Shown here one piece after another: positions 1 to 64,000 of a DNA stretch of 64,000 nucleotides. The notes beneath the pieces are model-generated. The model saw nothing but the letters and a program-made list of their open reading frames with translations. It made no database searches and was not told where the DNA came from. Made by a program: the position numbers and the translations under genes. Numbering within the stretch: position 1 is the stretch's first letter; every line of letters begins with the position of its first letter. The stretch lies in assembly GCA_029717555.1 (NCBI GenBank), contig JAMDHS010000033.1, positions 1-64,000 on the forward strand. The letters are read 5' to 3'. Source of the DNA: Peribolospora baueri (taxonomy: Eukaryota).

Positions 1-79
<79 letters not shown>
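1..79. repeat. Poly(A) homopolymer at the window edge
   Basis: 79 consecutive A from position 1; it lies inside what looks like an intron of the minus-strand protease gene (donor GTGAGT at 158). Confidence 0.95.
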
Positions 80-81
<2 letters not shown>

Positions 82-158
82 AAGAGATGGAATGAGTGAC
101 GGGGTCATGAGCCGACGAAGGCGATGGCGCTCCATGGTCCCTGGCCTGGGCTACTCAC

Positions 159-1357
159 TTCTCCGATGACAGAACCGACGAGGTAGCTTCCGTCGGTGCC
201 GTACGAGGCGGTGGAGGGGGAGAGGGTGTAAGAGGTGGAGCCAAACGTAAAAGTGATGGTAGGGATCGAATTGGGGCTGAACAGGCCGTAGACCGTGCCG
301 TCCTGGGTGGTTGTCTGAACGCCGAGGCTGTTGTAAAGCGACTGGACGTCCGAGGGCGGTCCGATGACGAGCGTGGTGCCCGTGTCTACGATGCCGTAGC
401 CTAACCCGATGCCGTTCACCGAGCCCTCGCTGGTCGCCCAGAATCCGCCGTCGGCCGAGTCGTAGTTGAGCCAGTTGATCGCACCGGTGTACTTGGAGGA
501 GTCGGTGCCGCCGAGGTAGAGCTCGGAGCCGGAGGTAGCCAAGGAGACGCCGAATTCTTGGGCGTCGACGGCTCCCTCCGAGATGAGCGTGTTGAACAGA
601 GGGCTATCGCCAAAGGCGGAAAGGGAGGGGAAGGCGAGGCCGACGAGACCGTCCTGAGGACCAGTGAGGGAGCTCGAGGTGGCGTCGCCGACGGACTGAC
701 CGGTGGCGGTCAGGCCGCCCACCTGGACGGTGTCCTGGTAGATGGTGCCAGAGGCGCTGGAGCCGTCGCCGTAGGTGACGGTGAACGGGCTGCCGGTGTT
801 GACGGCGGTGCTAGAAGACGAGGGGTTGTAGTACCCGGGCTGGACAAACGTGTCGGACGAGCCGGTGTCAAAGTCCATGTTGAACGTCTGGCCGGGCGTG
901 CCAACGGCGATGGGGCCGGTCCACTCGAGGCCGCTCTGCTGGTCGGTGAGGCCGACGGAGCCGGTGCCGCGCTTGGCCATGCGCGCCTCGTGCTTGGCCT
1001 GGCGGGCCTCTGTCTTGGCCTTGCGCACGGCGGAGGGGGAGGAGGCGTACGGGTGAGCCTTCCCGGTGTTGCGCTCGTAGTTCGTCAGCGCAGAGTCGAT
1101 CTTTCTGTAGGAGGTAAAAGGAAGGCATTGGCACGGCGGCGGAGAGCAAGAACGATGATCTCGACTCACGCGACCGCCTTGGCAGCAAGAGCGCCCATGT
1201 CGGCGAGGGTGGCCTCACGCTTCTTGACGACGGCGTCCTGACCGCCGCGGCGCTGAAGCGGGATGCGGATGCCGGTCTCCGGGGTGGGCACGGCGCCGAC
1301 GAGAAGGCCAGCCGTGAGGACGGCGGCGAGGGAGGAGAACGAGGGAGAGAGAATCAT
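159..1357 (-). CDS. Secreted pepsin-like (A1) aspartic protease; 3' end probably beyond the window edge
   Basis: ATG at 1357 with signal peptide MILSPSFSSLAAVLTAGLLVGAVP; intron 1169-1105; both catalytic motifs (DFDTGSSD, IVDTGTT); flap YGDGS; DGLVGLAF; dibasic KR after the propeptide; another GTGAGT donor at 158. Confidence 0.9.
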
Positions 1358-1945
1358 GACGAAGGAGGGTGCGGGAGGAAAGGAAGGGAGGAGGGAGGAG
1401 AGGCGATGAGAGCGAGGGATGGGGGGGAGGACGGGCATGAAGACAAGGCCCATTTATAGCTGTTCGCCCGGCGTTCTCCCACCCTTTGCTCATCTCGCTC
1501 GGTCGGTCGGTCGGTCGCTGGACGAGTGTGCGAGCGGAGCGGGTGTTCATGTGCCGGCGGAAGGGCGAAGCGGGTGCTCGTGACAGGCGGCATGCCGGCG
1601 GCGGGGAAGGAGACGATAGAGGGCTGGGAGCGCAGATGCGGCGATGAATGAGAGCGGGAGGATGACGAGCTTGAGCGGGTGACCCACTGACGAGGATGAG
1701 TGGGGAGAAGAAATGAGGACGGACGGTCGGCCGTCGTCTGTCGTCTGATCGTTCTTTGGTTGCCGCCGCCGAACGTGCAGACGAGGCGCAGGTCGCAGGG
1801 GCGCTGGCCGAGCCAGCTGTAGGGGAGGAGGAGAAGAGGAGGAGCGGGAGACGTGATGGGAACGGAGGAGAGTGATGAGGATGAGAGGGTCATACGAAGA
1901 AACCTTAGATAAGCGACGATCGGATAGAAAGAGATCGACAGGCAC

Positions 1946-1989
1946 AGACTAGACTAGACTGGACTAGACTAGACTAGACTAGATTAGAC
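1946..1989. repeat. (AGACT)n pentanucleotide microsatellite
   Basis: About 8-9 imperfect AGACT units read directly. Confidence 0.85.
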
Positions 1990-2876
1990 GGCGATACGCG
2001 TACAGACGCGCGCATTGCCGAGATAAGAGAAGCACCTCCGCTTCTTCGCTACCGCCTCTGCTCTCCACACCGCTGGCCACAGCCAGGCGAGCGTGACACT
2101 GCGTCACCGCAAGCCACACAGATCGACGCGGCACAGTTCGCAGCACACATCCCAGCCCGGCCGCCAACCCAGCCAGTCACCCGACCACGTCCGCTCGCTC
2201 GCTCCACCGGCGGCAAGCGACGCGACGCGGCGCACCCATGCATGCGCGTGCATACCCGTGAGGACGACGGAGGGAGCGAGGGAGGATGGGGTGCAGCCGA
2301 GCGGTCGTCTGACAGCGCTCCACCTCGTCCCACTACCCTGCTGCGTGCATGACCACAGACGCTGTCCGCCGATCCAGGCGCGATCGACGCACGGTCGAGA
2401 ACAAACGGGAATTGCGGCGCCAGCTAAGTAGCTAGTTGTCGATCCACGTCGAGGCCAGGAGGCAGGTGGGCGGAAAACAGGCCAGAGGCGAGCCGCTGAT
2501 GATGACGACGTGAGCGAGGTAGAATAGAATAGATATTCAAGGCAACTTATGCACCTCCATCCGTCTGCGCCCGACGCCCGTCTTGCTTGCGTCAGATCGC
2601 GCCATCTCTGGCCCGTTCCTCGTCTTCTTCTCTTTTCGCACTTTGCTTTATCAGCTGGGCAAGGCAAAGCAAAGCAGAACGACGTGTTGGCCCTGGTGTC
2701 CGTCACATGACGGTTGTCGCCATCCGTGCGCATGTGCTTCACAAATCGGATCGGCGTTCCATTCCACGCGGCCGAGAAGCGACAAGGAAAAGAAGGCAAG
2801 AGCGACGGAAGAGGACGCAGTAGAAAACAGGGAGAACAACAAGGCGTCTGCCTCTAGGAGGAGAAAGGGATCGCGT

Positions 2877-3957
2877 TTATCTTGCACGACCGACAACGTC
2901 GCTCTGTGTGTGCGCGCGCAGCCGTTCCTTCAACGACTCGACGTCGTCTTTGCTCATGCCCACCGAGCGTAACAAGTATCCCTCCACGCCGCCGTAATGC
3001 TCGCGAAGGTGCGCGAGGAAAGCGTTCATGGATTCCGCCCTATCCGAAGCAAGACGGACAGATGACAGCTTAGCGGGAGACGGGAGATGCAGGCCAAGAG
3101 GGAAGCGTCGGCGCTGGCGCTGGCGTACCTCGCAGCGGGCAGCCGGGAGAGGCCGACCATCCGTTCGGCCGACGCCGACGCCGGAGGTCCTCCCAACTTT
3201 CCGAGCAGACGCTCGCGGACGGGCGCGATGCCGACGCGAGTGAGCGCGTAGTCGTGAGCGATCACCTCGTCCGTCGTTCCCGCCAGCTGTGAGGCGACCA
3301 ACATAGGGGGGTCAGCCGGGCGCCTGGGCAGCGGACAGGGGACAGAGGAGCACGGGAGGGAGAGCGCACGAGGAGAATCAGGGCGGCGAGGACGCCAGTA
3401 CGATCCTTTCCGGCTGGTAAGGCAGAGAGTCGCGTCAGAAGCGCTTCCGGTCCGATCCAAGACAAGGCGGGCGGGAGGCGCTCACCGGTGCAATGGAAGA
3501 GGAAGCCCTCGTGTGGCCTCTGCGCCCAGTGTGTCAGCACCGTCGCGAAAGCGTTTCCGCCTAGTCGAAGGAGCTCGTCGTAGTCGTCGAGGAGGTCCGT
3601 GTCTCCGTCACCGGCGTGCCTCGCGATGGCGGTATCGAGCACTTTGGCGGCGACGGCAGCGTCCCCCACGACGGGAATGTGATGGACGTCGATGCCCGAG
3701 GTGATCGCCGGCGGACACGGGTCCCTGGCCAGCTCAAAGTGGGAGCGCAGGTCAAAAATGCGAGCAATCCCCAACTCCCGGAGCTGGGCGGCGCCGGCGG
3801 GCGTGACGCGGGACAGCTCGCCGGCGCGAACGACGGCCGGCGAGTGCGGGGGCAGGGGAAGGCGGCGGATGTTAAAAGCGCCTTCGACGGATAGGAACGG
3901 CGGCTGCGAGAGCGTGGTTTGGACGAAATCAGCGGACAGCAAAGCGGGGAGGTCCAT
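2877..3957 (-). CDS. Protein-tyrosine/lipid phosphatase (Y_phosphatase3/IphP-like), 4 exons
   Basis: VEGAFNIR, VVRAGELS and IFDLRS motifs; CX5R loop HCT|AGKDRTG split by an intron; then IAHDYALT and YGGVEGYL; TAA at 2877-2879. Confidence 0.88.
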
Positions 3958-5384
3958 GGCTTACGGTGCGGGTGCAGGCCTGCGAGTTTGGCTGTCGTCG
4001 CGGTAGAGGGAGACGAGGTCGACGAGTCGCACACCCCACCTCCAATGGGCACGGCGGCCTACGACGGCCTGAGCACGTGGTGTCAGCCACTGGCACTTAG
4101 ATGGTGCAGACCGACTCGAGAAATACATCTTTCAGGGACGGTGGTGGGAGGAACCACCGTTCACCAGCCGCAACGCTATTCCCGCTCTCCCTTGCGCGCA
4201 GACATCGATGTCGGGCCGAGGGCAAGTGTGTGGGCAGGGGTCGTGATGACGGCTAGATTAGAGAGCGAGGGACACGGCAGGCACGATTGCCATCGCCCTT
4301 CCGGTCACTATCTGCTTCCTCACTATGGATGCAGCGGATCCGCGTTTCGTCGGATCGTCGGCGACGGGGGAAGAAAACGGCCGCTGCCCTCCGCTTAGCC
4401 TACGCTAACAACGTCCGTCCAGCGTCCTCCGTCAATGCCTCGACCACGGATTCAATTACGTCGCCTACACCGTATCGTTCGTTCGTCCACCTGAACACTG
4501 TCATGTCAGGTCGCGTGCGAACCAGCCCGCAGAGGTCGTGTGTGAATGAGCTCGTAACTGCCGCTTGCACCTTCTCTCCTCTCCGCCCCGTGTCCACCTG
4601 ATCGTTACCTGCACCTGTGCGGTAGATAGCTGTTACACACTGGACCGTGAGGACCGAACAGTTGTTCCTGTGCGCCCTCTCCTGACTTGTTTAGCTTATG
4701 TATGAGTGCTCGGCAAGGGAACTGCTTACCTGCACGGCGGCATCCTTATTCACGACCGGCTCTGAGAAGAAAAAGGTTCAAGGAACTTACCCGACGGGCG
4801 CGACGACGAGACCCAATCCCCGCACTGACGGGAGCTGAACCCCGAGTCCAACTCTGAGGACCGACAGCATTCATGGCCTTTTTGACAGGCCAAAAGTAGA
4901 CCGCGTTCCTTCCTGTTGGCGTCACGGGCTTGCCGGAGCTGCGGCTGTCCCCGCTTGGTCGAACATCTGGAAGCAGCGAAGAGCAGAGACAGAGAGGGTG
5001 CTGGGCGGGTAAGTGAGAGGACGGGCCGAATGATGTCGGTGCGCATTGAAAGGGCCTTTTGTGCCGTCTGTGAGCAAGACGAGGATGCGGGACGAGACGA
5101 TGTCATACAACGGATTTCTTATCGGCATCTGCACCGCGCACGAGCGTCTCCGGTGGCAATGCCCATGTCGTACGTCAAAGTCAAGATGAGATACTCTTTC
5201 CGATGTAGTTCCCGCGTCTGCCGCAGTCGCCCATCTTCAACATCTACCTCGTCCACCTCCCCTCCGTCCGCACGGTCCGCCCTGGCCATCGATGCGCCAT
5301 CGTCTCAGGCACGAAATACAGCAGCACGTAACTTATATGCTCGCCGTCACCCCGGCCCCGTCCGGTCCCTCCGGCGGAGCCATC

Positions 5385-5810
5385 TGTTACAGAGCGGACA
5401 TCAAGCTTCGGTCGGACTCTACGCAAATCCCGAGCAATGCTCGAATCGCAGAGTCAGCACTAGTCTTTGTTGACGCTTCCGCTTCTGCCGTCGTTCGATG
5501 ATAGGACTGACTGCACCGCGTCGCTTGTGTGTTGGGCTTGACCGACGACGCATCACCAGTTATCGACTTCCGTTCAGCGTACCCGGACAAGCCCAACACA
5601 AGCTTGACCGACGACGCATCACCAGTTATCGATTTCCGTTCAGCGTACCCGGACAAGCCCAACACACAAGCGACGCGGTGCAGTCCGTCCTGTCATCGAA
5701 CGACGGCAGAAGCGGAAGCGTCAACAAAGACTAGTGCTGACTCTGCGATTCGAGCATTGCTCGGGATTTGCGTAGAGTCCGACCGAAGCTTTGATGTCCG
5801 CTCTGTAACA
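5385..5810. mobile_element. Non-autonomous fold-back/MITE-like element with long terminal inverted repeats
   Basis: Starts TGTTACAGAGCGGACATCAA and ends TTGATGTCCGCTCTGTAACA. Arms 5385-5544 and 5650-5810 are near-perfect reverse complements (3 substitutions, one 1-bp indel). Flanks CCATC / CCATA give a possible 5-bp TSD with one mismatch. Confidence 0.8.
5536..5666 (+). repeat. Two-copy tandem direct repeat (66-bp period) at the centre of the fold-back element
   Basis: GCTTGACCGACGACGCATCACCAGTTATCGA(C/T)TTCCGTTCAGCGTACCCGGACAAGCCCAACACA occurs at 5536-5600 and 5602-5666 with one mismatch. Confidence 0.95.
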
Positions 5811-6071
5811 CCATACATCCTCATCCCTGCCCTTCTCCATCCCTCCAGTCCAAATTCGACGAGCTAGCGTCTTCGTGCGACGGAGACGAGGGACGAGGGA
5901 AGATAGAGGTGGCCGTTGTACCCAGCTCGCTCTCATCCTCGTCGCACAACTCGCCGCGGGGGGAACAAGGTCGCTCAGCGCCATCCCCCCGCGCAACGGA
6001 CGCAAGACAGCAAAGGCTCCGTGGCCGCACCCAGACGGGGTAGCAACGCGTACCGACGCCATGCGATATCG

Positions 6072-6567
6072 ATGGTTTGCCATCATTATTCCCCTCCTCC
6101 CCTTCCTCCTCCTCCCCCGTCCCTCAGGACAACGGCGACGACGACGACGATGATGACCTCGAGGACTATCCGGAGGCAGTGCCGACGCCCTTGGCGACGG
6201 CGAACGGCAACGCCGAAGCCGAAGGCGGAGCGTCGAAAAGGCGCACAGTTCGGGCTCGGCCCCGCGAACGCCGAAAGGCAAAGGGCCTTTCACGAAGGAG
6301 GAGGACGAGCAGATCGCTGATGCCCTCTTCAAGGCCGTCAGCCATTGCGTCTTGGCCGACAGGCTGGGCAGGCCGAAGAGCTCGATGAAGGATCGGTTGA
6401 GCATTCTTAAAAAAGATGCTCAAGCGACGGCGCGACGCAGGGCAGAACAACCCTCAAATTTAGCGTGGCTGGAAGATAGTCAGCAAGCCTCGACCTTACC
6501 CGCCATACCATACCTTTCTCCTCTTCCTCACTTTCTCATGTATCCTGATGCTTCGAATGTATGTTAG
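6072..6567 (+). pseudogene. Myb/SANT-like small protein with an apparent frameshift
   Basis: Frame 1 reads KGPFTKEEDEQIADALFKAVSHCVLADRLGRPKSSMKDRLSIL (Myb-like). The upstream acidic segment DNGDDDDDDDLEDY...EGGASK is in another frame, and the two join at the A-run 6236-6239. Possible intron 6075-6127. Confidence 0.5.
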
Positions 6568-6911
6568 CCTTGGAACAGCCATCGAGCACGCGCCGGAACG
6601 CCGTCCGTTGCCGGAGATCGATACCTCACCGTGCATCACGTGATGTGAACCCCTATGCGCGTTCGGCCCCGACGGGGAGCAACAACATCTACGGTGGATT
6701 CTTTTCGATCAACGACCATCGCGAACAGGATCCTGTCAGGACAGCAAGCAAGACAGCAGGACAGCAGGACAGTAAGACAGTAAGACATCAAGGCACCGAG
6801 GCAGCAAGGCAACAAGACAGCAAGCGAAGGAAGGAGCGGAGGAACTTGGTCACTCCGCCTGCGCCTCCAAAGATACCCCACCCGTGCCCCTGCCCTACTC
6901 ACTCAGCCGCC

Positions 6912-9900
6912 ATGCCCTCGCCGATGGGCTCGCCCGCCGGTCCACGAGCGAGGTCCCCGCTTGGGGCGCGCGGGCGCTCGCCGTCGCCCGTATCGCCCAC
7001 GCCCTCCTCCACCTCGTTTGTCGTTCACAACGTGCGCAGGCAGCCCGGGGGCGTCTCCGCCGACCCCTCCCCCGCCCACTCGCCCGCCGGCTTCTCGTTT
7101 GCGGAGCAACACCAGCAGCTCCAGAGGCGACAGGAGCAGGAGGAGAGGCGAACAGTGGAGAGGCAGCGTCAGCGTCATATCCATCAGGACGCCGGCGGCC
7201 CGAATCAGAGGCGCGGACCTCCCGGTCATCTGCACCACCAAGAGATCGGCGACGACGATGACGATGAGGAGGAGGAGGAGGACGGCGACGATGGCGACGA
7301 GCAGAGCCACCGCCAACGTGCGATGAGCTTCCAAGGCGCTCAGCATCCCAGTGGGATCAGACAAGCCTTGTCGCGGCATGAGGCCCACGTCGAGCGCGGT
7401 AGGTCGCCCACTCGCACCAACAGCGTCGCTTCCATACAACACCGCCAATCAGGCCCTCCTCCCATCGGTCCCCTTGACCTCCCCGAACCGGTTGCCAATC
7501 CGCCCCTCTCTAACCGTTCCCCGGGCGCCTCCCCCAGCCGTGTCTCCTTCCGCGACCTCCCCACCCCCACCCGCACTCCCACCCGCGACGCCGCCTCTCC
7601 ACAGCTCGGCGCCAGTCCCACTCCGTCCGAGTTGGGCTTGTCAGGAAAGCTTGCCGGTGCCATCGGCGGCCTCTTTGGCATGCGCAAGGATAGGAGTAGG
7701 AGCAGGAGCGGAGAGAGGAACGTGGTGTGGAGCATGGGAAGGGAGGGCTCGGACGACAGAGCAAGGTGGGCTACGTCATGGGTTTTCCTTTTTTTCATGC
7801 GCTCAGCTGTCGCTGACGAACCTCATCCTTTCTTCCCTTCAGCCCGCTCGGAATTCCCTTCGATAAGCTGGCGCCCCGCGGAAGCAACGAGGGCGTGTCA
7901 TCTTCCTCTCGTTCCGCTTCTCCCATATCTCCCGGCCCCGGTGGGCGTTCGCCCAAGCGGGAGCGCGACAGGGAATACGAGCATGAGCCCATGCCGCTGG
8001 CCTCCAATCTCGTTCTCAAGCCTTCGGAGGTGGAGCAACGCCCCAACATGACGTTGGCAGAGATCGAGAGAGAAGCCGAGATGCAGCGGGCTCGGACGCG
8101 TCGTCAGGCGCAGGCCATCGTCGACAGGGAACGAGAGGAGGCCATTCGCTCGCCCACACAAAGCCATGGACCGGGGCAGGGCGGGGCGTGGAACCCGAGG
8201 CAAGCTCTGCTGGATGAAGACGAAGACGCCTTCGTGCCGCCCCCGCTTGCCGCCCTTCGAGCTCAACAGGCACAGGCGTTCAGCAGCCGGCGGAAGCCCG
8301 TGCCCCCCTTGGACGAGGACGGACAGGGCAACCCCACAGATCCTTCCGATGGGCTCACCCCGGCTCAGCGCATCGTGCTCCAGGCGAGGAGCCGGGACAG
8401 CTCTCGGGAGCGCAGCCCGGCCAGTTCCCTTCAGGGCCTGAGTCCCGGCCAGATCGTGAACGCTGCCGACGGCGTTGTCACCCCAGCCCGCCAGCCCGTA
8501 GTCCAGCACGGGTTTCACGCCCCTTCTCGGTCACCACAGCAACGATACTCCATGCCCCCCGGCCCGTACGGCCGCGCGACAAGCGACGGCAGCCCCATCT
8601 CCGGCCCCACCACGCCAGGCTCCCAACACGGCGTCGGGGCTTTTCACTCGCCTTCGCCCGCGGGTCAGCCACCTTTCTTTGGGGCCGAGTCTCCATCTCG
8701 ACCGCCTCTGTTCAAGCGCCACAGCGCCCAGCACATCCCTTCCCACGGCGGCGGCTCTCCCAGCCAGATGCCGCCGCCGCACGCCCAGCCGATCACCACG
8801 CTGCCACACGCGATGCACGACCTCGCCAAGCGGTTCTACCGCTTCGAGAGCTACGCCGTGCCCCTGCTTCGTTCGTTTGAGCGGCGCCTTGACGATATAG
8901 AGTGCGACAACAAGGCGGCCTTTGCGGCTGCCTCCATGAGCGACGTCTCGCGCGACCGCAGTGGTAACGGCTTGACCTTGTCCAACTTGCTCCAGGGCCA
9001 GAAGGGGAGGGAGAAAGACAAGGGGAAAGAAAAGCAAAAGGAGGGAGAGTTGGATATGGAGGAGGTGGAGGCAGAGATGGACAGGTGGGTGGCCAAGCTG
9101 GTGGAGATGATGCGGCGCGAGGTGGGGCAGCTGCGTGTGGGATGTGCGGAGCTGGCGAGGGGGAGAGAGACGCTCGGCCGGGTCGCCTTTGGCATCCAGC
9201 GCGGGCAGGTCACCGGTCTGGCGCGCTCGCCTTCGACGAAGTCCAACAGCGCCGTCGGTTCTCCGCCTCAGGCTAGGAAGGACCGTTCGGCGGACGACGG
9301 CCCCAGCCCCGGTCGTCGGGCGCCCGTCGACGGTCGTCGCGCACGCGCAGCCACGTCCCCGTCCCCGGCTGACGTGCCTGGCAAAGGGGACTCGACGTCG
9401 CACAGCCAGGCAGCGTCACAGTCCTCCACGTCCACTTCCGCCCTTGTTGTTCGCGCCAGAGCCGCTCACCAGGCCATGGCAGCTCACCAGGACTTGGCCG
9501 AACCGGACCGTCCGTCTGCCGCCACTCGCCGGGGGGATGGCGGCACAGCGAGATCTGACGGCACGCCCGAGGTGGCACGGACGCACGGACACGGCAAGCG
9601 GAGCACCAACGCGACCACGTCGACCTTGGCCAGCGCCAAACCGGCCCGCGACGGGCATGGCAATGAGGCGTCGGCGGAGACGACGGCGTCCGCTTTTACC
9701 TACCGCTCCCACCGGCGCGAGGCGTCCAAAGGGACTACCCAAGGCGGCACCCAGGCCGCGGGCGCAGCGGAGCCGATGACGCCGAGCCGACGACGCGGCG
9801 GCCACCACGAGAGAGAAAGCTCGACGAGCCCGAGCCCCCGCAAGCGGTACACGAGCGCGTTGAGCGGGGGCATCGTCGAAGGTCGCATCTCGCCCAATCG

Positions 9901-10765
9901 AGAGCCGGGCGCGGCGGCCGCGCCGGGTAAGATGGGGCCGGAAGGGGGCGAAGAGGCGGTGGGCAGGATGGGCAAGGAAGGGCGAGAGCGTCAGCGACGT
10001 CAGTCTACGGGCTCGGCGCTGCTGTCGCCTCCTGCCGCGAGCACTGTCGTGACGGGAGGTGATTCGGAGGTGTCTGGCTCGGCCTACAGTCGACGGCAGT
10101 CTGCGTTTGTGTCGTCGGCCTCGTCTGGCACGGCCTCCACGCCGCCTTCCTCCGTCCATCCCCTCTCAACATCTCCAGCGTCTTCGAGCGCCGCGGACAA
10201 GGACAAGGACAAGCGGATATCCTTCCCTCGCTCCACGTCGCCCTCGTCTTACGCTCCTCCGCCCCTGTCCCCTGGCGGGGCGGCCGTTCTGAACGCTCGT
10301 GCGAGCGCGGGACTGAGGGCGAGGGCGCAGTCTTACCTGCAGCAGACGGACAAGGAGGCTGTGTTGAGCGCGCCTTCGTCTCCTAACACGAAGATTCCCA
10401 CTCCGCGCTCTCCCGTCGGCGGCGGCGGCGGCGGGGGCATGGCGTTCCCCAGGTCGGCCTCGCCTGTCCGATTCTCGCCGACCGCTTCTTCTGCTCTCGT
10501 CTCGTCCCCCGCTCGAAAGACGACCGCGGCGCTGGGCCACCGCCGAGCGCAATCGCAACAGACCGTCGAGGTTGCATCCGCTCCGAGACCGCGGCCGCAG
10601 TCGTCGTACGTGCCTCGATCGTCCACGACGACGTCTGGTGCTGGTGCGGCGCCCGCTGCTGCCGCGGCGATCGGGAATGGCATCGAGGGCGGAGGAGGGA
10701 GAGGCGCCAGGGTGGGTCAGAAGAAGCTTGGTGATCTTGTCAAGTTTTTTGATGGACAGGCGTGA
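6912..10765 (+). CDS. Large uncharacterised Ser/Pro-rich protein with a central helical/coiled-coil segment, 2 exons
   Basis: ATG at 6912; intron 7766-7842 joins exon 1 in frame to the 956-aa ORF; helical block LPHAMHDLAKRFYRFESYAVPLLRSFERRLDDIE. Confidence 0.8.
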
Positions 10766-10928
10766 GGAAAGCGGGATTTCGACTTTCGCGCCGAAGTGAT
10801 CCGGATGGTGGACGCGGAGGAGGATATCCTGGACGGCGCCGGTCGGTCGTTCCCCCCGGCTCGCTCTGAATCGCCTCATCACGCATCGCTTTCACTTTAC
10901 TTTGTTTTGTTTTGCTGTGCTTTTCCTT

Positions 10929-10987
10929 CATCTTTGTCTTCGTCTTCGTCTTCATCTTTGTCTTCGTCTTCGTCTTCGTCTTCGTCG
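10929..10987. repeat. Compound (TCTTCG)n microsatellite with a duplicated unit
   Basis: CATCTTTGTCTTCGTCTTCGTCTT occurs twice in tandem, followed by more TCTTCG units. Confidence 0.8.
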
Positions 10988-11567
10988 CCCCAGTTCGCCT
11001 GCTGGCGGCTGGTGCCTTGCGCGTGCCCGCGCGTTTTGCTACGATACCCTGCTCGTATGCCCGTCCGTGTACGTACCCTAGCTAGCTTCTTCGCCTTCCC
11101 TGGGCGAGATTGGGAATGGAAGGGGACATGGTCAGGCGGCGGCGTTGTGTGTTGGCGTGAACAACGTCGCCATCATCGATCGAAGTATTCCTTCTTCCGA
11201 AATGAATTCGCCACGTGCGCCGCCCGCGCCTGCGCCCTGCCATCGTCCCGTGCGAGGCGAGACAACAACACTTCCACTTCCACCACCACCACCATCGCCA
11301 TCACCATCATCGCACCGCCGTCAGCGTAGCCTCAGCCTTCCCCGGCGGGCTTCGAGTACCCGAGGTACCCTCCAGGCGGCGCCACGCCCGCGCCCAGCCC
11401 ACCGACGCGGCCAGCCAGCCCCAAGCCCAGCCTCGTCGACACGCCCTCCGACGACCGCCCACACGCAAGCTCTCGCTCAAGCTTGCCTCGCCAAAGCCAA
11501 AGCCAAAGCCAAAGCCTGTCATCGTCGTTTCGCCGAAGCACTTCCGACTCTCAGGGAGAGAAACGCC

Positions 11568-13994
11568 ATGTCGGCCAACCTCACTGTGAGCGTCGCCGTC
11601 CGTCCTCGCCTTCGCAGCGGAACCGTCCCTGCCGGCGCGTGCTTACGTCCATGCTCACGTCTCCCTCCGTCTTCTTCTATCCCTTTGCTCCAGCCTCCCG
11701 CGTCGACCCCTCCTCCCCGCGTGCCCTCTTCCTCAGCCCTCAACGCCTTGCACCAATCGCCTCCGGATGCGATCGCCGCCTCCTCGCCTGCCGGATCGGC
11801 CTACAACATTGGCAATGGCACGCCCAACGGCTCGATGACCAGGACACTCGCCGTGCTCTTGGGTGACGCTGTCGATCAGAGGCTCGCCGTCGAAAGCAGG
11901 TTGAACGAAGCCGGTCAGTCTTGAGGAAGGGTAGATTTCGCTTGAACAGCTCGTCTGACCCCTCGTCTCTTGTTCAGGCTTTGAAATCGTCGCAGACCGC
12001 ATGGAAGAATGGTCCATCGACGACGACGAAGAGTTGCTTTCCGAGTTACTCGCTAGCGAGGCTGACATAGAAGGCTGGGCAGCCGACATGACCGCGGGGC
12101 CGATCATGCTCTATGTGCTCGAACGCCGGCGAGCCGGTGAGCTCTGGAACGATCTCATCGGCCCTCCTGACGACCAAGTGGTCAGCCAGGAAGCACCTCA
12201 AAGGTCAGTCTCCCTGCTCTCGATCCGATCCGGTCGTCGTCATCGGTACGCTCACACGCGCTCTTTTCCCGTTCCACCAGCCTGCGCGCATTGTACGGCG
12301 CCAGGAATCTTTACGGCAGCCCCGTCGGTTTCGCAGAGCTGCAGATCGCCCTCGTTTTCCCCGAGCTGGCCAACGAGGAGGCTCTCCTTGCCCAGGAGCC
12401 TGACTACTTTGACATTCCTCGCAACGTCGAGACGGGCTTGGGTCCAGCTTCCGTCAACTCCGCGTCCGACCGTGGCACCTTCAAGGCCCGGCCCGCTCCT
12501 TCGTCCACACGCAAGCCGTCCATCGAGCCGCGCATGTCGCGGGCGGCAGCGCTCAGGATGGGCATCGAGTTGCCCAAACCGGCTGTAAGGACACAAAGCG
12601 CGTCTTCGGGCACGACATCGCCGGATGAACCCAGACGGGTGGTACCCATCCCAAAGAGCCTGGCTCAGCCATCGGTCGCACCCCGGCCAACGCGCGCGTC
12701 GGCCCTCCGGACGGGCGTTCCGCCAACCGACCCGCCAGCTCGGTCCCGCACCGGATCCACGACCTCCATGGGCTCTCTGGGTTCTGAAGGCTCTGCGAGG
12801 TCACCCACGGCCCTTTTCGATAACGTACCGGGCCACAAGCGACGGGAAAGCATTGCCGTGGCAAGCACCAGGGCGCCGTCGATGGCCCCCAGACAGACCA
12901 AGGCGTCCGCTTTGAGGGCCCAGCGCGATTCCGCCTTGTCGCCGCCTCCGCTCAGTCATCGCACGACGTCCACCGCCTCGGTCGATTCCGCGTCGTCACA
13001 GGCCAGGAGCACCCAGAGGTCCGAGTCTGCGTCGTCGGGCGCCGGTGCCGCTCCCGGTTATGTGAGGGAACGCCGCCAAGTCGACTTCTCCGGCACCCCT
13101 GGCCACAAGAGAGCCGTCAGCTACCAAGTCGCGTCCACCAACGCACCCTCCATCGCCCCTCGGCAGACCAAGGCCTCTGCGCTGCGCGCTGGTAATGTAG
13201 GAGATACCGTTTCTTCTCCACAGCGTCGGTCCGCGGACCGCACAGTCGACTTTTCCAATACTCCCGGCCACAAGAGATCGTCGACGAGCTACCAAGTCGC
13301 GTCCACCAACGCACCCTCCCTCGCCCCCCGGCAGACCAAGGCTTCTGCGCTGCGCGCTGGGAACGGCGGCGGAGACACCGGGGACTCCCCGTCCGGGAGT
13401 GCAGGTAGGCGGGCGTCTGTGGCGACGTCGAGTCCCGTATCCGCCGGCGCCGGCGCCGAACGCAAGACGATCGACTTTTCCAACACGCCGGGACACAAGC
13501 GCGTCGGCAGCTACCAAGTCGCCTCGATTCGTGCGCCTACGATCGCTCCGCGCGCCACCAAAGCCAGTCAGCTTCGAGAATCGAAAGAAGCCGACGGAGG
13601 AGGCGGAGAAGCGCCCCGTCGACCCCAGAGCGTACAGAGTCTTAGGACGGCCGAGCCTAAACCGGGCGATTCGGTGGTCAACTCGGGCCGTCGTTCGAGC
13701 CTCGATGTATCAAGGTCCACCGGTGAGTGTTGAACTACGTCGCATGTGCTCGGAGCAAACCAGACCAGATCAGATCCGAAAAAGAAGGACGAAAGGTTCA
13801 CCGCGTTTCATTTTCGGCTTGTATGTGTAGCAGCTCCCACCATCACCCCTCGGCCGAACCGCGCCGCCCTGCTTCGCGCAGAGAAGGGCGGCGTCCCGAC
13901 ACCCACCGGCACCGGCACCGGCGCCCCTCCTCCCTCCAGCTATCGTTTCTCCGGCTCGTTCGGAGGACGTCCGGCGTCCGCCCAAGGCGTTTGA
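11568..13994 (+). CDS. NDK (nucleoside diphosphate kinase)-fold protein, probably catalytically inactive, with a long repeat-containing basic tail; 5 exons
   Basis: Introns 11586-11693, 11914-11977, 12204-12280 and 13723-13830 all preserve frame. The spliced protein has RTLAVL...LNEAGFEIV...MTAGPIMLYVLER...WNDLIGP...APQSLRALYGARNLYGSP...AELQIALVFP, which matches NDK motifs, followed by PGHKR/PRxTKASALR repeats. Confidence 0.82.
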
Positions 13995-14566
13995 GCGATA
14001 TGATATGATACCCCCCGCCCTCCTTCCTTTTTTTCGATTGAATTGTTTTCTGACCTCCGATGTTGTTCTTTGATCGCGCTGGCCTCGCTCTCTCTCTCCC
14101 CCTCCGTCTTTGTTTGTCACCAATGTCGTCAGGCTTGATGCCGTATACGCCTATCGCAGTCAAGCTGCCCCCCCCCGCGTCGTCCTTCAGGTTCGCTAGC
14201 TGTCCTTCATCTCGCGTTCGATCGGTCGCCCGTCTGTCACTCGTTTGTTTGTCTCTTTGTCTGTCTGTCTGTCTGTTTGTTTGTTTGTTTGTTTGTTGTT
14301 TCACCGCCCCAGCCGCTACTCACTTCTTTGCTTGCTTGCTTGTGCTCTCTCTATCTCGCCGCCTTGTCGCCTCTCTCCTCTTTTACTTTGAAGAAATTTA
14401 AAAGTAGTGTCGACCGAAGAGCGCCTTAACGGACGAAGGAAAAGGGCGCTGCCGCCCGCGGACCTGCGTCGCTCGGCGCATAAAAAGGTATCTCGGATTG
14501 CGGTGCGGAAGGGTAGAATACATTCGTGACATGAAGGACGTGTGTGCGAAGGAACGAAGGGGCGAG

Positions 14567-17373
14567 TCACGACGACACCATGATGGAAGCGCGGATCGCT
14601 TGAGCCCGTGGAATCGGCGCGGCCTGGAACGGCACTCGTTCCGACCTCTCCTTCGGCGGCCGATCGTCGTCATTGGCCAGGGTGATCGATAAGACCGGTG
14701 GCGCGTCCCTGACGACCCCAGGCGGCTGTAGCAACTCTGAATACGAAATGAGAACAAAAAAACGCCAGTTCAAGCAAGTCTGCAAGGTTGTCGCTCTGCC
14801 CGAGTGCACGGGAAAGAGAACTGACTGACCTTGGAGGACGTGGTCGAAGGAAAGCCCAACCTCGGTCAGAGGTTTCGCCAGGTCGCGAGACGTTTGGATG
14901 GCCTCGCGGATCACCCTGGGATCCTGATCTACGCCGTAGACTTGGCGTCGGAACATTTCGGCATAAGCTTCAATTTGCTTCGTCGCCCAGCGCACGAAGC
15001 CTTTTACGAAACGGGAATGAACGCGGGTCAGACAGACAGACGGAGATGTTGTCAGCCCCATGGTGGTGGACTTGCCGTCCAAACCTCACCAGACGCCATC
15101 TTGTTGTCCTTAAACGCGCTCATGTACCACTCGCTCGTATTCTTGATGAGCGTAAAATGGACCAAAGCAAACTCGGAAATGTACAATCCGACATCGCCCT
15201 CAAATTTGATCTGACGCGCCCGTCTTCGAAGCATCTCGCTGCGAGCGTTGAGGAAGATTTCCCGAGCCGCTTCTCCTTGATCGAGTCGAAGGAGGAAGGA
15301 CGCGTTCCGACAGACCGCCGACTTTTTCAGGTTCGGAGATGCCAGGTCGAGGGAGATTGCTGACACCAGATCGGCCGTGCGAGCGGCGAGTTTGGTCTCC
15401 ATGTCCCCGTGGTACGGGTCCGAACTGGGCAGACTGGCCACCCGCGCCTTTCCTACGGGGGTCCATATCGAAGCAGGTCCCCAAGTCGATCAGACACGCA
15501 GAGCCGTCGTTCTATTCGTGGCCGGAATCAAGCGTACGGCTCACCTTGCTCGACCATATGCACCGCCTCCTCCCACTCCCTTAACGCGATTCTGACCGAG
15601 AGGTCGTCGACAAAATCATTAATCCACCGGAGTTCATTGCCCGATTCACCCGGACGGGAACCGACGGAGGCGCTGGAAGACTTGAACGAGCCCGAAGAGC
15701 TGCTGACAAGCCCATCTCCGTTGCTCATGATCTAAAACAAAAGGGGGAACGATTCGCGGACCTTGAGCACGTGATTTCCACTGCCAGACAGAAAGACTTC
15801 CTGACATATGCCTCGTCCTGCTCTGAAGACTCACCCCGCTTTCTCGCTTTCTCGCCTCTGCTTCCGCCAAGCTCTCTTTTCTCCTCTTGTTCGACAGCTC
15901 TTCGGCGACTTTGCGGCAGGCGGCGAGAAGTGCCTTTTTGTCTTCGAATCGCTCGCTTCGGTAAACGAACGTTTCCTTCCCCCGCCTCACCTTTATCGCG
16001 TTGGTCAGATCTGCGCAAAAATGGCATGTTCTATCAGAACCGCGATCAACAGGACGACGTATGCTTTGGGGCATGCCATGAACTGAGAGCTCACCTCCGC
16101 CATCCTTGACGTCGATGACGGCGATCTCAGCCAGGGTAAAACAACGCTCGGCGACGAGCCTGACTTTGCTGCTCATCTGTCTCTTCTTCCTAACGGCGAC
16201 GAGCAACATGTCGTCCAAGAGGTAGAGGCTTACGCCTTGCTTGGGCTTGTACGTGGCCGCGTTGAGTTCGACAAAAGAGGATGCCTCGGCAACGAGATGC
16301 CGACCAGGGACGTAGGGTAGGAATTTCTGACAGCCCTCGATTGACTCCCACAGAGAAGTGATCTGCGCTCGATAAAATGCTTGGAGGTCGAGGATCGACG
16401 AACGGTTGTTCCGCCGGCCTCTGGCGTCGGACAAACCTGCGATGATAAGGCAGAGGTGGGTGAGGATAGCAAAATCCTCAAGCGGACACGGCCATAGAGC
16501 CAAGATCAAGTCGACGACAACTCACCACCCCCGGTGTTGTTAAGCTCGAGCACATGAGGTACGGTCTTCCATTCGGCCAAAAGCTCCTTGAGCTCGAGCA
16601 TGTTGTTCTCGAGGGTGGCAATTTCCTTCGATATGGTAATGAATTCAGCGTAGTTTTTAAACACTTGCCGTTGGAGATCGGTGTTTGTAGCCTCTTTGGA
16701 TTGCTGGAGGGTCTGCTGCAAGGAGCGGAGCGCTGTCTCAGAGTCCATGTCGGGCAACTTCAGGCGCAGATCTGGAGAGCAAGGCGACAGGGACCGATGA
16801 GCACGAGACGTCCTTGGAGATCATAGAAAAACCTCAAGACAGAAAGAAGGAGGTAGACGACGACGCACAAGCTTCGGGATCGAAGGACTCTTTGGAGAGA
16901 AGGTCGACGTCGACTGCTGACACACTTGCCCTTCGTCCGCCAGCGTCGTCCACCCGACCGGCTCCTTCACGATCCTGTCTTACGACTGCCTCATCAAAGT
17001 GCCGTCCTTGCTTTTCCTCCCCATACCCCGCCGCGCCGTGACCAGGCGTCATGCCGAAGCCGGGCTGGACGACCATGCCAGGCTGGAGCGGTGCGGCGGG
17101 GCCGGCGGCAGGCAGAGGCGGCATGGGGGGTGCTTGGCCGTACGCATCGACTGGTATAGGGGCATAGCGCATGGAGAGGCGTTTCTTGAGGTTTGCGCCG
17201 ACCTTTGACTTGCGCGCGTCGGCGGCCTTCTTGGAAAGCTTGGCGGGCCGGGCCTGCTGGCGAGACGCCGGAGCGTGTGCGCCTGCGGGAGGGATGTGGA
17301 CGTCGGCATTATTCTGGTAGAAAGTGGTGGGGCGTGCGCTGCGCAGGCTGACAGCCTGACGTGCGTTGGCCAT
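14567..17373 (-). CDS. EXO84: Exocyst complex component Exo84
   Basis: KKRLSMRY; Vps51-like LQRQVFKNYAEFITISKEIATLEN; PH domain EGCQKFLPYVPGRHLV; C-terminal ARQIKFEGDVGLYISE, FKDNKMASG and AEMFRRQVY; multi-exon. Confidence 0.92.
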
Positions 17374-17832
17374 GGGGAGCGGTGGGTTCTGGTTGGTGGT
17401 CGGCCAGGAGATGAAGAGATCTGGGAATACCAACGAGTGGGTCGTGCGTGCGCGTCCACCGCCAGCTGCTGCGGTGACATGGTCACGTGCGCCCATGACG
17501 CTGCCGACTGCGGCGCGCACGTGCGGAGCGCTCCAGTGAGGCGGGCGAGGAGACGGAATCCAAGAACGAGACGACGACGACGACGACGACGACGACGGCG
17601 AGCTCGGCCACTGACACCAAGCGCACTCGCTCACCGACCTTCTGTTCTCCCCTTGCTTGCCTTTGTCTTCTTTCATTCAGCACACGCCCTCGTCGACGCC
17701 GCCCTCGTGGTCTCCCGCCCGCGCTCCTCGCCGCGGGACGAGGCCCGGGTCCCATCTATCTCGCTGCGTCACTTCACCTCAGCGATCGGTCTCATCGACC
17801 CGTTTATATAGCCATCTTAACAAATCCCCGCC

Positions 17833-20075
17833 ATGTCTCAACCCTTTCCTTCCAGCGGCGACCTCTACGGGTCTGGGCCCTACCCGGTCTTCTCCTCGAC
17901 AGCCGCTTATGCCCCCCACCAAGCCCCACAGGATAGTCCTGGCCCGCCGCTGTCGTCCGCCGCATCGTATGCACCCACGCCTTCTGCACCGGCTCGCGCT
18001 GTCCGCCCCGGTGGGCCCGAAACCTACGTCGGCGAGCAAGCTCGATGGCAGGGAGATGCCAACGCTCAATGGCGGCAAGGCGACCGGGCACGACCATCCT
18101 CGTTCTTTGGTGTCGATCGCCCTGCCGAGGGCGTCGGCTTGAATGGAAGCCCGTCTCTTGGCCCGCCCCTCCTCGACGCCCCTCGCCCCACATCTGTCTT
18201 CGACCCCGCAGCGTTGTTGGCTCAACACAACCAGCAGCAGCACGGTATGGCTCAAGCACAGAGCCCACCGCCCTCTTTCGGTATGGGAGGCTCGCCAACC
18301 AGCTCTCAGCATCACAGTCCTCGCCAGGCGACGCCTTCCGAGAACAACCTGTCGCCCACCGGTGCGGGCCCCTTGCTCGACCACTCCCACCTTCGTCCCG
18401 GCAAGCAGGCCGCCTTACTCTCGCACGCCAAGACGATCGAGCTGTACCGCGAGAACGCCAAAAAGACGAACGATCCAGATCTCATTTACGAATTTGCTGT
18501 CTTCATGATTGAAGCCAGCAAGAGCATGGATCCGCTCGGAGAGGGAGACACGGAGAAGGCTCAAGGGCAAAAGGACGACCTGGCCAAGGAGGCGACCACG
18601 CTTCTCAAAAAGATTGCCGACCGCGGTCACCCTGATGCTCAATACTTCCTCGCAGACTGCTGCGCGAACGGTGAGTCGGAGTGGGCCGCGGTACTGTTGA
18701 TGCCCATGCACGTTTCTTTCGCTGCCTATGAGCGGGCCTCCGGTTCCCGGTGCTGAGCCACGCGAATTGCGTCCCCGCCCTCCTCCCTCCGCCGCTTTTG
18801 ACAGGTATTGGTACCCCGAAAGGAAAACAGGATTTCGACAAGGCCTACCAGCTTTTCGCCCTCTCAGCCAAGCACGGCCACCCCGACGCCGCCTACCGCG
18901 CAGCGACTTGCTACGAGAAAGGCTGGGGCTGTCGGAGGGATTCTGCCAAGGCCGTGCAGTTCTATAGGTGGGAATACATAGACCACTGGCCCTTCATTGA
19001 CCGCATCTCGCTTCCGTACCGCTGACACTCCTTGACATTGCCCTGCGATGAGTTAGGAAGGCCGCTTCGGCCAATCACCCTGGCGCTATGTACCGTCTTG
19101 GCACTGCCGAGCTGAACGGCGAGCTGAGCCTTTCTCGCAAGCCGCGCGAAGGCGTCAAGTGGCTCAAGCGATCCGCCGAGGCCGCGACCGCTGAGTTTCC
19201 CCACGCCCTTCACGAGCTGGCATTGATCCACGAGAAGGGTATCAACAACGTCGTCTTCGTCGACCCCGAGTACGCTTGCGAGCTCCTCGCACAGGCCGCC
19301 GAGCTCGGCTACGCCCCGAGCGCCTACAAGCTTGGGGTCAACTACGAGTTTGGTAGGATGGGATGCCCACAGGACGGCGGGCTCAGTATTCACATGTACA
19401 ACATCGGTGAGGCTGCCTTTGCCGAGTCTGCGACGCGGTCTGCCCTTCCTTTCTCACCGTCTTCTCGGCCGTGTCTTCCGCTCGCACAGCCGCTCAGCAG
19501 AATCACAAAGAGGCATGCTTCGCCCTCACCGCCTGGTATCTCGTCGGCGCTCCTGGCATTCTTCCCCAAAGTGACACCGAGGCATACCTGTGGGCCAAGA
19601 AGGCGGCGGAGCAAGGGCTGGCCAAGGCGGAGTATGCAGTCGGATACTTCACAGATGAGTAAAACGCTTTTTGTTACGATCTCAACGCGACTTTTTCGAT
19701 TGAGTGGCTGACGCGTACGCCCCTAACCCCCCTTCGGCTCTTGCACAGGTGGGTATTGGGACGGTGAAGGACATGCGAGAGGCGAAGGAGTGGTACAAGA
19801 AGGCAGCTGAGCACGGGGACAAGCGAGCGACGCAGCGGCTCAAAAACTTCAACAGGCCGTTCGGCGCCATGCCGCCTCCACCGGGGCCCGCGTCGCCGAG
19901 CGGCCAAGGCGCGGGTCGACCCCCACGGGCGGGCATGCAAAACCCCAACGATAGGCCGCCTCCAGGAGAAGCGGAGAAGAGGCGCATGTTCGAGGAGGAG
20001 CGGAAGCTGCGCAAGGGCGGCGGGAGGGAGAGCAAGGAGGGAAAGGACGGCAAGGAGGACTGTGTCGTCATGTGA
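17833..20075 (+). CDS. Sel1-repeat chitin synthase regulator (Chs4/Skt5-like)
   Basis: ELYRENAKKTNDPDL; Sel1 repeats (GHPDAQYFLADC, KHGHPDAAYRAATCYEKGWG, GVKWLKRSAE, ACFALTAWYLVG, AEYAVGYF); C-terminal CaaX prenylation motif CVVM. Confidence 0.92.
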
Positions 20076-20735
20076 ATTCACAACCCTCCCACGATTCTTC
20101 CTCTCCGTTCCCGTTCTCCAACCGTTCCGGCTTCCTTCGACGGACAAACTCCCCCCCCCCCGCCCCCCCCCCCCCCCAGAGGCACACACACTCCCTTAAT
20201 CCTTATCATTTCTCATCGTCTTGGATGGTATCTCATTCTACGCACGGACCCATCCGCCGTACCCCTCCACACCTACACACCATCCCTACCTCCCCCTCGT
20301 CCTTCCCTTGTCGTGCGTCCCTTTCTTTATCACTTATAGAGCATTCCTGTGTACGCTAGCATGGACCTCTTTCTGATCTATCGTGACTGACCGCATCCTC
20401 CGTTTCCATCATTAAATTCGGCCTGTTTCGACGCTCCTTCAAACCTTTTTTTTTTTTTTTTTGGAACGCCTCACAGGTGCTGACGGTGCTCTCCCTATTC
20501 AGACCACGACGAAGAGCGGTTTGGACGAAATAATGTACTATTGAACTGCTTTTGTGTGGTATGGTACATGGAAGGGCCAGCTCGACGAACGAACCGAGGC
20601 GGACGACGTCCCTCTCCGTTCCTTTCCTGCTCACGACTTGCGGACGACAAGACCGGGCCTGAATTCGGACCGATTTTTTTCAGCAAGTGAACGCACGACC
20701 TGGGATACAGTCGTAGATGGTCAGCCGTGAACTCA

Positions 20736-23700
20736 CTAATCGCGAGGGAACCGACAGTGCTTGTCGGCGATGGCAATGACCTTGAAGACGCCCTCGGCCT
20801 TGGCGAAAGTGGTATAAGTGTGCGTCTCCACGTTCGCCACGGTATGCGTCTCCAAGCTGTATCCTTCTGGCCACGAGCGCGTGTAGCTGAACGTGAACGG
20901 TGGCGTGCCTGCAAAGGATATCGGGGCAAAGGTGAGTTGAGATTGGTGGGGTCTGACCGTTCTGAAGCGAATTCCGACAACTCACCTTCAAACTCAAAGA
21001 CGATCTCAGCTTGGTCGCCTGTCAAAAGACAGAACAAGGCCAGGTCAGCGCGGGATTAGAAGCGTGATGAGGGCGGGAGCGAGGAGCGGGACGAACCTTC
21101 TCGAATATTCTCGATGTAATGCCGACCGTGGGAAACCTTCGCTCGAGGCAAAGGATGGACGATTTTGGTGATGTTTGCCATCGACTTGCACTGGTTCCCG
21201 GCGTGCGCGACCGAACGGACTTCGAGGATGCCCGTCTCGTCAGCCACGCGAGAGAAGGTAGGCTCTTTCGCCACTGTGCTGTGTTTTCGGCCATTGAAAG
21301 CGTATTCAACCAGCCACGGACTCGTGCCCTGAAGACTACATACGTGCGCAAATGGCAAAGGAAGATGATGAACACCACATGTTAGTTTGTCCCAGATGGT
21401 CGTATAGTGTGCTTCTGAACTCACGCAAAACTGATATGATCGCCCTGGCAGACGTCTTGATTGAGGTCGAGAGAGGCAATCGAAGCTGTCTCGGCGACGT
21501 CGATTGTGAGGCCGGCCAGCGCGGTATCGTATTCTTTCGCGACACAACCGGTGGCGTCCTGGACGTGCACGACCTCCACCCTCCATAGACCAACGTTGGA
21601 GAAAGTGATCTCGTCCAAATCGAGCGCATACTTCGTCGTCTGAATTCGCTTCCCCTTCACTTGACGTACATTGCCAGATGTTTCGTCGATTACCCTGAAA
21701 TCCACCTCAAACGGCGGAGTACCGGTGAGCTTGAGCATAGGCTCCTTTTTGTCTCGCGCTTGCAGCTTTTCACCCAAGCAGTATTGGGTGCTCCTTCCGG
21801 ACGATTTGAAACTGGCGGTGGGTGCCGCCAACACGGCCTGTTCCAGCAACAGGGGGGGGTCTGCTGGCGAAGTGGTCGGAGCATAGTTGGCGTCGCCAAG
21901 CTGGGTACCGAGCCGATCGAAGGTGAGTAATTAATATCGGTGATGTAGAGCGGTCTCGGGGGAGCCTCCTTACCTTTTCAAACGAGTAGACATGCCAACC
22001 GGCCGTGTCAGTGTAGAGTTGGACATCGGCCGTGTCTTGGGCGGCCTGAAGAGCGATCGGATGCTCATGCCTGGACAAGTACGAAGGTGTTCGGTGTGTT
22101 CGGTGCTTGCCGAGCACGTCGAAAGGCGGACGGCCTGATTCCGAGCACAACACACCATATGCTTGAGCATGAGGCGCTAAGCAGTCAATCCCAAGTTCCT
22201 CAGAGCTCACCGTGAAGCAACAGGGCAACACTATCAGAAGTCCCGACGCAAACGGGAGGCCTGATGACCGATCCATTATGAGCCAAAACTCCTGCATCTT
22301 TCTGCAGCTGCATAGAAGGCCTTGGCTTCACTGCAACTACGTATTTCGACTCTGCGACGATCACATCGCCTGGACAGAACGCATCCTGTCCAGCAAACGA
22401 CATCAGGGTGTTCGATGATATTCTCAGCGATTGTCCCGTATTTTGGCGCAAAATGCCTTCATGTACCCGCCTTACCTTGATTTTGACAAGCTCGTAAAGT
22501 CCAGGTTGGCTGACCCTCAATGCTTCGTTTGGATAATCGACTTTGACCTCGTGAATGGTCTTCGACCCGTTATGCCTGTACGAAAGATTCCACGGCTGTA
22601 CAAAAAGGCCGGCGTTAGTACGAGCTTGACGCCACCAGCACAAACAAGCGCAACGTACTCCTTCACCAGTGAGCCGCAGCGGGAGCCGGGCCCATTCTCC
22701 GTCAAGGATGACAGCCTGGAAGCTCTTGTCGGGCGAATAGAACATGGCCGTCGGATGGTCGCGCTGTACTTCGACTTCCATGTCTGCTTGCGCCAGGGCC
22801 CTTCGGCATCCGCGCGAGTCCTCAATTGCGGCTACGGGTTGTTCGAAACAAAAGTAATTGATAAGATCGTGACACGGTCGATTGTTGCAGCCGATAAGAA
22901 CAACAACAACAACACGTACCCAATGATATGTGGAAATAGCCTCCGTCTTGGGATATCCTCTTGGGAATCGGCACTTCGAGTTGGAAGGGCGAGCTTTGAA
23001 TATTCTCCGCAACGTACGTCTCCGCAACCGAAGCACCGCTGCTAACAGAGTATTCAAGCCGACGCCAAGGACCGGTACCCTTTGCAAGAGAAGGCGCACA
23101 AAACGAGTTCAGCACCTGAGCGTCTTACACGTTCAAGATGGAGAGAACTTCTTACCGTCAGTTCTACATTCGCCTTCACCGTGTCGCCTGAACAGCTGTG
23201 GACCACCGTCTTCTTCTCAGTGAAGGAAGCTGAGGCCAGCGGATGAACGACGACCTTCGTCGACGGGCCCTTCAACTCGATATTATCGTAGTTTGCGTCG
23301 TCAAGACTGAGGAACTCGTAGGTGTACGTCTGGAAGATCGAGGAACAGAACAGGAAACCGAGAATCTGATCAGTCTACTGTTCAGCAGCGCAGTAGGCGA
23401 AGTGTACTCACCCCTTCTTGTTTCTCAAGGAAATCAATCTCATCCCGGAGATGTGTGATGGTCTTGGCTTTTCGTTTGGGCTTTTCACCTTGTCTGTGCG
23501 TACGGTAGTATAGAATGAATGGCTGGAAAGAGAAAATACTTCTCAATGGTGGCGCTCATGAGTCCTGGCTCAATGGAAGGGCTAAACTCACAGGCTCGCC
23601 CGAAAGGGTCGAGATAGCCTTAACACCGATGTTGCCAGCGCATTGGTCGGCGATACCTGTAATAAAAGAATGAAGACATGTCAGGCACGTCCGCTCATCC

Positions 23701-26149
23701 ATACGCGTATGTAAAAACTCACTCTCAAAGGTGATGTTTGCTGAAGGCTTTGGCAGCTCCTGGACCTCGCATTCATACGGTACGTGAACGTCGCCCGAGC
23801 AATACTGGCCCTCGGCGGAAAGAATTGTGTAGTATCCCGGGTCGGAAGAGATGTTTAGCTGCAAGGACTGGATGGAGGAGGAAAGTAACTCGGACATCAG
23901 TCAATCTCGACTGCTGGAGAAACATGCCCTGGCTGGTATCTAATCAATTTACCTTGTCCTCCATGATCAAGGACTTTGTCCAAGGCGAGGTTGAAGACGA
24001 GGCGGCCGGTTGGAAGCCTACTTTGACGGACAGAGGAAAATCGTCCCCGCCCTGGACCTGCAGGTTGATGACGCCACTTTCGTTCCGTCGGACCCTGCGA
24101 GGAGTATCGCATCCAGAGAAGCTGACTGAGGTGAGCGAGTGGACAAAGAATTCTCGAGAGCGAGACTGCTGGGTTCGAGGGTCCGGAGCGCCGGCGATGT
24201 CTAAAGCGTTCCCGCACGCATCTTCGACTCGATCCAGGCGATAAGCATGACTGTCAAAGGAGGGGTAAACAGAACCATCAGCGAGGAGGACAGCGAGACC
24301 GGTTATAGCCAGACGATCACACTTACAGGCCGGGAGTCGATAAGTCCAGGGTCAAAGGTATGTTGACCGTGCTCGACGCTGCTGCTCGGATGTCCGCCTT
24401 CTCGTTCCATACCAAGGCGACAGAATCGGAGGAAGAAAGGTGTGCACTAGGATCTCGATGGAGAAGAGGTGATACCATGCCCGGAGGTGCCACTCGGGAG
24501 AGGGTCTGGTGCTCGACCTTGCCGGACACGACGCGATCATAACCCACGGAGAGCGGAGCTGCAAAACAAAAGTTATGAGGGAGACAGTTCTTTCCACGAG
24601 AATGATGAGAAGAAGATGCTTACCAAATCCACGCACGGTAAGGTTGACCTGTGCTGCTTGTCCAGGGCAAGAGTGCCGTATCCCGTCTTTGTACGGCCAC
24701 TTGTCCGGGAAATGCGCTACAGGGCACCCCACGACAACAGCTTCGGATTTTGCAATGCGCATATCCATCTTGTCCTTGTCGAGAACGCGATCAAGCTGGA
24801 TGATACCTTTTTGACGGACAGGCAAGATGTACAACTGCTCGCCGGCTTGCAGGGGTCGCTTCGAGTACCCGACAAGGCGGACGTCATCGACGTCGTCGTC
24901 GTAGTAGTCATCTTCATCGTCGTCACCGTCCCTCCCCAGCCTCTTGACAGGCTGGAGATGCCGTGCAGAAATGCCGAATTCTTCTCTTCGCCCAGTGTCA
25001 AAATCGTAGACCGAGCTGCAAATCCAGGAGCAATGGTTTCATATTAGGGACGAGTCATGGCATCAATTTGAACCACAACAGCTCACTATTGCAGGAGGCG
25101 GGGCTTGGTGTTGTTGACAAGTATCGGTATTGATGCAATGGGAGACCGCTGGTCAACGCAGAAGCATACGCCGTTCGGATTGATTTTCGCGGTGCTGCCG
25201 AAGTCAGCAGAAGCAGTAATAAAATTGTCAAATGCTGCCCGCGGAACAACGCGAAGTGCTTTGGATAGCACGCCTCTCCTATTTCCTTGCCTCTTCCTCT
25301 CGCGGATACACTCAAGTCTAAGCAAGTCTTTTGCGGTTCCTTCAACGAAGAGGGACACGTGATCCTCACCTATGAGGTAGCAAATGAACTGGGTTCGATC
25401 AAAAGGGACGAGACGTGCGACGCCAGACGTAGAGAAAGCTAGGTTAGATCACACCTAGCTACGATGAGGACATACCAATGCTGCAAACGATTTCAATGCA
25501 CTTACCTGTGTGTTTTCCGAGGAGATGCTTATCTGACGCCGTCAGAGCTCTCATGTGTACTCTGTCCTGCACCAGCCCGACTTCGCGGTGGAAAAATCCT
25601 AGAAAAGCGTGACCTTATAAGTACCACAAATTTGGGAAAGAAAAAAATATAATGAAATAAAAGGACTGAAAACCCGTGCAGAGTCTCACCAAGGAGAGGA
25701 ACAAAGGCTGCCAGTCTCCGCGTGGACACCTGCGAATATATTCCGAGTCAGCACTATCCACACGAAGAAGGAAGGACGCCGTCGCTTACCTTATAGTCGC
25801 CAAACAAGGCATAGTCAAGAAGACAGAGGAAAGCCACTTGCAACCACTTCGTCCGGACCGAAAATCGCAGCCGAGGTATCCGCAAGAAGTGCAGAAGCCA
25901 GACGAACGCGACGTCGATGAGGATCCATTTATAGAGCTCGGTATGTGCCCCGCGCACTTCCCACAACTTCCAGGCCTGGAAGCGGGCAAGGACCGTGCGT
26001 TTAGATCAGAATATGCCGCCTAGACGCTGTGCAGACGGAGACGAGCTCACCTGGAGGGCCAGAAAGATGGAGACCGCATAGAGCCGCTGGCTGGGGCCGT
26101 CCATGTAATCCTCGCGGATGAGCGGCGGTGGCCGCGTACGGTCCGTCAT
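20736..26149 (-). CDS. POM152: Nuclear pore membrane protein Pom152
   Basis: N-terminus PPPLIREDYMDGPSQRLYAVSIFLALQ, transmembrane segments and LRIPRL; TAKINPNGVCFC; repeated Ig-like units with G.GPW/G.PPF motifs and DxxC; ends IADKHCRFPRD* (TAG 20736-20738); many introns. Confidence 0.88.
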
Positions 26150-26359
26150 GCCGGCAAGCTCTAGCCAAGCAAGCAGGCCCGGCCGGTTCGGCTGATCCCT
26201 TCTTTCGATGTCGTCCTCGAGGAGGCGGCTGGCGGGGGTCGCTAGCGCAAGCGTTGTCGTCGTGGATGGAGGAAAGGAAGGAAAGAGGAAGCCGAGTGCA
26301 ACTGATCGCTGCCTTGCCGCAGCCAATCATCCATCATTGTGTCATTGCGACGCGGCGGT

Positions 26360-26368
26360 CGCGTCGCG
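26360..26368 (-). promoter_or_regulatory. Candidate MCB2-like element (CGCGACGCG) upstream of POM152
   Basis: Exact CGCGTCGCG on the + strand about 210 bp upstream of the ATG; function is inferred. Confidence 0.3.
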
Positions 26369-26490
26369 GCTATGGCGAGGAGCAATGAGACGCACAAACA
26401 AGCTGCAAACAAGCTGCGAGCAGCGCGACAAGTACATTCGGGTATCGTCCAGGTCTATAACGTACAAGCACCATCCTCCGACACGCGCAG

Positions 26491-29400
26491 TCACATCATC
26501 CGGCTGTTGGCTGGTGTGAAAGGAACGCCCCTCGACGGCGTGAAAGGAACGCCTCTCGCCGGCGTCCCCGCAACGGATCTCATGCCGAACGTAGCCACCG
26601 ATCTCGCGGGCGTGGCCGGGGCGAGTGCTGGAGGCGGAGGGGGTCCGCCGAGGACTGTGTTGTCGATGGCGATGCTCTGAGGCAAACCGTTTTAAGAAAA
26701 ACGATCAGCCGTGACAGAAAACGTCGAGCATCACCCGCCTTCCTGTCCTTCTCACCTTGGTGCAGTTTGCCGTCTTGTAAATGCCCACCAGTCGGTTCGC
26801 TAGCTCAAACATGTTGTTTCTGGGATCGAGCAGGTGGGGGCATGGATGAGTGAAGCCGGAAAAGGATGTTCGCCATGTGCACTCCACCACAACGCCAGCT
26901 CACCGGAGACTGATGATGACAAATTGCGCGTGTGAGGTCCGCTCCTTGATGTAGTTCGCAATGATGCTGACGTTCTTGAAGTCAAGCTAATCAAGACCGT
27001 ACCGTAGATGCCACGGTGGCGGGTTGGTCAGAGTCCATTCCAATTCGTAGGCCCCATTGCGGACATGGAAGACTTACCGCGGCATCGATCTCGTCCATGA
27101 CGTACAAAGGCGTCGGCTTGAAGACGTGCAGAGCGAACACTAGCGCGAGCGAGCTCAAGGTCTGCGCAGGGGCAACGACTCAGCCGCTCGTGTCCATGCC
27201 AACGTTTTCTCCACCATGACAATGCACTTACCTTTTCTCCACCGGAGAGGTTGCTGATGTTCTTCCAGCTCTTCTTGGGGGGCATGACGCTGAAGATGAT
27301 GCCTTCTGAGAAAGGATCCAGGCTGTCGACGAGTTCGAGCTCCGCGTTGCCTCCCAGTGTAATCATCTGCCAAAGTTAGGAGTACCGGTTTCAGCATAAG
27401 ACGGTCGGCTCCATCAGATGCGATCGAGCACCGCGAACCCACCTGGTACATCTCCTTCAACTTCGATGAGATGATGCTGAAGCCAGCCATGAACTCTTCC
27501 AGCCGTTGCTTGCGAAGGCTATCGTACCGATTCTTGGCGTTATCGCGCAGCTCCGTGGTCTGTTCTAGATCTTTGGCTCGCGACAAAAACTCGTTTTCGC
27601 GCCTTCGATACTCTTGCAAGACGCTTAGGTTCCCTTGGCCCTTTTCCACCTTGTCTGTAGAGAGAAAGCAGGGAACGCGGGATGAATCCTGCGCGGCGGA
27701 AGGGAACGGAGGATCGAAAGAAGAACGACCAACCTTCGAAGGCCGCGATTTCAGCTTTGAGGGTTTCTTTGTTCATACCGCGAAGTTCGTCTTCAGAGTA
27801 CTCCTGAAGCTCTTGAGGCTCAAACCGTTCCGGCTCGCGTTCTTCATTTCCGCTCGTTTCTTCATCGCCATCGTCACTAAAATGTAGACAAAATAGCGGC
27901 GGAGCATAAATCAGAAAATGATTGGGCCGCGGACCACAAAAGCGGCATGACTCACTCGATCTGATGAAGCTCAAGTTGCGAAAGCTGCTCTTGCCAGTGC
28001 TTCACGCGCTTTTCGTTGTCGGCTAGAGTCCGCTCGTTATCTTCGAGCTTTTGCTTGACTTCCATCTACGAGAAGAGACGAAAAGAGACCACTCAGTCTC
28101 CAGTATAGGCGTATCCCCCCCCATGCTTCGATCTCACCTCGAGTGCGCGGAACTTGTTGATCAGCTCTGACTTCTCGTCCAGGGTGGCCTTAGTTTCCTC
28201 CTTTTGCTCTCTCTTCTCCTCCATGGCGCCCTGAGCCCTCTCGACACGAGCTCGGACGGCAGCGACGGCGGTAGCCTTGTCATTGATGGACGCCTCCAGG
28301 GCCTCCATCTCCTCTTGGAGCGACTCTACCGTCTTAGCCGCAGCACCCATAGCCTTCTCCAGTTTGACGATATCCTTCTCCGCTTTGGACTTGGCCACCT
28401 CGGCTTTCGTCGTCCTCTCCGTGGCGAGGTCGATCATCTCCCGGATGCCGTCCACCTTGGACTTCTGCGAACGGAGACGCACGCCTCCGACTTGGAGAAT
28501 CTTCTCCTGGAGGCCTTTTATCTCCTCCTCGATGGCGCTCGCCTTGGTAGAAAGAGACTCGATGTCCTTAGCCGAGGATGCGATGACCTTCTCCAGTTCA
28601 GCCATTCTCTTGACGTCTCCAGCTTCCGGCTTGCTCTGCCGCCTGTAGGTGCGATCCGACATTCGCCAAGTTTACCAAGACGGGTGGGTCAGCGTCTCGA
28701 GCTGACGGCTTGGAGAACCGACTGACTCACTTGAGCTCCTCAATTCGCTTGTGCGCCTCGGCAATGCGACGCTCGCCGTTCGTGAGATCCATTTCAATCT
28801 TTTCCATTTCCATCTCCGTGACCGGTAAACGGGCGGTCAGCTCCGCCAGCTCGTCTTCCAGGCTTTTACGGCTACCTTGGAAGTCGTGAAGCTCCAGCTC
28901 GACGATGTCTCGCTCCTTCTCCAACTTGGCGATCATCGCTGGCGAAAAATCATCCGCTAGCTTGGAGCTCATCCCGCCTTTGGCAACACGAGTGCCACCT
29001 CCGGACATGGTTCCCGACTTATCGATGAGCTGCCCATCGAGAGTGACGACACGCCAGCGCTTTCCACCGTAAGCGATCCTGTTCGCCTGACTGAGGTCGC
29101 GAGCGACGAGCGTGTCACGGAGCTGATGGTAGAAGGCCGGAGCAAAACGCGCATCATTCGGTTTGACGAGGTCGAACAAGCGAGGGACGTTCTCCGGCGT
29201 TTGGATACGGTCCAGGTTCGACCTGGCAAGAGCATTGAGGACGACGAAGTTGGCACGTCCCAAGTTGTTCTTGCGGAGGTACTCGATGCACTGTTGTCCA
29301 GTCTCGACCGTGTCGACGACGATGTTGTCAAGGCCCGGACATGCTGTCGAGATGGCGACGTCGTATTCGTCGGCAATGGTGCCGAGGTTGCCAAGGCGGT

Positions 29401-32216
29401 CCTACAAGCGAAATTCAATCATCCATCAATTCGTTAATCTAGATGCGAGAATTGGAGCAGACACTCACATGAAATCCTTTTAGCATTCCAAGGTCCTTCT
29501 GTCGAGTCAAGCTATTCAGGACGTCCCCGCGTGTCCGCGTGGCGACCCGCGACGCCCTTGCTTCATCTGCGCGTTGACGAGCCGAAGCCGCCTTGCTACG
29601 CAATTCTTCGTCCCGCGCCCGCATTGCCTACCAATGAACGGGAATGGCCTCTTTAGCTTCAGCACATCGGACCCTCAGAAGCATCCCTACTCACTTCGAT
29701 TTCCTTCCGGCATTCCGCAATGCGCCTTTCAACTTCGACCTTTTCTTTGCTCAGACGGGCGAGATCTTGATGCTACCGGTCGAGAGACGGTGATGCTGTA
29801 AGTTCTCCGATAAGCTCACGAGACAGCTTTCGCCACCTCCCTTCGACTCACTTTCGCTTTGCTTTCCGCGCGCAATGTCTCAACGGCTTCAACAGCGTCC
29901 TCGACGGCTCGCGTAATGGAGCCCGTCTTGTCGGCGAGCAAATCTCGCTCTTCCTTAGCCACGTCCAGCGCTGCTTGCTTTTCCGCAATCTTGGCCGTCC
30001 ACGGCTGCAGCTCCTTCTGCTTGATCCCGATCTGAGAAGAAAAGCTCTGTGTCTTCTCTGTACATGTGCACAGGCGGAGATCATGGGCCAATATGAGGGC
30101 GACGCCGATGCGAGCGTGAGGCAGGAGACCTTCACATACCTTTCAGGCTGTCTCGGATGTCTTCAAGAGCCCTTTCCTCTGCGACCAACGACTCCTCCAA
30201 CCCCTGAAGCTCCTTGCCAACTTTATCGATTTCCTCGCCCGAGTTCTGAGCGGTCGCGGTCGCTTCAGACTTCGCATGCTTGTCCTGTACGATGAAAGGG
30301 ACGCAGGGCGATGAAGTTAGGTCTGGTGGAAAATTCCCACACGTCGTCTATTCAACTCACATCAGCCAGCGACTTGTTGGCCTTCTTGAGTTTGGCAATC
30401 AGATGTTTTTTCTTCTCTTGTAATTGAACGTCTTCGCGCTCGAAGGCACTCAGTTCCTTGACGACCTTCTCCGTCTCTTTCGCGAGAACCTGAACGGGAT
30501 CAAAGAACACGGGAAGAAACCCAATCAACATATGCTCAAAGGCGGAGTACAACGCACGCCCGACTCACGTCGTAATCCTTCGAGATGGCCTTGAACTGTT
30601 TCTCGAGTTCCTCGATTTCAGCCCTGCTATCCGCGTTCTTCTCCGACTCCTCGGCCAGCTGGGCTTTGAGGGACTGGATGGCTTTCGAAGCCACATCGAT
30701 ATGATCGCGGCTTTCCAGGACGTGTTTCTGCCAGAGAGCTGACTGTCGCTGCGCCAGCTCATTCTGGTCACGCAAGAAGGCCTCCGCGTCACGTTTCTTA
30801 CCCTTGCGAGAGAGAAGAAAGGGAACGGGAGCGATGAGTAAAAGCTCGGCGGAGAAGCGGATGGCGAAGATGATGCTTACCTCTAGCGCCTCCTTCTCCT
30901 TCTCGACGAGCTTGACCCTAGACAGCTTTTCCGCCCTCTGTTCGTTCAACTCGTCGACCTCCTTGAGGGCTTCCTCAATTGGCAATTTGTAAGAGCTTGT
31001 CCCAATGATGTCCTCTAGGTATTCGAGCAAACCGTCCTCATGCTCGTTGCTGCCCTTCGGTTTCATCTGAGCAATCGATTCGACTTCGCCTTGGAGGATG
31101 AGGAAGCGGTTGTGATCGATGTCAATGCCTCGTCCCTTGAACAAGTTGCGGACCTCTGTAAAAGACGACGCGCGCCCGTTGATGGTATACTTGGAGGCGT
31201 TGGACTTGAACGCTATTCGGGCAATTATCAGATGTGAGTCAGGCACAACCTCGAAGTTGTCTCCCGGCTGGTCAATAAATCCGACAGCAGCACGAAGTCA
31301 GAATGCCGTCAGGAAGAACGGTTATGGAACATAGGGTAACCCACCAGGTCGATAATTTCCCTGAAGTGAATTTCCACCGAGCAACTATCCAAGTTCGGGT
31401 ACTTTGCCGAGTTGTGGATGAGCTCGGACAGCTTGCCCTGACGCATTTTGTTGGCACGGTAGCCAAAGACGAAGAGGAGAGCGTCGATAGTGTTGGACTT
31501 GCCAGATCCGTTGGGTCCCACAATGGAGGAGAAGGACTGGCAACGTGGCACGAGCCCGAGAGTAAGTGCCTTCCAGGGGAGCTAGGAGCAGGACGGACGC
31601 TCTCCGGACTCTGAGCGCTGCTCACCTTGTGGAACGGCCCGATCTCCTGCCTGCCGGCATAACTCTTAAAGTTGACCAGGGCCATCTTATGAATCGTCAG
31701 CCGTGCCTTGGGTTTCTCCGGAGAAGCTGGGGAAGACGGCGCCTGAGCAGGCCGACGGACTCGTGTCGGTGTAGACGGGAGGGAATTGGGAATTGTAGGT
31801 CCCGGTGGGGGAGCCTTGCGGGGTGTGGCGTCGTCGTCCTCGGTTTCCAACTCCACGGCCCCCTTCTCCTCGGCCTGTTCATCCTCCCCCTCATCTTTCT
31901 CGCCTTTCTCGCCTTTCTCGTCTTCCTCGTCGTCCTCATCGTCCTCTTCCTCCTCTTCCTCTTCCTCCTCTTCCTCCTCTTCCTCCTCTTCCTCCCCTTC
32001 TTCCTCCGTTTCCTCCACGTCCTCCTCCTCCACGTCCTCCTCCTCTTCTTCCTTCTCCACCACTGTCTTCTTCTTCCCTCCCTTCGTCTTCTTCTGTTCC
32101 CTCATGTTTTCCTTGTCCTCCTCGTCCGAGTCGTGAAGGACCGCCGTCCTCGTCGAGCGTCTTGCCTTGGACGCGACAGCGCTGGCGGCTGCTCGACTGC
32201 TCCTCCTGGGCGGCAT
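26491..32216 (-). CDS. SMC4: Condensin subunit Smc4
   Basis: NFKSYAGRQEIGPFHK; Walker A GPNGSGKSN; RFLILQGEVESIAQMKPK; hinge WRVVTLDGQLIDKSGTMSGGG; signature LSGGEK; Walker B YVMDEIDAALDF. Confidence 0.96.
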
Positions 32217-32365
32217 GCTGGAGTATGGGGTGAGTGTGCCTGGGATGCGACTTGAGAAGAAAGGCGGCGTCAGGCTGTTCGGGGTCGTGGAGCACTCGGT
32301 TCAGCCTTGTGACCTCTTTGCTCGAGCGCTTCAGGTCCAGCGGACGTGGATCTATTTCGTCTCGT

Positions 32366-32374
32366 CGCGTCGCG
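32366..32374 (-). promoter_or_regulatory. Candidate MCB2-like element (CGCGACGCG) upstream of SMC4
   Basis: Exact CGCGTCGCG on the + strand about 150 bp upstream of the ATG, in the SMC4/ATP21 divergent promoter. Confidence 0.3.
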
Positions 32375-32636
32375 TCAGCTGTCCACGTGACCCCGCGACT
32401 GCGGCGAGCTTGCGTCCTCCAGCGGCGACTGCGGCTAGCCGACCTCCTTCTTCTTCCGATGTTGGCCGGCTGGAACTCGCACGCCCGGTCGAGGACGAAC
32501 ACGAAGACCCGGACGTAGCGTTGCGGCGACTCGACGAACGGAGATCAAGAACGTAGAATAGCCGTCCCATTTCGAACGACGACAACGACGACGACGATCG
32601 CCTCCACGTCTCCACCTTCTTTCAGTCGCGCGCACC

Positions 32637-33166
32637 ATGGTCTCCCCAACCGTTAACGTGAGCCTCGTCCGACGCCGGACAACACTGGCTTGGCGGCCTC
32701 AAGGAGAAGCGCTGGCCCCGACAGGGTCACAAAAAGTGGCGACGCTGACTTCCTACCCGACTCTTATCTTCTCGTTCCGACGCCATCCTTCCCCATCACG
32801 CTCAGGTGGTGCGTTACTCCGCCATCATCGGCGGCATCGCCTACGGCATCTTCCACCGGCGAACACTGCAGAAGCGTGAGGAGCACCACAAGGAGGAGGC
32901 CGCGTACAAGCACAAGCAACACCTCATCGAAGAGGCCAAGAAGGAGTACGCCAGGCGGCTCACCGCGGGCAAGGATGATGGTGAGCACACCATGCCGTCC
33001 GAGGCGCTGATCTTTGCGACGTGCCCGCGCCAGTCGCGCGGACGGATCTGCTGATCTTCTTTCGTGCACTCTCTCTCCTCGCTGTCCCGTAGTTGTCACG
33101 AATCCCGAGGACCCGAACTTTGACCTGGAAAAGTTCGTGGCCAAGTACGAGAAGGAGTCGGCATGA
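32637..33166 (+). CDS. ATP21: Mitochondrial ATP synthase subunit e, 3 exons
   Basis: MVSPTVN|VVRYSAIIGGIAYGIFHRRTL...LIEEAKKEY...|VVTNPEDPNFDLEKFV; GxxxG transmembrane motif; TGA at 33164-33166. Confidence 0.88.
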
Positions 33167-33619
33167 ATGAAAAGATGAATGAAGGGAAGGACGGAGTTTT
33201 TCAGGTGGGGGTTAGGCGAGGCTCCACTTTGATGTAGATCCCTCTCGAGACTGCAGGGGGGAGAAAGGGGGGGCAGGAGAGGTGGCGGGCGAGCGTTCAC
33301 GCGGAGAGAGCTTTGGGAAGGGAGGCTGCTGTGAGCCCCGGACCTTGCCTTGTAGGAGCCAGACGCGTTCGCTTTCGGAGCCCATGCATAGATTCCATGA
33401 TCCTCCAACAACGACCGACCGAACGGGGTACGAAATCCCTTCTCGGTCTTGGGTAGAGCGAGACTTAGCGGTATCGGCGTTTTGGCGTTCAGAGCTGGGA
33501 CAGAAACCATGCTCGACGATTACGGGTGTACCGGAGAGAGTGACTACATCATACATCACAGGCATCACGCGCCGCCACGCCGCCGCGCCGCCACGCCGCC
33601 TGTCGCCCCACCCTTCATT

Positions 33620-35674
<2,055 letters not shown>

Positions 35675-35693
35675 TTACTCGATCGCAGGCAAT

Positions 35694-37121
35694 CTACGCG
35701 CGACGCGCTCGGCCGTGCTGCGGCTTTCCTTCGACCCGTACGCCACCCAGGGCCGCAGGAGAACGAGCGTCGTCGCGACTCGCTGAACTGGAGAGAACAC
35801 ATATTGCAGGGAACACATATCTCATTGCGGTAGAGAGCTCGGAGAGCGACCGGCTGCTGACAGTCGCACGCCTTGTCGGTCCTTTTGCAGGAGGTGAGAA
35901 AGCCGGCGAGTCTTTGCGCGCCATGAACGCGTCTACCGGCGGCGACGGCCGGAGTCGTGCTTCACTGGTCCCCGTCATCGGCTCACACCACGTATATGCG
36001 CACCTTCTGCAGATCATGCACGTGTATGCGCTTTTCTTCCAGCAATGTCACATCGTCAGATATCTGTGCATTCCTTATCCAACGCAAATCAGGCGTGCTT
36101 GGGTTGCAGGAGACAGTGAGCTGACAGGAGGGGACACAAAGCATGACTACCTAAGGCATCAGAAGCGCGCGAACAGCTTCCATTTCGCGTTTCGTGCCTG
36201 TTAATTCGACCGACCTTACGGATGTGGGACGAATGCCGGTTAGAGAGCGCGCGATCTAAAGCGCGCCAGCAGAAAGCTCACAGAAAGTCGTGCCCCGCCC
36301 CGTCGAGGCAGGCGTGCCTGCTTGAATGACTCTCCATCTCGATCGGTGACGGGCAGCCGAGGCGAAGCTCCTCAAGCAGCGCCGAAGCGGTCTTTGATTT
36401 ACTTTCTTGATATAGCTTCCTGCCGTCGCGACTTCGACTGGAGCGCTGCCGCAAGCTTCTTTGAGTGAGAAGTGGCTCGTCTGGGAAATGAGATAAGAGC
36501 AGCAACAGATCTGATCGAACGAAGCCTAAGTGAATGAATCAGAAATAAAACCTAGAGGCAAGAACGAGAAGTGGACACGAGTATAGGAGTTAGACGAGGA
36601 GCCTGTAGCGGCCTTTACCCCACCTCGACGATCATCGGCCGGCGAGACTTGCTCCAGTGACGGCGACGATCCATCGTATCGAGTCGTAAGCACCCGCCAC
36701 CATCGTAGTTGATCCTTCAAGTAGGCAGTGGCGCTATGGGACACCGTCCACTTGCCGTCCTCGGCGAGTTGAGACCACGACACGGGTTGCGAGAATAAGT
36801 CAGAAAGGGCTCTGATGCCGAAGTCGGGAGCAGCTGACGGCTCTCTTTCTGGAGGATACGGAGCGAAGGTCAAGCACGACGAAAAAATAGACGAAAATAG
36901 CTCGCGAGTGACAAGGTCATACTGGAATACGTGGCCAAAAAGTGGGAGATAAGATGAATTCAGCAACTTGCTTTCAGGTCTTCTGACCTCGACACGGCGC
37001 CGCATGGGCTCACGTCCTGAGTGATGTGCTCCCGGACGTAGACGAGCCATTCAGGTCGACAGCCAGCGGCGGCGTCAGAGGAAGGTTTGTCGGCAACCAG
37101 CGCCTTCATGTCGTCCTCCAT
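35694..37121 (-). CDS. Probable multi-exon hypothetical protein; 3' boundary uncertain
   Basis: ATG at 37121 (MEDDMKALVADK...WLVYVREHITQD), then a GTGAG donor, a CAG acceptor and an in-phase exon YDLVTRELFSSIF...YLKDQLRWW; later exons not resolved; no recognisable domain. Confidence 0.4.
35699..35707 (+). promoter_or_regulatory. Candidate MCB2-like element upstream of the Hat2/RbAp48 gene
   Basis: Exact CGCGACGCG about 135 bp upstream of the ATG at 35563. Confidence 0.3.
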
Positions 37122-37392
37122 CGGCCCCCCACTTTTTTTTTCTTTGCGCTCAAGGCGAACCGGTGGTGGATGACGGCTGGAGTTAGTGGTGCTCAGTCCA
37201 GCTAGGGCACCGTAGCAATTAGAGGTCAGTCACGTGCTCCGCCCGCAGCGTGCGAGCGACGAGGTTGTCTTCGATGTTACCGGGAGTTTATAGGCTTATC
37301 TTGACGGCGTACCAACTCCCCGTCTCGTCCGGTGACTCCGCGAAACGACTCTCTCTGCACGGCTCGCCGCTCACCCTCGTTGGCTGGCTGGA

Positions 37393-40146
<2,754 letters not shown>

Positions 40147-40737
40147 AGTCTTCCGGTCGTCCTCTAGGCGGCGGTGTGCAGGAGCATGTGCCCTATTTGG
40201 TCGGTCTCTTTCGCTCCCTCCTTGTCTTTCCATGTCTTCTTCTTTGCCCTTGCCATCGCTCGCTTGTGTCGCCGCGGGCTGGGTTATATGTCGTTTCCTT
40301 TCGGTTGGCGCGGACGCCATGTACGTGTATTATGTACTACTCTCTCATCGACGAGCAGTGAATAGATTTCGGCGCACACGGCTTGGCCTGATACAAGCCG
40401 TCAACTTACGCGCAATACAAAATTTGAAATGCTCCCAGGCACCCGTCGCGATCTCGCACATGGCAACACCGCCAGCCAACCGACAACGACGACTGCGATC
40501 GTCAACACCACCATCGCCCGCCTTTTCCTTTCCCTCGTCCCCATCTTCCCTGCTTCTCCTCTGCCCCACTCGGTTCTCTTTGGGCATAACATCAAAGCCT
40601 GCCCCAAGGCGACCCATCCCCGTTCCTCGAGCCCCTCGCGTCGCCTCTGTGTCCAACCTCGGCCTCAAACGCGTACGGCCGGCTCGAAGCAAGGGAAGTG
40701 AAAAGAAGCCAAGACCCAGCGCTGCAGCTCGTGAGCC

Positions 40738-43700
40738 ATGGCCATCTCTAAGAAGGCTGGCAAGCGTGCCCCTGGAGGCGCGGGCGCCGCACCCAAGGCG
40801 TCCTCCAGGCCCGCCAAGAGGGGCGTCGCAAAGGCTGACTGGAGGGAGGGCTTCAAGAAGCAGCAGGTAGGCGTGACCGATATGACGCTGCTCAGCACCG
40901 TCTCCAACGAGGCCATCAACGATAACCTCAAGAAGAGGTTTGAGAACAGGGAGATCTACGTAAGTCTCCTGCTAACGACCCCGCACCTAGTACCCGCCCA
41001 TCGGACAAGTGCCCTGGCGAGCTCGTCAAGTTCGAGCGCTGACCCAAGTCTCGTGCTGTGTCGCTTCGGCTTTTCGTCCCCGCTTCCTGACTCTGACTAC
41101 CAGACATATATCGGTAACGTGCTCATTTCCGTCAACCCCTTCCGGGACCTGGGCATATACACCGACGAGATCCTCGCCTCGTATCGGGGCAAGAACCGCC
41201 TCGAGATGGCCCCGCACGTCTACGCCATCGCAGAGTCGGCCTACTACAATATGATCGCCTATCACGAGAACCAGTGCGTCATTATTTCCGGAGAGTCAGG
41301 CGCTGGCAAGACCGAGGCAGCCAAGCGCATCATGCAGTACATCGCCGCCGTGTCCGGCGGCTCACATAGCAGCATTCAGGAGATCAAGGAGATGGTCCTC
41401 GCTACCAACCCGCTCTTGGAGAGTTTCGGATGCGCAAAGACCCTGAGGAACAACAACTCTAGTCGACACGTGAGTGAGGATGGAGCGGGATGGGCGCATA
41501 GAAATGATCGTCTTCATTCACCCCATGCTCCGCTGCGCGCCCAACTATCCTTGTTGCCTTCGATATTTGCAGGGGAAATACCTTGAGATTCACTTCAATG
41601 CACAAGGCGAGCCCATCGGTGCCAATATCACCAACTATCTTTTGGAAAAGGTTCGTTCCCCCGATCTCTCCTGTCTGTGGAGCACGCAGCTCACCCCGTT
41701 CCCTTCGGCTTGCAACGAGCAGGGTCGCATCGTGGGCCAGATCCAGGACGAGCGCAACTTTCACATCTTCTACCAGTTCACCAAGGCCGCATCGGTCGCT
41801 CAGCGGGAGACTCTCGGCATCCAGGGACCAGAGGCGTACGCATACACCTCGCAGAGCAATTGCATGGACGTTGAAGGCATCGATGACTCTGCCGATTTCG
41901 CCGAGACGATCGTGCGTGGCCCCTCTTATCTCCTTTTCATTTGGCTGGCGGCCGTCGAGCTGACCGCTGTCTCTCACATTCACAGAAAGCCATGTCCGTC
42001 ATTGGCCTCTCGGAGTCGGAACAGTCAGAGATTTTCCGCATGCTCGCCATCATCCTCTGGCTCGGGAACGTGCAGTTTACAGAGAATGCAGAGGGCAACG
42101 CTGAGATAGCGGACCAGAGCGTGCCAGAGTTCATCGGGTACCTTATGGAGGTCGATGCCGCGGCGGTGAACAAGGCATTGACGCAGAGGGTCATGGAAAC
42201 GCAGAGAGGCGGGCGGCGCGGTGAGTGGTGCGGAATGGCCTGATTGCTCAAGTCAGCACGGGATATTGGCATGCTAAATCGTCTCTTTCGTCCACTCAGG
42301 CTCCATCTACGACGTTCCGCTCAATAATACTCAGGCCACCGCCGTGCGAGACGCCTTGTCCAAGGGCATCTACAACAACTTGTTTGGTGAGTGTAGAGAT
42401 GTTTACTACTCCAATTCGCGCTCACTTGCGTCGGTCCTGACCTGTCATTTACCTGCAGAATGGATCGTGAGCCGCATCAACACCTCCATGTCGTCTCGCC
42501 AGGCCACCGTCAACTCCATCTCCGTCCTCGACATCTACGGCTTCGAGATCTTCGACAACAACTCGTTCGAGCAGCTCTGCATCAACTATGTGGTGGGTTT
42601 CAGTCTCTCGAGCGGATGGTGATGTTGGCTAAGCGATGACGGATTTCCGCTGACTGCTCGTCTGTCCTCGATGATGCGCTATTTCCAGAACGAAAAGCTG
42701 CAGCAGATGTGAGTCGTGTCGCGATGGCATCGCTTCAATGCGGTGGGACGCTCATCCGGGGAAATTTCATTCGCCCCCCAACTTGCCGATAGCTTCATCC
42801 AGCTCACTCTCAAGGCCGAGCAGGAAGAGTACGTCCGAGAGCAAATCAAATGGAACAAGATCGACTACTTTGTGAGCTTCCGTTCCCGACTTGCCTCCGT
42901 TAAGCATGGAACGCCGCGTCCGGGATACTGACCACTCCCTCCGATTTTCCGTCTTCCACACCTCTCGCCACTAAACACAGAACAACAAAATCGTTTGTGA
43001 CCTGATCGAAGAGAAGCGGCCTCCCGGCGTCTTCGCCGCCCTTAACGATGCGTGCGCGACCGCGCACGCCGACTCGAGCGCCGCTGACAACTCGTTCGTT
43101 CAGAGGCTCGGCTTCCTCAGCTCCAACCCGCACTTCGAGAGCCGCGGCAGCAAGTTCTTGATCAGACATTGTGAGTGAACGTTTGAAGAGTCAAAGCTCG
43201 AGAAGAGTGTCGCGACTGACTCTCTCGGCATTTTGTCCTCACCCTGCAGACGCTGGAGACGTGTACTATAACATCTCAGGAATGACGGACAAGAACAAGG
43301 ACGCTCTTCTCAAGGACATTCTCGATCTCATCGGCTCGAGCTCCAACCAGTTCCTCCAGTCCCTCTTCCCCGGTCGTCCAGATCCCAACAGCAAGAAGCG
43401 CCCGCCCACCGCCGGCGACCGCATCAAGGCATCCGCTAACGCCCTCGTGGATAGTTTGATGAAGTGCCAACCGAGCTATATTCGGACGATCAAGCCGAAC
43501 CAGGTGCGTTTCTCCTGTGGATCGTTGCACCGGCGATGACCATCACTGATTGAATCCCGCTCCGATACGATGACTTGACGCTTGCAGAACCGTAGCCCGA
43601 CGGAGTACGATACCAAGGCCATCTTGCACCAGATCAAGTATCTCGGACTGTGAGTCTCATCTCGCAGCTCCTTTTTAGGCGCCCGGCGTCGGAAGCTGGC

Positions 43701-46474
43701 ATGATTCATTCACTCGGGCTGTCTTTCCCACAAATAGTCAGGAGAACATTCGTGTCCGGAGAGCCGGATTCGCCTACCGAAATACCTTTGAGAAGATCGT
43801 AGAGCGGTGAGCACTAGTACTCTCCCCTCGATCAGCGGGCGGACAGGCGGTATTGATGAGAATTCGTGGTCGCCGTCCACAGCTTTTATCTTCTCTCTCC
43901 CGCGACGTCCTACGCCGGCGAGTACATCTGGCAAGGCGATCCCAAGTCGGGCTGTGAGCGCATCCTCACCGATACCGGTATTGGCAAGGACCAGTGGCAG
44001 ATGGGCGTCACCAAGGCGTTCATTAAAGCGCCTGAGACGGTGAGGGCCCGGAGGTGGCGATGGTGTCTTGTTCAACGCGGAGGTCATATCGCTGAACCTG
44101 CTCCAACTATGTCCCGGTTACCCCCAGTTGTTCGCTTTGGAGACGATGCGAGACAATTACTGGCACAACATGGCGAGGAGGATCGTAAGTGATTCTCTAC
44201 GCATGATCGGCCGCGAATTTTGTGGTGATACATCTCAATGTCCACGTCTCATATTCTTCCTCTCCCTCTTTCTTTCTCCTTCTTTCCCACTCTCTAGCAA
44301 CGAGCTTGGCGCAATTACATCCGCTACAAGAATGAGGCGGCGACGCGCATCCAGCGTGCCTGGAGGAACAGCAAAGATAGCACGCCAAGGGACCTGCGCG
44401 ACTATGGCCATCAGGTCCTCGCGGGGCGCAAGGAGAGGCGAAGGTTCTCATTGCTTGGCATGCGGAGGTTCATGGGCGATTACCTTGATGTGGGAACCCA
44501 GAACCCGAGCCCGCTTGGGGAGATGCTCAAGGGCGCGTGTGGCATCGGAGGTGCGACCTCTCGACTTAAAGTCTTCGTGAGCGCGATCTGGTCAAGCCAG
44601 CTGACGCGGTCCTTCTGCCTGTGACATCATCAGGATCAGAGACGGTTGCGTTCAGCTCGAAGATACACTTGCTCGTCAGCCGATTGGGTCGGTCCAGCAA
44701 AGTCAGCCCTCGGTATCTCATCCTTGTAAGTAAAGGCCGTGGTTGCGCCTGTTCGAGTGCTCTTTTCTGACGCATTCCTCATCGTCACTTTCACAGACGG
44801 ACAAGGCCATGTACATCGTCGTCTCGCAGCTGAAAGATCAGCAACTCGTGACCACTTTGGAGCGCAAGATCGCGCTCGTCACCATTGGTAGCGTCGGGCT
44901 TTCGAAGTTGAGGGACGACTGGATCGTGAGTAGGGTATGAGCTCCGCCACTCTCCTTCCCGTTGTCTGATCACCCTCACATGTTTCGAAACGTTCGCCTT
45001 CAGGCCATCAACGTCAATTCATCCGAAGAGCCCGACCCGGTGTTCTCATGCTACTTCAAGACCGAGCTCGTCACTCATCTTTTGCAGCGAACCGCAGGCG
45101 CCATCAACGTCAACGTCGGTGACACGTGAGTGCTCTTCCCCCTTCTTCTCGGGTGCTATCGATGACGTCTGACAAACGTCGAGCTTCTCCTTCGTCTCAT
45201 GCAGTATCGAATACTCGAAGAAGAAGGACAAAAAGGCGGTGATCAAGTTCGTCAAAGACGAGACGGTGCAGAAGGACGACACATATAAGAGCCACACCGT
45301 GTCTGTCGCCTCAGGCGAATCGGCGTCGAGCGGCTCGCGACCTATGCCGAAGAAAAAGCCTGGCAACATTCGGCCTATCACTCAGGGCAAGCTGCTCAAG
45401 CCCGGAGGACCGTCCAAGACAACTACCGTGAGTGTCCCTGTTTCTGCACTCTATGATCTCCAGAATTTGAATCGAAATTGTGGCTCCCTTCGACGTCGCA
45501 GAAACCTCGTCCCAAGGCACAGCCGCTGCCTGTGTCGGCCAGGCCGGCGCCGGCGCCGGCGGCAGCGCCGAAACAAAGTACGGGCCCATCGGCGGCGACG
45601 GCCGCTCCTCCAAGCGCTGCTGTCAAGGCGGCGCCTTCGGCGGCGAAAGCGGCTCCCCCGCCTCCCAAGCGAGCCTCCGTCCCTCCGCCGCCGCCGCCTC
45701 CGCCGGCTGTCGATCAATACAAGGCTTTGTACGAGTTCGAGACGGATCAGGATGGCGAGATGCAGTTGATGAAGGACGACGTGGTGGAGGTTGTGCAGAA
45801 GGACGACAACGGGTGGTGGCTCGTCAAAAAGGCTGGCGTCGAGGGCTGGGCCCCCTCCAACTACCTCGAGCTCATACCCGCCGCGAAGCCAAAGCCTGCA
45901 CCGCCCCCCGCCAAGCGTGCGCCTCCGCCAGCTCCCGCTGCGACCTCGTCTACCGCGTCTTCGGCGACGTCGACGCCAAAGCCCGCGCTCGCCGCCAAGC
46001 CGGCTCCGATCCTGAATGCTGAGGAGGCGAAAGCGGACGCGGCTCCAATTGCCATCTTCCCCGGCATGCAGCCCGGCGGGTGGCAAGCAGCGTTGGCGGC
46101 GAAGAAGGCCGCCGCCGCCGCCGCTTCGGCTGCCGACGGGGACAGTGCGAACGGAAGCGCGACCAACGGCCACGCTCGTACGGGCTCTGAGGCCGGCGCG
46201 GGCAAACCGCCGGCCCCGGCGCCCGCTCCCAAGCCCAAGCCCGCCATCGCTCCCAAACCAGGCGCTCCCAAGACCGCGGCAAAGCCTGGCGGGGCCCAGT
46301 TTGGCGGTGCGGCTGATTTAGCTGCTGCGGTGAGTTGACGAGCAGATGCCTTGCCCTGCAGGGCCTGGCCTCTCGAAGAAGACGAGGAAGAATAAGGAGA
46401 CTCATTCGTCCCGTCCTTCCCTGCCGCCGTCCCTGCAGCTCGCCAAGCGTCGGCAACAAACCGACGATGACTGA
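40738..46474 (+). CDS. MYO1: Class I myosin
   Basis: P-loop [24 protein letters not shown] site RRGSIY; IQ motifs; TH1 domain; SH3 (ALYEF...GWW...GWAPSNYL); Pro/Ala-rich tail; final exon [11 protein letters not shown]. Confidence 0.96.
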
Positions 46475-46914
46475 AGCTGGTCGGCGTCGGCGTCGTGTGC
46501 GGGTAGTGGATGCTCCTTCGTCTTGTAGACTCGGTTTCCCTCTTTCTAGTTGGGGATTAGTTTGTGCGTTTGCTCGTTTGGAATACACACACAATGGGAA
46601 GGATGGAGGGGCGTTTCAGATGCTCGTCACGATTCCGCCCGCGTCCAACCATCTTGCCATCTGCCGCAGCAGCCAAGGAGCACGGATACCGTCATTTACC
46701 GTCTCCTCCGCTCTGCTCCCTTTCCTTTCCTCGAACGCAACACCATCTCGGACACTGCGCCTTGAATGTAGACCTCGTCCGTCCCTCCCTCGCCTCGCAC
46801 CATCGCCACTCGCCTCCCTCGTCGTGCTCATCGGCGCTCGGGCCAACGCTTTCTTATTATTTTCCTTGCCCGTGCCCTCGTCGCCGTCCGATCGACGGCC
46901 GTGGATATCGTACG

Positions 46915-48752
46915 ATGGCCGCTCCGAACGCTAAGCGCAAGGTGAGCGAAATGGATGTCGCACTGACGGGAGCCCAAGACCCGTTTGGTTGTTGGAGCTC
47001 GCCGACGACTGTGCTTGCTCTTTTCGACGTTTTTGCGCTGCTCTTTTGCTAGGTGATGGGGCGCATAGACCTCAGCGATGCTTCCCCCGCCCGCACGCTC
47101 CCTCGCACCACCCAACCGCCACCGAGCACGGGCTCGATCAAGACGCCGCACGTCCGGTCAGGGACTAGGGCCAAAGTCGACATGAGCATGTTTGTGCCTC
47201 CCTCTCCCGTACCCTCTGCCACCTCCGTACCCACGTCTTCGTCCCCCGCGGCAGGAGCACATCTCGGCACCCGGTCACCCAACTCGGCGCCGCAGACGCC
47301 GCGACAGGGGCAGGCCGCTGCGAGCCCCTTGGTTGGCGGCACATCACATTTGATAACCGCCCGGAGTTCTCCCATCGACTCAGGTACTCTTCCGACGAGC
47401 GTGTCGATACGCACGAAGCGTTCTCGCGATCGCAATGGTTCGATCGATGGACATTCTGCCGCCCACTCGACCGTCTCTGCTTCCCCTCTGAGCACCGTGC
47501 CTGCGCTCTACCGCCAGCCCTCTTTTCCTGGTTCCTCCAGCGGCGCCTCGTCCACGAGGTCGCCCTCACCGGCGCCTCGATCGCCCGGGTCCCCGATGTT
47601 CGCCACCGTCCCTGTGTCCTCTCCGCCATCGGGCCCTTCATCCGCCGTCTCTCACGCCTCCGCCCACCTCCTCAGCCCGCCCAAGTTTGCCGGCAACCCC
47701 GCCGATGCGTCTTCACAGCGTCCCAGGTCCGCTGCACACACAACAGGCACGTTAGGTGGAGCGGGCTTCTCTCAAGTGAACTCGCTCGCGAATCCAACGC
47801 CCCAAGGGCATGCGAGGTCCAAGTCGGTCTCCACCAGCGCCCTTCAGAGCGCGACCGGCCCAGCGCCGGCCCAGCAACCAGCGGCAAACGTACGCTTCTC
47901 CGTGCTGGGAATCGAGTCGAACGGAAGTCAAGCACAGTCGCAGTCGCAGTCGCAGTCTCTGGGCCTCGCAGGCCTGCCCTCGCCCACATCGCCTTCGCAG
48001 CAGGGCCCGTCCGTCCCGGTTGCGGCCAACGGACACAGGCGTGGGTCGGGGAGCGTTGTGAGCGCCAGCGGGCCGGAGGAGGAGGAGGCGGCGGAAGCCA
48101 AGTGGACCAGGAAGGTGAGGGCTTGTCATTTACTCAAATTGGCGCTGCAGTTCGAAGCGTGGGATCTGCTCGATTTACGTTTGCGTCCGTTGACGATGGT
48201 GTGACGGTACGCCCTTCACAGATCCTTGACCTGGAGATCTCAAACAAGTCCCTGCTCGCCATCAACGCCACGTTGGAAGCGACGAAGCTGAAGCAAGCCA
48301 ACGAGATCCGAGAACTGCGCCGGCGGATCCGCGACGGTCGAGGTCTTTCGCTCGCTCCGGTCGAAGCGGGGGCCGCCGCGACGTCTTTTGGCGGCGGGGT
48401 GGAATCGGAGGTGGAGGAGGACGAGTGGACGTCGCCGGACGAGGGCGACGAGCTGGAGGAGAAGTTTGTGCGGATGAGGGCTCTGATCGAAGGCATGATC
48501 GCTCGCGGCAAAGACGCTCTCGAGTTCAAGTACGACGACGCAGTCGGAGGCGCCAAGGTGCTGAGCGCGATCGAGGTGGAGGATTACTCGACGAGAAGGG
48601 CAGAGGAGAGGCAGAAGGCGAGGGAGAGAAGGAGGGCTGAAGAACACGAAGGCACGGTGACGGGCATAGAAGAGGGCGCGGCGGGAAAAGAGAACTCGAG
48701 TCCTAGCAGAGAGGGTACGCCACTAGCCGTCGCGCGACCGGCATCTCGATGA
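46915..48752 (+). CDS. Uncharacterised fungal protein: Ser/Pro-rich N-terminus with a C-terminal coiled coil, 3 exons
   Basis: MAAPNAKRK|VMGRIDLS...EAKWTRK|ILDLEISNKSLLAINATLEATKLKQANEIRELRRR; phase-0 introns keep the frame. Confidence 0.8.
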
Positions 48753-49340
48753 GTCCCGACCGACCGTCCAGCGTAGTAGCCGTCCTTTCCCTTTCCTTCC
48801 GATCCCTTCCCTGGTCGGCGACCTATATCTCGAATCCCTTTCTACCGCATGCATCTCAATACCCCGCACATACTCGTGTACCCGCTTCGCATGGGGTTTA
48901 GACCCCGGAATACCAGACAACAAACAGTTTCTGCGCGCTTGAATACTCGTAACCGTCTCGCTCCCGCCGGCTCTCCCCGCACCACTTCCGACGTCCCTCC
49001 ACGTCCTTCCTGGCCCAGCTTTTGCGCCTTGAGTAGGAACAGCAAGGGCTGGCACACACGGATGACGCCGTCGAGATGAGTATGCTAGTTGGCCGCCCTC
49101 GTCTCTCGCATGCGGACTGGCCTGACCTCTCCCTGGCTCCAAGGTCGAGCGAAGGCTTGGGCAGAGACATGTCGACGGCGGCTTCAAGTCGACCGCCGCG
49201 CTCTTCTCAGACTCGTTTCTCATATCTTGCGTCCTTTTTAACCTTCTGTGCACCACACACGGAAGCTCTCTCACCTCGCCATCGACCGTAGTGCGTTGGA
49301 TTGGAGACCTGTGCGGGTCGCAGCGACTCGGCGATGGGAG

Positions 49341-49592
49341 TGTCGTAAAGACGCTGCGTAAAGCTTCATCGAAAACCGTTTCTTTCCGCCGTTTTTTTCT
49401 CCCTCCCTGCGACGATCTGTTTCTTTCTTGTTTTTTCTTGCTGCTTCATCGTCCCACCCCGTTGAAGACCGTTTTTCTCTTGTTGAAGACTTTCTCCTTG
49501 TTTTTCATCTTCCACCGTTTTCCATTTTGTTTTTCCCCGCCAGTGCAATATTCCACGCTCTCCCCGGCAGTGTAACATACCCCCTCCCCCCG
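49341..49592 (-). mobile_element. Putative retrotransposon 3' LTR remnant with a polypurine tract
   Basis: Minus strand reads GGGGGGAGGGGGTA|TGTTACAC... (PPT, then LTR-like start at 49577). An AT-richer 237-bp block ends ...TACGACA at 49341. No partner LTR in the window. Confidence 0.45.
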
Positions 49593-49749
49593 TACGAACA
49601 ATGTGATTTGACTATAGCTGTGTGTAAAAATCGTGATGGTATTCCTCAAGATGGAGCGTGGGCGCAATGGGAGTATATAGGGGTCTGTGACGCTGTCGGG
49701 CCAAATTCCCACAGTATGGCCACCGTCTATGGCGAAGTTGTATGTGAAG

Positions 49750-50340
49750 TCACACACCTGTTTGCGCGGGCGCGATCCTTCAGATCATCCTTGGTAGGCC
49801 TTGGCGGATGTCTGACGACGTTGACGGTCGTTACGGAGTGGCTTCTTTTGAGCGCGATCAGTCGTCGGGATGGGCTTCCTCCTCGAACGGCTCTACCGAC
49901 TGGGTGATTCCGCTCTTCCAAGTCTTGAAATTTCCTATCAATGAGCTCGGTTACAGCCTCGCTAGCATTGACGGACGACGTGGCTAGGCTATTAGACCGG
50001 ATGGTCTCCATGGCCATGCCGCTTGTCAAGCCGCTCTTGCTCCTGGTGCTGCATCCTCAACGACTCGGCAATACGAGTCTCGTAAAGACGCTTAGTAAAG
50101 CTGTCTTTCGCTGGGGAGAGATCGTCGGAGAAGGTATGCGACGGGACTTGGGGTAGATTTGCAGATTTCGGCCAGTTTAGCTTGGAGTGCGTTCTCGAAG
50201 GCGTGGATGGCAATTGACATGTCAATCCGCACCTGGAGGCTTTCAAGCTCAGCCGTGCGTGCCTCGAGAATGGTAGCAAAGTACTCATTCCGGGCTTTAA
50301 TGGTCGTTTGGAAGAGTGAGTCTGAAAAAATGGGGCGTCT
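49750..50340 (-). pseudogene. Decayed coiled-coil ORF, possibly a retroelement ORF1/gag relic
   Basis: Three protein-like helical fragments in different frames (TIKARNEYFATILEARTAELESLQ; FTKRLYETRIAESLRMQHQEQERLDK; AMETIRS...VTELIDRKFQDLE), no introns, lower GC than the neighbouring genes. Confidence 0.3.
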
Positions 50341-51039
50341 TGCGTTCGAGAGGAGCGGTGAATCTCAGATCCCGCCCCTATCACGGTCTGGCTTTCTTTG
50401 ACCACGACCGTGTTCCTTCTTCACGACAGAAAACCAACGGAACGGCCACTCGTGCTTCTTCCGCCCGACCTACAAGTTGTACCGAGGCCTCCAGCCAGCT
50501 CTGAACTCTGCAACCAGGCAATGAGGGTGCTCAGCTGATATCGTATCGCCTTGCACACATGGGATGCCTTGGCTCGCTTTGAGCTTTGCATCTTGCGCAC
50601 GGAATGTCGCGTGGGTCACCTCCGTTTAGACTTGTCACGAGCCAATCCACCTGCTCTCTCGCGTACTCGATATGCTCTTCTAGTCGACTCGCCGGCCGGC
50701 CAAGTAGAAGCCGGGATTTCGCTTCGGAATCCGGACAGCGGGAACGGTACGGTGCGTGTTATGACAAAGAAAGAGGTATCAATATCGTGGCACTGCTCGA
50801 CACGACTGACGCACTCACCGCCCGAGCGGAAGGGCGGGGATGAAAAAAAAAAAAAAGGAAGACCGTACAAGGAAAACCGTGTGATAAGCAGTGGGACAGC
50901 CGCCAATACATACAAATATGTTCTCGTCCCTGGACGAGGCGGAAGAAGGGAAAACGAACGGAGGAATAAAAAACTTAAAGCTCCGGAAGCGGTCAGAGAG
51001 CCGACCGACCGCCCCCGCCAGGCGTCGACTGCGCTCACT

Positions 51040-54000
51040 TCACCCGCCCCCACACTGCTTCTCCGACGTCGCCGCCTTCCCATCCGCTGCTGGAGGCAAC
51101 TCGTCCAAGCGCCTCCTGATCTTATCGAGCCTCGCCTCGATCACGCGCAGCATGTCCTCGATCGCGCGTCTCTCGGCGCCCAAGTCGCCCAGCGGGAGCT
51201 GCTCGACGGCATCGGTCCCGGTCTTGGTCTCGTGGCGCGAGTCAGCCTCGGCACTGGGCAACCCGACGGCCGCGCCGGGTTTCCAGGTGGCTGGTGCAAG
51301 GTAATCTCGAAGCACTTCGCGCACGGCGGCGGCCACGGCTTCAGGGGTCGAGTCGTCTGGCGCCGAATGACGATCGCCGGCGCCGCGAGACGAGGGGGAA
51401 CCGGGGTAGGAGGCGGTACGACCGGGCGTGGTTCGGGAGAGATGGCGTTGGGCGACAGCGGAAGCGGAGCGCGGGTCGGGGCCATCTCTTGCGTCGCGGA
51501 GAGATGTGAAGGTCCAGAGATTGGAGAGAAGGAGGACGAGAACGAGGAGGCCGAGTGCGACGCTGCCAGGACTGACGCCGCCAAGCAGGTCGCCGATCGT
51601 CTCGAGCGCGGCCGAGCCAAAGTCGATGACGGAATCGAGATGAAACGGCAGGCCCAACAGGCCCGCCTTGCGCTCCTTCTCCCTCTCCTTCTCCTTGGCA
51701 GCGTCGGTCGCCTTCTCCTCCTCCTCCTTCGCCTCCTCGTCCCTTGTCACTTCCTCCAACAGCGCAACCTCGTCCTCTCCCTCCTGCTTGAACTCGGACG
51801 GGTGTGCTTTGATGTAGGTGCGCATTTCCCGCTCCAGATCTCCGTGATATTGCTTTTGACCGTCGATCGAGGCCTTTTCGATGATCCCTGCGAATAAGCC
51901 AAGGTCGACATCAGCTCCATCGGCATGTGCTCGCGCGGACACGGGCGGACGGAGAACGAGAGACAAAGGAGGGCGGGCGAGACGCACCTTTGATCATACT
52001 CCTCCCTGTCCAAGCGACCTCGGCGGTGACGAGCACCTTGGTACTGTTCCCGCCAGCCCACATGACGCACGTCTGCGTCTTGACGGAGAAGCTCGACCCG
52101 CTCGGAACGTCAGGGGTACGAGTGGTGGTTATGTTGGAAATGTAGTTGTCAAAATCGACGTGCGAGTTCTCGTCGCTGATCAAACACTTGGTCTGCTTGG
52201 GGCCAAAGCTGCCCGTGAGCGGTTTGATGTAGGACATGGTGCGGGTGAGCATGTTGTTGTTCTTGGGGTCGGGCGACCACTCGGAAATTTGCAGATCTGT
52301 GGTCGCGGGACCGAGGGGGGGCACGCGTCCGGCCAAGGCCAAGGCAGGATCAGTCAACGTCGACCTGTAAAAAAGACCATGACGAAGCATACCCGCTGAC
52401 CGACCGACTCACCCAACAACTTCTGGCTGACCGTCATAAAGTCCTTGATGAAGCCACTGGTGAACATGAGGTTATAGATCTTCTCCGGCGTGCTAGGGAA
52501 GGTGGCCGTCATGATCTCGGCAGCGTAGTGTTTTTGACAGGCGCACTTCGTAGGCCTATGCGGAGCCTGCTTGGTCGAGGCGCCGGACGAACCGCGCGGG
52601 GTGGGGTCCCTGGCGACTTTGCCGTTGACATCGACGGAGCGAGCGTCGGCGACGCCCTCCCACTCGGGCTGGCCCTTCTCGCCTCGGAGCTTGCGGCGGA
52701 GCAATGAGCGCTTGGAGGCTTTGGAAGTGTCGGGAAGGGCACTGGACGGGGGTACGCCGGCCTCGGAGCCCGCGACGGAGGGGCGCTGACTTTCGTCTCC
52801 AGAGTCAAAATCTTCCTCCGAAAGGACGTCTCCCGAAGAGACAGGCACGCCAGGATGAGAGAGGCGCCAGATGTTGACGATCAGGTCGTAGGTCGAGTCC
52901 CGAGAGAGGAAGGAGGTGAAAATGTACTGGGGGGAAGGGTCGAAAGGAAGAAGACGGTTCGGCATGGGCCATCGACGATCCATCGTCGAACTGGGACTCA
53001 CCTCCTCGCTCCGCGTCTGAATGCGGATGGCATTGGGAATGATCATGGCTGTCGTCTTCTTCTCGATGGACGCAATCTCGGAGAAAGGTATGACGGCCTG
53101 CCAAGGTCCGAAAGCGCGCACGAAAACCGAGCCATCGGTCGGTCGGGAGGAAGGAAGGGTGAGCGCAGACACCGAGGGCGGACGAGACGCGAGATGCGAC
53201 CCATTCGGACTGCTCACCGTGTTGACCCAACCGAACAAGTTGGCGTTGAAACACATGTGATTCTCGGAGATGTAAATCCTGCCCTGGATGAGGATCTCGC
53301 GCTGCCAGGCGCATCCATAGTCTGCCAAATGAAACGAATCGGTCGTCAGCACCAGCACCGACTCGGCGACGTACGCCGGTCCATCCTACGTCATCACAAT
53401 TACCAGGAGCGGTAGTAGGAGCCATATGCCCAGCCGCAAGTTCAACTCACCCTCGATGAGATAATCGTCCTCGGGTACGCGGGGGAACATTTGATGAAAC
53501 TCGGCGTTCCTCTTCGAGCTCGCGACGGCAAAGCCAGTGATCTGACCCCCATCGCCGAGTAGGCTGTTAGGGTCCAGCAGGTCACTGTCTGCGCTGGCGA
53601 GGGTGCCGTAGCTCATGTCGCTCGCGTCGCTCGGCTGTCGTCCCCTGTTTCCCAGGTGAACGTGCCCGTCATTGCTGGGGCGACCGCCAGAAATGCTCGC
53701 CGTGCTCGACAACGTTGCGACGTCGAACGCAGGATGGGGGGTCGCGAGCGCCATGCCAGACACGGCGAGCGCCGAAGCGATGCCACCCGAACCGCCCTTT
53801 CCTGACGAGCTCTTGCGGCGGGTGCGATCGGAAGAGGCGTTGATGTCGGAGAGGCGCGAGAGGGAGCGCTGTGAGTGAAGTCTCCGACCGTTGGCGTTGC
53901 CGGAAGACGGGCCTAGGGGAAGGCTGGCCGTCGCTGGCGGGGCAAGGAGGCTTGCGCCGCCGGGCTTGGGCTGGGGGGAGTGGCTGGAGGAGGCGGTCAT

Positions 54001-54819
54001 GGATCGAGTCAAGGGAGCGGTTTCGAGGTTTGCCATCGCGGATGCCGATCTAGCCAGGTGTCCCTGCTCGCGGTCAGCCGACCTGTCCGAGGCTACGATG
54101 GAGTCGGAGGGAACGGCTATGTGGTCCGGCGAGTCGACCGAGGGCGCGCCGAGAAGGGTGCCCTGCTCGGTGACGAGCTTGACCATCTGTCCGTTCTCGT
54201 CTGGCTTCATCAGCGAATTTCGACGGCCCAAGGTCAGATGCGGCACGGGTCCGCCTCCGTCCGACGCCACGCCGAGGCTGGTCCGACGACTGGTCGACCC
54301 GACGCTGTTGGGGCCGTTCGTTCCGCCGCCGTTGGCAGCGACATCATCGGCCTTGGGCGGAGGCCCGGGGACGGTGCGCTGCCTCCAGTCGCTCACGTCG
54401 CGGGGACCAGCGTCGGCGGCATCAGCGAGGGGCGTAAGGTCATCGTCTCCGTCATCGTCGTCGGTGTAAGCGGCGCTCGCCTCCCTCGTCCTGCGCATGA
54501 GCTCATGGCGGTCGACGATCTCGAAGCGAGCGTCGTCGGCGGGGAGATGGAGGGATCGCTTGCGGGCGCGAGGGCCGCCGGGGGTGAGGAGGGAGGCATC
54601 CATGGGGGCGTCCGCGCTGGAGACGGCCCTCGGTCGGCCGGTAGGAGGAGGAGACCGGACGCTGTCGTTCACAGACAAGTCTCCGTCTACGGGGGCGGCC
54701 TCTAGCTCCGAGGCGGTATCACCGATGGCGCCAGCGAGCTTGCCGGCTGGGGATGAGGTGGTGGTGGTGCGGATACGGTCGCGAGACCTGGGTTGACGCT
54801 CCTTGAAGAGGCGATTCAT
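51040..54819 (-). CDS. GRAM + VASt (StART-like) membrane-contact-site sterol transporter (Lam/Ysp2/Ltc family)
   Basis: GFAVASSKRNAEFHQMF; EDDYLIE|DYGCAWQREILIQGRIYISENHMCF; IIPNAI; FTSFLSRDSTYDLI; TTRTPDVPSGSSFSVKT; C-terminal transmembrane helix LLVLVLLLSNLWTF. Confidence 0.92.
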
Positions 54820-55351
54820 GTGGCCGCCGCGTGTCTGTTCGTGCTCCTGCTTGCTCCTCTAGGCAGCCTGTGCTCTGGGGAAGCGAGTTATCGTCGATCG
54901 TCGTTCGTGTCGGTCGCCGTGACGGAGGTGCCTGGGGAAGTGCGGAGGCTGATCAACCTGGCGGTGTTGCCGCTGCGGGCGGTGGGGGGTGGGTGCCGTC
55001 TCCTGAGACGCCGGGAGGCGTCCGGCAGCGAGGAGGAGGTGGCGACGAAGGCGAGAGGTTGCCAGAAGAGGGAAGTTGGTGTTTATCTTGTCGCCAATCT
55101 GATCCTCTCCATCCGTCGCCGCCTTCGCCGACTACCGACGTCTGCTGATCACGACCTCCCGACTGCGGCACGGCGACCACGGCCCCGGCCGGGCTCGCTC
55201 GCTTGCCATTGCCGCAGCCGCCGATCACTGCGACTGCGGTAACGGGTGTTCCTATGTCGACGACCTGAGTACGTCTTCCTGACCCTGTCCCGCATCTCTG
55301 GCCACAACCCCTCGTCTCGTCTCGTTTTGATCTCTCTCACCTCGCCCAGCC

Positions 55352-56793
<1,442 letters not shown>

Positions 56794-57577
56794 CCGGGGT
56801 CTCAAAGGTTGCCAAAACATTGACCGTCGTCGATCAGTAATGTTGTGCTGGTAGTGGGGTGGGGCCAGCGTCCGGTATCCTATCTGTCTGTCCGTCCTCG
56901 TCCTCGTCGTCGCGCTCCCACATCGACCCTCATGAGCAGAAAATGCCATCCTTCCTTCCCTTCTTCCAACTTTCCTCTCATCGACGAATGTACGATACCA
57001 GTCGCCGCGCCGTCGTCTTAAGGGAGAAAAAGCTAGAGGTCGTACGACGCCCCGGTTAGGAGGGACTGCACGCGTCGCGTGCCGAACTGTGCGCTCAGAT
57101 CATCCAACCTCTCCGGCCCACTCGCCCCGTCTCGCAGCGACGACGGAGCGGTGCCTCTTCAAAGCGCCGGCCTGTAGGCACGGTGTATACACGCGTCTTC
57201 ACACGTGTAGCATGTAGAGGCAGAGGCGTCTTGTTCATACAACGGCCAAACGATGAACCGCCGATGCGGGCCGCAACGGCCCGGACCAAGCGAATCGAAA
57301 GGCCGCAAAGGAGGAGAGCGAGAGGAGGGCATGTGCTCCATGGATGCTGATTACATGCATTGCGGTGAGGTTGCCCGGATGAGACGAGCGATGCGGATGC
57401 ACATAGGGTAGGGGGAAGAGGAAGCGAGACCGGTCACCAGGTCTTCCAGGATCGAAATCGCTTCGAGTGCTACACGCGAGCGCAGCGGAGGAGGGGCCGA
57501 AGGGGAGGGGAGGAAATCCAAAAGAAAGAGGGAAAAGCGGAGGAAGGGATGGCGACGAAAGCGCGACCGCGTTTTGT

Positions 57578-58501
57578 TCACTTCTTCTGGCCCTTGGCCG
57601 CCGCGGCCTGAGCCTTGACGACGCGCTTGACGATCTTTGCCTCCTCGACCAGGAAAGCGCGGATGATACTGCGAAGAGGACATGAACGAAAACGGGAACC
57701 CCACCGGTCAGAGCGGGTCCACAGGCAATCCATCGAGCCATCCATCACTCACCGCGACCTGACACAGGTGGCGCACCGAGAGCCACCGTACGCGCGCTGG
57801 ACGCTCTTGACGCGCTTGGACACCTGGGCGTACTCGCGCGGGCGGAGGGCGGGGATCTGAGAAGAGGGACGAGAAGAGCAACCGAGGGAGCGGTAAGCGT
57901 CGATCGAAGGGGTGTCGGAAGGAAACGTTCAGGGCCGCTCGACGGCGACCACGCCTCTAAAGACACACTCACGCCGGGCAAGGGAGTGTGGCAGTCACCG
58001 CACTTGGGCTGGCCAGCCTGCTTCTTAATGTGCAGGTAGCGGAGCTTGCCGCCGGGCGTCTTGATGACCCGACGGCGGTTGGACCGCGTGTTGTAGGGGT
58101 TGCGCTTGCGGAGGGTCACACGCTGGGCCCTGTTTTGCGGGTTGATAGGAAGGAGAGGAGAGAACGCCGTCAATAGGATGCGCAAGGGATGGCCGTCGAA
58201 CCTCGTTTGTCCCGGCCGCCCCTCGTCCATCACCCGACAACCGAGAAGCCCTCGTCGTCGCTCGTCGCCGTACGCCTTCGCCCCACGTCCTCGCCAGACA
58301 ACGCCCTCGCGCCCCCATGACCACGCCTGGCGGGCCCTGTTCGTCCTACATCCTCGCGCTACACTCGCTCGCCCGCTCCACCGACGGACGGACCGCCCGC
58401 ACGCACGCCCGCCCGCCCTTGCAAGTTCGCCACCCCGGTCTGCCAACGAGGAAAGAAACGACCCGAGTCGAACCGTCGCGCCGGGCGACGAATGCTCACA
58501 T
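57578..58501 (-). CDS. RPL34: 60S ribosomal protein L34 (eL34), 4 exons
   Basis: AQRVTLRKRNPYNTRSNRRRVIKTPGG; PKCGDC; RAYGGSRCATCVR; IIRAFLVEE; the start codon is split AT|G by intron 58499-58130. Confidence 0.95.
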
Positions 58502-58594
58502 TTTGACGTTTGCTGTAAGGAATTGCCGGGATCGATGGAAGAGACGGAGGGGAAGGAATTGGGCGGTGAAGCGGTTCAGAACGGACGACGAACA

Positions 58595-58719
58595 TCACGT
58601 GCGTCGCACAAAGGTGTGCTGCGGCTTCTCCTTGACCGCAGTTCAAAACTGTATCATTCCGAGCACAACCCTAACCGTAGTTGTTGGGCCGCAGCGCGAG
58701 ACGCACGTGCCTTCACGTG
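58595..58719. promoter_or_regulatory. RPL34 promoter with three CACGTG E-boxes and one AACCCTAA (TTAGGG) motif
   Basis: CACGTG at 58596, 58704 and 58714 (two as TCACGTG); AACCCTAA at 58667-58674; all 95-220 bp upstream of the start codon. Confidence 0.45.
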
Positions 58720-59127
58720 CAGGCTCGTCTCGCCTGTCGTGTCGCGTCCGACGATCCCTTCGTAACGTACCGCTCACTCGGTCAAGCGGGATGATCATCT
58801 CGCGTCTCGCATCTCGCAGTCGGAGAGGGGATCGATCGGCCAACTCGCAACTCGGAAGCGAGCGTGAACGCGGCGGATCTGATGCGTTCATTTAGAGGTC
58901 TAAGTCTAACGTAGGTAACAAGATGGAATCGTATTCCCGGGGTGAAAGAGGTATCGCCCACTATCGCCTCCCGCGCGAGTGAGGGGAGAGCGGATCGTGG
59001 AGCAGGAAGGAGGTGGGAGGGAGATGGGGATGATGAGACGAGGAGAGGAAAGAAGGAGGAGGCATTCCGTGAAACGCGCGCGCGCGTCGGTGGAGACGAA
59101 GGGCAGACCCGACCTTCCATCCATCCA

Positions 59128-61423
59128 TCACGTGGCGGCCTGGCTCACGGGCACGCCGCCGACGGTAAACTCGAGCTCGATGGCGCCTCCGCCAGCGAGC
59201 TTGGAGGTCGAATCGGGCTGGACGGCCGCAGCTTGAACGTTGGCGGAGGGCTCGTGAGCGTCAGCGACAGCGGAAGCGGAAGCGGGCGTCTGAGATGGAC
59301 GTGGCTCTGGCTCTGCATCGGCTTCTTTCTCGGTCGACGACGACGCCTCCGGCGCGCTGCCGTTGGCCTCGACCTTGTTCCCGTCCTCGGTGTTCTCAGA
59401 AGGAGCTTGCGTCGTCGCTGCGCCGGGAGCCGCGGCCGCTGTCTCCGTCTCTGTCTTCGTCTCCGTTACCGTCTTCTCCGTAGCATCTGCTCCGCCATTC
59501 GGCAGTGCCGATGACGAGGACACGCTCGCCGGCGCAGTCTCCTCCGGCCGGTCCTCCTCGTTGTCGGCGGCGGCGCGGGCCTCCTTCTCGTCGTTCGCCC
59601 CAGCCGCTGCGGGCGTTGCCGCTGGCGTTGTCTGCGCGGCCGCGTTCTGTTCGCTGTCGCTCGGCGGGGAAAGGTCGATGCGGGCGCCGGTGTCTGGGTC
59701 CAGATTGCGGGTGATGGTGACCCAGTACCTGAGGAGAGATAGATGGGAGGCGGGGAGGGATGGGAATGAGGAAACGTGGGGCCAGCATTGACCGCCGAGG
59801 GATGCGTTAAGCGCGTCGGTGACACTCACTTTTCGTAATCATACGTGTAACGATATCGGCCGCCGGCGAACTCGCTGTCGAGGTGCTCGGGCGGGACGAT
59901 GGTGGACATGGTGGGGTTGAAGGCGATCTTTTCTGGGAGAGCGAGCGGGCGGGCGAGGGTCAGCGGAGGTGTCCAAGGGGGCGGGCGAGAGGGCGAGGCT
60001 CGGGGACGGAAGACGGGGCTCGGAGACTGACCTTTGGTAATGGGATCCAAGAAGGGCGCGAGGAGCTTGAAGAAGAGGGTGATGAAGGTGGGCGTGTTGA
60101 CGACGATGCCCTTTCCCAGTCGCTCGACATAGTGGCTAGGACCGAAAGAAGGAAGGAAAGGAATGGGGGTGGAGACGGTGAGCAGGGAGTGTACTCATAC
60201 CGTACGGACGGACCGGCTTTTTGGCGGGCGGGGGGGGGACGCACTTCTGCAAGATGTTGGCGACGCGCTTGGAGGTGCTCAGGCTGGGCGAGGACTGTGA
60301 CATTGCGCCCTTGTAGTCGCAGATGATGGCGATGTTCTCTACTCCCGGTGGCATCATCTGCCGTGACGGAAACGCAGGGGGGGGATCAGACGCGGGCGAT
60401 CGCCGAGAAGGGCGGGGCAGCGAACGAGCAGCCGGGCTCACCTGTATGGCGCGCTCGAGGGCAAAGACCATGTGTCGGATCTGGCGCTCGCTGGGCTGGG
60501 TGTTCTCTCGGCCGGCGCGGAGGTAGAGGACGGGACGGCATTCTGGGAGCAGGCGAGTGAAAAAAATAAATAAAAATAAGTAAATAAAAATAAAAAGAGA
60601 GGCGAAGGTGAGCGGGGTGAGATCGCGGCGGTGCCATCATCGGCGCTCACCCCAGTCAAAGCCGGTGAGAATGCTTGGGAAGGACGAGATGGGAAGGAAA
60701 GGGTTCGTGAGCAAGGCGATGAAAACTGATCCGCCACAGGGAGCACACCGCCGCCGCCGACGCTCACATCTTGCCCGACTCTGCCTCGACGGCGACGTCG
60801 TTGGGCGGGATGAGGTCGGGCTTAAAGTCGCGTCTCCATTCGACGGTGCCTGAAAAGAAAAAAGAAAGAAAGAAAGAAATCATCGCCGTCGTCCTTCTCG
60901 CCCTTCGACCGCCCAGACGGAAGGGACACCCACCCTGGAGCCTCTTCTTGGCGTTCGCAAGGTCCCACTTGGCGGCGCGCATGTACCGGTCGTACATGCC
61001 CTCGTCGGCGAGGAAGCGAGCCTCGTGAGGCTTGTAGGGATCCGTGGGCGGGAGGGCGGCATGGAGGGTCTTGGCAAACTGGAGGCAGAAAAAAGAAGAA
61101 GGAGAAGGAGAGGCAGAGTCGGTCGGTCGGTCGGTCGGTTGGACGCAAGGCCAAGGCCGGCTCACCTCTTTCAACGCCGCCTTCTTGCCCTCCTGCTCCT
61201 CCGTCCTCTCACCCCGGGGCCGGGGCGTGCAACCGGGCAGAGGCTGGAGGAGGATGTCAGAAGTCCACTGGGGGGCGCCTTCGGAGACGCTTGCTCTCTC
61301 CTTGCCCTTGCCGGCGGCGGAGCGGGCCAGTGCGCCGTCGGACGACGACGACGACGACGCCGACGGGGTCGAGGCGTCGGCGGAGGCGGGGGCGAGGGAG
61401 CGTCGGCGGAGGAAGAAGCTCAT
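59128..61423 (-). CDS. Sec14/CRAL-TRIO lipid transfer protein (Pdr16/Sfh3-like)
   Basis: RYMRAAKWDL; TVEWRRDFKPD; EAESGK; GFD..RPVLYL; ILQNHYVERLG; APFLDPITKGKI; VPPEHLDSEFAGG; low-complexity acidic C-terminal tail. Confidence 0.9.
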
Positions 61424-61777
61424 CGTGTGGGTGGAGGAGAGAAGGGAAGAATGGGGAGGGGTGCAACGAGGGATCCGTCGGTCCGTCCGTCTGATCCTCG
61501 CTCGTCGGTCGGTCAGGTCAGTAAGAAGGTCTTCGGAAGGAGGGGCCGGCGAGGGCGTGCGTGGAACGGGCTTGAGTGGGTGTGTGTGTCTGATAACCCA
61601 TTACATACACATACATACACCACACCAACGAGCAAAACAAGCACACGTGCCCGGGCCGCGTTTTATTCTTCCTTCTTGTCTCGCCATTCCATCCCATTTC
61701 TTCCTCTCGAGAGTCGAGCGGACTCGATCCTGCTCCCGATCCATCATCAGTGATGATCCTCGTCCCGATTCTCCCCT

Positions 61778-61813
61778 CCCTGACCCTGACCCTGACCCTG
61801 ACCCTGACCCTGA
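61778..61813. repeat. (CCCTGA)6 hexamer repeat
   Basis: Six perfect CCCTGA units (TCAGGG on the minus strand). Confidence 0.9.
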
Positions 61814-63061
61814 TGACCGAGACCGAGACGAAGACGAAGACGGAAGACGAGACGCTGACCATGATCCACAACTACGCCCGCGCGCTCGCGTCACGTCACG
61901 TCGCCTCGCCAGTCGCCAGCGAACGAGGCAGTCTACGCGCGTCGATCCTCATCATCTCCATCCAACTCAACTCGACTCGACCGTCGACGAGGGAAAATAC
62001 AGAAAGAGAAGAAAGAGGCGTCTCGTCGGAAGCTCGGCCGGAAAACGAGACTGGACCGATCAGATCGGCATCATCGGCCTCGGCATTCATCGGCATTCAT
62101 CGGCATTCATCGGTTCGGGACGACACGGGTGGCGACGATGAGTTGATTATTCAATTTAAATATTCCATATGCACAGGCCATTATCGACCTAAAGAAGGGA
62201 CTGTACACGTGTTCAATCGCTCCGTCCGTCGACTCGACTTCTTTCCATTCCTTTTCTTTCTTCCTCGTCAACCCCCACCCCCTCCAGCTGGTCTTCCTGC
62301 TCCTGGAGAGGAAGGAAAGAAGAGGAGGCGAAAGAAGAGGAGGCCGGAGCATCCCATCCCTGCGCTATCTATCCCCTGCCCGGGGGTGCGCGGTGGCCGC
62401 CACACACGCGTACGCGCCCATGCCGTGCAGGGCCGTGCCGTGCCCGTGCATCTCCATAAATCATCCATCCATGAATCCATCATGTCGGCTTCGACGACGT
62501 GAACGTGACGTGCCTGCTCTCCCTTCTTCGTCTTTGAGCCCACTTTTCTCGTCCCCGTTCGTTCCTTCGTTCGGTCCGTCGGTCCGTCGGTCGACGTAAA
62601 TGGACGATGTGTGCGACACGAAACGACACGCGAAATGCCATTCTATTCGATCCCATCCAATCCAATCCACCAGCCCTCGAACCGACAAGACAAAACAAAA
62701 CAAGACAAGACCTACGCCGAACCAACTCGCACTCGGGGTCCGATCCGATCGGATCATGAGAGGAGAAGAGAAGAGAGAGAGGAAGGAAGGAAGGGAGGGA
62801 GGGCGAGAGGTGGGAACGAAAGGAAAGAAAAAAATGGGAAACGGAGACGAATGTTCGGGGTAGTAGTACGGGACGGAAGACTAGGTGGGTAGGTCTATAC
62901 ATATATATGGTATATATATGGTATATATATATGGGTCGATGGCGTCCGCGGGCGAGCGAGGGCAAGGGATGACTGGGTGGTAGGGCAGGAAGATCCGGCG
63001 GGCGGGCGCGTGATTTTCTGTTCGTCCTCCACCGAGGCGTAGCCTCCTCCCTCGGGCCGGC

Positions 63062-64000
63062 TCACATGGTCTTGAAGATGTACAAGCCGACGAGGGCGAC
63101 GCTGTAGCCAAAGATCTGCAGCGGCGTGATGGTGCTGCCGAGGAGGATGACAGAGGAGACGATGAGCAGAATGTCCTTGAATACGCCTGCCAGGGTGAGC
63201 GTCTAACAAACAAAAAAAAAAAAGGAAAAGTCAGCGATTCATGCGAGCGACCGTAGTCCTTGCGCCCCGACCGCCCGCCCGCTCACCAAACTGCTCGCGG
63301 CACCGATCAAGAAGACGGAAGCGACGTTGAGTCCAAAGGCGACGGAAGCGTTGGAGATGAGGACAAACGGGCCGAGCTTGGAGAGGTCGAGGAACGGCGC
63401 CCATCCTTCGGTGAAGGGGATCAGGAGCGAGTTGATGCCGGCGCAGACCTGTGGGGTCATACAGATGACGATGAGCAGGTGGACACTCGCGGCGCGGCGA
63501 CGAGACGGGAGACTCACCGGAGCGAAGTAGTAGAGGGAGACCTGCGCAGTTGGGTCGGCGGTGAGCGTTGGGACGAACGGCGTGCTGGGACAGACGGCGG
63601 ACGGCGGACGGCGGACTCACCAAAGGGTCCATCTTGAGTCCTTGCAACAAGACCTGAATCATGACGAGCCTACTCGACTCAAAGGCGATCGCGAGGACCT
63701 GGTAGACGAATCCTTCGAGGACAAACTCGAGTTCTCCGTAGGAGGCGATGGAGACGCCGGAGGAGATGAGGATGACGACCCAGAGCAGCTGTGGGTTTGC
63801 GTCCTTGAGCTTGAAGACGAAGGAGATGAGCAGGACGGCGACGGGGGTGAAGGCCTTGAGCATCTGAATAAAGGACACGCTCAAGGTGAGGTAGGCCATG
63901 TTGCTGAAGACGAGGGAGCCGGAGAAGAGGGCGCCGATGGGGAGGATGTTCTTGTACCACCTCTCCCACGTCATCTCCACGTCGTTCAGACCGTCGAGGA
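63062..64000 (-). CDS. Triose-phosphate/nucleotide-sugar transporter family protein; 5' part outside the window
   Basis: ILPIGALFSGSLVFSNMAYLTLSVSFIQMLKAFTPV; MDPLVSLYYFAPVC; AFGLNVASVFLIG; TLAGVFKDILL; the stop is either TGA at 63062-63064 or in a further short exon. Confidence 0.9.

Follow-up and report, generated by a model that had tools for sequence, protein, structure and literature searches.

The window analysed here, a 64,000-nucleotide stretch of Peribolospora baueri DNA (contig JAMDHS010000033.1, positions 1 to 64,000), carries on its forward strand a five-exon gene for a protein with a nucleoside diphosphate kinase (NDK)-like head and a long basic tail, the latter containing seven spaced units of a repeated motif. 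The features of this gene are as follows.

11568-13994, forward strand: whole gene, five exons, 689-aa product
11568-11585, 11694-11913, 11978-12203, 12281-13722 and 13831-13994, forward strand: the five exons, with the stop codon TGA at 13992-13994
11838-12386, forward strand: NDK-like head, approximately aa 55-190, with introns 2 and 3 inside it and Tyr at the catalytic His position (NLYGS)
12480-12557, forward strand: unit 1, FKARP, 11 residues, then PRMSRAAALR
12639-12710, forward strand: unit 2, a half unit (VPIPKSLAQPSVAPRPTRASALR) without PGHKR
12816-12917, forward strand: unit 3, a full unit, F-D-N-V-PGHKR ... PRQTKASALR
13086-13187, forward strand: unit 4, a full unit, F-S-G-T-PGHKR ... 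PRQTKASALR
13251-13355, forward strand: unit 5, a full unit, F-S-N-T-PGHKR ... PRQTKASALR, 94-95 % identical to unit 4 in DNA
13476-13577, forward strand: unit 6, a full unit, F-S-N-T-PGHKR ... PRATKASQLR
13833-13877, forward strand: unit 7, a half unit in the last exon (APTITPRPNRAALLR)
13923-13949, forward strand: C-terminal APPPSSYRF motif, common to the Tilletia and Meira orthologues

The introns are bounded by GT and AG throughout the gene, and the spliced model aligns colinearly with its orthologues over every exon joint. Two partial translations are referred to below, namely P0001, the 480-aa fragment translated from exon 4 (12282-13721), and P0003, translated from the last exon (13833-13991). 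Aligned to contigs from a closely related organism, the locus differs by only three indels in 2601 nt, i.e. 2 nt at 12253 and 1 nt at 13822, within predicted introns 3 and 4, and an additional T at 14027, within the 3' UTR; none occurs in the coding exons. Among sequencing runs, four DNA runs from one study contain this stretch, two of which may be its source, and no RNA run containing it is listed. The APPPSSYRF motif has counterparts near the C-terminal ends of the orthologues, i.e. AAPPSSYRM in Tilletia and APPSSFRV in Meira, as well as PPSSF in the Agaricomycete consensus. Given the colinear alignment with orthologues, the common C-terminal motif and the confinement of the indels to introns and UTR, sequence comparison indicates that the last exon (13831-13994) is real.

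The tail comprises approximately 470 aa (473 aa were used in computation), is rich in S, A, R, P, G and T, and has a pI of 11.75, with 70 K+R vs 29 D+E residues. The earlier note on this DNA had described an NDK-like head followed by a disordered, basic tail, with four full units marked by PGHKR and seven copies of a second half-motif, the last of them in the final exon, and each of these observations was upheld. PGHKR is found at P0001 residues 183, 273, 328 and 403 (window 12828, 13098, 13263 and 13488), while the half-motif, PRxx[KR]A[SA]xLR, starts six times in exon 4, at P0001 residues 83, 134, 203, 293, 349 and 423, with one further copy in the final exon, at P0003 residue 6 (window 13848-13877). 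Among 20000 shuffles of the 473-aa tail, at least one half-motif arose in four and at least one PGHKR in two, as against the seven and four copies observed; the repeats are not due to chance. The idea of an array of approximately 30-aa repeats holds for the motif core, which spans approximately 24-34 aa, but not for its arrangement, in which a bipartite linear motif is present in seven separate copies, 51-90 aa apart from unit to unit (approximately 55-60 aa in Agaricomycetes). DNA identity among the copies ranges from 62 to 95 %, and since only units 4 and 5 form a close pair, the array is old and diverged and not the outcome of recent tandem duplication.

When the units are aligned, the bipartite motif reads as F-x-[NG]-[VT]-P-G-H-K-R, followed by approximately 15 residues and then P-x-[IV]-x-P-R-x-[TN]-[KR]-[AS]-[AS]-x-L-R. 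In unit 1, F-K-A-R-P stands where other units read F-x-N-V-P, and the residues of this unit that are near-invariant in the family are F67, A69, P73, P79, P83, R84, A88, A89, L91 and R92 (P0001 numbering). The AlphaFold2 (AF2) model of P0001 presents the tail as coil with short helices at five of the six half-motifs, i.e. at residues 87-92 in unit 1 (where the block has a pLDDT of 73-85), 138-143 in unit 2, 207-216 in unit 3, 297-302 in unit 4 and 427-435 in unit 6; unit 5 has no helix of four or more residues. In the model of the Meira orthologue, helices coincide with all five half-motifs. A short helix predicted at the second half-motif would be expected of a motif that folds upon binding.

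The repeats are conserved well beyond this organism; their absence from orthologues, which the earlier note had named as a ground for refuting its reading, is not what is seen, nor is a match to a characterised family of other function. A profile built from the seven units of the window, searched against 1.84 billion representatives, retrieved 249 clusters at E<=1e-3, 193 at E<=1e-10 and 72 at E<=1e-30, and among the matches listed, all those with an organism name belong to the Basidiomycota. Among the best 120 homologues of P0001, the half-motif is present at least once in 117 and PGH[KR]R in 119. Family members carry three to seven spaced units per protein, the equivalent of the terminal half unit 7 is kept in orthologues, and the motifs are conserved over three subphyla of Basidiomycota. 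In an alignment of 79 sequences, columns that are at least 90 % conserved number 40 of 385 in the tail vs 8 of 141 in the head, and 11 of the 12 invariant columns fall in motifs, with the linkers varying; invariance is mainly at P, R, G-H-K-R and L-R. Of the 15 non-synonymous differences from the closely related organism, 14 fall beyond the units, and PGHKR and PRxxKAxxLR are untouched. That the repeats might be neutral low-complexity sequence or an artefact of reading open frames, devoid of function, could be argued from the biased composition and predominant disorder of the tail; however, the persistence of the motifs across three subphyla, the invariance of motif columns beside variable linkers, the near-absence of the motif from shuffled tails and the avoidance of coding exons by the related organism's indels leave this reading with almost no probability, and the conservation data refute it.

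The earlier note had also held the family to be undescribed, and no curated family or publication matching the repeats was found. P0001 matched no Pfam family at E<=1, and for the tail neither a Pfam nor a PDB match nor a published description in the searchable literature was obtained. Profile searches of PDB sequences, with the unit alignment and with the head-less alignment, returned no match at E<=10, and a feature search of the ESM Atlas with tail residues 60-440 gave no usable match. Judging by title or abstract, none of the literature retrieved for PGHKR concerns this protein. Thus, on the evidence of sequence alignments and searches, this is an uncharacterized, conserved repeat family that is so far known only from Basidiomycota.

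The head of the protein is a divergent NDK. Pfam recognizes NDK only weakly in exon 3 of the window alone (E 0.0063, 16.8 bits, under the cut-off of 27); PF00334 is, however, matched by 49 of 71 family members (best E 1.5e-18), and the head of an orthologue is modelled as an NDK fold with a pLDDT of 88-98 over residues 11-150. The earlier note's assignment to NDK stands as regards the fold; the oligomeric state that it gave the head is putative. The best sequence matches of the family profile among NDK chains are NME5 (1.3e-23) and NME7 (2.7e-23), and the six best structural matches in a Foldseek search with the orthologue head are all NME5/RSP23 chains from axonemal or radial-spoke entries, so that among NDKs it is the axonemal group II (NME5/RSP23, NME7), and not the classical hexameric enzymes, that the head resembles most. 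In a passage of PMC13256974, H118 of human NME1 is given as the phosphohistidine residue required for the ping-pong mechanism. In the family, the corresponding column has His in 0 of 71 members; it holds Y in 36, M in 21, F in 4, I in 2, L in 1 and a gap in 4 (68 of the 71 sequences), and the head is, by this comparison, a pseudo-enzyme from which the catalytic His was lost family-wide. Moreover, the head is absent from 28 of 28 Tremellomycete relatives examined, each of which retains units (two to six per protein). The loss of the catalytic His and the absence of the head from these relatives together indicate that the tail is the functional core, and the latter also implies that a putative oligomeric head is not essential to the role of the repeats. 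The same observations, along with the higher conservation of the tail than of the head, make it very improbable that the protein is an active NDK whose tail does no more than localize NTP synthesis to some structure, even though the predicted NDK fold is a confident one and some databases label members 'nucleoside diphosphate kinase'.

The relatives of the head provide one of three indirect pointers toward microtubules. NME5/RSP23 belongs to the radial spoke, and NME7 is an inner protein of doublet microtubules. According to PMC13256974, group-II NMEs are microtubule-associated, with NME7 being a component of the gamma-TuRC; NME7 is built of an N-terminal DM10 domain and two tandem NDK domains, and some group-II NDK domains are catalytically inactive, as the family head appears to be. 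The layout of the family, a long tail behind an NDK domain, is similar to that of RSP23. Unlike NME7, the family has one NDK domain, with neither DM10 nor a second NDK among the 22 Pfam families recorded for 71 members at E<=10, and nothing equivalent to its tail repeats is present in the solved NME chains.

The second pointer is in unit 1, which carries an exact FKARP of the type found in TPX2. Within the family, 74 of 327 sequences contain FKARP exactly and 170 fit F[KR]A[RKQ]P, each with a single copy; the latter pattern mostly stands 16 residues ahead of the first PR (132 cases), and later units have F-x-N-V-P-G-H-K-R at the equivalent position. FKARP is a named, repeated motif of TPX2 that is required for branching nucleation (PMC5379942), TPX2 repeats measure approximately 50 aa and are helical over part of every unit (PMC5080731), and the FKARP segment has been modelled pointing away from the microtubule, without an assigned role (PMC10284871). 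By reason of that last model, FKARP alone does not imply lattice binding. The likeness to the C-terminal repeats of TPX2 (the FKARP-containing alpha3-alpha6) may extend to tandem units of approximately 50-60 aa in a basic protein without a globular fold, to the putative make-up of each unit, in which an extended segment of F-K-A-R-P type accompanies a helical element, and to mitotic-phase expression, as seen in a Cryptococcus relative. Yet, FKARP occurs once per family protein vs four times in TPX2, the predicted helices in P0001 are just 6-10 residues long (AF2), and TPX2 has no equivalent of the family's NDK head. Two Kwoniella members bear the UniRef label 'TPX2 C-terminal domain-containing protein', but neither matched the Pfam TPX2 (PF06886) or TPX2_importin (PF12214) families at E<=10, nor did any other of the 101 distinct family proteins scanned, comprising 71 members and 30 further relatives (15 Tremellomycete and other, then 15 more). 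A search with the charged-helix inserts of a Kwoniella protein reached 12 Kwoniella proteins only and no TPX2 proteins. Literature searches on TPX2 in Basidiomycota were uninformative, and PMC2777172 makes no mention of fungi.

The analogy with tau/MAP repeats, here those of tau, MAP2 and MAP4, is the earlier note's, which took it to suggest a multivalent microtubule binder or bundler. Short, basic repeats that contain Pro and Gly and lie in a disordered region are common to both, and by analogy binding by the family would be multivalent. On the other hand, family units are 51-90 aa apart, vs the abutting, 31-32-aa repeats of tau/MAP proteins. The signature of tau/MAP repeats is PGGG, in place of which family units have PGHKR, and the tau/MAP repeat profile had no match in P0001 (E<=1) or among the 22 Pfam families recorded for the 71 members (E<=10).

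The third pointer comes from CNAG_04736, a head-less relative in Cryptococcus that is listed in a published differential-expression table as a 'hypothetical protein'. Its transcript is cell-cycle-periodic (PMC5137879, supplement file 3), placing it among 1134 periodic genes, at rank 360 of 6182 and with a 16-fold change (PMC5137879). Its peak order is 581, compared with 560 for CDC20, 564 for KIP1, 568 for CDC5, 600 for SPC98 and 937-961 for S-phase genes, and its local peaks at 30, 100 and 170 min are the same as those of IPL1 and KIP1. Between 60 and 230 min, its profile correlates with markers of our choice at r = 0.86 (SPC98), 0.80 (BIM1) and 0.72 (IPL1), and at zero lag r is 0.06 with CDC5 and -0.30 with CDC20; over the full 24 time points r is approximately 0, owing to the small first-cycle peak of CNAG_04736. 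The gene is also non-essential, with 47 insertions in the gene body (PMC12136443, Table S1). A deletion strain for CNAG_04736 is listed in a public collection, which would make a test of the microtubule hypothesis cheap.

Mitotic-phase transcription of CNAG_04736 is, however, equally compatible with chromatin, nucleolar and cytokinesis roles. One such alternative would make the tail a nucleic acid- or chromatin-binding module, its basic repeats contacting DNA or RNA backbones, for instance on mitotic chromosomes or in the nucleolus, with a role in chromosome or ribosome biology. Strongly basic, Ser/Pro/Arg-rich tails do bind nucleic acids as well, and a tail of pI 11.75 and S/A/R/P/G/T-rich composition, predicted to be disordered with short helices and invariant chiefly at Arg and Pro, is of that kind; G2/M-phase transcription likewise suits chromosome-associated proteins. 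Nevertheless, no nucleic acid-binding family was matched at E<=10, the nearest relatives of the head are microtubule-associated NDKs, and the closest zero-lag co-expression among the chosen markers was with a gamma-tubulin complex gene and EB1. A strictly conserved, bipartite motif of 24-34 aa is also better suited to a defined protein surface than to backbone binding. On balance, a nucleic acid-binding tail is unlikely.

In another reading, the repeats would dock a folded protein distinct from tubulin, e.g. a kinase, PP1-type phosphatase, importin or 14-3-3-like reader, which would make the protein a multivalent scaffold or a regulated substrate. The units do resemble short linear motifs predicted to fold on binding; the [RK]-x-[VI]-D-F that precedes PGHKR in the window and in other Ustilaginomycotina is similar to the RVxF consensus of PP1, and K-R-R-E-S-I in several units is similar to basophilic or Aurora-type kinase sites. 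In Agaricomycetes and Pucciniomycotina, however, the RVxF-like residues are not kept, save for the Phe, the invariant residues being instead P, R, G-H-K-R and L-R, and no particular partner is indicated by the available data; docking of this sort is doubtful. Two specific candidates were rejected, i.e. PP1 docking through RVxF as the main function, the motif being unconserved beyond Ustilaginomycotina, and an EB1-binding SxIP motif, the units reading S-I-A-P, a mismatch to the S-x-I-P consensus.

The best hypothesis at present is that the family member encoded here is a mitotic microtubule-associated protein, with a probability of roughly 0.4. This putative role is supported indirectly by the FKARP of unit 1, the microtubule-associated relatives of the head, and the peaking of CNAG_04736 with SPC98, BIM1, IPL1 and KIP1. 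The working part would be the intrinsically disordered, strongly basic tail with its spaced bipartite motifs, and the repeats would bind the acidic surface of the microtubule multivalently, much as the repeats of TPX2 and of tau/MAP2/4 do. The protein may thereby act as a non-essential mitotic MAP that stabilizes, bundles or helps to nucleate spindle microtubules, with the dead NDK head serving as an accessory module for docking or self-association and having no role as an enzyme. A bolder and decidedly speculative version sees a Basidiomycota-specific spindle-assembly factor, in which a dead NME5/NME7-like NDK, left over from axonemal and gamma-TuRC NDKs after flagellum loss, is joined to a highly diverged TPX2-like array; PGHKR...PRxTKAxxLR would then be a new lattice-binding motif, with the gamma-tubulin complex working alongside the protein in the nucleation or stabilization of mitotic microtubules.

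The family is found in mushrooms, rusts, smuts and Cryptococcus, and its members are labelled only 'hypothetical protein' or, misleadingly, 'nucleoside diphosphate kinase'. Were its repeats not to bind microtubules, it would still be a clear example of a multivalent array of motifs that is deeply conserved. If they do bind, they would represent a new microtubule-binding linear motif. Basidiomycota are non-flagellate, and if the microtubule reading is true, a ciliary-type NDK domain would have been retained in these fungi as a pseudo-enzyme, and basidiomycetes would gain a protein that could fill the TPX2/NME7-type roles so far unassigned there.

The repeats are encoded by a plus-strand gene in a GC-rich eukaryotic region of the window, for which a model of five exons is predicted, with every intron GT..AG and a product of 689 aa.

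Predicted exons of the repeat gene
11568-11585, +, exon 1
11694-11913, +, exon 2
11978-12203, +, exon 3
12281-13722, +, exon 4
13831-13994, +, exon 5 (last)

Spliced together, the exons give a product that is colinear with its orthologues at all exon joints, and the last exon closes with APPPSSYRF, a match to the APPSS[YF]R that the Tilletia and Meira orthologues carry close to their C-termini. The same gene, with the same number of units, occurs in organism B, a closely related second organism from the same study (runs X3/X4), whose contigs differ from window 11500-14100 by 40 substitutions and three indels in 2601 nt; of the substitutions, 27 fall within the 2070 coding nt and 13 within the 531 non-coding nt. 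Since predicted introns 3 and 4 and the 3' UTR account for all three indels, leaving the exons free of them, the indels argue, together with the colinearity and the APPPSSYRF match, for the five-exon model. Simple repeats read from the sequence flank the gene: the 5' UTR region holds (AAAGCC)n (11487-11516), and (GTCT)n/(GTTT)n lies 3' of the stop codon (14240-14300). The neighbours are ordinary housekeeping genes, and nothing ties them functionally to the repeat gene. Upstream lie two long overlapping Ser/Pro/Ala/Gly-rich open frames (500 and 982 aa) that have no Pfam match at E<=1e-5 and probably represent one large, disordered, intron-containing gene.

Neighbours of the repeat gene in the window
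105-1214, -, aspartyl protease
6549-10765, +, the two overlapping open frames
15646-16521, -, Exo84 PH domain
22200-23108, -, POM152 Ig-like domain
40735-41586, +, myosin head
52354-53385, -, GRAM domain
57745-58575, -, ribosomal protein L34e
63231-63998, -, triose-phosphate-transporter family protein

The four PGHKR motifs and seven half-motifs (PRxx[KR]A[SA]xLR) reported in the earlier note, including the half-motif copy in the final exon, are all found, at the coordinates stated there, in the translations of exon 4 (P0001, 12282-13721) and the last exon (P0003, 13833-13991). What had been described as a ~30-aa repeat array is, while its motif copies stand, better seen as seven units set apart from one another, their half-motifs spaced by 51-90 aa. 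In unit 1, 11 residues separate FKARP from PRMSRAAALR. Units 3-6 are full, with some 15 residues between F-x-[NG]-[VT]-PGHKR and P-S-[ILM]-A-P-R-x-T-K-A-S-x-L-R; units 2 and 7, the latter terminal, are each a half unit. When the 473-aa tail (S 16 %, A 14 %, R 11 %, P 11 %, G 9 %, T 9 %) was shuffled, at least one half-motif arose in 4 of 20000 shuffles and at least one PGHKR in 2 of 20000, and the reading of the tail as meaningless low complexity can be given virtually no weight. Because the copies are 62-95 % identical in DNA, units 4 and 5 forming the only close pair, the array is old. The coding differences from organism B comprise 12 synonymous and 15 non-synonymous changes; just one of the latter falls in a unit, at the first Pro of PSIEPR, with none in PGHKR or PRxxKAxxLR.

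The units of the window and of other Ustilaginomycotina also carry [RK]-x-[VI]-D-F just N-terminal of PGHKR (by sequence reading, at 13073-13095, 13238-13260 and 13463-13485), which resembles the RVxF docking site for PP1; Agaricomycete and Pucciniomycotina units retain the Phe only.

A search with P0001 yielded 345 proteins at E<=1e-3 (8000 candidates scored). Among the best 120, all those with an organism name are from basidiomycete genera, including Tilletia, Meira, Microstroma, Ustilago, Sporisorium, Rhodosporidiobolus, Atractiella, Puccinia, Tulasnella, Polyporus, Coprinopsis and Mycena, and at least one half-motif occurs in 117 and at least one PGH[KR]R in 119. The profile search suggested in the earlier note, made with a 46-position profile (A2) built from the window's seven units alone and scored against 1.84 billion representatives, found the repeats conserved in orthologues, with 249 clusters at E<=1e-3 (193 at <=1e-10, 72 at <=1e-30), the best 150 of which belong to the same family as judged by motif content. 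Head-bearing proteins have 2-7 units by a local unit HMM, with a mode of four (81/138). In the 79-sequence family alignment, the motifs are where conservation gathers: the tail units hold 11 of the 12 invariant columns, and columns at least 90 % conserved number 40 of 385 in the tail versus 8 of 141 in the head.

The head itself is recognizable as NDK-like, with exon 3 alone sub-threshold against Pfam NDK (E 0.0063) and PF00334 matched by 49 of 71 family members. Against solved structures, the family profile ranks NME5 (8j07_X, 1.3e-23), NME7 (7ung_5, 2.7e-23) and TXNDC6 above classical NDKs. The head of the Meira orthologue (P0010) is modelled by AF2 at pLDDT 88-98, and its six best Foldseek matches are chains from axonemal or radial-spoke entries, three of them named NME5 or RSP23. 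Right behind it, residues 166-194 form a predicted small beta-rich element (DDDIVYDEKGQAFDAHNGEPLEL-like, pLDDT 68-89), with a comparable stretch in the Tilletia orthologue (P0009) and, in the window protein, no more than a short counterpart (EPDYFDIPRNVE). The NDK mechanism, according to PMC13256974, runs via phosphohistidine; since the catalytic histidine column contains no His in 71 sequences (Y 36, M 21, F 4, I 2, L 1, gaps 4; NLYGS in the window protein), the head is a predicted pseudo-enzyme, and an active NDK is a very improbable reading. Unit-profile matches without the PGHKR-type N-terminal context are Tremellomycetes (Kwoniella, Cryptococcus, Naematelia, Cryptotrichosporon, Cutaneotrichosporon and Tremella), and none of 28 such proteins matches the head HMM. 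Their N-termini (alignment A3; P0191, P0193, P0205, P0215, P0316 and others) carry a different conserved motif, SLTSxDVKxDPILSxLAxKQ, in place of an NDK head; the first unit after it is of the FKA[RK]P type, and later ones are of the P-G-Y-K-R type. Judged from these sequences, the head is dispensable and, because all 28 retain units (2-6 each), the tail repeats would be the conserved functional core. Kwoniella proteins add two or three charged helical inserts (NKEKGR..REERRK) and then V-K-Q-N-K-T-S-A-L-R-type half units.

With the family alignment, AF2 models P0001 at a mean pLDDT of 56, the tail being coil with short helices at five of six half-motifs (87-92, 138-143, 207-216, 297-302, 427-435) and block pLDDT reaching 73-85 in units 1-2; the Meira model has the same pattern at five of five. 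In these models the tail looks as would be expected of linear motifs that fold upon a partner. That this partner is some other folded protein, for which the family is a scaffold, seems decidedly unlikely, and a nucleic-acid or chromatin binder, considered in view of the tail's basic character (pI 11.75; 70 K+R versus 29 D+E), is an unlikely reading that still carries some weight.

In architecture, the repeat tail resembles microtubule-associated proteins with repeats of the TPX2 or tau type, and head plus tail resembles group-II NDKs with tails. Of 327 family sequences, 170 contain F[KR]A[RKQ]P, and 74 have FKARP exactly. Each protein has a single copy, which in 132 cases precedes the first PR by 16 residues; in later units F-x-N-V-P takes its place. 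The FKARP of unit 1 is also the TPX2 repeat motif: in PMC5379942 FKARP is the name of a motif that comes behind the helix of four TPX2 repeat domains and whose mutation abolishes branching nucleation, and PMC5080731 gives the repeat as ~50 aa with the helix in its first half. Two Kwoniella members are named 'TPX2 C-terminal domain-containing protein' in UniRef, a name that no TPX2 Pfam match in the relatives scanned (E<=10) bears out. TPX2 homology is only a lead, since FKARP points away from the lattice in the microtubule-bound TPX2 model (PMC10284871). Pfam has no family for the P0001 tail at E<=1 and no tail-relevant family in 71 members (E<=10), 26 relatives (E<=0.01) or 30 relatives (E<=10); PDB profile searches with the units gave 0 matches, and an Atlas feature search with the tail gave none. 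The repeat family is widespread and undescribed in the sources searched, its motif pair lacking a curated model.

In Cryptococcus neoformans H99 the family is represented by CNAG_04736, which in the main-text literature searched appears only once, as a 'hypothetical protein' row of an expression table. In the time series that Kelliher et al. (PMC5137879) took through the cell cycle, it is among 1134 periodic genes (rank 360/6182, passing the LS cut-off, 16-fold change). Its peak order in Fig. 2B, 581, adjoins those of cyclin B (549), CDC20 (560), KIP1 (564), CDC5 (568) and SPC98 (600); for S phase, CTF4, RFC5 and PSF2 lie a long way off, at 937-961. Local maxima fall at 30, 100 and 170 min, as for IPL1 and KIP1, and S-phase genes peak at 10, 70, 140 and 220 min. 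Correlations were computed with markers of our choosing, picked among the genes that the paper lists under mitosis and replication; over all 24 time points r is about 0, because the first-cycle peak of CNAG_04736 is small.

Pearson r of CNAG_04736 with marker genes, 60-230 min
SPC98, 0.86
BIM1, 0.80
IPL1, 0.72
STU2, 0.58
KIP1, 0.55
KAR3, 0.53
cyclin B, 0.43
CDC5, 0.06
RFC5, -0.21
CDC20, -0.30
PSF2, -0.43
CTF4, -0.55

In Table S1 of PMC12136443, TN-seq classes the gene as non-essential (47 gene-body insertions) and places it in the Madhani deletion collection. Expression and TN-seq together point to a non-essential G2/M function, and fit, without proving, an accessory spindle microtubule-associated protein.

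The preferred, still tentative reading (probability roughly 0.4) is a multivalent, basic, mitotic microtubule-associated protein, in which the basic tail repeats would make multivalent contact with the microtubule surface and the dead group-II NDK head would be an accessory module; what the alternatives leave over goes to something else. Should binding to microtubules or the gamma-tubulin complex prove true, the interest of the family would rise.
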